A stretch of 64,000 nucleotides of DNA from Cyanophora paradoxa CCMP329 (taxonomy: Eukaryota > Plantae > Glaucophyta). Of the stretch, positions 1 to 64,000 are shown piece by piece; the first letter of the stretch is position 1; every line of letters begins with the position of its first letter. The translations under genes were made by a program, and so were the position numbers. The stretch is taken from assembly GCA_004431415.1 (NCBI GenBank), contig QPMI01000291.1, forward strand, positions 12,853 to 76,852. Direction: 5' to 3'. The notes under the pieces were generated by a model. That model was not told where the DNA came from and made no database searches. It saw only the letters and a program-made list of their open reading frames with translations.

Positions 1-30
1 CGCACCTGAACGCGAGCGGATTCGCTGCAG

Positions 31-1304
31 GTGCCGATCACGGTTACACGCGAGATCCACAAGGAGGCGCGCGCGAAAAAGCCGCGATTCAGTGCTCCAT
101 TTCGTATGATGACCTTGCTTCGCATGCAGTATGTGCCGGTGGAGATCGAGAAGGAGGTTATCAGGGAGGTTGTGGTGCGTGAGCGTTGGGACCTGAAGCT
201 AGCGCTGCTGGCGCTGGCGTGCGGACGTCGACGCGCTCTAGATCTGATCTGATCATGAACACGATCATCGCGCCGAGCCGTCTGAGTGCGTTTAATTTCG
301 CAGGTCGAGAAGCCGATCATCGTCGAGCACGAGGTCATCAAGGAGGTCCCCGTCCCCCAGCAGGTCCAGCCCCGCGGCCGCCCGCGAAAATACGCACGCG
401 CTGCGCGAATTTCGCACAACCGCGAGCTTTGACGCGGCTATTTCCTTTTCGCAGGTCGACATCCCCGTGCGGCGCGAGATGGTGCGCGGTGCGAACTCAG
501 CCCGTGCTTCGCGCAACTAATGTCATCTCTTTTCGCGCACTCTCAGATCGAGGTCCTTGTTCCTGAGGTCCCGGTGCGCGACTGCAGCTGGTTATGAGAA
601 TTTTGAACTAACGTTCCTCTAATTTCTTTAATGTCTTCTCTTCACAAGCAATCCCTTCCCCGCCTGTTCTGATTTCTTTGGCAGGTCTCCGTGGACTCGG
701 GGACCGGCCTGCACGCCGGGGCCGCCTACGGTGCGCCCCGGCCCGTTCCCGTGCCCGCATAAGCTGCAGTCTCTTTGATTTCCACTGAAACCTAATCTGC
801 GCCTGGCGGGCGGGCGCGAGCAGTGAGCAGCGCGACGACCGCCGCGCCGATCCTGGCGCCCGCGGCGGCCGCCGCGCCCGTCGCCGCCGCGCCCGCAGGC
901 GAGCAGATCTAGATCTAGAGCCGCCTTAATCACACACCGCGCTTCTCGCCTCCAGAATTCGAACCGGACTCTCGCGCGCGCAGTGGCGGAGACGACGACG
1001 ACGCAGACGACGACGACGACGACGGACGTGCACCCCGCCGCGCACCCGCACAAGCACGGCGTCATGCACAAGCTCAAGGAGAAGGTCTGCTCGAGCTCCC
1101 TTGGCCTGATTGTTCAAAGCAAAAGGCTGAGTCCGATCCGTTCGCGTCGGCCCGCAGCTGCACCTCGCCCACCACCACCCCGGTGCGACCCATAACCTTT
1201 ATATAATCAGGCCTAGGGCTCCAGGCCCGGCCCTGCAACTGGCGAAGTTAATTTGACCGCGCGTGGGATCCCCCGCAGAAGACGACGTCGCCCGCAAGTA
1301 CTGA
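31..1304 (+). CDS. 3' part of a multi-exon epiplastin/articulin-like (V/E/K/P-rich) cortical skeleton protein; 5' end lies outside the window
   Basis: Hand-spliced short exons give VPITVTREIHKE / YVPVEIEKEVIREVV / VEKPIIVEHEVIKEVPVPQQ / VDIPVRREM / IEVLVPEVP, then an Ala/Thr-rich linker, HKHGVMHKLKEK-LHLAHHHP-EDDVARKY* (TGA 1302-1304). Introns have GT/GC donors and CAG acceptors. Confidence 0.7.
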
Positions 1305-1979
1305 CCGCCCCACGCGGCCCACGGAGTCCTGAAGCCCTCGCATTAGATCTAGGTGGCACGCCCCGCCCCCGGCCCGGCGTCGGCGCCCCTGTACATGAAC
1401 GATGCCCACCGCGCCGGCGCCCCTGAACGTGTAGGCCTGAGGCCCCCCATAATCCCGGGAATAGATATTTGCGTAGCGCTGTAAATTAAATGATCGCACG
1501 TCGACGTCCCGGCCCGTTCGCGCGCGCCAGCGCCCCTGCATGCGCCGCGCCGGGTGGGCCCCCCCGGCCCGCCGCGCGCGCCGGCGCGGCCGGTGTTATA
1601 TTTAATTAGGCCCCTCGCATGATCAATATCGCGCGCGGGGCTCGAATGCAGGCTAGCTATAGATGCATGCGTAGCGCCGTAATGCTTACGTTATTAGGCA
1701 TTCGCGTTGAGGCATTCGCTTGAGAAAGTTGAGATCAAATGATGAGCTTTCGTGCTTGAGAGGCCTAGGGCCCGGGCAGACCGGTATCCGAGAGGAGATC
1801 TAGAGCCTCGCGATCGAGCTCAATCGACTTCGCGAGTTCCGACGGTTCGAGTCTTCGAGATCTATAGCTAGAGCCGGGACGAGATGGAGTCTCATATGCA
1901 TGGAGAAGAGTGCATGAGAGCGGATTGCAATCGTGCTAACCACCACCCCGATGGGCCCGATCACAGCGCTAAGTTACAC

Positions 1980-2407
1980 TGCTAACCACCACCCCGAATC
2001 CCCGATCACAACAATCAGCATACTTCCCTTCAAAGATTATCGAATCAAATCGAGTCTCATTCACTTTAGACAACGTTTCAAATCGCCGGGCATTATTTTT
2101 ATTCAAGTGCAACTGATGAATCGTGAATGCCTGCAGCCGCCTACCCGATCAAGCCGGCTCGAGCCCGAGCTCGAGCCGGCCAACTGCAGGCTGCATCTGC
2201 CTCGCGATCGATATCGAGCCCGCTGAGGCCCCGGCCGCTCGAGCTCGAGATCTAGAGCCGGCGGAGTACCCGCGACTCGGGCCGCGAGTACTAGTAGTAC
2301 TACGTAGCTATATATAGGATCGCTACCGGCCGCGCACACGCGGGCCGCCGGGCCGCGGCCGCTCGCACTATAGCTACGTCTACCAGGTATAGTGGCGCGG
2401 CACTGGC
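1980..2407 (+). repeat. Diverged direct repeat, copy 1 (partner at ~3010-3461)
   Basis: Shared core CTTCCCTT..GATTATCGAAT.AAATCGAGT..TCATTCACTTTAGACAACGTTTCAAATCGCCGGGC...GCCGGCCAACTGCAGGCTGCAT in both copies, offset about 1.05 kb; weaker similarity continues downstream. Confidence 0.8.
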
Positions 2408-2584
2408 GCCGCTGGGCGGCGCTGGCGCACTGCGGCAGCATAGCCCTCGTATACGTTTACGTACGCGTGGCGCTGCTGCGCCTGGCGACCGCCGCGCGTG
2501 GGCGTGAGCGGGGCGGGAGCCGCGGGACGACGGAGCTCGCGATCGAGGGCGCCGGCCCATCATGGCATGCATATGGCCAGCAGG

Positions 2585-2637
2585 GTATACGTATACGTAT
2601 ACGTACGCGTACGTATACGTATACGTATATATATATC
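2585..2637. repeat. (GTATAC)n/(TA)n self-complementary microsatellite
   Basis: gtatacgtatacgtatacgtacgcgtacgtatacgtatacgtatatatatat read directly. Confidence 0.85.
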
Positions 2638-2886
2638 ACCGTGGCTATCATTTCTACATGCATCATTGAAGTTGTCCTTCTAACCCAGGGCATGCGCGCA
2701 GAGCCGGCTCTGCCTTCGCGTACGCGTGCGCCCTCGGGCGCGTCGCCGTGACGCGACGACGGTTATGGTGGCCACTCCGCCCCGGACGCCCCGTGCGCCA
2801 TCCCTTCCCCCGCGCCGGGCCCCGCGGCGCTCCTCTGAGGCGGCGGGACAGGCCGCGGGCGGCTGTGGTGAGCGGGCAGACCCTCG

Positions 2887-2994
2887 CGGCCTCCGCCCAG
2901 CAGCTCATCGCCGCCTCCGCCTCGGGCGTCGGCGTGTGCGCCGGCCTCCGCCCAGCAGCTCATCGCCGCCTCCGCCTCGGGCGTCGGCGTGTGC
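2887..2994 (+). repeat. 55-bp tandem duplication (2 copies)
   Basis: cggcctccgcccagcagctcatcgccgcctccgcctcgggcgtcggcgtgtgc starts at 2887 and again at 2942. Confidence 0.85.
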
Positions 2995-3009
2995 CAGTCA
3001 TCGGGCACA

Positions 3010-3461
3010 GTGCTAACTACCCGATACCAGTCATCATACCACCCCGATCACAACATCGATCAAGGATTCTTCCCTTGAAGGATTATCGAATTAAATCGAG
3101 TTCTCATTCACTTTAGACAACGTTTCAAATCGCCGGGCTTTAGTTTTATTCAAGTGCAACTGATGAATCGTGAATGCCTGCAGCCGCCAACCCGGTCAAG
3201 CCGGCTCGCTCGAGCTCGAGCCGGCCAACTGCAGGCTGCATATCTGCCTCGCGAATCGCGATCAATTAGCAAGCCGGCTGAGCAGTGAGCCCGGCGCCGG
3301 CTCGAGCTCGAGAGCCGGCGCCCGGCGGAGTAGTAGGGTCGCCAGTGGTGGACTCGCTACCCGCGCGCGGGCCGCGGCCGCTGGTATTATAGACTTTTAT
3401 AGTTGCTGCTGAGTGGCTGCTAAGCTAGCTATATATTAATATTAGTGGCATAATCACTGGC
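3010..3461 (+). repeat. Diverged direct repeat, copy 2 (partner at ~1980-2407)
   Basis: Same core sequence as copy 1, with substitutions and small indels. Confidence 0.8.
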
Positions 3462-3610
3462 ATTATAGCTAGTAGTCTCTCAAAAAAAAAATATAGCTAG
3501 TACAGCATTAATATTATATAATAACTGTAATTCGGGTAATATTTAAGAGTCGAAATTAAGACCCCAAAATATTTAGTAATCCCGATTTTTGGCCGGTTTA
3601 TAATTTTTAA

Positions 3611-5534
3611 CAAGATCCGTGCTCCTGCGGAGCACTAAGTACGGCGAAGCCTCGCGGACGCCCTCGCGGCTGTCACAGTAGGCCTACAGGGCACTCACCG
3701 ACTGCCAGGCTGGCCAGCGGCCTGGCCGATCGCGAACAGCTTTCTGGCTGGAAGCTGGCTGGCTGACGGCCAGTCCAGCTAGCGCTGGCCGGCTAGAGGA
3801 ATATTAATGTACTGAGGAAATAAAGGGTGGAGCAGATTGAGAGGAGATTAATTATATAATATTGTTGGGAAGGAGGCCCGGGAGGGGCGAGGTTCTCGTG
3901 GCCAGGCGCATGCACAGATCTCGCGAATCGCTTAAACAGAATCTCGAATTCGAATGCATATAGCATCGATGTGTAGGGCTGCGGAGGCGAGGGCGCGCGG
4001 AAAGATGTGCAGGCGTGGCCAGCTGCAGGATCGAATTTTTGCGTCGGCTGGATTGCCGCGCCCTGTTGCGTCCGCAGAGCTTGCGAAAGGCTTTTAAAAC
4101 ATCTCTGATGAATATTGTAGCGATGCCCGTGCGTGAGGATGCGAGGGCGCGCGGAAAGATGTGCAGGTCTGTCCAGGATCGAATTTTCGGGGTCGGCTGG
4201 GTCCCCGCGGCCCGGCGCATCCGTAAAGCGTGCGGAAGGCTTCTTCTACATCTCAAATGCTTATGCTATTGTTCCGCGCATGCACCGCGGCGTGGGCGCG
4301 CGGAAAGATGTCCGGGCCCGTGCAGGATCGAATTTTTGCCGCCGGCTGGGTTCTCGTGCTCTTTCGCGTCTTCGAAGCTTGTGGAAGGCTTTGATAAAAT
4401 CCCAAATGAATATAGTAGCGATGTGCTTGCGTGAGGATGCGAGGGCGCGCGGAAAGACGTGCAGGTCCGTGAAGGATCGAATTTTTGGGGTCGGCTGGGT
4501 CCTCGCGGCCCGGCGCATCCGTAAACCGTGCGGAATGCTTTGTCTACATCTCAAATGCTTATGCTATTGTTCCGCGCATGCGCCGCGGCGTGGGCGCGCG
4601 GAAAGATGTCCGGGTCCGTGCAGGATCGACTTTTTGCCTTCCGCTGGGTTCTCGTGCTCTTTCGCGTCTTCGAAGCTTGTGGAAGGCTTTGATAAAATCT
4701 CAAATGAATATTGTAGCGATGCGCATGCGCAAGAATGCGAGGGTGCGCGGAAAGATGTTCAGGTCCGTCCAGGATCGAATTTTCGGGGTCGGCTGGGTCC
4801 TCGCGGCCTGGTGCATTTAGAGACCGTGCGGAAGTCTTCTTCTACATCTCAAATGCTTATGCTATCGTTCCGCGCGTGCGCCGCGGCGTGGGCGCGCGGA
4901 AAGATGTCCGGGCCCGTGTGGGATCGAATTTTTGCCGTCGGGTACCTTCCTGCGCTGTTCCGGCTCCGAAAAGCGGATTTCGGGGGTGCGCAGGCCCTGC
5001 TATGTCTATACGCGCCAGTACGCATCGATTGCGCGCGTCGCGGGACCGGCCGGAACCGGGAGGATCAAATTTCGGCCTACTGTTCGGACTGCAGCGTCGA
5101 GGGCGCCCGAAATCGAGCTTGCGGCGATGCGCTCGCCCTCGCCCGTCATTCTGTATCGTTCTGGGGCGTCCCTGGCGCGATTTCGTCGCGGGACCGGGCG
5201 GGACCGGGTCAGGCGAAGCCTCTTTCTCAAACCCAAAAACCGCCGATATAAATTCCTTTTTTAACCTTTTTTTCCACTCAAGATCCCCCCTGCTAAATAA
5301 TTTCCGCGTCGCACTCCCTCGAGGACGAATTATTAATTCTGCCTCGACACGGACGCGATTGCCGCTAATGACTCAGCTACCCTAACCCCCACAGACCTCT
5401 CTAGATCCATTTTTAGCGTCGTGGCTCCCTAAGACGACCGCTCGCCCGTGGGCGTCGCGCGAAAATCGAATTTCCCTCTGGATCAATTCCGGTACTTAAC
5501 CTCCGACAAATGCAGTCCGAGTCAGAAGGTGGGA
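3611..5534 (-). mobile_element. Non-autonomous Helitron-like element, full-length copy
   Basis: On the minus strand it starts 5'-TCCCACCTTCTGAC (5534) and ends with a GTGCTCC-GCA-GGAGCAC hairpin (3619-3635) then GGATCTTG|T (3611/3610). Boundaries come from comparison with the second copy. No Rep/helicase ORF. Confidence 0.6.
3985..4940 (+). repeat. Internal satellite: ~150-bp related subunits arranged as a ~299-bp dimer, about 6-7 subunits
   Basis: The anchor GCGCGCGGAAAGATG...CAGGATCGAATTTT recurs roughly every 150 bp; GAGGATGCGAGGGCGCGCGG recurs at ~4135, ~4433 and ~4733. Confidence 0.85.
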
Positions 5535-6750
5535 CCCGGTCCCGCCCGGTCCCGCGACGAAATCGCGCCAGGGACGCCCAGAACGATACAGAATGCCGCG
5601 CGAGGGCGAGCGCATCGCCGCAAGCTCGATTTCAAGCGCCGTCGACGCTCCAGTGCGAAGAGTCGGCCGAAAATTTGATCCAGCGCTAGCCGGTCCCGCC
5701 CGGTCCCGCGACGCGCGCAATCGATGCGTACTGGCGCGCATGGACATAGCAGGGCCTGCGCACCCCGAAATCCGCTTTTCGGAGCCGGAACAGCGCAGGA
5801 AGGTACCCGACGGCCAAAATTCGATCCTGCACGCGCCCTGACATCTTTCCGCGCGCCCACGCCGCGGCGCATGCGCGGAACGATAGCATAAGCATTTAAG
5901 ATGTAGGCAAAGTCTTCCGCACGCTTTGCGTATGCGACGGGCCGCGAGGACCCAGCCGACCCCGAAAATTCGATCCTGCATGGACCTGCACATCTTTCCG
6001 CGCGCCCTCGCCTCGAGCTCCGCAGCCCCGCACATCGATGCTATAGCTATATGCATTCAAGATTCTGTTTAAGCGATTCGCAAGCTCTGTGCATGCGCCT
6101 GGCCGCGAGAACCTTGCCCCTCCCGGGCCTCCCTCTCAACAATATTATATATAATTCATCTCCTCTAATCTCAACCTGCTCCGGCCTCCCTTTATTTCCT
6201 CAGTACATTAATATTCCTCTAGTTATATTCCTCTAGCCGGCCAGCGGTAGCTGGACTGGCCGTCAGCCGGCCAGCTTCCAACCAGAAAGCTGTTCGCGAT
6301 CGGCCAGGCCGCTGGCCAGTGCCCTATAGGCCTACTGTGACAGCCGCGAGGGCGTCCGCGAGGCTTCGCCGTACTTAGTGCTCCGCAGGAGCACGGATCT
6401 TGTCCCACCTTCTGACCCGGACTGCATTTGTCGGAGGTTAAGTACCGGAATTGATCCAGAGGGAAATTCGATTTTCGTGCGACGCCCACGGGCGAGCGGT
6501 CGTCTTAGGGGAGCCAGGACGCTAAAAATGGATCTAGAGAGGTCTGTGGGGGTTAGGGTAGCTGAGTCATTAGCGGCAATCGCGTCCGTGTCGAGGCAGA
6601 ATTAATAATTCTGCCTCGAGGGAGTGCGACACGGAAATTATTTAGCAGGGGGGATCTTGAGTGGAAAAAAAGGTTAAAAAAGGAATTTCGGTCGTCGGTT
6701 TTTGGGTTTGAGAAAGAGGCTTCGCCTGATTAGTAGCCTGACCCGGACCC
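5533..6750 (+). mobile_element. Inverted, circularly permuted second copy of the Helitron-like element (3' part, then 5' part)
   Basis: 5533-6402 is the reverse complement of 3611-5210 with fewer satellite units; 6403-6729 is the reverse complement of ~5209-5534. Junction reads ...GGAGCACGGATCTTG|TCCCACCTTCTGAC at 6402/6403. Confidence 0.7.
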
Positions 6751-7488
6751 GTACGCGTCACGGCGTGGATATTGACATGACATGTCATGATCAACTGACA
6801 TTGACATGTCAATGCCAATTGAGTCGAATTGACATCGGACTGATTCGGACACGGCAACCCTAGGCCTACCGCAGGCTACCGGTAGTACGCGGGCGGCGGC
6901 ACTACGGGATCCGGAGTGCCGGTCTACGCAGTAGTACCGTACTAGTACGCAGTGTACTACGCAGTGTACGCACTAGTGCGGCCGGGCACTACCCGATGAC
7001 CGGTACGGTAGTGCTGGTAGTCTACTAGTACTACCGCAGTCTACCGGTAGTAGTGCCGGCGGTGCCGCGCGCAGCGTGCGCACCGCGCGGTACTACTACT
7101 AGTACGGTAGAAGCCGCGCGCAGCTTAAAGCTTGCGCACCGCGGTCGTACGCTCACGTGACGTGTACGCTCGCGGTCGTACTGCGACAGTCAGCACAGTC
7201 CCAGCCACCCAGCTGCAGGCTCCCAGCTGCTGCCTTCCACTGCGTAAACACTGCTACTAAACACCAGTATATGTAAATAGTACTGGTGTATATGCTGCTC
7301 TCACTATCATGATCGATGTCAGTCGCCAGCTGCAGCTGCCCATGCATCGATATCTGCGGTGCTCCCGTTTCAGTGAACGCTGTACGCGTAATCGTACGCG
7401 TAAGCATGTATACGTAAGAAAGCGCGCTGATATCAATTCAACGAGATCAATGCGCGCTCGAGCCAGCTGCAGCAATTGCAAGCACACC

Positions 7489-10400
7489 ATGAATTCGTTG
7501 GCGCTTCAAATCCTGACTTTAGCATCGATATCGTGTGCGCTATCAATGGCCGCGAGTCTGACCAAGGACGGTGCGGCCATGCGCGGTCGGTCCAACTGCA
7601 GAGTACGTGCGAGTAAGTGACACAAGCACATGTGCGTTTGCAGGGACCACGGCTTCTTTTGTCGACCTCTCCACGCTTGAGTCCCCGGGTCGAATGTCTT
7701 ATTGTTCAGCAATCGACGCGCTGCTGGTTATTGCCGGAACGGATTTTGATGGATATGGACAGTACATATTACGCGTGGACGGAAAGACGGGTGCATGCTC
7801 ACCCATTCTAGCTTAAGTCCTGCGTCGGAGTGCGTCCATACAAGATCTTCGGCAGGTGATGCGGCCGTTGTCATTTCGTTCAAAGGAGCGCCTCGGGAAG
7901 ATAGAGATGGTGTCGGAACCAATGCGCGGATCCAAGCTTCAGTGCGTTTTGTTGCTTTCGACGCCTTATAAGTGCGAGCAGGCTAAACGTCTTATTGCGG
8001 CAGGTCATTGCCTTCGATAAACCATGCACATACGCATATATTGGTTCGGCTCTCATTTACTTATTCATTGGGGTTTGACTCGGATAGAGGCTCGGGCTCA
8101 TGCATTTGCCCATCGCTCCCCCCTTATCGAAATCGGCAGGCCATACGTATGGCAGCAAAATTCGGCGAGTTCGCATGAGTGATTGTGCGAAATTCCCGGC
8201 GCATCAATATCAATAACCGGTACCATGCACTAATTTCTGGACTCTCTCCGCACATTCAGATTCTGTGACGACATTGGAAAACTCCAAAACGTGCAACTTT
8301 AGTTCAGCTAACGGTAATTACAATTACCTGTCAAGCATGGTACATCCGACACTCTGAATGCTTGCTCCATCTTTGTATCCGTAATCCCTCTAATATTTCC
8401 GTGAACGAACTGCAGGTGGTGAATGATGATAATACTTTTCTTTTCATGGCTGGTGTCAAGTCCGTGTGCAGACTCGATCTTAACAGTGCGTAGTATTATA
8501 TGCTGAATTGTGTGGCATGAAGTGAGCTGCACGTGGCGTAGCCTGGGAGCTTACCACAGTATCGGATGGACTGACAGGCTGGAATCACGAAATCACGATG
8601 GTTTGTGGCTTTGACATATACATGCGGCCTCTGACTTCTGGTGGACGTTATATATCAAGTTAACGTCGACTTGAGCAGGTCGATAGCGACACGCTTGTTG
8701 TGACGTCGGAAACCGTTATTCGCAAGATTATCATCAGCTCCGGCCAGGTTGATACATGATGATGCTCGATATCGTGGAATATTAACTTGATTAATTGGAA
8801 CTCGAAGGTCGTACCAATCGTGCAAAGTACATATGCAGAATCGACCGCCCCGGAACAAAATTCTCTGGACGGTGCTCGCTTCGTGCAGATGGTTAATTGT
8901 AATTGGCATCATTTCGAAGACTGAAACAAATTCCTTTCCGTGCAGGACTTGTGATGGAATTTGCGTACGCAAACGTTCGCTCCGCTGCAGATCCCATCTA
9001 CCACCGTCCGCACAACGCGGTGTACTTCATACAAAAAAATCCACTGCGTTTTCGAAAGGTCGACCTCGCATCAAGTGCGCGCACGAGCATGCACCTCGGT
9101 TAACGTTGCTGATATATTGGCTGAGATATAAGTTTGCACGCACAGTGGAATTAAAAACAATTGAATTGAGCGGCCCGTTCACTTCAATATCGCAATCTAG
9201 TTTCTTGGGGCTTGCATTAGATGTGTCACGGTGTGTTTTTTTATTCGTCTCTTGCAATTGATCATGAATTAAGCTTTTAAGTCTACATACGTGCTTCCAG
9301 GAATCGAGCCTTCATTGGCAGTAGAAATGATTATTACCATCATTACAATGTCGATTACTCGATATTTACTGTTTCGGTGGAGTTTTCAGCATCGGTTGTG
9401 AGTTGTCTGGCACAATTTGGATAGCTGTTTCTGGCAAGAATAACAAAGCGCGCGTGCAGAAAGATTGTGCAAACTTAGGCGGCGCTCTCACTGGCCTTTC
9501 AGGAACCGGTGCGGCTATTTATACGTATAAAGTACGACTGCAGATGGCGAAGCCGACGCTTGCGCAGGTTGTTCGGTTTCTGATCCCAACAGACCCAAGC
9601 TCCTCCCTATGCCTGGAGCCATCCTCAACACGTGTGACACACGCACTCGGTACGACACGGTTTCGTACACGCTTGCTCGGTTCGCCGATTTGGTTCCAGA
9701 TACACGTAAACCTGGCTCAAGCTAACAACGAATTAACTGTTTCTGAGGCCAGCATACTCGCGGGGTTTGCATATGAGTACCTCTTCACTGTCAGCACCGC
9801 TCGGTAAAGACAATAATAATTATCGCATATACATGCGAGCCTGCGGATATATGGGGCGCAGAAATGTGACGGCAACAGTTTGCTGTGATTTCAGAGGCTA
9901 TATCTCCTTCCGAGCTGGCTGTCCTCCCAAAATGAACAAATTTGATAGCACGACGGACGTTCCAGATGCGATTTACGTTTCGGATGGCCGATGCACCACG
10001 ATTTCCACTTTCGCGACACCGGGGTTGATCTACATGCTTTTTGTACAGAGCGCGCAATTTTTCAAGCAATTCTTCTTGGCACATATCTGATTATAGAACG
10101 TACGCGTTCTGAGCAGAAAACATAAATGGAGCAGCTGCAGCGTTTCCTGGGACATTTAATTTTACAGTGGCCGACAGCAGCGGTGGCGCTTGTTCGACTG
10201 CATGCGGTAGGCACTGCAGGCTTTTCTAAACCGTTGGGTATACACCTGACACTCTCACGGAACGGCAACAGCCACAGCCACACCTTCGCCATCGCCCCCT
10301 GTCCGGACAACTTGCGCCAACCAGGTTGCGCAGGCGATAGCGAGCGTCCCAGGTGCATAATCATAAGTATCTTGCCCTCCATATGAGGCAGTGTCTCTAG

Positions 10401-11335
10401 CATTTAGGGTTTTCAAACCACTCTCGCAGTGTGCTCCGGGCCGCATGCCAATCTCCCAATCATCAACACTTGCGATTCGAATACAATTTCAGGCTCAAAT
10501 GCGAACTCTCGGTCTCTGTGCGCTCAACTGAATTCGGTATAGCCGCTAATAATGATAAGCTTGACACTGAAACAGATTCGTTCCCTACTATTATGCTTCA
10601 GAATACGTGTTCAACGTGACCACTGCCCGGTGCGATCTTTCTTTCTTGAAACATGCTAAAGAAAGGGTTTTCTAAACGCCTTGAAGGGTAATCACTGCAA
10701 CCGTCTGCACGACCTATAGAATGGCCGTTCTGGCCATATTTTCAGGATGTGCAAGAATCACTCAAGCCTACGAGTCATTCCTTTACACGGCATTGGAGCC
10801 GAGCTGCACTGCAATATCCGTCTCTGCTTCTCCTGGCGTACTTTACACTCTTTCGGTGCAAGGCGAGTTCGAGCTCGCTTCAGGAAGTTTGACGCATGTT
10901 TACGGTTCTTGTCTCAGGATCCGTGTATTATTCCCTATCATCGACTCCAGATTCGCGATATGTTGGCAGCTTCACTTTCCAGATCGCCGACAGCACAGGC
11001 GGAGCATGCTCGAATCCTTGCGGTAAATTCATATATAATTCAAGCCTCTGCTTCGAACTCGCTCTGACCAGTTATCGATACATGCATATGCATGTGTGCA
11101 GTAACCCCTACGCCCTCGTCGTCTCCCTCTCAAAAGGTCTGCGCATGCACACTTGATGTACATATGTCCAATCGCTTTGCCATTAATTGCATGTTTTCAT
11201 GTATGTCAGCCTAGCCCGAGCGCTTCGCCCAGCCCGAGCCCGTCGCCGAGGCCGAGCCCGAGCCCGTCGCCCAGCCCGAGCCCGTCGCCCAGCCCGAGCC
11301 CCAGCCCGTCGCCGAGCCCGAGCCCGAGCCCGTCG

Positions 11336-11367
<32 letters not shown>

Positions 11368-11608
11368 CAGCCCGAGCACTAGCCCGACGCCCAGCCCGAG
11401 CCCAAGCCCGTCGCCGAGCCCGAGCCCGTCGCCCAGCCCAAGCCCGAGCCCGTCGCCGAGCCCGAGCCCGAGCCCCAGCCCGTCGCCCAGCCCGAGCGCT
11501 AGCCCGACGCCCAGCCCGAGCCCAAGCCCGTCGCCGAGCCCGAGCCCTTCGACCAGCCCGAGCCCGAGCCCGTCGCCGAGCCCGAGCCCGAGCCCCAGCC
11601 CGTCGCCG

Positions 11609-11648
<40 letters not shown>

Positions 11649-14070
11649 CAGCCCGAGCCCAAGCCGAGCTCGTCGCCCAGCCCGAGCGCTAGCCCGTCGC
11701 CCAGCCCGAGCCCGAGCCCGAGCCCGTCGACGTCGCCGAGCCCGACACCGAGCTCGTCGCCGAGCCAGAGCCCGTCGCCAAGCCCGAGCCCGAGCCCGTC
11801 GCCCAGCCCGAGCCCCAGCTCGTCGCCCATGGCCAGCCCGAGCCCGTCCAGCCCGAGCCCGTCGCCCAGCCCGAGCCCGAGCTCGTCGCTGAGCCCGAGT
11901 CCGAGCCCGAGCCCGAGCCCGTCGCCCAGCCCATCTTCCAGCCTGGGCTCGAGCCCGTCGCCGAGCCCATCCGGTACACGCTCGACCGATATCTGCATAA
12001 CCGGGAATGCTACAGCCCGTCTCATCAAGTTGGCGTCACTTGAGGTATCGATTAAATTCAGCAGCAATTGTTCTCCACCCGCACTACGTGCTCTCGTCCG
12101 GCAGCTCGGCTCCCAGAGCACGGCAGCGCTTATCAAACTCTCTTTTGTCTCAGCGGCAGTGCAATCAGCCGTACTCAATGCCGCGATCCATAATTTAGAA
12201 GCCGGTGACATATACGAGCTCGAGATTTCCCTGGACTTGGACCCCGCCGCGGATCCGGACCTGGACCCCGAGGCAATTGATGATCCCCGTTCGCCATTTA
12301 CATCGAAACCTACGGTGGCAATCTTCCAGTTTCCACGTAAGCTCGAAATTTAATTTGCATGAAACCTGAACGATTATTAATTTGCATGAAATTTGAACGA
12401 AAGGGCCGAATCCTATTCCTTCCCTTCGTGTTGTCGAGTCAGGACAAACCTGGATATCCTTTTCCTGGGGTGAGCACTTCTTCTTGCGCGTCCATTACCG
12501 CGCTGATCGTCGTACTACGGTAGACATGTTTGAGTTCGATTCTAGAGTTTTCTCCGCCAGGTCAGGATTCGACGGTCTCAGGCTCCAATTTGGAGAGGGC
12601 TGGGCTCGCAGCAACTTTACCATAATCGTGAAAGATTCGACTGGTTCGGAGGTGTATTTCGTCGGCGACAGAAACGAAATAAATGCGACCAATCTGGTTT
12701 CGGGGCGTCTTTACAGAGTAAGCGTTAGGCAAGGTTGGGTTGGACTCCCTGAATCGCTTCCAAGCCAATCGATCCTTGCTCGAACGTCGCCAAAGTCGTC
12801 CGGTACCTTGTCATATTCTCAATCATCCTTGTTTATTTTATGCAGTGGGTTGAAACAAACTTTTTGTTTTTTAAGAATCGAAGGCCGCGGCCGCGGTGCT
12901 CCTGCCATTCTCCCTCCTACTTACGGAAGCGGAGATCTCTGAGCTGGTGACGCAAGGAGGGACAGCAGGGAGAAGGCCCGTTGCTCAGTTCGAAATGGAT
13001 TTTGCAATGCCATGCGAGATTATGAATGCCCGTGTGATGAAGCTCGTCTTGACCGCAATCATTCGGGTGCGTCAATCCGATGCGTCAACCCGATGATTCA
13101 TATACTTTCTTTAAATCTTGAGTTGATGGAAACCGGAATAGACGACGGCAACCGACGTCACTGCTGCTCGAATCAGCGTCCACTTTTCCTTGATCAGGTG
13201 TGTGGAAGCGACGAGCGGAAGCGGGCCCGATCGGAGGCAATTGGAGGGGAAAACAAACGCGACGATAGCAGCTGGTCCTGCAGAATTTACCTCTGCAGAC
13301 TTCCAGGCCAGCGTCGACTCGAGCCTAGGTGATACCGACTGGGCCAACAGCCTTGCGGTTCTTGAGCGAGCGTTGGGCGACGGCACTGCTGTGCGTTACG
13401 TCGAGGCCGAGAGCGGGGTCGTTGTTCTGAAGTCGCGCGTCACAATGAGCCGCTTAAGCTCGCCTTCGTCGACGTCAAGCTCGCCGGACTCGACTGCCAG
13501 TGCCGGCAACGCACAAGCAAGCTCCAGCTCAAGCGCCGGCTACAGCGCGGCCGTAGTGGCCGGAACCGCGGCGGCGTGTGGTTGCGCCGTGATTGTCGTC
13601 GTTGCAATCGCGGGAACCGTGGTGGTCCGTTCGCGCCGGCGGCAACGTGAGCTCCGCTTCGCGCGTGCATATGCGGATCCGGATCCTGCACTCGAGCTCG
13701 GCGACTGCGAGTCTAGATCTGTCGAACCCGAGGTGATCAATTTGTTCATAATTCTAAAGATCTAGAGCAAAAACACGATTTAAGAACCCGTTTATGAACG
13801 TTAACCAACGTTAACTGATGACGATCTTGGCATACAATTTCTGACCCAACCACGTGCACTGTGCGCTCGCAGGGTGGGTTCTCCGGCAACGTCAATCCCC
13901 GACGTGTACATGTATTTGGCACCGAGGCCCTCGATCGCGAAGTGACCCCCAGAGCTCCTTCAGAGCCGGGCGGCCTGCTCTCAATCGCAACCATCAACAG
14001 ATCTAGAATCGATAACGACATCACCCGCGATCGCAGTTCCGAGTTCCGTGTTGTTTCAGTCGACCTCTAA
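7489..14070 (+). CDS. Large multi-exon predicted type I membrane protein: signal peptide, possible NHL/beta-propeller and FN3-like segments, (Ser-Pro)n stalk, single TM helix, short tail
   Basis: [21 protein letters not shown] signal-like start at 7489; NHL-like [13 protein letters not shown]; SP repeat 11210-11975; hydrophobic [27 protein letters not shown] then RSRRRQR (~13547-13650); last exon ends at TAA 14070. Internal exon structure is unresolved and the span could hold more than one gene. Confidence 0.5.
11210..11975 (+). repeat. Coding hexamer repeat (AGCCCG/TCGCCC)n encoding (Ser-Pro)n, HRGP-like
   Basis: SPSPSP read in ORF 11153..11692 and continued in ORF 11187..12353, with a 1-base frame switch near 11608. 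Confidence 0.9.
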
Positions 14071-14367
14071 TAACGAGTCACACTGAGTCCGGGATCCTCA
14101 AGATTCTATGAACGGCTTCACGTGGCGAAACCGGTTCAAACGATTGAAATGATGAGGAAAGGCAGATTCGACTTCATGCCCCCACCAGATTAAAAAATTA
14201 AACTTAGTCATGATCGATATCGATGTTGGAAACGGTCAGGTGCTGCTGCTGAGTTCGAGGACCCAGGCCGAGGCGGCTCTCCCGCCAGCTCCTGTAGAGC
14301 ACTGAACGTGCACTTGGAGCTCGCGCCGTTGGACTAGGCTGCGGGGCCTCTTCGATTTCAGCAGTGA

Positions 14368-17300
14368 TCACGGATTATTTGAGAGAGGCGGGGCATGCGC
14401 AGGGTTTTTGAGCGCGGCGGGGGCAGGTTCATGACGCTCCGGGGGCGCACCCGCTGGGGACGAGGGCAGAGAACTCGACGTCCGCGCGGCGGCGCCTACT
14501 ACGGCTACCCGCGGGGCGCGGCCGAAGCCGACGCGCGCGGCGGGGGCGCAGGCGGTGGTGACGTTCGTGAAGCTGGTGGGGCACCCGGCGATCAACGCGG
14601 GGCTCGTGCTGGCCGGCTGCGGAGCGGGCGGGACCCCCTCGCCAAGCTCGGTCGAGCACGGCGGCGACCAGGGACCCGTCGCCGCCCATACGGACCTCTG
14701 CCGCGGGGGCCACGCCGAGTCCCATAGTCTCCGCGAGCGCCCGGCCATCCCGATCCAGCGCGATCGAGCCTGCCGCAAGCCAAAGCTTAAGCTTAAGCTA
14801 TTTATAACGCAAACTCCGAAAGCCAACTTCAAGGCACCGGCGGGCGCGCGGCCGTCGTCGAGGACGACGACGCCGACCTCGCAGACGGGCTCCTCGCACG
14901 CGTCCGTCGCGTTGTACTCGAACTGCCGCCGTCGCCCCGCCGGCCCGGCCCGTCAGCAGCGCGCTACTTATACGTAATATATGCGCCGCGCGGGCGCGGG
15001 GCGCGGGTACGCTGCAGCACCGTACCGAGAGCGTGACGGTGCCGTTGGGGGCGGCGAGCGTGGCGAGGCTGACGTCGGACGCGATCGGAACCGTGCTGTC
15101 GTTGGCGAATCCGGATCCGGAGCAGCTGCGCGCGGACGCGGGCCCGGGCTCAGTCAGTTATCACGAGATCAACTTTCAGTAGCGGACCTGCAGCCGAGCA
15201 CGAGGAACTCGGAGCCGTTGATGCGAGCAAAGACGCCCCCTACGTCCAGCTGTGGCAGAGACCTCCGCTCCACCTGTAGCGAATAGAGAGCGTGAGAGCC
15301 ACATATATTGAGGCAAGAGCGGAAGAAGGGGTTGAGGCAAAATTAAAAAGGGGCTCGCCACTACAGTGGACGTGCAAACTGCAGCCGGGCCCTCGCCGAG
15401 TCCGACTTCCACGCGCAGCGGAGCGCCCGTCGCGGTGAGCTGCGCGCAGGCCGGATCGGAGCCGGTCAAGATTGTCTCGATAAATTAAAGGCTTCGATCG
15501 CGAAGGCCGCACGGGAGTGCCGGGTGGGATGGACTGGACGGGCCCGACGGCGTATGCGCGCTCGCATCGGGGGACAGCGCCCATCTGAGAGGAAAGCGGT
15601 GAGAAGATCCCCGAGGCGCCGAAGATCCCCGGTGAGAAAGCACGTGGACCTGAGGCCGAAGGTCGTCCATCGGGACAGAGCACTGCAGCTGGGGATGAGC
15701 TCGAGCGAGAGGGGAAGGAAGCGAAGGGCAGGAAGCGTGGGCGGGCCTGCCCCTCGGGTATGCGCTTCACGATCCTTGGGGGCGGGCAGGATCCGGAGCC
15801 ACCAGCGCCGGGGCAGACGCTGGGGACGAACGGGCCCTCGACTGAAGCGCACGCGGTCATATTTCTGACGGCTTGATCATGAGCTTTGGCCCCGACAAGC
15901 TGGCGCACCAGCAATGACGAAGGAGCAGGAGGCGTTGGTTTCGGGGTGCGCGAGGAGGGACCACGTGAAGTTCGCGGCGTGTCGCCCGCTGTCGCGGCGC
16001 CGGCGTCAGCCGCGAGACTCGCGATCGGCGGGCAGGCTCTGCTTATCGCGCCTGCTGCTGGCGGGCACGTCGGGGCTGGCCGTGACCGCCAGCTCGTACG
16101 CGGGGTTGGTCACGTTGGCGTAGGCAGGGACGAGGAGCGTGCCGGGGGGAGGCCACTGCCGGAATTCGAACTGGAGCGTCCAGATCAGCCCGGGCCGGGG
16201 GACAATGGAGCGGACGATACACTAGTAGAACAAACGATCTAGACGTCGACGTATAGTACGCACCATACCCGGGTCCAAACCGGCGAGATCGGAGATGTTC
16301 GGCATAAGGGCGCCCTGCGACAGGGCATCACGATCGATGGGAAATCTTGAGAACTCCCCCAGGGCCAGGCGCACCACTATGCGGACGCCGCCGCGGAGGA
16401 TGCAGTCGAGGGACGCGGTCGTAACGTTCGGCGAGGGGCACGCGAGCGGCGGCCGCGCGTCCGCTGCGGCGCGTCGGCGTCGGGCCGCAAAAAGATCAAA
16501 TTAAAGGGACGGACAGCGGACTCCGGAGGGTCCACACGACGATTGTGACGGGGCCCGACTCGAGGCGGCCGCCGTCGCAGGCGGGGGCGCGGGCGCGCGC
16601 CTCGATCTGGTAGGGCGTGCCGGCCTGCAGGCCCTCCAGGACGGCGAAGGTCCCCCGGGCGTCCACGGGCAGGGCATCGCGCCACGGCTCCGAGTCCGAG
16701 ACGTTGTAGCTGGCCACGGACCGGGGGAGCATGTTTAATTTGGATAGTAAAGTAAAGTGAAGTGTAAAGCGCAGGGTGAAGCGCACCCGGCGGGCCAAAC
16801 GACACTCGCAAAGTTCGAGTTGTTGTTCGGGGCACGGCGGTATGAGACACGCACGGAGCCGGGGCGCACGCCCGACTGAATCGGCTGCCACTGCGCATGC
16901 AGGCAAAGGCGTTCAGTATTTCACGAGCATGCATATATATACCGCAGGAACCTAAAAATGGAAAAGCCACACATTAGCAACGAGAACTGAGGGGGAGGCG
17001 GCTGTGGCGTTCAGGGAGACAGGGCCGGGAGGGGCTGGCAGTCCTGCACGCCGGCGATGTGACGTGGAACGATGGGAAGGGTTCGAATCCACGCACCATC
17101 GACGATGGCGGACTGCGGTTCGGCGAAGTAACCGTCGAGGCCGCGCCCGCCGAAGAGAAGAACAAGATCGGACGACACGGCGACGGCCGTGGAGCGCGAG
17201 GCGGGGCGAAGGTTTCCTCCCCCCCGCTTCTCGAGCCACTCGCCACGGGGCTCGCCCCCCGAGGCGTTCACCCAATCTAATTAAGTAATGTGAGTGGTAA

Positions 17301-20300
17301 CGTCAACTAACGTTTGTCGAGTGTGTGTCGTTTAACGCACGGCTGGCGCCCCGGAGGCAGAGGACAAAGAACGAGTCGGCCTGCAGGAGGCCGCCCTGGT
17401 CGTAGCCGCCCGACACGATCCTGACAAGTGCGGCCCCGCTCATAGCAGAAATTCGAAGGCGAGGAATTCAAAGCGACGTGCACGTGCGCACCAGAGGGGA
17501 GCAGCGGCGTCGGCGTCGGCGGCGGCGGCGGCGGCGCTGCTCGCGTTGGGGAACAGGAGGAAAGAGGAGGCCCCGGCGCGGGCGGGCGGCGAGGCGGAGA
17601 TGGATCCGTTTACGTCCGTGTCGAGCTCGACCCACTCGCGCAGGGCGAGGTCGAAGGCCTGCATGCGGGACGCAATCGCAAGTGAGGATCGATTAAATAT
17701 TGCCGGCGTGCACCCCCGCGTGCCCTCGGTCCGTATATACGTACCCACGTGTCGCCGAGGAACGTCGCAGGGGTCACGGCCTCGTTCGCACCGCCGAAGA
17801 CGAATAGCCTGCGGGCGGTGTTCGTGCGCATGCATCCGGTAGGACGGAGGCTCGGAGCTGGCATGGTCAGCGCTAGCGCGCCTGTCAGCGTAGAGAGCGA
17901 CAGCGGCCTCTTCGCGGGGCGGCGGCTGCGTTCGTTCCGCTGCGCCGTCGACGTCCTGGCCCTGTGGCTGCGGCGCGGCGCGCTGCAGAGCGGGCGAGGT
18001 GCGTGAGAGGGATGCGGCGCGGCGCATTGCAATCACCAATAATCGTTTTTATCTATAATCACCTCCCACGTGTTGGCGTCGACGTCGTAGAGGAGGACGT
18101 CCCCGCGGGGCCCGAGGCACCCGTCGTGCCCGCCGTACAGCACCAACCGGAGCCGTCCCTGGGCGCGCGACCATCCTGAGGGAGGCCAACGCACAGGGCG
18201 TGCGAGGCGAGGCAGAGGGGCGCACGTCCGCGGCGCTTGGCCAGGGGAGGAGCGAGGCGCCGCGGCGGCCGCAGGTGAGGTCGGCGCCCCCGGCATCCGC
18301 CGGCGGCGGCGCCAGCTGTAGCCCCCAGCCAGGTTAGCGTGGAGAGCCGCTGAAAAGGACAAACTTAACGTTTGGCGAGGCGCGCGCCTGCTCCCAAAAG
18401 CCCGAGGAAGCGTTTAACGCCTGTTACGGGAGCACGCGGCTCAGATGCGCGCGGGGCCGAAGCTGCGTACAGGGCGGAGACGCTCACCGCCGGCTCGTTT
18501 CCTGCACCCCCGAGGGAGTCCCAGGTCGGCATGAAAGTAATTTATAATTATAAATAGAAACCGTGCACGGGCGAGAGTGCTCGCACCGGCGACGAAGACC
18601 CAAAAATCGTTGAGGTAGTCACCCGGGTCTTCCCCAGTCGTCCCTCCGTACATCCAAAGCCGAGCGGGACCTGCCGAGACCACATTCGAGACAGAGACCA
18701 CCAAATAAAGGGGTTGGGAGGTGCGTACCGGGGTTTGTGCCGCTGCCAGCGACAGCGGCGCGGGCGCGGGCCACGGGACCGTTGGGCGGCACGCCGATGG
18801 AGTACCGCGTCGCAGACAGCTGCGAGCGACTCCAACTCAAGCGAGCGTGAAATGCAAAGGCGAGCGGGGCGCGCGCCCTCAGGTCGTAGGCAACGAAGTC
18901 CTCCATGACGCGGAAGTCGGGGCTGCCCAGCTCCCCTGCGGATGGGGTTCGGCCTCTTAAGGGTACGGCGCGAGAAGGGAGGGGGATGGGGGTACGCGTA
19001 CCGACGGAGCCAAAGGGGATGTAGACGAAGCCGCCGGCGGCGGCGGCCTGCGCGTCCCGTCCCTTCATGTCCAGGTCGAATCTCACGAGGGCGAGGGCGG
19101 GGTTGGGGAGGAGCGCCCGGAGCCGCAGCGTCCCCTGCGACACGCTCTGGTTCGCAGCGAGAGCCGCAGGCGCGGAGGGGTACACCGTCCCGTTCTCGTT
19201 CGGCAGCTGCGTGGGGGGGGGGGGTTCAGGCGGGGGGCGGGGGGCGCGGGGGGTACGGGGCACGCACGGATGCGCCGGCGCCGAAGGCGTACACGTCGGG
19301 GGAGGAGGAGACGGAGAGGGAGGGGTACGCGAGCGCGCCAGCGCCGACGGCGATGGGGCGCGCCTCGGCGATCCGCACGACCGGCGAGGGGGGTACGAGG
19401 GCCTCGCTGGGGGGTACCCAGAGGGCTGCGATGGGCCAGGAGGGGTACGACTTGCTGTACAGGGGGGAGGAGACGGTGGGAGTTATGTTGGGCTGGGCCG
19501 TCATGTTCACAGCCGCCTCGGTACCCCCCACAACGAAGAAAACGCCCCCCGCGGCGGCTATCGAGGCCCCGAATAGGGGTGCCGTCACGTTCGCCTGCGA
19601 GGGGGGTACGGGTTACAACCTCGGGGGTGCAGTGCTCAAAGGGGGGTACGTATACCTCCTTGACGGCGTCGTCGAGGGAGAGGGGGAAGCTCTGGAGGAG
19701 GGCGGCGGTAGCCCCCGGGAGGCCCGAGACGGTCAGCCGGGACCAGATGGCTGTACCCCCCTGGCTCCGCAGCACCCAGGCGTCCGAGAGCAGCGCCGAG
19801 GGTGACGCCGGGTCGTAGCCTGTCGAGAAGCGTCAGCGGCCGAGAAAGAAGGGGGTGGGGGGGAAGTTGCGGGGGGTACCGCCGTAGACGAAGACGTCGG
19901 TTCCGCGGGCGGCCATCCCGAAGAAGGCGCGGGCGGGGGGGCCCTGCGCCGGTCCCGCCGCCCACGCGTACGCCCCCGCCCCCGCCGTGTACAGCGCCGT
20001 GAGCGCGAGCGCCGGCCCCTTGAGCGGCGTCGCGATCGCCGGGTCCTTCGCCATACCCCCGAAGAGCACGAGGCTGTACCCCGCCCCGGCCTCGACGGCG
20101 ACCATGCGGTGGCCGAAGAGGCCCTGCGCGTAGTACCCCGGGGGCAGCGCGGGGCCCTGCGCCCACCGCTTCGTCGCGAGGTCGTACACGATTGTGTCTG
20201 ACGAAGGAAAGTCACGGAAACTAAAAAGAAGCGCCGCGAATTAATGTTGCTGGGACCGCACCGGCGTAATGGATTACGGTGTCAGAGTACCCCACCTCGG

Positions 20301-23300
20301 AAAAGACGCGCACGATGCCGCCCGTCACGTACAGCTTACCCCCCAGGGCCGCCATCGCCGCCTGGCGGCCGAGGGCATCAGAGCGCGTCTCTGCAGACGG
20401 GAGCGGATCCCGAGCGGACCAGGCAGCGCTGGATTGTAATAGCACAGCGCGACCTCATTATCCTATAGATTTTTCGGAGTTAAAGAATCCTAAGTTCATA
20501 GAGTTGGAGTGTTAATATTAAACCGCGGTCTTATGATTCTATACATCTCATATGGTCTAAGTTTAACCCAAGGATCTGATCATGAGCGGGGCCATCGCGG
20601 ACCAGGCGGCGCTGGCGGAACGGGGCGGGGGCGACGGCGGGGTCCGTGTCGTTGGCGGCCTCCTCGGCCCACTTCCACGTCGTCGTGTCGAGGGCGCTGA
20701 GGAGGCTCGTGCCCACGCCGTTCTCCTTGAGCCCCCCGAAGACGTACACCCTGCGCCGCCGGCGCCGCTCCCCCGTCAGGGTCGAGCAGGATCGATCGGC
20801 TTCGAATGCGCTGCGCACTTCTCGCCGAGAACGGCGGCGGCGGCGTGCGAGCGCTGGTCTCTGAGGCCCGAGTGGGTGGCCATGCTTATATAAACGCCCG
20901 TCTGGTGCGGGCGGGGCCGGTTTGGGACAGCCGGCGCGGATCCGAATCGCTTTGAGGGGGCGCACCGCGGGGTCCCACATGGCGGTCCGGTCGCTCGCGA
21001 CGAGCCAGAGCTTGTCCCCCACCGCCTGAGAACCCGCTCAGAAAGAGGGAAAAGCAAAGCGTAGCGAAGCAGAGGCGCACGAGGAGGGCGTCGTGGGGGG
21101 CGAGGGCCAGCGAGGCCGTCCAGTTGGCCCGGTGCGGCTCCGCCTCGGCGGCCGGCAGGTACGACTGCACCGCCCCGCGCGCGAGGGCCGCCGCCGGCGC
21201 CGCCGGCAGCGCGGAGAACACGAGCGGCTCGGTGAGGGAGGAGGCGCCGCCGGCCTCCGTCAGGAGCAGGGAGACGTTGAGGCCGCCGGAGAAGCCGGCG
21301 GGGGCGGCCGCCTGCGTGAGCGGGCACTGCACTTTGTAGAGGACGGCGCCGCCCGCCAGGTTGCCCGAGCCGGCGATCGCGGCGGACGCGTCCGAGAGGC
21401 CCACGCGGCAGCGGAGCGTCGTGCCCGGGGGCAGCGCCTTGCCGCTCATGAGCGCGACCTGCGGGGGTGCGAGATGAGAGGCGGGACGCTCGAACCGAAG
21501 CGGCGAAGGGCGGCCGCGGGCCTCGAGGGTGAGGGAGCCCGTGGCGGGGAGGACGGCGGCGCCCGGCGCGAGGGAGAGCAGGGCCGGGCCGCCCTCGAGC
21601 GTCGGGTTGCGGGCGACGCGGCTGAAGGCGCGCGCCGGCCACGCCGAGGACGTGAAGGCGACCAGCAGGCCGGCTTCGACGGAGAGCGGGCCCGGCCAGC
21701 GCGGCGCGCGGCAGTCGAAGGCCGACGCGTTGCCGGGCACGGCCGCCGCGACCAGAGCGAAGGGCACGCCGGACATGCTGCAGGAGCGCGCGGCGGAGGC
21801 CGGCGGCGCGGGGTTGCCGGCCGGCGCCACGCGGAAACGCCCGCCCTCGGCCCGCTTCACCGCGCGCGGCGCCACTTCGCTCTGCGTGTCCGAGACCTCT
21901 GCGGGCTACGCGTGAGCGGGGCCGAGGGGTGGAGGAAGCCGCGAGAAAGCTTCTACCGTAGAATTCGAGGGGGGTGGAGATGGATGCCCAGTAGGAGGCG
22001 GGCTGGACGATGGCGGGCGGTGCGGAGAGGGCGAGGGCCTGGGCCCCGCGCCCCACGAAGCCCTCCGGCGTCGCCAGCGTCAGCTGCAGCGACGGCGCGT
22101 CCGCCACCGTCGGGCCGGCCTTCTGCACGATTGTGCCCCGCGAGGTGTTGAACCCGGGACCGAAGGAGACCACGACGGGCCCCGAGAGCATGAAGGGCGT
22201 TGCCGCCGTCGCCTGGAGCAAAGCCCGGCGGTAGCTCGCCGTCGCCATGTTGAGCCCGAAGCCGAAGCTGATCGATGGAATCGTGTAGAGGCCCGGAAAG
22301 GTGGGGAAGCCGGGGGACGGGCCCAGGCCGACGCCGAGAGCGGCGTCGGCCGTGTACGAAGCGAACTTCTCGTCGAAGAGGGGCGAGCCGCGGGAGGGGA
22401 AGCGGGCCTCGGGGGCGGCGAGGGCGAGGGAGGCGAGGCCGGCGTCGCAGGCGCCGGCGGCGATGCCGACGTCGTCCACGCTGAAGTACACGTTCGCCGC
22501 TGCCGGCGGAGGCGGGGGAGCCCGTCAGAGGCGCTCTCGAGAGGTACAACAAACTCGCACCGGAGGCGAGGGGCTCGTTGTCCCCGCCAAACCCGCTGTT
22601 GAACGAGTCGCCGAAGTCCGCCACGATGTAGATCCGCACGTACGGCGACCACCTGCGCGGGGCTGAGGGAGGCGGGCGGGGGTACATGGAGGGGATTCGA
22701 TGGAGGCGTACCCCTGGAAGGTGACGTAGTGCGTCTGCCAGGTCCCCCAGGTCGCGAGGTCCAGCCTGGGGGGTGGGGTGGGGGAGCGGAGTGGCTCAGA
22801 TGAGATTTGAGATCAGATGGGGGGGAGTCAGAGAAAAGCGGCGGGCACGGCTTGAGGAGCATGCAGGAGGAGTCGGCGAAGTCCGTCCCGGCGAAGTGCG
22901 TGTTCTGCGAGTTGGAGGGGCCCCAGACCACCACCGGGCATGCCGCCGTGGGGGTACCGATCCCCCGGACGATGTCCCAGGGCCTGTACCCCGGCGAGTC
23001 GACGTCCCACGAGAACTTGAGGCCAACGAAGAACTTGGCCTTCGTCTCGTTGAACGCCCCGTACTGAATGGAAATGGAAGAGGCGTGATTAAGGGGGGTA
23101 CATGAGAAAGAGGGGGGTAGGGGTAGGGCACCTTGACGCGGGCGGCGAGGCAGGAGGGACCCGTAATGGGTACATGGATCGGGGGGGACTGCACCCAGTA
23201 GTTGCGGCTCGGGTTCGCCGTGGGGTACGTCACTCCCATGCTGCGCGAAACATCCGCTCGGCGCGGGACAGAGGTACTATTCGAAGAGGGGTACGCACTC

Positions 23301-26300
23301 GGCCATGGTGCGGGGCTTGAATGTGAGGATTCGGGTACCCGCCGCGGCGCCCCAGTACCCCGACGTCGCACCGGAGAGGCCCGAGTCGGTGTCGAGGATC
23401 TTGCCGCGCGCGTCCTGTACCCCCGGCGCGCGTGAGCCGCGCCCACCCCGCCCGGCCCCTCCCCTCGGGGCGCACGAAGGAGGCCTCCCACATGGATGGG
23501 CCGGTCCCGCCGGGGCCGGCGAGCGAGTTGTCGTACAGCCCGCTCCTCCACTGCTTCTCTGCGGCGGGCAAGAATGTGAGGCGCGCTCATGATCAAGTCT
23601 AACAGAAGCGAGCGGCGCGGCGCACTGTCGAGGTCGGAGGCGCCGAGGGTGGTCCCCGAGGTCGGCATCTCCCACGTCTCCAGGAAGTACCTGCGCGAGG
23701 GCGAGAGAGTCAGCCGCGGCCAGGCCGGGCTAGGCCGGGCTGGGCTAGGAGGCTATAATCAGGCCGCACCAGTCGCGGTCCCAGAAGGCGGAGCCGGCGG
23801 TGAGGCCGGGGGGGATGAACGTGACCCAGAGGCCGCCCCCGCCGGCGCCCGAGCCCCCGGGGAACTCCGAGTGCCCGATCGTCTTCAGCGACGCTGTGCC
23901 CGCGACCACGTACCCCGAGCCGTACGGGGGTACTGGCGCGGGGGCGGTAAAGGCCGCCGCCGGCAGCGTCGCCGTGATCTGCCGAGTTTCATCAGAGAAG
24001 CTCTCGAGAAACTGTACAAGATGTCGTGACCACGGGTTGATCTTACGCGTATAGATCTGCGCAAGTAGTTAAGCCCGGAAAACGCGGCAAGTTCGTACCA
24101 AGCGAGGGCGATACGCGCAGCAACTCTAGCTAGCGTAACTAGCTAAAGCAGGTGCCGTCGTACAGCCTTAAGACGCTAAAGGCGAGAGCCTTGAGGTCCC
24201 AAGACAGACTCCGCCCCGCGGAGACGACGCTCCCTAAGCCTGCCATTTGCATAGCATATAGGCCGTGTGTATATACATATACAGCGGCAGCTTCACAGTA
24301 CAGCTTGAGTCTCGCAGCCTCGAACCTGCCGTGGCCCGCGGCTCAGCACAAAAGTACGGGCATCATAACGGTGTACGGTTACAGTCAGTATATACGATAA
24401 CCGTGAGTACTCTGCTAGCCAGCCCGCACGCAGTTACGCTGATCCAGTCAGCCGCGATCTACGGCAAGTCCAGTCTGCCGCAAATGTACTGTTCAGTTCG
24501 AGTCGACTCAGATTAATAATAATATTAATGAATTTTATAAGAGAAGTCGAATCCGATTCGAAGCTTGAAGTTTGCAAGCTCCGACTCCGCAATCGGGAGC
24601 CTCGGAGGGCCACCTGACTGGGGCAGATTCCGTAAGACTTACTGTTAAATATTCGGCTCCGAACAGAGAAAAACTAAATCAGCAAGGAAATCATAAATGC
24701 TTCCTGAATAGGCTCGAAAACTGGAACGTCGCATCACATGATCAGATCGATCGTGCACGTTTCCCGGTCGTTCGAATTCAAGTAAACAGAATGACGTCAG
24801 GTCGCCCGGAAGCTAGTAGGAGATCGACGAAGGTACTCCAGCTGCTGTACAGCCTGTACTCCCGGTGTCGAAGAGAAAGGGGCAGTGGCGCAGGCTAGCC
24901 GTATTCGTAGTGGTAGACTAGTAGTTATGTATCGAGACGTATACGTAGCCATGAAGGGATGGTGATGGAGTCAAAGGACGGTACAACAGTAGACAATCAG
25001 GTAGTACTAGAGTCAAAGTAATCCAGATCATAAGTAGGAAGCTCGAGCGAAGGACGATGGGCCAGACGGATGTGTACTTGGGCAAGGCTTGCAAGCATAC
25101 GCAATATATATATATATTATTCTCGGAATACAGAACACAACAGGCGCGCTCATGATCAAGTCTAACAGAAGCGAGCGGCGCGGCGCACTGTCGAGGTCGG
25201 AGGCGCCGAGGGTGGCCCCCGAGGTCGGCATCTCCCACGTCTCCAGAAAGTACCTGCGCGAGGGCGAGAGAGTCAGCCGCGGCCAGGCCGGGCTAGGCCG
25301 GGCTGGGCTAGGAGGCTATAATCAGGCCGCACCAGTCGCGGTCCCAGAAGGCGGAGCCGGCGGTGAGGCCGGCGGGGATGAACGTGACCCAGAGGCCGCC
25401 CCCGCCGGCGCCCGAGCCCCCGGGGAACTCCGAGTGCCCGACCGTCTTCAGCGACGCCGTGCCCGCGACCACGTACCCCGAGCCGTACGGGGGTACTGGC
25501 GCGGGGGCGGTAAAGGCCGCCGCCGGCAGCGTCGCCGTGATCTGCCGAGTTTCATCAGAGAAGCTATCGAAAAACGATGCAAGAAGGCTCGCACGGAGGT
25601 GGTCGAGACGGCGCCAAGGCCGTTCGGGACGGCGACGTTGACGTCGAGAATGCGGAGCTGCGTAAAGTCGGCCGCGAGGCCCGTCGTCGAGAGCGCTTTG
25701 CCCTGTATCGAGAACGTGACCGCTGCGGCGAGGACGAAGAAATCAGGCGGGGCGGGCGGGCGGGTGGGGGGCGCGCTGACGGGCGGTGGGGGCCTTGACG
25801 ACGCGGGGGGATACCGAAGCGATCCCGAGGAACGAGATGGGGACGGGGTACACGATGTCCGCCAGCTTGACGCGCTTCCGCTGGTCCTGCCGGCGGGGAC
25901 CCCTTAGTAAAGCAGCAACAGGCGCTGGCCGGCCGGGAAGGGGGAAAGGGGGGGCGGGGCGGGGGCGGACCCGCATGGCGGCGCGCCAGCGCGCGTCGGC
26001 GCGGAAGAGTGAGAGGTACTCCTCGGGGCCCGGGATGCGCGCGTAGATGGAGAACTGCGAGGCCGAGGCGGCGCTGCCCCACACGCCGCACGCCGCCGGC
26101 AGCGAGAACTGCGCGCCGCCCGCTCGGCCCGCGGCCGGGCCCGAGGAACGGGCTAGGGGTACAGGTTCGGGGCCGGACCGGGGGCGTGACGAGCCACGTG
26201 AAGTCCCACGCGATGGCGCCGGCGTCGCCCGACCCCAGGCTACCTGTCGTGAACCCGGAGACCTGCGGAGAGGCTCGGGCGGCCCGGGTTTGGGTTCGAA

Positions 26301-27866
26301 TCCGGAGCGGGGCGGGCGGGCCTGGGCGTTCTCGAGGTTGACGTCGAAGGCGAGGCCGCCGAAGCCGTCGATGGTCCGGTGCGTCCTCTTCATCGTCCAC
26401 TCCACCCCGCACAGCTGCGCTCGCGAGCGGCCGCCGCGGTCAGACTAAAGAGAGAAGAGAGGAGGCGAGCGGCGCCCGCCCGGCCGGCCGGCCGTGCCTG
26501 GAGCTCGAAGTCGCTGCCCGAGAAGTCGAAGGCAAAGCTCGCGTCGCTGACGACGGGCGGCGTGTTCCGCAGCGCGCGCATCACCACCGTCCCCTTCTGA
26601 TTATTGATTACGCCGTCCATGCCCCACACCTGCGCATATCTTCGGCTCGCAATCGACCCAGGCCGAAAGGCTGGGGGCTTGGGAGGGGGGGGGGGGGGGG
26701 GGGGCGGGGGGCTGGGGGGGGTACGACGCACCGTATGGGAGGGGCTGAGCGTGTCAGTCGGTAGGTTGTTCCAGATCCACTGGCCGATATCGGGTACGCC
26801 CCCGAGGAGGCCGACCGTAGCGATGGGGCCGCTGACGTCGGCGTTGACGCCTTTCGAGGGCGTACCCGTCTCGTGTATCCGCAGCCGGGCCGGGTTCCAC
26901 GTCGGCAGGCTCTCGTCTGCGCAGCGGCCGCCGCGTCGGTGAAGGCGGGTACTCGGAGGGGGGAGGGGGTGGAAGGGGGTTGGGGAGGGGGGTGGTTGGG
27001 GGGAGATAGGGGAAGGGGGTGGCGGGGCGAAGCGGAGACGAGGGGCGGAAGGCAGGCGGCGGCGAGGTACGCGCGCGGGAAGGGGGGGGAGGGGGGGGGA
27101 GGGGAGGAGGGGGGCGGTGGTACGCAGCAGCAGCCGCGTCGGCGCTGGCGGGGTACTCGCGGAAAACGCGGGAGGAGGGGGGGGGGAAGGAAAGGAGGAA
27201 GAATGCAGAACGAGCGGGGAAGGGCGGGAAGGGGGAGGAGGACGGGGGAGGATGCACGGGGAAGGGGAGGAGGGACGGGGGAGGATGGACGGGCGGGGAA
27301 GGGGGAAGAGGAAGGGGGAAATGGGAAGGGGGGGGGGAGCCGGGGAGCGGCACCAAAGGTGTAGCGGAGGCTGTAGCGGGGGGTATCGGAGCCACCGACG
27401 AAGGCCTTTGGGCGGTACCCCGCGAGGAGGGTGACGGTCTCGCCCGAGGCGACGTTCTCGAGGAGGATGTCGAACGTGACGTCCGCCGTGGGCGCGTCGG
27501 GCTCCAGCGGGCACACGAGCTTGCGCGCGTCGTCCAGCGCCGTCAGCGTCATCGCCCCGTCCGGCGGGACCAGCGCCCAGATGATGCTGCGGCACGGGCG
27601 CGCTCGCGATCGTCGGCTGCGGGGGCGAGCGCGGCGGGGCGGGCGAGCGACGGGCCGCACCAGAGTTGGCTACCGACGAAGCCGGCGACGCCGTTCGTGA
27701 AGTAAGAGTCCGAGGGCCTGATCACCCGCACCGTCCCCGCGCCGCTCGCGCCCCGCGCGGAGAGGCCCGCCAGCAGCAGCAGCAGCAGCGCAAGGGCCAC
27801 CGGCGCCGTCCGGTGCAGGGCGGCCGCGCGGGGCGGCCCGCGGGAAGGGCGTGGGCGGGGTTCCAT
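14368..27866 (-). CDS. Very large multi-exon secreted/surface protein with many Kelch repeats and an FN3-like domain (could be more than one gene)
   Basis: Signal-like MEPR...VALALLLLLLAGLSARGASG at 27866; Kelch GG motifs (VYVFGG, KLYVTGG, LVLFGG, VFVYGG, VFFVVGG, LWMYGG, LVLYGG, LFVFGG, VLLFGG); FN3 motif LEGLQAGTPYQIEARAR at ~16600-16640. 3' end approximate. Confidence 0.6.
23579..24002. repeat. Near-identical ~424-bp duplication, copy A
   Basis: aggcgcgctcatgatcaagtctaac...gagtttcatcagagaagct matches 25142-25565 (offset 1563) apart from a few substitutions. Confidence 0.95.
25142..25565. repeat. Near-identical ~424-bp duplication, copy B
   Basis: Matches 23579-24002, including intron sequence. 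Confidence 0.95.
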
Positions 27867-28901
27867 CTGCGGCAGCGGCAGCGGGCCGGGCGCCGGTCAG
27901 TTTGGCCTGGGGGCGCGTGGCGGATCGGCTCTGATAGTACGGAGCCTGGGTTTAGCACAAGCTAAACCCGGCGATGCGGCGGGCCCGGGACAGGGCGCCG
28001 CCGCGGCGCGGTGCCATCTGTGACATGTACAGCGTCGGTTGCCGCGTCGGCCGCGTGCCGGGCGTCGGTTAGCTTTGCGGGGAATCACGCAAAGGATCGG
28101 CCGGGCGCCGCGGCTCTAGAGAGACCATTGCATGGGTCAGCTGCAGGAGATCTAGGCTCATGATCATCTGTCGCCCGGTCATGATCAGCGCACCAGGAAT
28201 CAGAGGCCGCGCCGTGCACGCGCCGCAGTCGCAACTCGCTCGGTCGACTTCGTGGCTCAGCTGCTGCGTTCCAAAGTTCGCCAGCTGACTGCAGCTGCCG
28301 CTCGCTGCAGCTGCAGTCGTGGCTGATCGGGCGCGGTCGTCAGTGCGGCCGGGGGTCTTCTTCAAGCTTCCAGCCGCTGATTAATATTATGACCCCAGCT
28401 CGTTGTCGTTGCAACTGTCTTCAGCTTCTTCAAGCTTCCAGTCCGACGGTCCCCGTCACGGCGTCACTGCGTTCGCAATCCGATGATCATTGCAGTTTCA
28501 CCCGTGTCATGCTCAGGCGTTGTTTCAGTTTAAAAATTTGTGTTTCAGCCGCTGAGCGGCTGGATATCGATCCGGACGCTGGCTATAGCTAGCGGAGAAA
28601 GCGGTCAAAAAGGGGCCCGGCCAAGAGTGGAGCGGACCGCGCCGGACCTTCTGCCCTACCGCGCGCGCGGGATTGATCGGCTCTTACTAGCTTTTGATCA
28701 TGCCACAGCCATGCTAAAAAGTGCTGGGCTACGCGGAGACGGGGGAAAAACGGAGAGGCGGGCAGGGCGGGCAACGGGAGGGGCGAGAACAGGGCGGGGG
28801 GCCGGGGTGCGGGCGGGGTCCGGCGGGGGCTGGTGCGGGGCGGCGGTTGGGCGGAGGAAAGTGGAGCGAGAATGGGCGGGGCCTGCGGGCGGCGCGTGCT
28901 A

Positions 28902-31286
28902 CTACGCCTGCAGCTGGTACCGTTCGTGCAGCGCCCGCCTGCGCGCGCCCGGTCAGGAAAAGAATGCGGTATCTCCCAAGCGAGCGGCTCAGATCCGAGC
29001 TCACTTGAGCGCCTCGGGGAACTGTCCGTATATCCTCGCCCACTCCTCGGGCGCGTGGCTCTTGAAGGCGTACAGGATCTGGTGGAACTGGAGGGGGGAG
29101 GAAGCTTAGAGGGGTACGCGGAAAACCGAAACGAGGGAAGGGGGTACGCGGGTACCTCGGCCTGGAGGTCGGGCTTGAGGTCGTACCAGGAGGCGATGGC
29201 GTCGCAGAGGTAAATGAAGGAGGGCACGACGCCCTACAAAAGTTCCAAGTTAGCTCGGGGCGTCGGCCTCGGGGCTCGCGGGCGGGCTCGCCTGGGGGTT
29301 GATCTTGATGCAGGCGACGAGGCCGCGGAAGGCGTCCTCCTTCTCCACGTCGTCCCGGATGTTCCGCAGCGACATGCACCACGGCTGCGCGGCGGGGAGG
29401 GCGAGGGGGATCAGAGGAGGGGAGGAGGAGGGGGAGGAGGAAGAGGAGGAGGCTGATCGGGTCTTGTCCTAGAGAGACAGACACGGAGGGAGGGGCGGGC
29501 GGACCTGGACGAAGCGGGCGAGGTGCGGGGCGACGTCGTCGGGGCAGACGAGCCCCAGGCGCCCCAGCGTGATCGCCGTGTTCTCCAGCAGGCTCTTGTT
29601 CCCGCCCGCGCGGTTGAGCAGCGGCACGAGCGCCTCGACGACGACCGCCGCGTAGGGCCGCATCTCCGCGCCGACCTTGACCGCCAGCTCGCCGAGGGCC
29701 CAGCTCGCGTTGTTGCAGACGGAGAGGTACGTCGGGTCGAGGTTCTGGAGGAGGACGGGGACGAACTCCTTGAGGTGGGGCTGGAGGTGGCGGTGGCAGG
29801 ACTTGGCGAGGTCGCCGACGAGCGCGAAGGCGCTCTGCCGCACGTCCGGCGCCTGGTCCTTCGCGCACTCGAAGAGCAGGAGCGTGAGGTTCGACTTGGC
29901 GACGAGCGGGTCGATGCCGGCCTTGAGGCCCTCCGCGAGGCCCGAGAGGAGATCCAGCGCGCACACGATGAACTCCTTGTCGCCCTCCTCGTTCATCTGC
30001 AAAGCGAGAAAGCTTGGACGGGCGGACGGACGGAAGGAAGTGTGTGTTTTGAGCGCAGAGAAGAGGGCCTACCGCCTGGGCGCGGAGGGTGTTCTCGACG
30101 AGGCGGAGGCAGCGCTGGAAGACGGGGTCGGCGAACTCGAGGAAGCCGGGCCCCAGCGCCTGGGCCACCGACGTCAGGCACTCCAGCAGCGGGAAGAGGT
30201 TCTTGTCCACGTCGCTCAGCTGGTTCCACCGCACCTGCGGGGGGAGGGAGGCAAAGCTCAGCTCGGCAGAGGGAGGCGCGGCTCCCGGGCGGGGCGGGGG
30301 CGGGGGCGGGGCGGGGGCGCACGATGAGCGGGGGCATCAGCATCGCGACGTACTCGGGCCTGCGCACACACGCACGCGAGGCGACCCGATCAGGTCAGCC
30401 GGCTCGACAGGCTCGCTCGAGGGGCCCGCGGGGCCGGCTCGCCTGTTGAGGTCGGAGCCGACGGAGTCGGCGAGGGTGCCGATGGCGTCGTAGAGGATGA
30501 GGAGGTTCTTGGCCTGGTACTTGGTGAAGGCGAACATGAGGTTCTGGAGGATGGGCTGCAGGTAGGGGACCAGCTCGTGCTGCGCCTCCTCCTCGAGCGT
30601 CGCGAAGGCGCTGCACGCCGCCTCCTGCACCTTCTTGTTCCCGTCCAGCACCCGCTTCAGCAGCTCCTGCATCATGAGCGAGAGCAGCTGGTTCTGCCCG
30701 TTCGAGGCCCGCGCCTGCTCCGCCGCCGGCGACTGGTGCACGACCCACTTGCTGAAGCGCGAGAGCGTCCAGCACGTGATCGACCGCACCAGCGGCTGCG
30801 CGGGAGGGCGCCGGGGCGCCTCAGTCAGCAAAGCCTAGCCTTGCGAAGCTTCGCGGAGCGGGGCGGGCGGGCGGGCGGGCCTTGGAGTCCTGGAGGAGGG
30901 AGATGAGGTAGGGGACGAGCTGGGGGAGGTGCGGCTGCATGCCGTCGATGCAGCCCTCGGCCACGGCGCCCAGCGCCAGGATCGCGCTCTCCCTGCGGCG
31001 CCCACGGCGCTCGCTTGGGGTGGGTCTCTCTCTCTCTGGTGGGCGGGGCGCACCGGACGTCCCACTTGTCCGACGCGAGGCGCTCCTGGATCAGGGGCAG
31101 GAGGATGGGGAGGATCTCATCGCCGAAGATGCCTGCCGGGCGGCCGGCTCGGCGGGCGGCTCGGCGGGCGGCGGGGCGCGGGGCGGGGCGCGGGGCGGAG
31201 GGCGCGCGGGGGCGGGGGCCGCGGCGCACCGGAGAGGATGTCCAGGCCGGCGGCGGAGCACTTGCGCAGGTTCCACTCGCTCACCT

Positions 31287-31317
<31 letters not shown>

Positions 31318-32918
31318 CTGAGAGGGCGGAGCGCGGCGGCGGTCGGGCGGCGGCGGAGCGGAGCGAGGGGGGAGAGGGGAGAGGGGCACCTCGTCGTCGT
31401 CGTCGTCGTCGTCTGCCTTCTCCTCAGCGGCGTTCGCGTTGTCCGCCGAGTGCGACCCGCCCGCCTGCGCCTTGGGGTGGTAGAACCGCGGCTTGATGTC
31501 CTGCGCGCGGCGCGCGTCGGCGGCAGCGTCGGCGGACGCGGCGCGGCGCGGCGCGGTGCGGCGGTCCGGAAAGGAGAGCAAAGGAGCGGACCTGCTCCCT
31601 GTCCGGCACCATCTCGTCCTCGTCCTCGGCCGCCAGAACAGTCGCGTCGATCTCGGAGTAGACCATACCCTTGAGCAGGACGGGGATGAGCCTGCCGGCC
31701 GGCCGCGCGTCGGTCAGGCGAGCGGCGCGCGGGGGCGGGGAGGCCGGGGGCGCGAGCGGCGCGCGCGCCTCGGCATGTACGGCCGCAGGATGTCGTGCGA
31801 CACCTTCGTCTCGGCGAACGCGGACCAGAACTCGCACGCCTCCAGCGCGACGTACTCGTCCGCGTCTGGCGCGGCGCTCAGCGCGGGCAGCGGGGCGGGG
31901 CGCGGGCGCGGCGGCCGGGTCACCTTGCGTGGCGTGGAGGATGTACTCGATGACGTTCTGGATGTGCGGCAGGAGCACGTCCAGGCGAACCTCCAGCAGC
32001 ATGACCAGCGCCATGCAGACCCGTTTCCGCACCTCCGCGCTAGCGTCCGTCGCAAGGCTGAAGAGCCCCTGCAAGGAAAGAAACCGTTTCAGCGATCAGC
32101 CGGCGCAGGGCGAGGAGCGCGGCGGCGGCGGAGGAGGACCGGCTCGGCGCACCTGCAGGAAGGAATCCATGTGCACGAGGAGCGCGTTGGGCGCGACTAG
32201 GATGAACTGGTTGATGCAGCCGAGGGCCTGCTTCCGGAAGTTCTCGTGCGGAGAGGGGAAGAAGGTGAGGAGCTTCGGGATCAGAACATTCAGCGGCCGG
32301 CCGAGCTTGTCCGAGTCAAGGGCCTCGTTCATGTCCTCGCAGATCTTGTAGAGCGCGTCGAACGCGCCATCGATGACATACAGATCCGGGCTGTCGAGCA
32401 GGCCGATGAGGTACTGGACGAGGCCGGGCCACGCTTCGAAGCCGGCGCTGGTCGCGATTGTGACAATAACCGTGCCGACGGTGCTGCGGATGAAGTGCTG
32501 CGGATCTCCCAGAGCCTTAACGACCTCCTCTTTGATGTAGTTCTGGACGTCGGCGTTTAGCTGCGCGTATCGCCCGCGAACGTTGTTCTTCAGGAGCAGG
32601 CCGGCCATCTGCCGGATGTCCTCCGCTTCCGACTTCATGTGCACGAGGATGAAGCACAGGTACTTGTTGAAGTCGGGGATCGCGTTGAAGGACTCCAGTT
32701 GCTGCGCATCGAAACGCGCGCCGTGAGCGCCGGCACGGACTCGTCGGCGCAGTCGGCGATAGAGACGGACGGCGTGCCCAAGCGCGCGTTCCGCGCGCGG
32801 CTAAGAGCGGGACGCGCACCGCCTGGATCTGTCGGTGGACCGCATTGTTCGGTGAACGCGAGTCCTTAAGAAGCTGTAGTATGTTCGCCAGGCCCTGCTG
32901 GTCCGGGACCCACGCCAT
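28902..32918 (-). CDS. TNPO1: Transportin-1 / importin beta-2 (multi-exon)
   Basis: [17 protein letters not shown]...; [13 protein letters not shown]; VALEACEFW; DIKPRF plus acidic loop; [14 protein letters not shown]; [12 protein letters not shown]; [19 protein letters not shown]; [12 protein letters not shown]; [13 protein letters not shown]. Confidence 0.95.
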
Positions 32919-33168
32919 TTCGGCGTTCAGGCGTGCTTCTCTCGGTCCCCGGGGTACAGCTCAGATTGGACCGCGACCTTCGACCCCCGATCCGCGATCG
33001 CCGCGCTGCCGTCCTTCCCGGCACCCGCAGCTCTCGAGCGTGTAGGAACCGGTGCGTCTCGCCCCGCGCGCTGCCGAGAGACGTTTCGACCCAACAAAGC
33101 GGTGAGTGACGCCGGGCGCCGCGGCGCACTCGCGCATTCGAATCCCTGAAAGATAGAGTGCAGACCCG

Positions 33169-33573
33169 ATGGAGGCGCCTCAGAGGCGGCGAAGATGGCG
33201 CGGGGCCGGCGTCCGCAATTCGCCGCTCCTCGCTCTCGGCTTGCTCCTTGGCCTCCTTGCGAATCTTTCGGTGGGCTTCGCCTCTGACGTGAGCGTACAC
33301 GCGCGCGAGCGCGAGCTGGAGCGCGAGGCGCCGGGCGTGGATTCAAAGTCCTCGAGCTCGGCCGCGCATCGCGAGCACAGCGGGCGGCGCGGGCACTGGA
33401 CGGGAGAGTACGAGTGCCCGAAACGAGAGGACGAGACTCGGGAAGGGTGGACCTGCCGCACGCACTACGTCCCCACACCGGGTCCGCCCGCAGATCTCAT
33501 GTGCCTGTCTCTCGAGTGCGAGCTCATATGCATATGCAGGGCGCCGCTGCCGTGTAGATCTCTTCGACGCTAG
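33169..33573 (+). CDS. Possible small secreted Cys-containing protein
   Basis: ATG-started 134-aa ORF with hydrophobic LLALGLLLGLLANLSVGFA and clustered C-terminal Cys; divergent from transportin; no recognised family. Confidence 0.3.
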   Translation: MEAPQRRRRWRGAGVRNSPLLALGLLLGLLANLSVGFASDVSVHARERELEREAPGVDSKSSSSAAHREHSGRRGHWTGEYECPKREDETREGWTCRTHYVPTPGPPADLMCLSLECELICICRAPLPCRSLRR

Positions 33574-33915
33574 CGGCTCTTTCCGGTGCGATCTTGCCCT
33601 TCCAGTCCGGCGCGCGACTGTGCATGATGTGCGCGCGCGGCGCGGCATGGCAGCTGCGGGAAGGACTGCGCTGGCTTCCCCGGCTGCACCCCGATCTGCA
33701 GATGCCACTCCGATGAGGGCAGGCTCGGCTGCTCCCACAGGCGCGCCGCCGGCGCCCCTTCCGCCGCTGCATTAATATCCGATCCGCGGGCGACATTAAT
33801 ACTCGCATGCGCAGCGGGCCATCCTGTGCCATCGCAGGCGCCTGATGCCCCCCGCCGCAATCTCGACGCCCGCGCGCGCGCTGTAAATATAGCAAGCAAT
33901 CGCGTTCCGCATCGA

Positions 33916-35790
33916 TCACGGCTGGTGCCCGCCGGGCTGGGAGGAGCCCGGCCGGAAGCCCGAGAGCACGGGGGGTACGCGGGGCTCCCGCCGCTTGACG
34001 GCGACGAAGCGGACGCAGCGGTACCTAGGGAGGGGATGAATGACCGGGGAGAAGCCTTGGGGGGTACGCACGTGGATTGCATCATGGAGCGTGGGTTTGC
34101 GGCGTACGCGCACTGCACCTCCCCCTCCTCCTCGATGTCGAACCCGTACGCCTCGATCGCTGTACCCCGGACGCCCGCGGTCGCACGACGCGGTACCCCC
34201 TCTCCTCCGAAAGAACGGCGTACCCGGGCGGAGCTCGTCCCAGGCGAGCTCGAGGGAGGGCTCGCGGGGCATGTCTGCCCAGTGCCAGAGGAGGGGCCCG
34301 ACGTTCACCCACACCCCGTTCTCCCGCAGTATGTGCGCCAGGACCTGGCCGGCTCGAGGGTCAGGGGGGTACGCGGTTCTCCCCGCTCCGGGGGGTACGC
34401 GGGGCGCGCGGTGAGGTAATCGAGGACGTTGTGGGCCGTGTCGATGAAAAAGGCCGTCGCGACGGCGTCGAAGGCGCCCTCGTGCTCCCCCTGCGAGTAC
34501 ACCTCCACGAAGTCCCCTGCACGGGGGGTACGAGTTGGAATCCGTTTTTTTTTGGTGGGCGGCGGAAGGGGTACCGGCGCTCATGGAGAAATCCGAGCCC
34601 GGGGGAATGTCCGTCGGGTCGACGTCGGGGACCGAGACCTGAGGGGGGGGTACAGGGTTCGCCGCGGGACGGGGACGGAGGGGAGCGAGACGGGGAGGCG
34701 TACGGGGCGGAGGGCGTCCTCTACGGATACGAGATTGCACCTGCCGGGCGCCGTAAGCTCGAGGGGTACACGGGGGCCGAGAGGGGGGTAGGGGCGCGCA
34801 TGGAGTGGAGCCAGGGGTAGATGGCGAACGCCTTGGAGCCCGGGGCGCGGTTCAGAACGAACTGGGAGGAGAGCAGCATGAAGTAGGACCACTCGCAGCC
34901 CTCGACGGCGTACCCCCTCCTCACGAGCTCCCATGCGAGCCGTGCGAGGCCGGCCCCGGGGACCAGCACGCGGATCGCGTTGCGCGGGTGCACGTCCGGC
35001 GGGAATCGTCGCACGATCTCCTCGATGATGGGCCTGCGGGCGGGCCGCCGAGCCGTCGGCGAAAGAGAAAGCGACGGGGCGGGCCGCGCACGTGTAGCAG
35101 GCCTCGCGCTCGGCGCGGCCGTCCTCGGACCAGTCGCGCACGAACTGCCGGAGCGTGCTCCGCAGCTTATCCATCTGATCCTCCCGCGCGGGCTCTGCGC
35201 GCCTTTCTCGGCACGGGCGCGCCGAGGGCGGGCGAGCTCTGGATCTAGGTCTGGCGCACGGACGGGGGCGGAGTCGTCAAGGCACACGGGGGCGCCGTTC
35301 TCAAAGAGCTGGTGCGGGGCGACGATGTGCTTTATCAGCGCCCAGTTCGCGTCCTTCGCCTCCCGCATGCGCCGAATCCTGCCCCCCAGCGGAACCTGCG
35401 GCGCGAGGTACCGGTCAGCCGGCCGGTGCCGCTCCGCACGCGAAACGCGGCTCTCACAAGCTGCTTCTGATGCGGCGGAAGGCCTTGGTACCTGCGCAGG
35501 AGCGCTCGCGCGTGAGCGCTGGGTGGAGGCCGCGCAGGCGTGGCAGCGCACGTCCGCTCGGCGCGGTCGATCCATCGAGCAGTGTGCTCGGGGTAGTATC
35601 GCATCGCGTTGACGATCTCATCAAAGTGCTGGCGCTCGGCGACGTCCTCGTGCGCGCCGTGGCCGCCGCACGGCTGCCCGTCGTGCGTGTGCCCTCCGTG
35701 CTCCGGCGCCATGTGCTGGTGGCTGTGGCTGTGCCCGTGCTCGTGATGATCGTGTCCGCCGCACGGCACGCCGCCGTGATCGTGGGACAT
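33916..35790 (-). CDS. CARNMT1: Carnosine N-methyltransferase-like (N2227 family), multi-exon, with His-rich N-terminus
   Basis: [23 protein letters not shown]; [17 protein letters not shown]; [16 protein letters not shown]; [12 protein letters not shown]. Confidence 0.9.
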
Positions 35791-35939
35791 CGGTCGAGCT
35801 CGCTGAGTACCTTGGCTGAGCTCGAGATTTGATCCGGCACCCCCTTAGCAATAGCTTCTCGTGTGGCCGAGCCCAAGCTTTTGATCCGTGCAGCTGTTTA
35901 GCTATAGATAAGTCGGCTGCCCTACAATGTACACTGCAA

Positions 35940-38164
35940 TCACATGAAGGATCCTATGCGGCCGGAGAGCGGGCGGGCCTTCCGCGGCGGGGGCCGCATG
36001 TCGACGCCGAAGCCTAGGGCGATGGACGCGGCCTCGACCACGCCGGCCGGCGCCGGGTCGAAGGCTTCGGGCGCGGGCGCGGCGGCGCTCGCCGCGGGGC
36101 GGGGCGGGGAGGCCGGCTCGGTTATCTCGGGGTCGCTGAGGCTCATGCGGGGGAAGCTGGCGCTCACGTCGAGCTCGGCGAAGCGTCTCGCCGCCTGCGA
36201 GGGCGACGCCGGCGAGCGCGTCCGGCCCTTGGCCGAGGAGGGCCGGGAGCGGGGGGCGGAGCTCGGGCGGGAACCGGAGCCGGAGCGGGGGGCGGAGAGG
36301 GGCCGGGAGCGGGGGGTAGAGTACACGTCCTCGTACTTCCGGGCGGGCGAGGCTTCCCGGGAGGAGGGCGGTCCGCTGCCCCCTCCCCCGCCGCCCCCGC
36401 CTCCGCTTCCGCTGCCGCGCCGCGCGAGGGGCCCGCCGGGCGGCAGTGGGGCCGCCCCGCGGATGTGGGGGCGCCCGGCGCGCGGGGCGGCCGGCCGGCC
36501 GAGGCCGGGGTGCCGCCGGCGCCGGGGCGAGGCTGGGGCTCGGGGGCTCGGCGGACGCCCCCAGGATCGAGTCCAGCAGGGCGTCGTTGGGGTCGCGTAC
36601 CCCCCGGGCGCGTCGGCGGCCGCGGCCGCCTCTCGCGCCTCAGAGAGGCGTCGGGAGGCGCGTCGCGGGGGCGGGGCGGAGGCGGAGGCGGGGCCGGAGG
36701 GCCGGGGGCGGGGAGGACGGGGCGCTTCGGGCGCGGGGCGGCGGGGCGCGGCGCTTGGCCCCCGGGGAGGCGGCAGAGGCGGAGGAGGGCGGCTGGGCCG
36801 GCCCCGGGTCGGAGGGCCGCGGGCGGGACGGCTTCGCGGAGGCGGCGCGGCGGCGCGGGAGGGGCCGCAGGGGCTCCAGCGCGGCCGCCGCCGGGGGGGT
36901 ACCGAAGCCCCCGTACCGCTTCGCGTTCGTGACGAGGACGGCGTACTTGCGGTCCTGCGGCCGCGTCGGGAAACGGGAGACGGGCGGGTTCGAACCCGAA
37001 CCCGGGGCCGCGCACCACGTCCCGCAGGGCGTTGGCGTAGCGCTTCTGCGTTCTGGGCGGGGCGGGGGGAGTAAGGGTGGGGCCGCAGGGGTACGGAATA
37101 GGGAGGGGAGGGGCTACGCACATCTCAAAGGCGCGCTCGCGGTCCGCGATGAGCTTCCGGGCGGCCGCCTCCTGCCCCTCCAGCAGAACCCGCATCTCCT
37201 GCGGGCGGCGCGGCGCGGCTCAGAGGACGAAGAGGTCGCGGCGGGCGTCGGCGGGGGCGGGGGCGGGGGCGCACGGCGTTGTGGCGGAGCTGCAGGCGCT
37301 CGAGCTGGTCGACGTAGCTGGCGTAGATGCGGCGCTGCCAGGCGTCCTTCTCGCGCGCCTCCAGCGCCGCCCACTGCCCCCGCGCCTCGTGCGCCCTCTC
37401 GTACTCGCCGAGGCGCGCGTGGCCCTGGTGCTTCTTCTCGAGGGTCTGCAGCGCGGGGGAAGCCTTGAACGCCTCCGGCCGCATCTTCTCGTGCGTCCGC
37501 TCGTCCAGCGCCCCCCGCTCCTCCCGGTGCTTCCGCCGCAGCGCGTCCAGCTGCGCGCGCGCGCGAGCCCCGGTCAGTGGCGGGGCGCGCGGCGCGGCGC
37601 GAATCGATCTCGGGCGCCTGCCGCAGGTTCTCCTCGCGCAGGAGGGTCTCCCGCGCGTCCCACTCGGCGGCGAGGTGCATCCCGAGCTCCTCCGTCGCCG
37701 ACGCGAGCCCCTCCTTCTCCATCAGAGCGGCCTCCTCCAGCTGCCTCCTCTTGAACTGCGCATCGCCGGCGGCGATCAGCGCCCGACCCGCGGGGCGCTC
37801 GGCCCGGCCGCAGGCGGGTGGACCGGGTTGGCCCGTTGGCCTCCCCCGGTCCCTCTCAGCGCCCCCATGGAGCATGCAGCATGCGCACCTCGTTGATGTC
37901 GGCCTTGACCTTCTGGATGCCGCTGGCGACGACCTGCGCCTTGGCGTAGTCCTAGGAACGGTCAGTGCCGGGCATGCGGGCGCCGGGGCGTGCTGCCGGA
38001 CCTGATCTCGCTCCGCTTCCCTCTTGAGGCGCTCAAGCTTCAGGAGCATGCTCTCTAGCCCCTGCACACGTGGTTAGCTAGAGGCCAAGTTGGGCGCAAC
38101 AGCTGGCGGCTGGCTGGATCAATCTCACATTAGAGTCTACGTCCAGCATCTCCGTGGGCTCCAT
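35940..38164 (-). CDS. Uncharacterised coiled-coil protein with Pro/Ser-rich low-complexity C-terminus (multi-exon)
   Basis: E/K/R/Q-rich exons (LESMLLKLERLKREAERDQ; QFKRRQLEEAALMEKEG; EMRVLLEGQEAAARKLIADRERAFE) bounded by plausible splice sites. Confidence 0.55.
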
Positions 38165-38790
38165 CCCGGCAAGCGCTTGGGCTGCGGTGCGCCGCCGAGC
38201 TGCAGCTGTTTGCCAATTCAACGTGGGCGGCTCTCTATCACTCCCTGTGCTCTCTCTCGCGGCCGCTGGCTGCTCCGGTGCTGGACTCGCACGTCCGTGC
38301 CACGTCGGAGCGGTTGGGTACACTGACTGGCAGTCGCCTGTACCCCCAGGAGGACGCGAAGGTGCGCCGGCGCCGCGATCCGCGTATTTTTCGCCGGTAG
38401 GAAAGGATCTGCTTGGTAAAGAGACGCTATAGGACCTGCGAGAGTGGCCCGGCGCCGTTTTCGTCAGTTAGCATCTAAAACCCTTGACCAACGCCCCGCT
38501 AGCCGCCGTCGTCAGGTCGCCTTTTCGACGCCGGTCTCTCTAGCCGATCGATTCTTCCCTAGAGCGAGTCACCAGGCGACGTTCCCCACCAGCGTCAGTC
38601 CCGAGTTCGGAGCCCGACCAAAGGCGACCCAACCGGCCACCGGCACGCCTGGCGCCCTTCCGGCGCCCTTCTTAGCATCTTCCGAGATAGTCCCGTTCGT
38701 TTGGGGGCAAACCGTCGGGACGCGCCAAATCCCTTCAAATCCTCGGCGTGGCGCGCCCTCGTCGCCCGGCTGACCCTCGGGGCGGCGCAG

Positions 38791-41306
38791 ATGTATCAGC
38801 AGGGTTATGGCGGACAACCTGGCTACGGCCAGCAGCAGCAGTACGGTGGTGGCTACGGCGGTGCGCTTTGCTGCGCAGTCGCGCGCCTTCGATCGTCCCG
38901 CCGACGCCGACGCTCGCGCAGGAAGCGGCGTCGTCGCCGGCCCGTACGGTGCGGGCCCGATGCCGGAGCAGGGCGGCTACGGCGCCCCGGCGTACCCGCC
39001 GCACCAGCCCCGCGCCTACAACGAGGACCCCAAGGCGAAGCTCTACCAGCAGGGCGAGACGGTGCGTCGCCGCCGCCGCCGCGATTTCGCCTTCTTCCGC
39101 CCCGCGCCGACTCTCCTGCTCCGCGCAGGCTTACATCAGCCGCAACCGGTGGGCGGCGCCCCGCCCGCGACCGCGCGGGCCGCCCCTGACGGACGCGCGC
39201 GCGTACCCCCCGCAGCACGTGCCGCGACATCCTGTTTCTGATCCTCTTCATCGCCTTGTGCGCCGTACCCCCGTCCGGCCCGCCCGCCCCGCCCTCGCTG
39301 ACGCCCCCCGCAGCTGGGCCGGCATGGGATTGTGCGCTCCGCGGGCCCGGGGGCGCGGCGCGTACCCCCCCGAGCCGCGGCGCCCTAACCGTCTACCCCC
39401 GCAGCGTTGCCTTCTTCGCCTTCAAGTACGGCGACCCGACCCGGCTCGTGGCGCCCGTGACCGCCTCCGGCGAGATCTGCGGCGTCGGCAAGGCGCGCCC
39501 GCCTCGCCGCGCCCCCCGCCCCGCCTGCTCCCGCCCGACTAACGGGACGCGCCGCGGCGCCCCCGCGCATGCAGATGTCGGCGTACCCCTCGCTCTACTG
39601 GCCCATGCCGACGCAGGTGGCGGAGATGATCGCGGCCGGCAACAAGGGCGTCTCGATCTGCGTGGCGAAGTGCCCGAAGCTCGCCGAGCCCTTCATCTCG
39701 GGCCCCGACGGCGCGGTCTCGGCGGCCCCCTCGATCTACGACACCCAGGAGATGCCCGGCCTCAAGCACTTCTGCGTGCCCACCAACACGGACGCCTTCA
39801 CCGACGTCTTCCAGCGCATCAACCAGAAGGCGAGCGCGTCGCTCGCTTGCTGGGCTTCTTTTCAACTCTGACCCGCCCCGCCCCGCCGCGCAGTTCAGCG
39901 GCCTGGACGCGCAGCTCTCGTACGTCGTCTCCAACTGGAACGCCATCGCCGCCGGTGCTTTCCCGCGCCCCCCTTCGCTCGGCTCTGGGCTGACGCGGCG
40001 CGCAGCGGTCGGCATCGCGCTGGGCGCCTCGCTCGTGTGGCTCATCCTCATGCGCTTCGCCGCCGCCGTGATGGTCTGGATGACCGTCCTCATGGCCGTC
40101 CTCGTCGCCGTCGCCGCCACGATCCTCGCCTGGTACAAGGCCGGCTACATCTCGGTCCCCGCCGGCTTCAAGAACGTCGTCCTGGACAAGATCGACGCGT
40201 ACGCCATCGACCACAAGCTCATGCTCGGCATCGCGATCGCCCTCACGATCGTCACCGTCGTGCTGCTGCTCGTCGTCCTCGTCATGTTCACGCGCATCAT
40301 GATCGCCGTCGGCATCGTCCGGGAGGCCTCGGCGGCCCTCGGCGACCTCCCCGGCCTCTTCGTCTTCCCGCTCCTCACCCTCGTACTCCTCCTCGTGCTC
40401 TGGGTCTACTGGCTCTCCGTCTTCGGCTACCTCGCCTCGGCCGGCGAGTGGAACATCAGCACGCTCTCGTACAACGCCTCCAACACGCTGCGCGGCCTCA
40501 TCGCGTACCACTTCTTCGGGCTCCTCTGGACCGCCGTCCTCATCGAGGCGATCCAGGAGTGCACGATCGCCGGCGCCGTCGCCACCTGGTACTTCACCCG
40601 CGACAAGAAGTCGATCCCGTTCTTCACGGTGGGCCAGGCCTTTGGCCGCTCGGTGACCTACCACCTGGGCTCGCTCGCCCTGGGCTCGCTCCTCATCGCC
40701 GTCGTCAAGTTCATCCGCGCCGTGCTCGCCTACATCGAGCGCAAGTTCAAGGAGCTCCAGAACCCCGTCGTCAAGTACGTCTGCTGCTGCGTCCAGTGCT
40801 GCCTCTGGTGCGCGGCTTCTCAAATATACGTGCCTCTTAAGAAGTCTTACTTAACTCTACTTTGCTTTAGGTGCTTCGAGAAGTTCCTCAAGTTCATCAC
40901 GCGCAACGCGTACATCGAGATCGCGATCACGGGCAAGTCCTTCTGCTCGGCGGCCGCCGACGCCTTCGGCCTCCTCCTCCGCAACGTGCTCCGCGTGGCG
41001 GCCGTGGGCGTCATCAGCGACTTCCTCCTCTTCCTCGGCAAGCTGGCGGTCACCGTCGGCACCATGGCGGCCTGCGCGGCCATCATGACCAACGGCGGCA
41101 ACCTCGCGACGGCGCCCATCCTCCCCATCATCCTCTGCGGCCTCATCGCGTACGGCGTCTCCTCGGCCTTCTTCACCATCTGCTCGATGGCCATCGACAC
41201 GATCCTCTTCTGCTTCTGCGAGGACTGCGAGAAGCACGAGGCGACCGGCCAGTACTACATGCGCGAGTCCCTCCGCGACTTCATCGACTCGGCCTCCCGC
41301 AAGTGA
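38791..41306 (+). CDS. Choline transporter-like protein (SLC44/CTL family), multi-exon
   Basis: G/Y/Q-rich N-terminus; RTCRDILFLILF; YGDPTRL..P....GEICG; IAGAVATWYF; YHLGSLALGSLLIAVVKFIR; FITRNAYIEIAITGKSFCSAA; AIDTILFCFCED. Confidence 0.95.
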
Positions 41307-42368
41307 GCGGCCTCAGGGCCTGGGCGGCCTGGTCCGCGGCTCGGCCGCTCGGCGGCTTAAGCTCCGGGCAAGCGCCGTGGCTCGCCGAGTCGCTGGGCCT
41401 CGGGGTGGGCGACGCCCGAGGCCCGCTCTGCTCTCAAGGTTTTTTCATTGATATTGGTAGAGGTTGCACGTGTATATGTCGCGTCCAATTGCAACTGGTA
41501 CGGTCACTCGTGTTCCGAGTCCGGTGTTACAGTGTGGACGTCGCACGGGCCGCCGATCCGCGGGCTCGAGGGCCGGGCCCGGGGCGGGGCAGCGGCTGTA
41601 CATACGCGCACGTAGCGCAATGCGTGATCATGAGGGTATACGTACCCTCTAGCTCTGTAGCGAAATCTGGTCATGGGGTAGCATGCGCATTCAAGATCGA
41701 CACCGTCGGACCCCTGCAATCAGCGGAGGGTACCCGCTGAGCCTCGGATCTGGATCTCGGAGCATGGATCGAAGCGCGGAATTAATATTATAAGGAATCG
41801 CTAGCTTGTTTAATTTCATAGGAATACACCTAGGGAACGAGTCTAAGCTCAAGACCGCCCCAACACTAACGGAACACGATGCCATGATCATCGGATGAGA
41901 AACTCAAAAATGCATAGGGCGTGCATGGAGAAGCGCGCGGAAATACCGAACTGACCGTCGGACTGCAATACTGCACTGCGTGAGGCATACTCCTCAGGGC
42001 ATACTGTACATAACGCACAAGAGAGGCGTAGCCCTGACCCGCCCGAGATTCCAGCCTGGCAGCAAGCTCACATGCGAAATTAAAGATCTAGAACTAGATC
42101 AAAGAGATCCCTACGGTTACCTACGAACTGAAACCGAAACGCGAAGTTGAAGCTGAGTGCTTTTGAGCGAAAATCGATTCAAAAGTTGAGATCTAGATAG
42201 AAAAAGGCCGAAGCCTGAAGCCGTGGAAGTGTTGTGCGGAAAACCAATAATAGTAACGAGGCGGCTTCCCATCCATAAGCGGGGGAGCCGAGACTCGATT
42301 TCGAAGCGAAGTGTTGTGCGTGCGTGACCGTGAGGGCTCCTCCAGGCTCGAGGGCTCCTCCAGGCTCC

Positions 42369-44358
42369 TCAGTGGTGTGAGTGGAGGGCGCGGTGGCCGA
42401 GCCAGACGGCGGCGCCGACGAGGACGGCACCGCCGAGGGCGTTGCCGAGGGAGGACCAGAGGAGGTTGTGGGCGAGGCCCGCCGCGGTGATCGCCCCGCC
42501 CGCCAGCATCCCCGCCGGCAGCGTGAACATGTTCTGCCGGCGCGCGCGAGGGCGCGAGGGCGTACGCGTGAGGCTTCGTTCGCGCTTGATAACGCTAGGC
42601 CCTACTGCGAGGCCGGGGGGGGGGGGGGGGGGGGGGGGGCGCACGGCGACGGAGTGCTCGAAGCCGAGGAAGACGAAGGAGCAGACGGGGAGCCAGATCG
42701 TCGCCGCCTGCGCCGCGGCCGGGGAGGGAGCCCGTGAGGCGCGCACCCTGGGGGCGGGCCGGCCGAGGGCGGCGCTAGGCGTCGCTTCCTTGCTCCCCCC
42801 GATCGCTTGCCTACGCCTAGACGAGGGCGGGGAAGCGGGGGGGCGGGGGCGGGCCTTGGAGATCATGTCGCGCGAGGCGAGCGAGCCGTACGTCGCCGTG
42901 CACACCAGCCAGTTCGCCAGGATCCCCTGCGAAGAGAAGAGAACGCGCGCATCGGATCGCTGAGGAGAAGCTTGAGAAAGAAGAGGGGTACGGGACCTTG
43001 AAGAAGATGCGGGAGGCCGGCTGGAGGGCCTTCGCCTCCGCCACGTGCGCGAAGGCGTGGCCCACCGGGCCCGGCGCGAACATCCCCGCCGCGTTGCTGG
43101 GAGGGGGGTCAGGAGGAGGGGGCGGGGGCGAGGGAGGGGGAGGGTGGAGGGGGGTACGGGAGGTTACCAGAGCATCGCCATGAGGGCCGCGCCGACGAAG
43201 TTGCCGCACCACGAGACCGCCTGCGCGCGCGCGAGGTACCGCATCAGAAGGGGGATGGGGGAAGGAGGCGCGCGGGGGGTACGGGCGCGCCCAGCTGCGG
43301 GCAAGGTGGACCCAGGTGGTCTTCCCCTCGAGCGTCGACGTCGTCATGTACATCGTGTTCGTCGTGAACCTGGGTACAGAATAAGAAAGGAAAAGAAAAG
43401 GAAAGGGGGGTACGCGCACATCTCGACGCCGTAGACGAGGACGAGGAAGAGGCCGAAGGGGAAGAGGAGGGCGGAGATGGCCTTGGCGAGGCCGTACGAA
43501 AAGTCCGCGTCCGCGTGCGTCAGGTGGCCGAAGATCTGAAGAGAAGAGGAGCTCGGGTCAGCAGGGCAGGAGAAGTAGGTCTCTTGTTGAGAGAGGAGGC
43601 GCGCTGCGCGTGCTCACCGCAAGATTGAGTGTCATTGCGACGGCCTGCGCGGGGGCGGGAGGGCGGGCGGGCGGGAGGCGCTCAGGGAACGGGGAGGAGG
43701 CGGTGGAGGAGGGGGATGAGAAGAAGGGCAGGGGCGGGGGCGGACCACGAAAGCGCCTGCCATCATCGAGAGAACGAAGACTGCGGCGATGGGCGGGCGG
43801 GGCGGGTAGCACGCGTCGGGTCGGGCGGGCGGGCAGGGGGATAGCCGGGCAAGCGCCGGCACCTCGCCAGTTGGGCATCTTGCTCTTCTTGACGCCGGCC
43901 TCGACCGCGTAGTTAAACATGTCCACGCCTGTGCGTACGCGCTTGCGTGAGCGGTGGGCGAGCCTCCCAGCTAGCCCCGTCGCGAGTCCCGCCCCCGGCG
44001 GGCTAGCTGTAGCGCGAGTGGCCTGCCCCTCACGGGCGAGCGCACCGATCGGGGTCTTTTGGACTACGGGAACCGGCTGGTTATCCGTCCTCGGGGCGCC
44101 AGTCAGAGGGTTCACGTTCGGCGCCGGCCCCTCCGCCTGGGCGACGAGGAAGGGCCGGGAGAGTGGCGGGAGAAGGGTCGCAGCGCCCACGAGCCTCCTG
44201 CAGCTGCCGAAGAACGCGCGCTCGGGTGCGATCGCAGCCCGCACGATGGCGTGCGCCCGTCGGGCATCGCGCGACACTTGCGCGGGCCGGATGGCCGCGC
44301 CCTGCTGGAGCTGGACTCGCGAGGCCACGCCCGAGGGAAGAGTGACGACGAACGCCAT
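42369..44358 (-). CDS. Plastid-targeted formate/nitrite transporter (FNT; NAR1/LCIA-like), multi-exon
   Basis: AVEAGVKK; MMAGAFV; LFPFGLFLVLVYGVE; SWCGNFVGA; GILANWLVC; IWLPVCSFVFLGFEHSVANMF; NLLWSSLGNALGG; N-terminal transit peptide starting MAFV. Confidence 0.9.
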
Positions 44359-45168
44359 CGAGCTGTATCAGCCGCACTGACAGCTTGCGCTAGCCTGGGG
44401 CTGACGTAGGCCTACTCGGGCGGGCTGCGGTCTCGCTAGCGGGCTCTAGATAGCTGCACGATGCTTCCCACGACGCCCTGACGCTGTGCCCGCGACAGAT
44501 CCCGACCTTGCCTCTTGCCGCTTACCGCGAACTTAGAGCACTTCGTTCGCAAATCGCGCTGTATCCCCCCGCCAGCGAAAGCCTTGAATTCGAAGCGTCG
44601 ACTCTCCGAACGCGCAAGCGGCGCAACATGTACGCGCATTCCGGCGCGTCGCGCGGCTTGCTCTCAGCTGCAGCGCTTAGCGCTAGCTCGCAAGCGGCGC
44701 AATATGTACGCCTATTCCGGCGCCGGCGCCCGGCGCGTCGCGCGGCTTGCTCTCGGCACTGCAAGCTTGAGCGCTAGCTCGCTCAAGATCTGCGCATGCG
44801 ATGCGCGCGCGCCGCGGCGCGTGGGCCCAGGCCGCGCCGGCCGCGCGCGGCCGGGGGCCTGCGTATATGCATATGGGTACGTACCCCGCGGTCGCAGCCG
44901 GATCTGTCGACCCGCGGCCGGTACCCCTCAGGGGTCACCTCAGGGACCTGTACCCCTAGCCGGGCCGGGCCAGGCCTTCTGCGCCCCTGTACCCTTCTGG
45001 TACCCGGCCCCGCTCCTGATCACACACCCCCTCCGCAGGGGCCGGCGCCAAGAATAAGTATCTCTCTCATATAGAGAGCGATCGAGACACGAGGGAGGAA
45101 GGGGCAGGGGGCCAGCCGGCGCCTTCTGACGATCACGGGTCGTACCTGGAGTCGCCCCAGCGGACGCG

Positions 45169-45437
45169 AGTGGAGTATTACGCCATGGCTACATAAACGA
45201 AAAATCCCGAAATAATACAAATACATTCGAATTCCCCACGATATTCAGTAATACATACTTTTCATCGATAAATTCAATCGAGATATTCCCACTGACTCAC
45301 TGATATCATCAATCATTTCATTAACCCCCTGACGATATTCAGTAACAAAAACAAAAAACTCACGCCATGGCTACAATTACATCTTTATCATCTTTATCGT
45401 ATTTCATTTCCATTTCCCACTTATCGTTTTACTTCTC
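45169..45437 (+). repeat. Left terminal inverted repeat (269 bp)
   Basis: AGTGGAGTATTACGCCATGG...TTATCGTTTTACTTCTC is the reverse complement of 56371-56639; no mismatch noticed by eye. Confidence 0.97.
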
Positions 45438-45725
45438 TTGCTTCTTTTTAGCTAATTTTCTTTGTAGTCTATCTCTCACAGATCCTTTAAAAGTTACATT
45501 TCCTTTATCACCAGGATCATTACTAAGTATCAAATTTTGGAATTCGAGTTTTAAAGATTGTAGCATCGATGGTCTTATTTCATTTACTGCATTGTAACCG
45601 AGTGTGTGTTGTAAGAACTCTTTAAAAAACTCATCAAACTTTTCCATTGTTCTATTTTCTTCTTTTTCAAGAAATTGAAACGTATATCGGCAAGCATCCT
45701 TTGCTTTGATACCTTGCGATGCCAT
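45429..45725 (-). CDS. Viral hypothetical protein (98 aa)
   Basis: ATG-started ORF with element-like composition and an upstream AAAAAATGA..ATTTAA motif; stop lies inside the left TIR. Confidence 0.65.
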   Translation of the reverse strand: MASQGIKAKDACRYTFQFLEKEENRTMEKFDEFFKEFLQHTLGYNAVNEIRPSMLQSLKLEFQNLILSNDPGDKGNVTFKGSVRDRLQRKLAKKKQEK

Positions 45726-45999
45726 CGTTACAACTACTTCTAATATCTGGTTTTAAATCTCATCATTTTTTGCACCTTCGCCAATAGCATATATACCCGT
45801 ATATATACATCAGAACCTCCGTATATACCATCCCCGACAACTTCTGATTTTTTCATTTTTTTTACTTTTTCGCATATGACGACATATACATATATACATC
45901 AGCGTCACCGACATATTCGGGGTCATCACATCGCGGCGAGTCCGAAAACATATAGCATGCCACAAAGTAGTATTTTTTGCAATCCGACCAATAACAGTG

Positions 46000-46275
46000 A
46001 GGTTATCATAGTTCTTCCCGGGTTATCATAGTTTTTCCCCCATTGTAACCGGACTTGCCCCCCCCATTGTAACCGACTTGCCCCCCATTGTAACCAACTT
46101 GCTCCCCCTTGTAACCAATCGATACCCGGTTGATATTTGTTTGTCGAAAACAAAAAACCAAAAAAACGCAAAAACACCGGACAAAAAACGACCTTTGTGG
46201 ACACCGGGGATACCGGGTTTGTGGACACCGGGGATACCGGGTTTGTGGACACCGGGGATACCAGTTTTGTGGTTA
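46000..46275. repeat. Cluster of short tandem repeats in the viral non-coding region
   Basis: GGTTATCATAGTT x2; CCCC(A/C)TTGTAACC x4 (~46037-46116); 24-bp TTTGTGGACACCGGGGATACC(G/A)G x3 (46194-46265). Confidence 0.9.
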
Positions 46276-46481
46276 TTTTGTGGACAAAATGCAAAAAAAC
46301 TAAAAAACAAACAAAAACGAAAAACGCGAAAAGACGAAGAAAACGGTTCCGAAAAACTACAAAAACTCGAAAAACAATCGAAACCGCCACGCAAACCGTC
46401 AAACCGCTGTATCTTTTCACCAACTCATCGCCTTGCAAAAACAAAAATAGCGCCGGAATGCTCTCAAAAAGCGCTACAAGG

Positions 46482-47249
46482 CTACATCGTAACCGTAGTG
46501 CCCTCGCGCTGTATGCGAGCCAACCGTTCCTTCTTTTGCAGTGCCCGCCTCTTGCCGAACTTCCGAGTCATCTTTTTCAAGTCGTCTTCCGATAGAATCG
46601 CCCGGTCTGTGTAAAACTTAACGTCGTAGCCTTGCAGACCCACGCAGACCACCTGATAACTATGACCCCATAGCCTATTCAATTCCTTAAAGTCTCTCTT
46701 ACTGAGACCACCATTATATTCATCAAAAGCACAGTTAAACTCTTTTTCGTTCCCTAATATATTAAAGAAGACCACGAATTCGAGGTTGCGCCTAATTGTA
46801 GTGCTTACTGAGCACATGCGTTGTGAATTCACGATGAGGGATATCATATAATGGCGTCCAGAGGTTACCAGCTTTTTCAAGACCATATTCGTCTCCATAT
46901 TTAGCGAGGATCCAATCATGTCATCTAATATCAAAACTAAGCTGTTCTTTCTCTCTCCCTTTTCGATTCGTTTCTTTTGCATCCCGATGAGCTTCACCAC
47001 AAGGTCATCGTTCCATTCCTCAAAGATATTATCGGTGTGTGTGATGTCTTGCCATTGACCAGTGAATGCGGTTGAACTAAAAACCACGACCTGATTGATT
47101 TGGTCGCGAAGCTCATACAGTAAATATTTCGCAAACGTAGTCTTACCAGTGTTACTACGTCCCCAGCAACCGATTCTTGTTGGTAAAACTATGTTCCTTG
47201 CAGGATCCAACTCAGGTATTTCATCCAGATTTATGGTTTCCTTATCCAT
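46482..47249 (-). CDS. A32/FtsK-like genome packaging ATPase
   Basis: Walker A GRSNTGKT; Walker B LILDD; A32 motif GRHYMIS...NSQ...IRRN. Confidence 0.93.
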   Translation of the reverse strand: MDKETINLDEIPELDPARNIVLPTRIGCWGRSNTGKTTFAKYLLYELRDQINQVVVFSSTAFTGQWQDITHTDNIFEEWNDDLVVKLIGMQKKRIEKGERKNSLVLILDDMIGSSLNMETNMVLKKLVTSGRHYMISLIVNSQRMCSVSTTIRRNLEFVVFFNILGNEKEFNCAFDEYNGGLSKRDFKELNRLWGHSYQVVCVGLQGYDVKFYTDRAILSEDDLKKMTRKFGKRRALQKKERLARIQREGTTVTM

Positions 47250-47294
47250 TACAGTAAAGATATAAAAAAACAGACAAAACGCGACACGCTACGC

Positions 47295-48518
47295 TTAGAA
47301 GTTGCTTACTTTGAGGGTTGACAGTTGATAGCCATTGATTACGAGGACATTGTGGCGAAGTGTGAAGATATCCACCACAACCGGGTTCGCATCAGTGCAG
47401 CCGTTAACTGTGAGGTTCATGTAGCTTGATGACGAGTTGAAAAAGTCCTGATAACCGAGAACCGAGTTGTGCAGCGAATCCTTGCCGGACTTGCTCAGAA
47501 CAACACCATAAACGCTTCCCTCAGCGACTCCAACAGCGGCACCACCTGTGCTCGCACCCTTGTAGTGAGAGGGGATGTGGTTCACAGCGGAAAGGAAGCC
47601 CGAGATTGGCTTATTTGAAATATCGAGGGTGCGATTGTTGTGGTAAATCTCGAAGTTGGTGATGTTGTAGGTTTCGCCCTTGCCATAGAAGCGAGAGTGG
47701 TTAACCGTTTTCAGATCCGCGTTCTTTCGGACTGTAAGCAGAACCGAGTGGACAAGTCCGCTTACATTAGCAAGCGAGACCTCAGTCGCAGTGTCGGCAT
47801 CCGCCGTTTTCAGTGGGCGGGTTTGCTTGTGGAGAACCTCAGTAATTGGGATGCGAATGCCACCCTCCTCGTTTGCCATTTTAAGCAGTCGCTCCGCCTC
47901 ATCAGAGGAGATGTTAACGAACTGACAAACGAGATGGCAATCGCTCATAGCGATGGTAGCATTCTGAGCAAGTGTAACAACAGTCGAAGCCCGGAAATCG
48001 ACCTCGATTTGGGGCATCTCGGCAAGTGCACAGAGAGGGAAGTAAGAGTCGTCCCACATTTGCGATGGGATCTTAACAATAAATTCACGAGAAGTGTTGT
48101 TAAGAACAATAGCGGCATCGTCCATGCCATAGGACGTGGCAAGAGCGCCGAGAGTGGAGGCATCGTTATCGATGATGGAATTTACAGTGATCCAGTCACC
48201 GGGTAACGTGAGTTTAAAACCACCATGGACGATTCGGACATTTTCAATGAAGCTACTCGCACAGTTTGGAAGGGTCGCATTGGCACCACCACCACCAGTG
48301 AGTTTAAAGTAGAGGGAGAGACCGCTGAGTAGCTGTTTGCGAGGGAGGTCAAAGACCGCAGTAGAAGCAAAGCCAAAGGTGTTGCCACGAGGCTTGACTG
48401 TTTCGATGAATGGCTTATATTTCGGGTTGGCGCCAATGACCAGACCAGGGGATAGATATAATTCGCTCGAATTGGGGGTGACGAGAAGCTCTTTAAGAGT
48501 GGTTCCAGCGAGCGCCAT
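47295..48518 (-). CDS. Double jelly-roll major capsid protein
   Basis: 407 aa, beta-rich; FGFASTAVFDLPRKQLLSGLSLYFKL, FIENVRIVHGG and YFPLCAL...IEVDFR resemble DJR MCP motifs; adjacent to the ATPase. Confidence 0.85.
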   Translation of the reverse strand: MALAGTTLKELLVTPNSSELYLSPGLVIGANPKYKPFIETVKPRGNTFGFASTAVFDLPRKQLLSGLSLYFKLTGGGGANATLPNCASSFIENVRIVHGGFKLTLPGDWITVNSIIDNDASTLGALATSYGMDDAAIVLNNTSREFIVKIPSQMWDDSYFPLCALAEMPQIEVDFRASTVVTLAQNATIAMSDCHLVCQFVNISSDEAERLLKMANEEGGIRIPITEVLHKQTRPLKTADADTATEVSLANVSGLVHSVLLTVRKNADLKTVNHSRFYGKGETYNITNFEIYHNNRTLDISNKPISGFLSAVNHIPSHYKGASTGGAAVGVAEGSVYGVVLSKSGKDSLHNSVLGYQDFFNSSSSYMNLTVNGCTDANPVVVDIFTLRHNVLVINGYQLSTLKVSNF

Positions 48519-48570
48519 TGTTTACTAATCGTGAACAAAATAATTTATACACGGATAGTAACGAACACAA

Positions 48571-49467
48571 ATGGGAAAAATACTAATCAATATCGATTCC
48601 AGGGATCGCGAAGCTGATTCTACCAGTTCCGCGAATTTCCGCTATAAACTTCCCTATCCTGTGAAGCGAGTCAAATCTTGCAGGATCACGAATTTCGAGC
48701 TATTTAATAATCTATACAACCTAACCGAAGATGGAAGCATTACCACAGTCACCTACGATAACATCAGTGCCCAGAAGACCCGGACAAACACCTTTAAAGC
48801 CGGAAACTACGACCCCACGAGCCTCGTTAATTACCTAAACGTTCTGATTGGCACACAGCAGTATGCGCAGAATGGAGGAGGAACCTACACCCGCAAATTC
48901 AAAGTGTTCTACGACTCAAACACCATGAAACTGAGGATCCTTTCGAATGAGGCGTTCGGTCTCCGGTTTGCCTCGCTTCCAGTGGCAAACTTTACAGGAT
49001 TCCAGGTCGCTGACAAACTGTATTTAGGTGCAGTGTTGGCAGTGAACGAAACGTATGATGCACTCGTTTACACACACGAATTATATTCGGAGGTTCCCCT
49101 CGACCTTCTTTATTACTCATACATGTTGCTCCACATTGAGCAGCTACGAGGCACTGTGATCAGTCGCAACCCATCCGATTGCTACGCAATTGCAAAGATC
49201 ATTCTCGACCAGCAAGTCGGAGCCCTGTTAAAATACGAGGGTTCCAATGCGACTATGGTAGCATCTGACATGATCGACCGAGAGCTTGAATACCTCGACA
49301 TCGCACTGAAATACTATAATGGGATTCAGGTCACCTTGCACAGCGATTGGAGCATGACGCTCGAAATCGTCACTGACGATGGTGGGAACAGAAACAAGAA
49401 AGACCTCAAAGCTATATTTGCCGATTTACAGGATCACCTCCTCCCATTCGATAGGTCATTTTCGTAA
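48571..49467 (+). CDS. Minor capsid (penton, single jelly-roll) protein
   Basis: N-terminal INIDSRDR...NFRYKLPYPVKRV...FNNLYNL and C-terminal LDIALKYYNG...DWSMTLEI match the penton-family pattern. Confidence 0.8.
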   Translation: MGKILINIDSRDREADSTSSANFRYKLPYPVKRVKSCRITNFELFNNLYNLTEDGSITTVTYDNISAQKTRTNTFKAGNYDPTSLVNYLNVLIGTQQYAQNGGGTYTRKFKVFYDSNTMKLRILSNEAFGLRFASLPVANFTGFQVADKLYLGAVLAVNETYDALVYTHELYSEVPLDLLYYSYMLLHIEQLRGTVISRNPSDCYAIAKIILDQQVGALLKYEGSNATMVASDMIDRELEYLDIALKYYNGIQVTLHSDWSMTLEIVTDDGGNRNKKDLKAIFADLQDHLLPFDRSFS

Positions 49468-49496
49468 ATTAATATCGCACCCTAAATTAAGAATCA

Positions 49497-50279
49497 ATGC
49501 CGCGTCAAGCTACCACCAAACCACGCAAAACCAAACCGAAAGATTACCTCAGCACGCCAGCAAGTTTGGCAGACGTGGATACACCCACTAAATTTGGAAG
49601 AGGCAAAGCAGACAAAGCCAAAGCAGTGTATCACGTTGGTGATATTGAGCGTGATGTCCACTCTTCGCGAAACGAGTTCATTCAAGGACAGATCAGTGAT
49701 CGAAACGATGCGAACGCTCTGATTGACGAAGTCCCGCTGAATAAGATGCCCGGTAACAAGAGAGGACGAAAGAAGGGAACGATCATAAATTCGACAAAGG
49801 AACGAATCGCTTCAAAGAAAGTATTACTGAAAGAGCTCGATATCGGCAACGTGTATTCGGTGCAGACAGGCGATCGCTACCGCTATTATCTTGCGAAGCC
49901 AGGCAAGGGCATATCCAGTCTCACACGAGCCAGTGCGAAAGAATTGGTGGAAGGCATTGCCAAAGAGACGAAGCTCGAAAACCAAATCATGGAGCAAAAG
50001 ATCACAAAGGAAAAGGTGGACGAGAAACCAGTGGTTGCATCGGAAGTACTTGCTGATCCAATTGCGCCAGCAATCAGTGCCACACCCGATCAGTTAATTG
50101 CGAAAACGATCGCACTACAAGACACCAACACCGCCACCAATCTCCCGATCGCAAACAAGCACATCCTGAAAATCGCCGCCTCGACAAGCGAGCCGCTTAA
50201 CTCCATTCCCCGTGTGTCCCAGCCATTTATTAGCGGATTCGCAAAGCTCGGATTAAAGCCAGGTTACAGGAGGCTCTGA
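49497..50279 (+). CDS. Viral hypothetical basic protein (260 aa), possible virion core/DNA-binding protein
   Basis: Intact K/R-rich ORF 29 bp downstream of the penton gene; no recognised motif. Confidence 0.7.
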   Translation: MPRQATTKPRKTKPKDYLSTPASLADVDTPTKFGRGKADKAKAVYHVGDIERDVHSSRNEFIQGQISDRNDANALIDEVPLNKMPGNKRGRKKGTIINSTKERIASKKVLLKELDIGNVYSVQTGDRYRYYLAKPGKGISSLTRASAKELVEGIAKETKLENQIMEQKITKEKVDEKPVVASEVLADPIAPAISATPDQLIAKTIALQDTNTATNLPIANKHILKIAASTSEPLNSIPRVSQPFISGFAKLGLKPGYRRL

Positions 50280-50595
50280 GCCGACCTTAATATTTTCTCG
50301 CCCAATAGTAGCGCTACGTAACAAGAACCTATCTCGTAGTGAGTGCTCGCGCATTTTATCCTTTTTTCGTAGGATCCATGTGCATTTCGCTTTCAACACC
50401 TGTTCTACCGGGTTCATTGGTAGTAACTTGGGCGCCCCCGACAAGTCAGCCCGCATCGGGCATCGGGGGCAGCGCTTATTTTTGTAGCTTCTACCGGTTG
50501 TAGGGGTCAAAAATTGATTACGTTCTGAAAAAAGGTATATCAAAGAAGAAAATCATTTAAAGATTTCTTGCTATATAGTAGCAGAGGTTGAGAGA

Positions 50596-50850
50596 ATGAC
50601 GACAAGTGCGGCTCAGAAGCGTGCAAATGCTAATTACCGGGCTACCGGGAAAGGCAAAATTGCGCTCCAAAAGAACAAGGAGAAAATGCGAAAAAAGGTT
50701 TACGAGCTTTATCAATCTGATGATTGCTATCGCTCGATGAAAATCGTTCAAGCAAGTCACCGTGCGTATTCCAACAATGCGATTTGTTTCGTGAAATTCT
50801 TGTTTGGCGTTCCCTATAATAATGTCGGTCGCCCATCTAAGTATATCTAA
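50596..50850 (+). CDS. Small basic viral protein (84 aa), putative DNA-binding
   Basis: MTTSAAQKRANANYR... basic helical ORF preceded by AAAATTGA and ATTTAAAG..TATATA motifs. Confidence 0.6.
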   Translation: MTTSAAQKRANANYRATGKGKIALQKNKEKMRKKVYELYQSDDCYRSMKIVQASHRAYSNNAICFVKFLFGVPYNNVGRPSKYI

Positions 50851-51056
50851 ATCCTTTTTCTCGGCGCGATTGAAGCTGAGGAAACGAATGCGCAACCGCG
50901 CTAAATAAAAATTGCTTTCGTGTTATTTTTCGAGCTTGTTTATCGAGCCAACCCTTTTGTTATTTTTGTGAAATTTCCGTCGGGCAAAAAATGACGCAGA
51001 ACTGAAAAAATGATTTAAGGATAATTTTCTTTGGATATATATAAGAACGCAACGAG

Positions 51057-54000
51057 ATGCCTCGCCCTTCCAACCGGTTGATCAGAAAGCTTAATGAAGA
51101 CACTATTGGTTACACTACTATGAGTCTTGTTCATGGATTGATGACAACAGAGCAAGCTAACCTTATTCTCAATGCGATAGCCAGGCGAATTACGTTAAAA
51201 ACGGCAAAAGATTGGAATGACACAGCAAAGGGAATTTACGAGAATAACCTTACAAAGCGCGAGGTGGGGGATGAGTTCCAAAGATTGGGTGCTATCGACG
51301 TTCCCCAGGAACTAACAGACCAGCGCCCGCAACGCAACACCAAGACACATATTAGCCGGTTCCAGAAGCTGATGAAAAATCTAAAAGAGAAAATCGAGAA
51401 TTTAGAGGGCGACACTGTGACTATGTATTTTCGTATGTATCGGTTGATTGTGACAAAAGCCCCCAAAAACGGAAGGGTTGTGGAAGAATGGGGTGACAGA
51501 TACTACCAAGTTCTCAAAGACAGAAAAGACGGTTCATTCCATTCGGTTAAATTGAAGAAAGACCTTTTCATAAAATCCCTCGATCTTGTGAACAGACCAT
51601 TTACCAATGTCCCATGTTTCGAAAAAAAAGCAATCCAACAATTCATTTTCGAAAACATGCAGTTTGGTAATAGAAACCCAGACTTAATCTATTTGAAAAA
51701 CGTTCACACAGGCACTTACAGTGATGTCCTGACAATCGAGAAGATAAGACCTGAGAACGATAACGACTTTATCCCCAGGATCGACCAGATCTTACGAGAC
51801 TATCAAGCGCCTATGATCCCATCTAAGTATCTTACTTACGAATTTGATGTTAACTCAAAGTCATTCAGTGATTTCTTTGATAAAACGAAGAACAAGGAAT
51901 TGAGAATTAAATCATGTGTGCATGATGCTATCATTGCTGTGTTTGCACCAGCGTTTGAAAAAGCCAAAGATTATGGGCGCTACGTTTCTATCAAGCTGAA
52001 TCATGCCTTCTTGTTCAAATTGGTGCATGGTCGGGATCCAGTTGATGGGGACGATATGGGATTATCATTACGACAAATTACCGATGCATTTCTGAAGCCA
52101 TACAAGCTTTCTATGATAGTAGTAGACGAGAATGATAAAGTGGACTATGCCCTATCCTATATTCCTGTGGATGCAAACGGAAAGAGAACGAGGAACAAAT
52201 TCCTCCGACCATCCACCATGTATGTAAAAGTGCAAAATGGACACATGTATTTGCTCAATAATAATGTTGAGAGCCTCATCCAATCTTTCAATGGATCTAA
52301 GCCTACTGAGAAAGATATGCCGTTGGGTTGCAGATACAGGCTAAGAAGAAACGATAACAACAGTGGTAGTTTTTTCGCAGCCAATGAGGATCATATTGTA
52401 GGTATTCTCCAATCAGATGAGGCAACAAAAAAGAACCTTATCCGCATCAACTACGGTGGTGCAGGTGGTCTCACTAAATTGTATGCTTCCTTCCTGACAG
52501 TGCATAATTACATAGCTGATGCCAGAATTTCGGTTCTCGGATCCATCCAAAGCATAAGGTTCAAGTATCAGAACAAGGATGTCATCATTATACCTGTGTG
52601 CCCAGAAGTCGAAGTTGAGACAGCTTACCACTTGCAGTTCGAGAACTCAGAGCAGCGGGATGCATTCACCAAATATAATAACATGTTCTACGAAGCATTA
52701 ATTAACAGATCCTTGAAGAGTTCCTACAACGAAAACACACGAAATGCTTTCGTGGTTGGTTCTCAAAGTGCCTTAAATGGTCGCTTTGAAGATTCCGCCG
52801 AAATCATTAAGGATTTGAATGATGGGTGCCTAAAAGTGTTCGAACACGATGGGTGCAAAGCGTATGCAGGTCATGTTAATTCATTTGAGTATTTCCCGGT
52901 ATTTAGCGAATTCGATGACTTTAAGGATGTGTCCATACAATCAGTTGCCGATGTGGAACCTTACAGCTTCTACTACGTGACTTTGAAGAAAGGACAATAC
53001 CTTATTAAGAAGGACTCTAGTGGAAAGGAGTGGGTGCAATATAGATATCCCAAAGCAAAGCGAATTCTCATAGATTCACCATGTAACCTGATCCCAGGGA
53101 TCATGCTCAAAGAATATTTCGATGACCTGATAGACATAATCGATGTAAAATACATCTTAAAACCATATCGAATTGTCAAGAACGTTGTTAAATATGTTAT
53201 CAAACAGATCTTAGAGAGCAACCTTAGCGAAACTGAGAAGAAGCAGATTCTTGTAAGTATTATTGGAATGCTCGGGAAACAAAAGAATCAGAGATCGCGA
53301 ACCAAACCGTTTTTCCTAAAATCGGATGCTATCGAGTTTGCCAGAAAGCATGGTGGCGACGTCAAATTACTGTGGCTCGGTGAGAAGAAGCCCAATCAAT
53401 CCACAGAAGCCAAAACCGAATCTCAAATCAAAGTCTCAAACTATGAAAAATGGATTCAAGCTTATGAAGAACGAAAACAAAAGAAAAATCAGGTTAAACC
53501 CGAAATTGAAGAAGAACATGCAATTGAAGATTACGAAAACCCCGATCGCATTGTTGCAGCTGAGGAGATAACAGACCCACACATTTGGTATGTGGAGAAA
53601 ATAGAAGAAAGGCTACTAAAAGATGGATTCCTTCCGATCCAAAATATGGTCTATTCAAAACAACGAATGGATCTGTATAAGAAGTGCAGGGAATCAAAGG
53701 GTGTCATTATGGCTCTTAAAGTTGATGCAGTCTATGAGGCAATCGACGAAAGCTTAGATGTAGAAGAAGTTAAATTCGATCGCACGAAGTATGAGAATAT
53801 CGGATGTTTCAGCACGAAACCTATATCTTTCAATGAGTATTGCAATAAGATCTTACAGAAGAAGCACGAGACTAAGAGGACAAATGGAATGATCCGATTT
53901 TTCAAGCCGGAGAGACTGAGGGATTTCGTTACTGTGAGAAAGAATGATTGCACAGCATACACGGTTCCCGATGAATTTGACACGAAAGCGATATGTGATA

Positions 54001-55337
54001 TGATGCTCTCCAAAGGGAAAGGCATAAGAATTGAGGGAAATGCCCCAGGAACCGGAAAGTCGTATGTGAGCAAGGCGATCGGTGCCAAATTCGACAGTTG
54101 CTTATATATCACGCCCACTAACAAGCGTGTCAAAGAAATGAAAGTCGAAGATGGTTTGGAGAATGTGATGACCATTCATGGTGCGTTCAATCTGAAAATC
54201 GATGATTCCCAAATGGACGATGTTGTGGGTGCGAATGCAAGCAAGATTGCACCTTATCAATGCATTGTTATGGATGAAGGCTACCAGCTTAGCATACCAC
54301 AGCTTGCAGCACTGAAACACATGATGAAAGTCGCCTACCCTGACAAGACCTACATTCTGAATGGTGACCCGTTGCAAAATCCACCTATTCAGTTCCTTAG
54401 TGTGGATCAGAAGGAATATTATAACGAGATCTTTGAGCAGCTCTTCCCGAGCTTGTTAGAGTTGCATGTGAATAAGCGCCACATTTTGCCAGAAGATCGC
54501 GAAAAGATTCTCGAATGGAAGCAAGATTTATTCGAAAAGAACATGGACATATCCGCATTCCTTGCAAAGCATAACATACCTGTTATTTCGCCTGATCAGT
54601 TGCGACCTGACGATAGAGCTATTACTTACACAAACCGCAAAGCAGCACAGGTTAATGCTATGATCCACCGCATTAAGTATGGTATAGATACGCCAACTCA
54701 TTTTAAAGGGCTCGAAATTATAGCAAAGCAGCGCCTGACGAAAGGGAAGACGGCAGATGACGAGAGTGTAATCATCCATAATGGATTCTCGTATATCATC
54801 GAGGATCTGAACGAAACCACGCTTACGATTTCAGACTACGCAGATGAAAGCATTAAAATAACGCTTCCATACGATTCAATCAAGCATTTCACGCTTCCCT
54901 ATGCTAATACGTGTCACGTTGTGCAAGGTGACACGGTAAAAAATAAGCGGGTGGTTGTTTTCGAGGCGCAATCGCCCCACGTCACCAAATATTGGTTGTG
55001 GGTCGCACTGACCAGGACACCATATTTGAAGGACACCGTGATTTGTGTGGATGAAAGCGAGATCTATGATATGGGCGCTTTCAAATCAAGAATGCATAGA
55101 CTGATTCAAGGTTATAAACATCAAGACAAGGTTGCAGGTCGCGATTTCGTCGAATCTATGTATGTTACTTATCCATGGATAAAGCAAAGATTCGGAATTC
55201 AGAATGGGCTTTGTTGGCGATGCTACCAAATTATGGATTACGATGAGGTCTCGGTTGACCGCGAAAACAATGCGGTCGCTCATGTTATCGGTAATATTTC
55301 CCTCTCTCATATTAAGTGTAACTGTGCGGCTCAGTGA
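51057..55337 (+). CDS. 1426-aa replication fusion protein: putative OTU-like protease + divergent family-B DNA polymerase core + SF1 (RecD/Pif1-like) helicase + HNH nuclease
   Basis: SF1 motifs GNAPGTGKS (K1001), ITPTN, TIH, MDE (D1073), GDPLQNPP, NKRH, YANTCHVVQG, VALTR. PolB-like motifs HDGCKAY (D598), KQILVSIIGMLG (K729), KVDAV (D890). SCV (C287)...GHMY (H396). C-terminal CWRC...SVDRENN..AHVIGN...KCN. Confidence 0.88.
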   Translation: MPRPSNRLIRKLNEDTIGYTTMSLVHGLMTTEQANLILNAIARRITLKTAKDWNDTAKGIYENNLTKREVGDEFQRLGAIDVPQELTDQRPQRNTKTHISRFQKLMKNLKEKIENLEGDTVTMYFRMYRLIVTKAPKNGRVVEEWGDRYYQVLKDRKDGSFHSVKLKKDLFIKSLDLVNRPFTNVPCFEKKAIQQFIFENMQFGNRNPDLIYLKNVHTGTYSDVLTIEKIRPENDNDFIPRIDQILRDYQAPMIPSKYLTYEFDVNSKSFSDFFDKTKNKELRIKSCVHDAIIAVFAPAFEKAKDYGRYVSIKLNHAFLFKLVHGRDPVDGDDMGLSLRQITDAFLKPYKLSMIVVDENDKVDYALSYIPVDANGKRTRNKFLRPSTMYVKVQNGHMYLLNNNVESLIQSFNGSKPTEKDMPLGCRYRLRRNDNNSGSFFAANEDHIVGILQSDEATKKNLIRINYGGAGGLTKLYASFLTVHNYIADARISVLGSIQSIRFKYQNKDVIIIPVCPEVEVETAYHLQFENSEQRDAFTKYNNMFYEALINRSLKSSYNENTRNAFVVGSQSALNGRFEDSAEIIKDLNDGCLKVFEHDGCKAYAGHVNSFEYFPVFSEFDDFKDVSIQSVADVEPYSFYYVTLKKGQYLIKKDSSGKEWVQYRYPKAKRILIDSPCNLIPGIMLKEYFDDLIDIIDVKYILKPYRIVKNVVKYVIKQILESNLSETEKKQILVSIIGMLGKQKNQRSRTKPFFLKSDAIEFARKHGGDVKLLWLGEKKPNQSTEAKTESQIKVSNYEKWIQAYEERKQKKNQVKPEIEEEHAIEDYENPDRIVAAEEITDPHIWYVEKIEERLLKDGFLPIQNMVYSKQRMDLYKKCRESKGVIMALKVDAVYEAIDESLDVEEVKFDRTKYENIGCFSTKPISFNEYCNKILQKKHETKRTNGMIRFFKPERLRDFVTVRKNDCTAYTVPDEFDTKAICDMMLSKGKGIRIEGNAPGTGKSYVSKAIGAKFDSCLYITPTNKRVKEMKVEDGLENVMTIHGAFNLKIDDSQMDDVVGANASKIAPYQCIVMDEGYQLSIPQLAALKHMMKVAYPDKTYILNGDPLQNPPIQFLSVDQKEYYNEIFEQLFPSLLELHVNKRHILPEDREKILEWKQDLFEKNMDISAFLAKHNIPVISPDQLRPDDRAITYTNRKAAQVNAMIHRIKYGIDTPTHFKGLEIIAKQRLTKGKTADDESVIIHNGFSYIIEDLNETTLTISDYADESIKITLPYDSIKHFTLPYANTCHVVQGDTVKNKRVVVFEAQSPHVTKYWLWVALTRTPYLKDTVICVDESEIYDMGAFKSRMHRLIQGYKHQDKVAGRDFVESMYVTYPWIKQRFGIQNGLCWRCYQIMDYDEVSVDRENNAVAHVIGNISLSHIKCNCAAQ

Positions 55338-56404
55338 TGGATACAGTGTTATCATACAAGAAATACATGCAGAAACTAATTAATGAAGGTGTAAGTTTTG
55401 ACGAGGCGAAACTAAAAAAACAGTTCGAGAACTCGGAACTACAACAGATTTTCAAGAAACCAAAAAGACCAAAGAGCTTTTTACGCATTGTAGCGAGACC
55501 CCGATCATTTCAAGTAGACATTATGTTTTTTAGAGGATTTCAAACAGCGAATAGAGGCATTGGTAAGGCGCTTAGTTTCATTGAGATTTTGAGCAGGAGA
55601 GCATTCGTTTATCCTTTCAAAGAGTCTTCCGAAATTCAGGGCATTTTAGATAGGTTTAAGCAGGATGCCGGGAAAGTTGTAGGATTGGCAGGAGATAATG
55701 AGTTTTCACAGAGAGTTTATCGTGAATGGTGCAGCGCAAATGGTGTGGAACTCTACACAGATGTAGCAAAAGACGACCACATTTCGGTAGGCAACAAGTT
55801 AGGTATCATAGATAGATTTACGAGGACTTTTAAGCAGTATCTGAGAAAGGCAATGATTGCAAAGGGAAGCTCGAAATGGCTCGATTTAGTAAAGGAAGTT
55901 TTAGACACATACAACAGTTCCCCACATTCCTCTTTGAAAAACGACACACCAAACAATGTATATAATAGTGACCACAAGCAGCTATATATTTACTTGCGGG
56001 ATTCAGTGCATAACGACCAAGTGAAAGATACTGAACAAGTTGATGTGAAACAAGGCGACACTGTTCGGGTGTTGGAGCCCAAAGGGATATTTGATAAAGA
56101 AGGTGCAAGGTTTAGCAAGAAAGTATATACAATTGGTGCAAAAGATAACAATAGGTTCAAAGTATTAGAAAATATGGATGGAGAAGTAAAGGAAGTTAAG
56201 AGACGTTTTAAAAAGAACGAGTTACAGAAAGTGAGTAAGGCTGATGTTATTAAGATTCCTGATCAAAAGAGGATTATAAGAGTTGCGAAAACGAATGAAG
56301 TAAATCGCAAATTAGCGAAAGAAGGGATCAAGCCGAATCGAAAGAATGTTGTAAGGAAGAAGTATAATCTGAGAAGTAAAACGATAAGTGGGAAATGGAA
56401 ATGA
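55337..56404 (+). CDS. Retroviral-like (rve) integrase, Polinton type
   Basis: FQVDIMF (D61), IEILSRRAFVYP, GDNEF (D120), GIIDRFTRTFK (D159), W...V...YNSSPHSSLK..P, SH3-like GDTVRV...FDK...FSKKVYTI. ATG at 55337 overlaps the upstream TGA. Confidence 0.93.
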   Translation: MDTVLSYKKYMQKLINEGVSFDEAKLKKQFENSELQQIFKKPKRPKSFLRIVARPRSFQVDIMFFRGFQTANRGIGKALSFIEILSRRAFVYPFKESSEIQGILDRFKQDAGKVVGLAGDNEFSQRVYREWCSANGVELYTDVAKDDHISVGNKLGIIDRFTRTFKQYLRKAMIAKGSSKWLDLVKEVLDTYNSSPHSSLKNDTPNNVYNSDHKQLYIYLRDSVHNDQVKDTEQVDVKQGDTVRVLEPKGIFDKEGARFSKKVYTIGAKDNNRFKVLENMDGEVKEVKRRFKKNELQKVSKADVIKIPDQKRIIRVAKTNEVNRKLAKEGIKPNRKNVVRKKYNLRSKTISGKWK

Positions 56405-56639
56405 AATACGATAAAGATGATAAAGATGTAATTGTAGCCATGGCGTGAGTTTTTTGTTTTTGTTACTGAATATCGTCAGGGGGTTAATGAAATGATTGAT
56501 GATATCAGTGAGTCAGTGGGAATATCTCGATTGAATTTATCGATGAAAAGTATGTATTACTGAATATCGTGGGGAATTCGAATGTATTTGTATTATTTCG
56601 GGATTTTTCGTTTATGTAGCCATGGCGTAATACTCCACT
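56371..56639 (-). repeat. Right terminal inverted repeat (269 bp)
   Basis: GAGAAGTAAAACGATAAG...CCATGGCGTAATACTCCACT. Confidence 0.97.
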
Positions 56640-58509
56640 GACGCGGGCGGCGGGCAGGGCCCTCGCGACGCCCTCCTCCGCCGCCCGCCCGAACGCCTCG
56701 TACCCGCTGACCTCCCCCTCCTCCGTGTTCGTTGTGGGGTCCACCAGCCGGACCTGCGCGAGCCGCCCTCATCAGGCCCAGAAATCTGAAGAAGTCTTGA
56801 ACAGAAGAGAAGAAGCTGCCTCGAGGTCCTCCGTGTAGCAGTTGGAGAAGACGCCCAAGTCGCGAAGGCGGTCGTTGGCCGCGGAGTAGGCGTGGACCAA
56901 GACGGAGAGGGCGAGCGCCCGGGGCGGGGCGGCGGCGAGGGCGGCGGCCGCCTCGGCGGGCGCGGGGCGGCCCGGGGCGATGTCGAGGCGGAGCTCGAGG
57001 TCCAGTCGGCCCCCCGCGGCCGCCCGCGCGAGGGCCGCCAGCTCCGGGAGCTCGGCGGACGACGGCTGCGAATCTGAGGCGGCGCGCTCGGAATTGCAGC
57101 GGCCAGGACGCGGGGAGAGGGGGAGAGGGGTACGGAGGTAGAGGCGCAGGGCGAGCTTCGGTGAGCGCTCGAGGGCCGTCCTCAGGCCGGCCAGGTGGCC
57201 GCCCAGGTCGACGGGGTACAGCTGGAGCGGCCCGAAGCTCCGGAGGGCGGGGCAGGCCCCCAGCCCCGCCAGCAGCTCATCCCCGGAAACGCCGCGCTGC
57301 ACCTGCGCGCGCCTCGGCGGTTCGAATCCGGCCGGTGCCAAAAGAGGAGAGGTGGTACCGTGAAGGGCCCGCTCAGGCGCTCGAGGGCGGCGAGCTTCGG
57401 CAGGGCGCGCAGGGCCTCGCTCGAGAGCTCCGCGCTGCAGTGCAGCCTGCGAATTCAAATTTTGAATTCAGTTTGAATTCAAAAAGAGGTCAAAGCTTAA
57501 GGACGCACTCGCGGAGGGAGCGGGCGGCGGGCCCGGCGGCGAGGGCGGCCAGGAGCGGCGTGGCGTCCTGTGCGCCGCACCGGACCTCCAGGCGCCCCAG
57601 CGAGCCGAGGGAGGCGAGGGGCTCGGCCGCCTCGTAGTCCCACACGTTCATCCGCAGCTGCGCGCCGGCGCGTTCACGATCAGAGATACACGGAGAAGTT
57701 TGCAGGCTGACCTGCTTGAGCCGCGGAAGGCATCGGACGAGGACGGCGGCGGGCTGGGGGCTGCCGGAGCAGCTGCAGCAGGCGGGGAGCTCCAGCCTCT
57801 CCAAGTTGGGGAAGGGGCGCAGGATGCCCTCCAGCTCGGCGCCGGCGGGCAGCCGCTGGCACTCGAAGGAGAGATCACCTCGGAACACGATGCTGCGGAG
57901 GGCGCCGCCCGACGCCGGCGCCGGCGCCGGCGCGCCGCCCGCGGCCGACGCCGGCGGGGCCAGGGCGCGTAGCAGCTCGCCGAGGCACGAGCGCGAGGAG
58001 CGGCTGCAGTACAGGTCGACTTCGCTGAGGCCGCCGCTCGCCGACGCGCACGCGGAGACGAGGGCGAGGGCGGCGCCCCAGGGCGTCCCCGGCTGGCTCC
58101 GCAGGTACCGCCGGGCGGGGTCGCCCTTGTGCTCCAGGCGCAGCGAAGCGCCTGCGCCGATGCGGATCCATCGCCGAACCGAGCCCGCGCCCCCGCCCTG
58201 AGCCGCAGCCTCAGCGGGACCTCCTATCATCACTGCCGCGAGCTGATCCACGCGCTCCTGGCGCGGCACGACGAGGTGCACGCTGCTCCATTGCACCGAC
58301 TCGATCGCCTGGCGCCACCGGCGGCACACGGCGCGTGCCGCTGCCGCCTCCAGAAGGCCGAGCCGCTCGAAGATCAGGCCGAGGACCGCGTCCGGCAGCT
58401 GAAGTCCGTCCGCCGAGTCCGCGCTGGTGAAGCTCGTGCTTGCTTGTCTGTTCGCATCAATACCCTTAGGCCTGTCCGCCCTTGTGTGCGTCCCGCTCCT
58501 GCCTCCCAT
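56640..58509 (-). CDS. Host F-box/LRR-like protein, multi-exon, last exon interrupted by the viral insertion
   Basis: F-box motif LQLPDAVLGLIFERL...ARAVCRRWR; LRR-like FPNLERLEL, LPRLKQVSL, CPALRSF; exon starting at 56753 runs in frame into the TSD. Start Met at 58509 is a guess. Confidence 0.75.
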
Positions 58510-58650
58510 CAGAATTTGCACTTCGTTCGCAATTTCGAATTCGCGCAGTATCCCCCCGCGGCGCCGGCGGCCGGCCGGCCGAGCGCTCCCGTGGGCGTCG
58601 ACGTCGTCGACGCTCGCAGATCGGAGTCGTTCCAGGCGCGCGATGGTGCG

Positions 58651-61600
58651 ATGGACGTCAAGGCGCTCCACAACTCGTTCCTGAGCCGGCACCGCGCCGA
58701 GCTCCAGAGGGCGGCTGCGGCGCATTTGTCCACATTCAGCCAGGATAACGGACGCCACGAGCGCAAGGCGGGTGACGCCACGCCCAGGGCGCGCTTCGGC
58801 GCTGTCGCGGCCTTGGAGCGCCTGCAGCGCGTCAGTCTCTGCGACCTGCGGCCCGGGACCGCGGTGGGAAGCTTCATCCGCGGTCGTCTCGTTGTCGAGC
58901 CTTTCATCCAGGCGCGCGCGCTCCAGCTCACAGCCCGAGCGCTTTCAAATTCGAGTTCGATCTCACGCGCCGCTGCAGGCCGGGCTCGTGACGGTTTTCG
59001 AGGACGCGGAGACTGGCGAGTGCCAGCGTCTCTCCGTGTACAACGCGGGGCGGGCGGCGGCCGCGGACCAGGGGCAGCCTCGCGCGGACGCGGGCGAGCA
59101 GTACCACTGCCTCCTGCGGGCCTTCGCCGAGGGGCGCGAGATCGCCGTCCGCGAGCCTTTCCTTAAGGTGCAAAGGCCTCCCGGCTCCGTCCCGTCCTGC
59201 CGCGCGCGCGCGCTGACGCGTACGGTTTGATCTTCGCCGCTGCCGCCGCAGACGGCAAGCGACGGGCTCCCGCTCATCCGCGTGGACTCGCCGTCCGATG
59301 TCGTCTTCCTCGCAAGCAATGCGCCATCGCCGGCGCCTCGCTCGGACGGCGCCGCGGCCGCCGGTGCCAGTTGCGGCGGCGGCGCTGCGCAGGGCCCGAG
59401 CAGCAAGGGCGGGAGGGGGAAGAAGCCGTCGGCGCCGAGGGGGGCCGACCCGGAGACGGCGGAGGGCCTGAACGAGGCGGCGGGGCGGGCCTACGCGCGG
59501 GACGACTGGCCCGAGGCCGAGCGCCTCTACGGTCTCGCCATGGCCCGCGATCCGGCCTCGCCCAAGTACCCCTCCAACAGGCGCGCGCACCCGTACCGTT
59601 TCCACCGCGATCTCGATGCCGCCGGCGCCGGCGCCGGCGCCGCCGCTGATTGATGCATGAGCAGGGCGGCAGCGCGGCTGAAGATGGGGAGGTACGCAGA
59701 AGCGTTCGCGGACGCTTCGAAGGCCGCGAAGCTCGACCCCCGCTGGCACCGGCCGGTCCTCCGCAGGGGTGCGCCACGCCGGGCCGCCTACCCATCCCCC
59801 CTGGGCGCCCCCGCCCCCGCCCCCGCCGATCTCGCACCGCCGCAGCCGAGGCGCTGCGCGGCCAGAAGCTGCACGACCAGGCTGTACCCCTCTACGAGAA
59901 AGCGCTGTTCCTCCTCCCCAACAACGCCGCCGGCGCCTCGTGCGTACCCCTCTCTCCCCTTCCCCCCGTTCCCCTACCCCCCCGCCCCCCCGCTCCTCCC
60001 TCCCATCTCCCCTACCTCCCCCCCCGCTCCTCCCTCCCCCCCGCCCTTCCCCCCCCCCTCCCTCCCCTCCTCACCCCGCCCTTCCCCTATCTCTCCCCCC
60101 CCTCGCTTTCCCCCCTCCCCCGTCAGCCCCTCCCCCGGCCGGCCCCTCCCCCTCCCCCCCGCCCCTCCCCTCCCCTCCCCCTCCTTCCCGCCAGCCCCTC
60201 CCCCGGCCGGTCCCCCCCCCCCCCCCCCCCCCGCCCCTCTTCTCCTCCGCCTCCCCCCCTTCCCCTCCTCCCTTTCCTATATTCGGCCTGGCACAGGGGC
60301 CCAGAGCTCACGCCCGCCGCAGGGAGGCGTCGCTGGCGGCGGACCGCGCGGAGGCCGAGAAGGGCCTCCACGCCTGCCGCGCCGCCCTCTCCCGCGCCGT
60401 GCGCCCCCGCCGCCGATCCCCGCCACGGGCGCCGGCGCTGACGAGGACGCTGCCCCGCAGGCGGTGCGGATGCAGGACTCGGAGGGCTCCCTGCAGCGCG
60501 TGGCGCGGCGCCGCGCCGCCGACTTCGCCGCCCGCTTGCCCGCGATCACGAGGCGGGGGCTGCCCCGCCCGCCCGCCCGCTCCGCCCGCCCCCCCGCGCC
60601 GCTCCTGACGGGCGGACGTGGCCAGGGCGCTGGAGGAGGGCACGGCGGAGCAGCGGCGGCTCTTCGAGCTGGTGCGGGAGTCCGAGGCGGAGCTGCTGAG
60701 GTCGCGGGCGGCGCGGGACGCGGGCGACATCGCCCGCCAGCTCGTCATCCTCCGCAGGGCCGCCGGGGCGCGCCCGCCCGCCCGCCGTCGATCCCGAAGC
60801 TGAAGAAACGAGCTGAGCGAGCGCAGGCGGGGAGCGCGGCGGCGATGAACGAGCTGTGGGTGACGCTCAGCGGGGGCCAGGGCGCCGCGCCGGGCACCCC
60901 GCTCGACTTCGAGGAGGCCCACCGCTGGCTCCGGGCCCGCCCTCCGCTTACGTACGGGCCCAGCGCTCACTCGAGCTGATCCCCGCTTCCCACAGGAAGC
61001 GGTGGAGAAGCCGGTCTGGGTCGTACCCGGCCTCATGTCGAACCCCGGCGTGGCCGAGGCGCTCAACGCGACGGGCGTGAGCCTGCGCGACGGCATCGGC
61101 CGCCCCGCCGACCCCGCCGCCGCCGCCGCCTGGTTCCGCCGCGCCGCCGAGACCGGTCCGACCCTCCTCCTCCTCCATTCCCCCCTTGTTTCTCTCATCC
61201 GCTTCGTGCAGGGACGGGCGACCCGGGCCACCTCTGCGCCCTCTGCAACATCGGCTTCGCGCTCTCCAACGGCGTCGGCGGTGCGCCGCCCGCTTTCCCC
61301 CCACAGCAGCGGCGAAGCTCTAAGCTTAAGCACCCTCTCAGTTGCGAAGGACCCCGCGGAGGCGGCCCGCTTCCTCCGCATCGGCGCCGAGGAGTGGGAG
61401 TACGCCCCGGCCCAGGCGCGCCCGCCCCGCTCGCGATCGCGCCTCGGCCTCTGTCCGCGGCCGACCTTGAATCCGGATCGTCGAAGATGGGGCTCGGCGA
61501 CCTCTACGCGCAAGGAGCGGGCGTCCCGCAGGACTGGGCCCGCGCCAGGCAAGTCTCCTACCCCTCTTAACTTCTGGAAGCTTCGTCTCTTGCTGCTGAA

Positions 61601-64000
61601 TTCTATCATTAGGGCGCTGTACGAGGCGGCGGGGGCGCAGGGCCTGCCCCTGGCGCACGCGCGGCTGGCGGGGCTCGAGCGGGAGCCGCGGGCGGCCTTC
61701 GCGGCGCGGCTCGCGGCGGCCGAGGGGGCCTGCCCGAGGCCATGCGCGCCGTCGCCGCCGCCTACCTCGTCCGCCCTCCTATCTATCTTTCCTTGTCCTC
61801 TTCCTCTCCGCTTTGGGCTGAGGTGGGGTGGGGCGGCAGACCGGCAAGGACGGAGCGCCTGCGCAGGACGAGGCGGCGGGGCGCGCATGGCTCGAGCGCG
61901 CCGCCTCGCTGGTCCGTCCGCCCTCTTGCCTTTGGTTTGGCCCGTGGGCCTCGGCCGACCTTGCCGCGGCCGGCAGAGCTGCCCGGAGGCGCAGCTGTCG
62001 CTGGCGCGGCTCGTGCTGTCGGACGCGGCGGAGGCGCGGGATGGGGCCAAGGCCGCGGCGCTGTCCCGGCGCGCCGCCGAGCTGCTCCGTCGGGCGGCCC
62101 AGCGAGGTCCCGCCCTGCCCCGCCCGGCCCGTCTGGCGAACGAACTCGCTCGCGTTGACGGACCAGATCGGACCGGGCCGCAGACTGCCCCGCGGCCTGC
62201 TACGAGTACGGCATGGCGCTGGCGGCCGGGACGGGCGTCCCCGCGGTGCGAAGGCGGCCGCGCGCGGTTCCCCTAAGCTCAAGACCGCCGCGCGCATGCG
62301 CAGGACCGGCAAATGGCGCTGCGCTGGCTGAAGCGGGCGCGGAAGCTGGGCAGCCGCGAGGCGGCGGCGGTGCTGGAGGACGGCACGTGGGCCGCCGCCG
62401 AGGACAAGCACGACGAGGACGACGAGGGCGAGCGGGGCGGGCGCGAGGGGAGGCGGAGGCGCAAGGCCAAGCCGCGCGGGGCGGGCGAGTCGCTGCGGGC
62501 CTGGGAGGTGGCCAAGCCGGAGAAGGCCGCCCCCGCGGGGGCCTCCCTCCACGAGCGCATCCTCAAGCGAGCCGCCCCGCCCCGCCCGCCCGGCCGGCCG
62601 GCCGGCCGGCCGCCCCGCCCCGCCGCTCACGGTCGAGCAGGATGTCCCTCGACCAGATCGACGGGGCGGTGCGGGACCCGGAGCGCGCCGACGCGATGAA
62701 GGTGTGTGCCGCGCGCGCGGCGGGCGGGCGGGCGCGAGCAGGTCGGGCGTGGCCACGGCTAGGCTGAGGGCGTGCACGTCGTCGGGCGCAGCGGGGGCGG
62801 CGGCGATGGCGGCGGTGGCGACGCGGGGCCCGCCGCCCTCTTCCACGAGGTCGCCCTCTCCGACGAGGACGGGTCGGACATCGACCCCTACAACCTGCCC
62901 GGCCTCGAGCGGCGCGTCTGTGCCCTTCTGGCCGTGGCCGTGGCCGTGGCCGACTCCGCGCGCAGGCGCGGCGGCGGGGTCGCGGGCGGCGGCGCGGCTG
63001 GCGCGGGCGCGGCGGCCGCGGGACCGCGGGATAGCGCTGCTGACGCGGGCGACGAGCGAGGCGGAGGCGCGGCAGGGCGTGCGGCTGCTGGCCGAGGCCG
63101 CCCGCCTCGACGAGAAGGCCTGTGAGGGGCGCGGAGGGGCGCGCCCGTGATTTGATCACGAATCCGATCGCGGCTCTGACCGCGGGCGCCCCGCGCGCCG
63201 GCCACGGCAGGTGGTGACTCTGCCGGCGTGCCTCTTCCCCGTCCTACAGGCGCGCCCGCCACACTGCCGACCCGATGTCTACTCTTCCGAGTCCAACTTT
63301 TCCACTTTCCAGGTCCTCGTGGACCAGGAGCTGGAGGCCGACCCGGACAGCGTCCCCCTCCGCATGGTCCGTCTTCTCTTTCTAGCTGCCGCCCCTTCTT
63401 CCCCGCGCGGACTGAATCTGCGGCGGCGGCGGCAGCTGGAGATCGTGCTGCGGCTGCGGGAGCGGACGCCGGCCGAGTCGGCCCGCGTCGCCGTGCAGCT
63501 GGCGCGGGGCCCCGGCGCCGGCGACCCGCACGCGCTCCTCACCTGCGCCGCCCTCCGCTTCGCGGCCGACGACGCGGCCGGCGCGCTGGCGGAGGCGGAG
63601 CGGGCGGCGGCGGCGGTGCGGGCGGGCGGCGGGCGGGCCTCTGGGACGAGGAGCTGCCCGCCCGCCGAGACGCTGTACCACCTGGGGGCGGCCCGGCACG
63701 CCGCGGCGGCGCCGGACGACGAGGCGGAGCAGCGGCGCGCGCTCGCCGACCTGCGCGCCTTCGCCGCCGCCGCCGCCCCGACGAGCGCCTCGTCTGCATG
63801 GCCCACTACAAGGCCCGCCCCGGCGCCCGGCGCCCCGCCCCGCGCCCTGCGCCCTCCAAGGCGGTCTTCCGAAGTTCTGAGGGGCGCGCAGGCGGGCTGG
63901 ATCCTGCTGGGGGCTCTGGGGACGGAGAGAGGGCGGCCGGCGAGCTGGCGCGGGGCCGGGCCGCCGAGGCCCGCCGCCTCCCCGCCTTCAGCTTCGGCCC
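58651..64000 (+). CDS. TPR- and SEL1-repeat protein, multi-exon; may continue past the window end or comprise two genes
   Basis: N-terminal domain RLSVYN...EIAVREPFLK...IRVDSPSDVVFL; TPR-like AGRAYARDDWPEAERLYGLA...YPSNRAAARLKMGRYAEAFADA; SEL1-like GVSLRDGIGRPADPAAAAAWFRRAAE. Confidence 0.7.

Follow-up and report, generated by a model that had tools for sequence, protein, structure and literature searches.

An apparently intact endogenous Polinton-like virus interrupting the final exon of a gene in the glaucophyte Cyanophora paradoxa

Endogenous Polinton-like viruses (PLVs) are common in protists. In the tables of Bellas 2023 (PMC10120064), two glaucophyte clusters of major capsid proteins (MCPs) are marked as new (MMPC 21 and 29 by column count, with 272 and 94 genes), and Table S4 keeps the Tlr cluster separate from both. 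Table S6 of PMC12220804 lists 156 glaucophyte elements, with an A32 ATPase in 139, an rve integrase in 85, an SF1 helicase in 34 and a protease in none. The sections and tables consulted in these two papers leave the glaucophyte group unnamed and do not describe its ends, target site duplication (TSD), size or gene order. Given this abundance and the earlier tally of its capsid family, one more such element is unsurprising. Its value is that of a clean test case: the ends are exact, the genes are intact, copies number about three, and the length is under the usually quoted 14-40 kb. It offers a handle on whether pPolB-S1H fusions, here with a degenerate motif B, are active polymerases, on module exchange between sibling copies, and on giant-virus dependence in a host lineage for which a literature search at the level of titles and listings turned up no giant virus.

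The window analyzed here is a 64-kb stretch of C. paradoxa CCMP329 DNA, and its features are collected in Table 1. The element proper spans 45169-56639 (11,471 bp) and fits the broad sense of a PLV in having a double jelly-roll (DJR) MCP, an A32 ATPase and a linear genome bounded by terminal inverted repeats (TIRs). We regard it as almost certainly an intact endogenous PLV, lodged in the final exon of a transcribed host gene. The two TIR arms are 100% complementary over 269 nt with a mismatch directly beyond, and the second-longest inverted pair in the 44-58 kb region is only 31 nt at 71%. A perfect 269-nt inverted repeat with the same hexamer beyond each arm is far beyond chance. Ends of AG and CT are a hallmark of Polintons/Mavericks, and the element has the same ends. 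The inner end of the left TIR is the reverse complement of the final 11 codons of the integrase gene.

The initial annotation had described AG...CT termini, mismatch-free 269-bp TIRs and the TSD GACGCG, all of which were reproduced in the sequence. Both junctions of its 45163..56645 interval were exact, although that span takes in the two TSD copies. The eight uninterrupted ORFs that it placed in an AT-rich island within a GC-rich host were also recovered by the ORF scan; they are stop-free over 83% of the element, whose GC content is 0.425 versus 0.692 (35169-45168) and 0.753 (56640-64000) in the host flanks. That these ORFs are intron-free is suggested by frames that stay open throughout. 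The insertion is recent in a relative sense, with identical TIRs, an intact TSD and no stops, features from which no date is derivable. The CpG ratio is 1.08 in the element and 1.08-1.14 in the host, and says nothing on age.

Table 1. Coordinates of the element, its genes and the interrupted host gene in the window.
Feature	Position	Strand	Detail or basis
Final 9 codons and stop of host exon, displaced across element	45133..45162	-	Frame resumes over one TSD copy
Left TSD copy, GACGCG	45163..45168		6 bp
Left TIR, AG start	45169..45437	+	269 bp; self-comparison of window
ORF A	45429..45725	-	98 aa; no family; stop inside TIR
Two AAAAATGA words, candidate early promoter	45763..45860	-	At -45 and -135 of ORF A
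Internal tandem repeats	46037..46272		21 bp x3.6 and 24 bp x3.3; long intergenic region
A32-like packaging ATPase	46482..47249	-	255 aa; Walker A/B motifs at 30/106
Predicted double jelly-roll MCP	47295..48518	-	407 aa; structure model and Foldseek
Putative minor capsid protein (penton)	48571..49467	+	298 aa; Atlas, place beside MCP
Basic protein	49497..50279	+	260 aa; no family match
Basic ORF	50596..50850	+	84 aa; no family
Replicase	51057..55337	+	1426 aa; helicase by profile, remaining domains by motif
rve-type DDE integrase	55337..56404	+	355 aa; D61, D120, D159
Right TIR, CT end	56371..56639	-	269 bp; self-comparison of window
Right TSD copy, GACGCG	56640..56645		6 bp
Interrupted last coding exon of host gene	56640..56753	-	38 codons up to TSD; reading frame, spliced contig
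Host F-box gene	57490..58725	-	Pfam F-box E 3e-8

The insertion point lies nine codons ahead of the stop of the host gene. The interrupted exon is preceded by a 66-nt GC-AG intron (56754-56819) and now reads 44 codons into the TIR, a case of a PLV altering the C-terminus of a host protein. By its strand and position the F-box gene is likely the 5' part of the same gene. A spliced contig of run X20 (depth 3.4) spans the right junction, extending 147 letters to one side of it and 113 to the other. This contig, the TSD exact on both sides and the resumption of the host frame over one TSD copy argue against an assembly chimera, in which blended copies or a viral contig would have been fused to host DNA, as do DNA contigs of X2, X6 and X18 that enter the TIR from the host by 28-30 letters (below the 31-letter mark). 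A copy blend could account for the very unequal rates at which the two halves diverge from sibling contigs, and the whole stretch is spanned by none of the contigs listed. We consider such a chimera highly improbable; the ends are safe, and the internal mosaic alone could be an artefact.

With respect to the capsid module, the ATPase matched Pfam Pox_A32 (E 6.5e-10, 39.3 bits, cut-off 22.8), and the 407-aa ORF is, by its structure model (pLDDT 67, pTM 0.74), a double jelly-roll capsid protein. A Foldseek search of the PDB with this model recovered the PBCV-1 capsid (E 1.4e-18, TMq 0.67), with the mavirus MCP at rank 48 (TMq 0.51); the DJR MCP and the ATPase proposed beforehand are both borne out. 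The best match in BFVD was G8DDE2 (E 2.7e-22), a nameless entry for which a literature search gave no mention. Profile matches to the PBCV-1 and faustovirus MCPs were weak (E 0.004-0.06), and one of five MCP homologs matched Capsid_N (E 5e-5). The 298-aa ORF is likely a minor capsid protein (mCP), as judged from its place beside the MCP and from Atlas features at 0.98 to unnamed viral clusters. Its recognition score of 2238 falls below the 2300 mark, which makes the penton assignment weaker than originally claimed, and Pfam and PDB sequence searches with it gave no match. The composition of the basic 260-aa protein suggests that it is perhaps a DNA-binding core protein. NCBIfam matches of the putative penton and the basic ORFs to beta-lactamases or NADH dehydrogenase were far under the cut-off and were discarded.

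The large protein is laid out as an N-terminal region, a vOTU-like domain (Cys287/His396), PolB-like motifs, an SF1B helicase (994-1320) and an HNH-like Zn tail (1386-1423). The helicase region was recognized by profile (Pfam AAA_19 E 1.8e-8; RecD2 E 1.5e-6). The vOTU-like residues, in fitting context, and the tail, with the pattern CxxC..DR..H..HxxCN, were assigned by motif, and neither gave a Pfam match. The PolB-like motifs occur in the expected order (D598, K729 in a degenerate motif B, D890), with a single Asp in motif C. The consensus of PolB motif B normally has Asn and Tyr, and the replicase has neither. Searches of Pfam and PDB sequences with the polymerase region gave no match; an Atlas score of 0.88, with DNA_pol_B_2 on 11% of members, is a lead only, and a single-sequence fold of residues 381-1426 reached a pLDDT of 31. 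Of the PolB-SF1 fusion first suggested, the SF1 helicase therefore stands by profile, and the PolB part is a reading of motifs, one of them degenerate. This domain order agrees with the TP-vOTU-palm-S1H-HNH order in PMC11161782 and PMC5499653, and the former argues that a domain whose motif C has lost its first Asp stays active.

The start of the integrase gene overlaps the replicase stop (TGATG). The integrase matched the IS481 family (E 7.5e-6) and, under the cut-off, Pfam rve_3 (E 1.8e-4), and D159 occupies the usual Glu position; these weak profile matches, the catalytic Asp motifs and the 6-bp TSD agree with the rve integrase named in the initial annotation. Pfam, PHROGs and NCBIfam searches with all eight ORFs gave no match to any protease family, as had been expected from the reported absence of an adenain maturation protease. 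The 98-aa and 84-aa ORFs have no database support.

By analogy with the Tlr1/transpoviron family, the 1426-aa protein would be a pPolB-S1H fusion priming at the TIR ends (Krupovic 2024). It may be self-cleaved by its vOTU-like domain, the linear genome would be copied through helicase-aided strand displacement, and the integrase would then attach its ends to host DNA at a 6-bp stagger.

Public runs point to about three insertions, which answers the call for a search for other copies. X18 yielded six distinct TIR flanks, X6 five and X1 four, which is consistent with three insertions that each have a 6-bp TSD, where the pairing is drawn from mixed consensus lines. The window copy differs from its siblings by about 2% in the capsid half and by less than 0.2% in the replication half, with the apparent break between the two near 50390-50430. 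Among the differences listed (40 of 181 rows), the ATPase, MCP and mCP account for 39, of which 38 are synonymous, including 9/9 in the mCP, where 23% would be expected by site count (P ~1e-23). The capsid module shows purifying selection, and since 38/39 of the listed differences are synonymous, the capsid genes were under selection until the copies diverged. Sibling contigs have loose ends at 45856/45866 and 56317, and the siblings appear to differ in their left end at ORF A. Both window TIRs share a base (45325/56483, each 156 nt from the end) that departs from the majority TIR contig in four of the six DNA or unlabelled runs covering the position (X1, X2, X6, X18), as is expected if the ends were copied from each other before insertion.

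Contigs of X1, X6 and X18 contained no end-to-end junction and no empty site; such contigs drop rare forms. A circular junction was rejected, as the letters of the TIR flanks do not fit one. A second PLV at 3-11 kb of the window was likewise rejected, with long ORFs absent and no blastn match. The absence of a free form from the X1, X6 and X18 contigs and the low copy number would suit a self-synthesizing transposon that is now intragenomic only, with the capsid genes as passengers, a polymerase that may be dead, and copying by the helicase and host polymerases. The degenerate motif B and single-Asp motif C point the same way, and in the part of PMC5499653 consulted such polymerase domains were interpreted as inactive. 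We nevertheless find this explanation unlikely, given the synonymous differences in the capsid module and the good fold of the MCP. The intact PLV was, in our assessment, probably virion-competent at insertion.

Candidate promoter words were found upstream of three non-structural genes. In addition to the pair before ORF A, AAAAATGA words lie at -70 and -51 of the replicase, and AAAATTGA occurs exactly at -86 of the 84-aa ORF. The word was broadened post hoc, with the data already seen, from AAAATTGA (one exact match) to AAAAWTGA, which has five copies in the window, all on the sense strand and 45-135 nt upstream of these three genes. When the upstream regions were shuffled, 0.31 copies were expected and five were reached in 0 of 3000 shuffles; the whole-element count of five versus 3.4 by chance means that the departure from chance is in placement only. 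In the accounts consulted, AAAAWTGA stands upstream of replication genes in PgVV, a helper-dependent PLV, and of the helicase in the pacmanvirus transpoviron. We treat the word as a candidate giant-virus-type early promoter; all three genes would then be expressed early, through the RNA polymerase of a giant virus.

TATATA-like words lie 14-80 nt upstream of the same three genes. They are equally compatible with host RNA polymerase II. The RNA-guessed runs X19 and X20 gave weak, low-depth contigs over replicase and integrase; X19 lacks long contigs over the capsid genes and host flanks, which is uninformative either way. Both the TATATA-like words and these contigs would suit an autonomous temperate virus, transcribed in the nucleus by host RNA polymerase II and induced without a helper when the cell is stressed or silencing is lost, and the main text of 10.64898/2026.06.19.733378 describes TSV as a PLV isolated as a nuclear lytic virus. 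The same text has three close relatives of TSV as strictly helper-dependent, the late promoter reported for pacmanvirus is likewise TATATA, and the placement of AAAAWTGA speaks for a giant-virus helper. Autonomy is therefore possible, with odds well short of even. If the element was virion-competent, helper dependence is somewhat the better supported of the two. The joint reading, an intact PLV that likely makes virions, likely copies itself by protein priming and likely responds to activation by a giant virus infecting the same cell, has in our estimate a probability of about 0.5. More tentatively, and with the odds clearly against it, the element may be a minimal functional DJR virus (eight genes, 11.5 kb) of an unnamed glaucophyte lineage, with an NCLDV-like capsid, module swapping between siblings and giant-virus early promoters. 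If true, few complete integrating DJR viruses would be smaller, and it would be a ready bait for a not-yet-isolated glaucophyte giant virus.

As for its relatives, gene_49165 and gene_58741 in Table S2 of Bellas 2023 are plainly close to the window MCP, with 56 of the 72 first residues identical to gene_49165 in a count by eye, and identity to homolog P0002 (gene_47449 of that table) is 26% across matched stretches; in the portion of the supplement covered, peptides of the window MCP itself were absent. Clusters were defined there by MCP identity of at least 25% over 30% of length, which places the window MCP with one or other of the two glaucophyte clusters (P0002 at 26%; gene_49165). An undescribed lineage in the strong sense, as first proposed, is thus not upheld, since close C. 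paradoxa MCP relatives already sit in these unnamed clusters. A word-index protein search found no match for the MCP, the replicase or replicase residues 560-960 among shorter proteins. Viral-contig searches with the MCP, its halves, the ATPase, the integrase, the replicase and a TIR word gave no loci, with two candidate relatives counted once, and searches of metagenomes, prokaryote genomes and phage records gave none.

Canonical Polintons/Mavericks (Polintoviricetes) share with the element the rve integrase, 6-bp TSD (PMC12220804), DJR MCP and ATPase, but Ulp1/adenain is absent here and an exonuclease-bearing pPolB was not recognized; they measure 15-40 kb in the section consulted of PMC7805220, versus 11.5 kb. 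Membership was rejected, as there is no protease or DNA_pol_B_2 match and the sole large ORF is a helicase fusion. A virophage (Virophaviricetes) was rejected on the low mavirus rank and the absent protease. NCLDV-like PLVs (Zephyr, Zora, VC40) resemble the element in that MCP profile and fold matches go first to NCLDV capsids, and Zephyr members include polB-SF1 fusions according to the main text of 10.64898/2026.06.19.733378, in which glaucophytes are not mentioned; their Mriya48, HUH and VLTF genes were not recognized here. These best matches do not place the MCP, because the PDB list holds no competing PLV capsid. Transpovirons (of mimivirus, and pltv of pacmanvirus), as described in the sources consulted, share the putative pPolB-S1H fusion, TIRs, tandem repeats and a AAAATTGA-type word before the helicase. 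They have no capsid module, whereas the element keeps a full one and is integrated in the nuclear genome; with MCP and ATPase present, it was not assigned to them. Tlr1 of Tetrahymena and the PLVs of Bigelowiella natans, in the accounts consulted, share the rve integrase, a large protein of vOTU-palm-S1H-nuclease layout (here putative except for S1H), MCP, the putative mCP, A32 and TIRs, and likewise lack Ulp1. Tlr1 differs in having GIY-YIG where the element has an HNH-like tail, as PLVs do; the Tlr 6F gene was not recognized, the MCP family is different and the element has eight genes only. In Tlr1-type PLVs the SF1B helicase lies in the C-terminal half of a protein of 1000-1400 aa, to which the element conforms. 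That protein also has a vOTU domain ahead of a pPolB palm with motifs A-C, TPR1 and TPR2, for which the element offers candidate motifs. The affinity to Tlr1/PLVs over canonical Polintons noted at the outset holds, on the rve integrase, the SF1 helicase fusion and the absent protease: pPolB-S1H-HNH with rve and without protease is a Tlr1-type arrangement, and the novelty of the element is limited to that extent.

The initial annotation had described a Polinton-like virus (PLV) with AG...CT ends, 269-bp terminal inverted repeats (TIRs), a GACGCG target-site duplication (TSD) and eight uninterrupted ORFs in an AT-rich island, and all of these features were present. The inverted arms, 269 nt each, are identical, GACGCG flanks the element on both sides, and GC content is 0.425 within it versus 0.69 and 0.75 in the flanks. 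None of the eight ORFs has an internal stop and together they cover 83% of the element. The element is real, intact, low-copy and well delimited, and an assembly chimera is most improbable. Published size ranges, as given in the parts of these papers available to us, are 14-40 kb (PMC10120064) and 15-40 kb (PMC7805220); despite these ranges a published screen, in the portion consulted, admitted contigs from 10 kb upward.

Features of the element and its surroundings (window coordinates)
Feature	Position	Remarks
Ser-Pro repeat	11199-12353 (+)	long; about 116 copies of a 6-bp unit in an extensin-like host gene
Repeat region	3593-6729	149-bp unit x6.4 (3986-4941), nested inverted copies
Neighbouring ORF	43558-44358 (-)	Phe at position 3
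Element	45169-56639	11,471 bp; first bases AG, last bases CT
TIR/integrase overlap	56371-56404 and 45404-45437	TIR contains last 11 codons of integrase gene
ORF A	45429..45725 (-)	98 aa; stop codon inside left TIR
A32 packaging ATPase	46482-47249	Pox_A32 E 6.5e-10
MCP	47295-48518	
MCP/likely-penton interval	48519-48570	head to head, 52 nt between starts
Likely penton (mCP)	48571-49467	
84-aa ORF	50596..50850 (+)	
Replicase ORF	51057..55337 (+)	1426 aa
DDE integrase	55337-56404	weak rve_3 and IS481 matches; D61, D120, D159
Segment omitted in RNA-guessed run	56754-56819 (-)	66 nt, read as GC-AG intron
F-box gene	57490-58725	

Among the 24 public sequencing runs listed, 18 carry 0.73-0.76 of the sampled words; all have the same species label, and they come from 14 named studies plus three rows without a study name, one perhaps being the source. 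Contigs of seven runs were compared with the element. Beyond the TIR end, run X18 has six distinct flanks, X6 five and X1 four; together with the tie pattern of merged consensus lines these fit three insertions, for which the pairing that we infer gives the TSDs GACGCG, GATCAT and GCTGGA. The ratio of TIR depth to flank depth (5.8x in X6, 4.5x in X18) is in line with three insertions, depth not being a copy number. Neither an empty site nor an end-to-end junction occurred in the run contigs, which drop rare forms. For one sibling insertion (X1, X6, X18) the flanking DNA is AT-rich and reaches a depth of 37 in X1, where single-copy host contigs have a depth of about 14; this insertion may therefore lie within a further AT-rich element present in several copies.

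Sibling copies seem to differ at the left end (contig loose ends 45856, 45866 and 56317), and TIR length appears to vary among copies because the stretch shared in one sibling seems to extend to 56317. One base at mirror positions in both TIRs of the window copy differs from the majority TIR contig, which suggests that these ends were mutually copied before insertion. In the listed contigs of X1, X2 and X4 divergence from the window copy is 1.5-2.2% for the capsid half and 0-0.18% for the half with replicase and integrase (Fisher P 1e-8 to 3e-15, longest listed pieces only). Between the two halves, at 50390 and 50430, contigs part from the window copy. The simplest reading of the unequal halves is recent module exchange among sibling viruses, a process described across the group in the part of Barth et al. 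available to us (10.64898/2026.10.13.758929). Of 40 listed differences (141 more exist), 39 fall in the ATPase, MCP and mCP genes, and 38 of these 39 are synonymous, versus 23% of possible changes; purifying selection therefore acted on the capsid module as the copies diverged. A genome-bound transposon carrying its capsid genes as passengers is quite unlikely.

The MCP had no match in Pfam, PHROG, NCBIfam or a word-index protein search. Five relatives, 22-26% identical in alignment, came from searching 1.84 billion representatives exhaustively; one of them is named from the glaucophyte Cyanophora paradoxa. The structure predicted with the alignment of these five (pLDDT 67, pTM 0.74) matched double jelly-roll (DJR) capsids, with PBCV-1 at E 1.4e-18 and TMq 0.67 and mavirus only at rank 48, and a BFVD structure search agreed, bearing out the jelly-roll MCP proposed at the outset. 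The mCP is probably a penton; in the Atlas it scored 0.98 to unnamed viral clusters, with recognition below the mark. The head-to-head starts of the MCP and mCP genes imply one short two-way promoter. None of the eight ORFs resembles an adenain protease, as had been reported, and those of 98, 260 and 84 aa received no family assignment.

The PolB-SF1 fusion of the initial annotation stood in its helicase part, the replicase ORF having a clear SF1B helicase with every main motif; its PolB part is a motif reading, and the Atlas match is a lead only. Upstream of the helicase we read a Cys287/His396 pair and PolB-like motifs A, B and C, motif B being degenerate, and downstream of it an HNH-like tail.

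Five copies of AAAAWTGA occur in the window, all on the sense strand 45-135 nt upstream of ORF A, the 84-aa ORF and the replicase, and none upstream of the other five element genes; when the eight upstream regions were shuffled 3000 times, no shuffle gave five. This word is the mimivirus early motif AAAATTGA broadened after inspection, AAAATTGA itself being found once. In the parts of the literature available, the early word also lies upstream of replication genes in PgVV and the pacmanvirus transpoviron. TATATA-like words follow AAAAWTGA in the same upstream regions and host polymerase II fits equally. An autonomous nuclear virus is somewhat unlikely. We favor, at a probability of roughly 0.5, a provirus whose early genes would be transcribed by a giant-virus polymerase. 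Its polymerase-helicase fusion protein (pPolB-S1H) would prime at the TIR ends and copy the linear genome, the ATPase would fill a DJR capsid lacking a maturation protease, and the integrase would place the genome into host DNA with a 6-bp stagger.

At the insertion site, one X20 contig (depth 3.4) omits the 66-nt segment, crosses the right junction and extends 147 nt into the TIR. With this splice the host frame runs for 38 codons up to the TSD; across one TSD copy it stops 9 codons on, in the left flank, and with the element present it extends 44 codons into the TIR. Because of the spliced contig and the continuing frame we take the element to have entered a transcribed host gene in its last coding exon, a placement resting on this one low-depth contig plus the reading frame; the interrupted gene is likely the F-box gene, a link that we infer. 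The neighbouring ORF has an Ala/Ser/Val-rich, cyanelle-transit-peptide-like start, compared with the Phe-bearing starts in the available part of PMC4510345. Taken with the MCP relatives, this start makes it likely that the host is a glaucophyte. GC is lower (0.46-0.60) at 3-11 kb of the window, where the 149-bp repeat region lacks long ORFs, does not resemble the virus and is probably a repeat of the host or a non-autonomous element.

The element's capsid family is already catalogued, though unnamed. In the part of Bellas 2023 (PMC10120064) available, 366 C. paradoxa-type MCP genes form two unnamed 'new' clusters, and 56 of the first 72 residues of one C. paradoxa MCP, gene_49165, are identical by eye to the element MCP; the undescribed algal lineage suggested earlier thus already had near MCPs on record. 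Literature listings contained no dedicated description of glaucophyte viruses or of PLV read-through from host genes, and the text seen of Bellas and Sommaruga 2026 (10.64898/2026.06.19.733378) does not mention glaucophytes; its supplements may place the element MCP. A helper-triggered minimal virus of distinct lineage is unlikely. The element falls outside the canonical Polintons, the virophages and the transpovirons. A tally of 156 glaucophyte elements, in the portion available (PMC12220804), gives protease 0, SF1 helicase 34 and rve 85. Replicase architecture as read from its motifs, the rve partner and the missing protease are common to the element and Tlr1-type PLVs in the available parts of PMC5499653, PMC11161782 and PMC12721341, as the annotated likeness had anticipated, and by this analogy the element would work like a Tlr1-type PLV, the PLV class being left broad.

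Follow-up and report, generated by a model that had tools for sequence, protein, structure and literature searches.

The question raised by this window, the whole 64,000-nucleotide stretch of Cyanophora paradoxa DNA analyzed here, is whether an uninterrupted 1426-residue frame combining protease, polymerase palm, helicase and nuclease-like tail encodes a working polymerase or the scaffold of a dead one. The architecture alone holds no surprise for a specialist: TP-vOTU-palm-SF1 helicase(-HNH) is the pPolB-S1H protein, or "Tlr1-like helicase", of Krupovic et al. 2024 (PMC11161782). Both this architecture and a predicted active, self-cleaving polymerase are already published, and the replicase is a further member of the family. 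Members of this family are common. On computation alone, the published view of their activity has turned from "inactive" in 2016 (PMC5499653), a reading withdrawn by Krupovic et al. 2024, to "predicted active" (PMC11161782). A literature search for activity assays found none. We put the probability at roughly 0.78 that the frame is the intact pPolB-S1H replicase of an integrated polinton-like virus, namely an active, non-proofreading protein-primed polymerase whose vOTU protease would free the primer domain and whose SF1B helicase would unwind.

Table 1. Features of the integrated element and its replicase, in window coordinates.
Feature	Position	Strand	Basis or remark
Target-site duplication, left copy, GACGCG, 6 bp	45163..45168	+	
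Left terminal inverted repeat, 269 bp, starts AGT	45169..45437	+	100% complementary to 56371-56639
98-aa ORF, no assigned function	45429..45725	-	AAAAATGA motif 45 nt upstream
Non-coding block, short tandem repeats	46001..46345	.	units 20, 21, 24, 8 bp
A32-like genome-packaging ATPase, 255 aa	46482..47249	-	Pfam Pox_A32 E 6.5e-10
Putative double jelly-roll MCP ORF	47295..48518	-	Atlas features alone
298-aa ORF, putative minor capsid protein	48571..49467	+	position and size
260-aa basic ORF, no assigned function	49497..50279	+	no family found (Pfam, PHROG)
84-aa basic ORF	50596..50850	+	AAAATTGA 86 nt upstream; longer shared motif at 50549-50577
Promoter-like region of replicase	50987..51041	+	AAAAATGA motif twice; AAAATSATTTAARGA-N-TATATA, with its end 15 nt ahead of ATG
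pPolB-S1H replicase, 1426 aa	51057..55337	+	uninterrupted ORF
Residues 93-232, alpha/beta domain at terminal-protein position, putative primer role	51333..51752	+	secondary structure, pLDDT 48-74
T220-Y221-S222, candidate nucleotide-linking residue(s)	51714..51722	+	Ser conservation at T220 column
Residues 252-405, vOTU papain-like protease, C287/H396	51810..52271	+	structural match, dyad 62/62
Residues 433-530, likely catalytically dead exonuclease remnant	52353..52646	+	structural alignment to phi29 polymerase
Residues 531-936, protein-primed PolB palm/fingers	52647..53864	+	motifs A (D598), B (K729), C (D890)
Residues 980-1335, SF1B helicase (RecD/Pif1/Dda-type)	53994..55061	+	Pfam AAA_19 E 1.8e-8
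Residues 1345-1426, zinc-binding HNH/endonuclease VII-like tail	55089..55334	+	PHROG endonuclease VII E 5.9e-4
rve (retroviral-type) integrase, 355 aa	55337..56404	+	Pfam rve_3 E 1.8e-4, below curated cut-off
Right terminal inverted repeat, 269 bp	56371..56639	-	
Target-site duplication, right copy, GACGCG, 6 bp	56640..56645	+	

Residues 1-1000 retrieved 91 homologues, of which the 62 with at least 1150 residues were aligned and the 29 shorter ones left out. Overall identity is 19-23%, and only 15 of 1426 columns are invariant; C287, H396, D598, K729 and D890 are all among them. As a control, conservation in 61 or more of the 62 is reached between residues 240 and 935 by just one of nine Cys, one of twelve His and three of 48 Asp (598, 620 and 890). 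The earlier note had drawn the single frame with these residues and the helicase motifs where we find them, and had proposed that free variation of C287, H396, D598 or D890 would speak against its reading; none varies. Profile and word searches were far less informative: the Pfam PolB, OTU and HNH families matched none of 25 family members, a word-based protein search with residues 260-960 matched 0 of 4544 candidates, and single-sequence PDB searches returned nothing useful.

Structural analysis of the predicted model places the palm among protein-primed polymerases. The best solved match of residues 433-936 is phi29 polymerase (Z 14.7-15.1; in VIA Z 14.7, rmsd 4.8, 361 aligned residues), while RNA-primed PolBs reach Z 8.0 at most. 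Foldseek ranks 1-9 are likewise all phi29 polymerase (best E 6.7e-6), and matches in the viral structure library are bidnavirus-type, mavirus and phi29-like pPolBs. In the secondary structure of the model, D598 closes a strand and D890 lies in a hairpin turn, in agreement with PMC11161782, and both metal-binding aspartates (motif A and the second of motif C) are kept, as the earlier note had inferred. Beta-rich segments at 612-708 and 743-853 stand at the places expected of TPR1 and TPR2, as judged from secondary structure. Between columns 770 and 842 the replicase has 73 residues, more than 60 of the 62 homologues have there, and the insertion (777-838) is modeled with low confidence.

Upstream of the palm, the model suggests a half-exonuclease domain that is likely dead. 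Residues 433-530 align to phi29 polymerase residues 5-185 with Z 4.6 and rmsd 4.2 over 98 residues, tied with glyoxalase folds; in Foldseek the remnant model has no match at E <=0.001, with polymerases at ranks 1, 3 and 4. The absence of exonuclease motifs noted from the sequence is borne out, as residues 416-545 contain no conserved acidic motif, and no acidic column there exceeds 31 of 62 homologues for one residue.

The protease had been proposed from its Cys/His pair, and OTU folds match residues 252-405; the dyad and the domain order are both supported. VIA aligns the domain to Otu2 with Z 6.0-6.1 (rmsd 3.4, 105-107 residues), a Z of about 6 being in the range that the tool calls common. 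C287 opens a helix and H396 a strand in the model, again agreeing with PMC11161782. An N-terminal region of about 280 residues had been described; C287 was placed correctly, but in the model the protease fold begins near residue 252. Structure prediction, the check suggested at the time, recovers phi29 polymerase and OTU proteases, and the helicase is assigned to the RecD/Pif1 type by profile.

The domain before the protease matches the PMC11161782 description in position, while its fold is without match: terminal-protein and Y-polymerase little-finger folds are absent from the best 50 structural matches of the whole 1000-residue model, and phmmer with residues 1-240 retrieved 0 of the 91 homologues. 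Just before the last strand of the domain, Ser occupies the T220 column in 35 homologues out of 62; when the aligner could not see S/T/Y the figure was 32 of 62, against a background of 6%. We regard this Ser, represented here by T220-Y221-S222, as a candidate priming residue on the strength of its conservation.

Downstream, the family profile of the helicase matches RecD, Pif1 and Dda in the PDB (E 1e-15 to 1e-5), with Walker A at 994-1002 and motifs Ia-VI present. The tail is more ambiguous. The HNH-like assignment holds in so far as PHROG also gives HNH (E 0.059), a Cys/His cluster spans 1386-1422, and three Cys are kept in 50 of 62 homologues; Pfam returns no HNH match. In HNH nucleases the His at the position equivalent to R1402 is catalytic. 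The replicase and 52 of 62 homologues have Arg at this position, and an active HNH nuclease appears doubtful from the sequence.

How far, then, could the palm be the dead scaffold of the 2016 reading, in which the helicase loads at the ends of the genome and the DNA is copied by a polymerase of the host or of a giant virus? The motifs lend this some substance: the first motif-C Asp is replaced by K888, as it is lost in 61 of 62 homologues; V889 stands in place of a Thr kept in 50 of 62; and V733 replaces the motif-B Asn, which is found in 50 of 62 but lost in all nine members of the clade into which the replicase falls (FastTree, these 62 homologues only). Inactivation was argued in PMC5499653. 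However, D598, K729 and D890 do not change in any of the 62 proteins, the Asn-less clade included, and active polymerases that also lack the first motif-C Asp exist (PMC11161782). We consider a dead palm decidedly unlikely, and the invariant catalytic residues, together with the model, favor the likely active polymerase with a self-released primer domain that had been proposed from the sequence. A polymerase that is active but does not cleave itself is also unlikely, if less so. In that case the vOTU would counter host defence by deubiquitination, and synthesis would begin from the full-length protein or from a host primer. Every solved match of residues 252-405 is indeed a ubiquitin- or ISG15-cleaving OTU enzyme or a viral PRO/DUB, the fold of the primer domain finds no match, and uncut polymerases serve some linear genomes (PMC11161782). 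Against this, the vOTU has a fixed place, following the N-terminal domain that bears the Ser and preceding the palm, with a median of 70 residues from Ser to catalytic Cys in the homologues, and in the cited uncut cases it is absent or inactivated (PMC11161782), whereas the dyad is invariant in the replicase family. We note that self-cleavage and deubiquitination are not mutually exclusive roles.

The earlier note had further proposed an intermediate between active pPolBs and dead helicase fusions. The probable exonuclease remnant, given for mavirus but not for pPolB-S1H in PMC11161782, would speak for a form distinct from known fusions. This is nevertheless very improbable, because Krupovic et al. 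2024 already describe the architecture and the predicted activity: conserved Cys/His, predicted active palm and protease are the norm for pPolB-S1H (PMC11161782). In addition, 61 of 62 homologues have all nine core catalytic residues tested, and the replicase is near the family medians in its Cys-His, His-Asp and helicase spacings.

The replicase gene is carried by an intact polinton-like virus of 11,471 bp inserted in the contig. Elements of glaucophytes have been catalogued before, and this one may be among them. Its inverted repeats are perfect and flanked by a target duplication, and we conclude that integration was recent. Two joints that skip the element (44737>56922 and 44826>56928) were rejected as an empty site: their sides, 21 letters long, fall within GC-rich repeats, and neither joint coincides with the target site. 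Inverted repeats, the 6-bp duplication, an rve integrase (acidic motifs at residues 61, 121 and 159), an A32 ATPase and an MCP that is putative from Atlas features alone are all present, as expected of a polinton-like virus. The MCP frame scores 0.98 in Atlas to clusters with Capsid_N/Capsid_NCLDV in 12-18% of their members, with a recognition value below the tool's threshold; it has no match in Pfam, PHROG or the PDB, and in a word-based protein search 0 of 7993 candidates matched. The 298-aa frame scores 0.98 to viral clusters without names. A classical Polinton/Maverick was rejected, as the replicase is without exonuclease motifs and no protease family appears among the seven other ORFs (Pfam, PHROG); so was a transpoviron, which has no capsid module, whereas the element has an ATPase and a likely MCP. 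The same databases recognize no second polymerase gene among its eight ORFs. No locus came out of viral-contig scans that used the replicase, P0003, MCP and integrase as queries, two stretches passing the check in one scan, and phage tblastn gave no match.

The pattern AAAA[AT]TGA, derived from the same window in which it was counted, occurs five times in the element. Four copies lie no more than 100 nt ahead of the three non-structural starts, and the ATPase and capsid genes have none in front of them; a chance test made inside this window is circular and carries no weight here. The motif is also reported to precede the replicase of the helper-dependent Gezel-14T. These giant-virus-type early-promoter motifs hint at helper dependence. 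Within the DNA examined, relatives of the replicase, MCP or integrase are encoded at none of 117 loci with the motif; an A32 ATPase is present at one. RNA support for this copy is faint (contig depth 2-12), and the lack of RNA contigs across the capsid genes is given no weight. A transcribed sibling shows gaps that may be introns or deletions.

In sum, the preferred reading of an active, self-cleaving replicase suggests the following course. Replicase and integrase, whose stop and start overlap (TGATG) and whose final integrase codons lie inside the right repeat, would be expressed from one early transcript, probably via the RNA polymerase of a co-infecting giant virus. At the AGT end of the inverted repeat, the first nucleotide would be joined to a hydroxyl of T220, Y221 or S222; a cut by C287/H396 between residues 232 and 252 would release the N-terminal primer domain; and template unwinding likely falls to the fused SF1B helicase. 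The exonuclease would survive in residues 433-530 as a structural remnant, and the tail may mainly bind DNA. If this is true, an intact copy that is preceded by early promoters of the giant-virus type and has transcribed relatives in its host would offer a test case for the claim of a self-cleaving protein-primed polymerase. The replicase adds 62-way conservation in favor of activity and point-mutant targets (C287, H396, D598, D890, T220-S222), and its remnant bears on whether proofreading was lost independently in mavirus and polinton-like viruses or in common. A more tentative proposal, which we would not yet bet on, is that the fusions keep mavirus's dead half-exonuclease (a single ancestral loss, not two), that the family Ser primes, and that the subclade polymerizes without the motif-B Asn.

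Compared with known systems, the replicase shares with the pPolB-S1H proteins of polinton-like viruses, Tlr1 and transpovirons a domain at the TP position, the vOTU Cys/His, palm, SF1B helicase and C-terminal HNH-like tail, as well as a motif C without the first Asp, the 1000-1400 aa size class and the lack of exonuclease motifs. It differs in the motif-B Val, the insertion at 777-838 (both judged within the 62 homologues) and a phi29-exonuclease-like domain of about 100 residues between vOTU and palm, which the text of those papers calls lacking. SF1 fusions named "PRT-pPolB" occur in pMVRE groups 2-3 (PMC13215967). The OmPLV-type Helicase SF1-pPolB, in which the helicase is described as standing N-terminal of a complete, exonuclease-containing pPolB, was set aside, as the replicase has the reverse order. 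The phi29 polymerase differs from the replicase in its active exonuclease, in a terminal protein that is separate, and in carrying neither protease nor helicase. The pPolB of mavirus, fourth structural match in the viral library (E 1.9e-7), is a TP-vOTU-palm protein with an exonuclease cut down to a remnant, and mavirus and the element share an rve integrase; the SF3 helicase of mavirus, however, is a protein of its own, and the mavirus capsid is of the virophage type and comes with a protease (PMC11161782), where the element has a fused SF1 and a capsid that looks NCLDV-like. At 11.5 kb and eight ORFs, the element is below the 14-40 kb range of polinton-like viruses (PMC12220804). Tetrahymena Tlr1 (PMC5499653, PMC11161782) is integrated too; like the element, it has inverted ends, pPolB-S1H, an ATPase and an rve integrase and lacks a maturation protease, and its MCP and mCP have a likely and a possible counterpart here. 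The tail is GIY-YIG in Tlr1 and HNH-like here.

We find that the replicase of the integrated polinton-like virus, a single protein in which the earlier note had recognised a putative protease, a PolB core, an SF1 helicase and an HNH tail, is an additional member of the already described pPolB-S1H family, with a probability of about 97%. That observation proved real and correctly read, and its open frame and residue positions are all correct. A search with residues 1-1000 against 1.84 billion representatives returned 91 matches; the 62 homologues with a length of 1150 aa or more went into the alignment, and the 29 shorter ones were excluded. The alignment reveals 15 columns invariant across the 62 homologues, including C287, H396, D598, K729 and D890, while the remaining Cys and His within residues 240-935 are kept in at most 11/62 and 15/62, respectively. 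All nine core catalytic residues tested occur in 61/62 homologues. Consequently, the residues on which the earlier reading hinged do not vary freely.

Structural analysis used an AlphaFold2 model of residues 1-1000 built from 45 sequences (mean pLDDT 74, mostly high at 240-930, low at 1-95 and 777-838), with helicase and tail assessed by sequence. In Foldseek, phi29 polymerase fills ranks 1-9, and the OTU structures 7MIC and 4BOZ stand at ranks 11 and 15 (E 0.25 and 0.38). In VIA, model residues 433-936 align with phi29 chain residues 5-502 (Z 14.7, rmsd 4.8, 361 aligned), and OTU domains match over 252-405 with Z of at most 6.1. In a viral structure library, the best match is a 999-aa protein (E 5.9e-17), followed by bidnavirus-type and mavirus polymerases. 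The helicase family profile matches RecD, Pif1 and Dda. The tail gives a weak endonuclease VII match and carries Arg at the usual place of the His that is catalytic in HNH nucleases.

Residues 433-530 form a confident domain (core pLDDT 86-97). Folded with short flanks from 41 sequences, 98 residues align with phi29 residues 5-185, which we take to be the exonuclease domain, at Z 4.6; a glyoxalase scores higher, at Z 5.1 with 63 residues aligned, which leaves the fold match weak when taken alone. No conserved acidic motif was found in this region among the 62 homologues. Because the domain sits between protease and palm and its alignment to phi29 is continuous, it is probably a dead exonuclease remnant. 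As for the palm, the picture is less simple: only 1/62 homologues retains the first motif-C Asp, and the replicase also carries Val in place of Thr in motif C and of Asn in motif B. The missing Asn reflects inheritance, not decay: a tree (FastTree, 630 columns, midpoint root) places the replicase in a nine-member clade (support 0.997) with the Asn in 0/9. It is also missing from 4/54 homologues outside the clade. We predict that the replicase is very probably an active polymerase and, with more reserve, that it is rather likely to cleave itself.

A candidate linking residue can also be proposed. At the position five residues ahead of the N-terminal domain's last strand, Ser occurs in 35/62 homologues against a 6% background (32/62 with the aligner blind to S, T and Y; counts uncorrected for relatedness), and a five-residue window holds Ser or Tyr in 61/62 homologues against 44% of control windows. 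In the replicase, the loop between last helix and last strand contains T220-Y221-S222. A further Ser-rich column (21/62) lies nine residues downstream of the first and makes the assignment a candidate only; the chance that the linking residue falls within 220-222 is about even. The 2024 family paper (PMC11161782) places the linking residue of terminal proteins between last helix and last strand. Outside subscription journals, which lay beyond our scope, it was the sole relevant source among those listed on a linking residue or activity assay for the family.

The element forms an island of 42% GC over 11,471 bp within 72% GC flanks, bounded by perfect 269-bp inverted repeats whose ends begin AGT, with a 6-bp duplication (GACGCG) on either side. 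Eight ORFs of at least 80 aa, taken as genes, cover 83% of it. The flanks are eukaryotic: they carry genes for a choline transporter and a formate/nitrite transporter, an F-box gene and spliced introns. The formate/nitrite transporter N terminus looks like a plastid transit peptide of the glaucophyte type, which makes an alga the likely host.

Element genes and neighbouring features in window coordinates
Feature	Position	Remarks
Array-palindrome	3593-6729	149-bp tandem array within large imperfect palindrome; GC below host's; possibly a foldback element
Unit array	11105-12353	Units of 12 and 18 bp within long open frames; adjoins 46-49% GC stretch at 8000-11000
Direct repeats	23579-23878, 25142-25441	99% identical; length 300 bp or more; spacing 1563 bp; enclose a stretch of lower GC; a small LTR-type insertion is possible
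Formate/nitrite transporter	42369-44358	Intron-rich; start 810 bp from element's left end
98-aa ORF	45429-45437 (end)	Terminates at left repeat's edge
Tandem repeats	46001-46345	Non-coding, copy-variable; joints skip 253-264 nt in both DNA runs (X2, X13)
Capsid stretch	47000-50000	Deeper, 2-3% divergent in DNA contigs; this module may combine with other replicases of the genome
Spacer	48519-48570	52 bp, AT-rich; two capsid genes diverge from it; early motif absent; likely bidirectional late promoter
Motif AAAATSATTTAARGA-N-TATATA	50549-50577, 51007-51041	15-18 nt before two start codons
Replicase	51057-55337 (+)	1426 codons open
Replicase stretch	51400-55700	Near-identical, shallower in DNA contigs
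rve integrase	56371-56404 (end)	Start overlaps replicase stop; final 11 codons inside right repeat
A32 ATPase		
Major capsid protein, likely		
Minor capsid protein, probable		Unconfirmed
Three ORFs		Without assigned function

Of the five occurrences of AAAA[AT]TGA in the element, four precede the replicase, 84-aa and 98-aa genes by at most 100 nt; the ATPase, capsid and 260-aa genes have none upstream. A longer pattern common to the replicase and 84-aa genes matched 117 viral stretches, and named giant-virus bins make up 22 of the 80 matches listed (counted by eye). A frame of at least 60 codons starts within 60 nt downstream of 61/93 distinct matches, compared with 8/88 on the opposite strand and 133/810 at random. 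In viral contigs, many of them from giant-virus bins, the shared motif behaves like a promoter. Gezel-14T relies on its giant virus, and its replicase and recombinase are preceded by the mimivirus early motif. We infer that the present element would be helper-dependent.

Fifteen of the 24 listed sequencing runs, all under one organism label, contain at least half of the element's words. Contig depths for replicase, capsid genes and flanks are 175-221, 297-356 and 65-83 in DNA run X2, and 115-135, 145-170 and 17-19 in DNA run X13, with 2-3% differences in the capsid genes; this points to several copies of the element and more of the capsid module, contig depth not being copy number. Among five runs guessed to be RNA (X16-X19, X21), splicing of a host intron is seen in three (X16, X19 and X21). 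Contigs identical or nearly so to this copy's replicase and integrase occur in X16-X19 at depth 2-12, a weak hint of its expression. All five also contain a sibling with about 87-91% identity across the helicase (54069-54933); X16-X19 have it at depth 273-468, X21 at 16. Relative to this copy it shows gaps of 14, 69 and 64 nt, of which those of 14 and 64 nt are unlisted for two DNA runs; it may represent a viral transcript that was spliced, or a copy that has decayed but is still transcribed. Relatives of ATPase, capsid and integrase pieces are likewise deep in the RNA-like runs.

Comparison with published systems drew on the accessible portions of each source, including PMC12220804, PMC12721341, PMC10120064, PMC8502044 and the bioRxiv preprints 2026.06.19.733378, 2026.10.13.758929 and 2022.07.28.501842. 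As far as these portions go, PMC13215967 reports 358 complete elements, with the replicase-type fusion in many of groups 2-3, and has 12 rows for the glaucophyte Cyanophora, the two shown being group 2. The prior view held the polymerase to be 'inactive' (PMC5499653); PMC11161782, which shows the same two OTU structures (7MIC and 4BOZ), describes TP-vOTU-PALM-S1H proteins whose tails are HNH or GIY-YIG, whose Cys/His are conserved and whose palm is predicted to be active. The replicase shares this order, the Cys/His and an HNH-like tail. In the text available, PMC11161782 reports an exonuclease remnant for mavirus alone and infers that the exonuclease was lost twice, independently, whereas the replicase shows a likely remnant of its own at 433-530.
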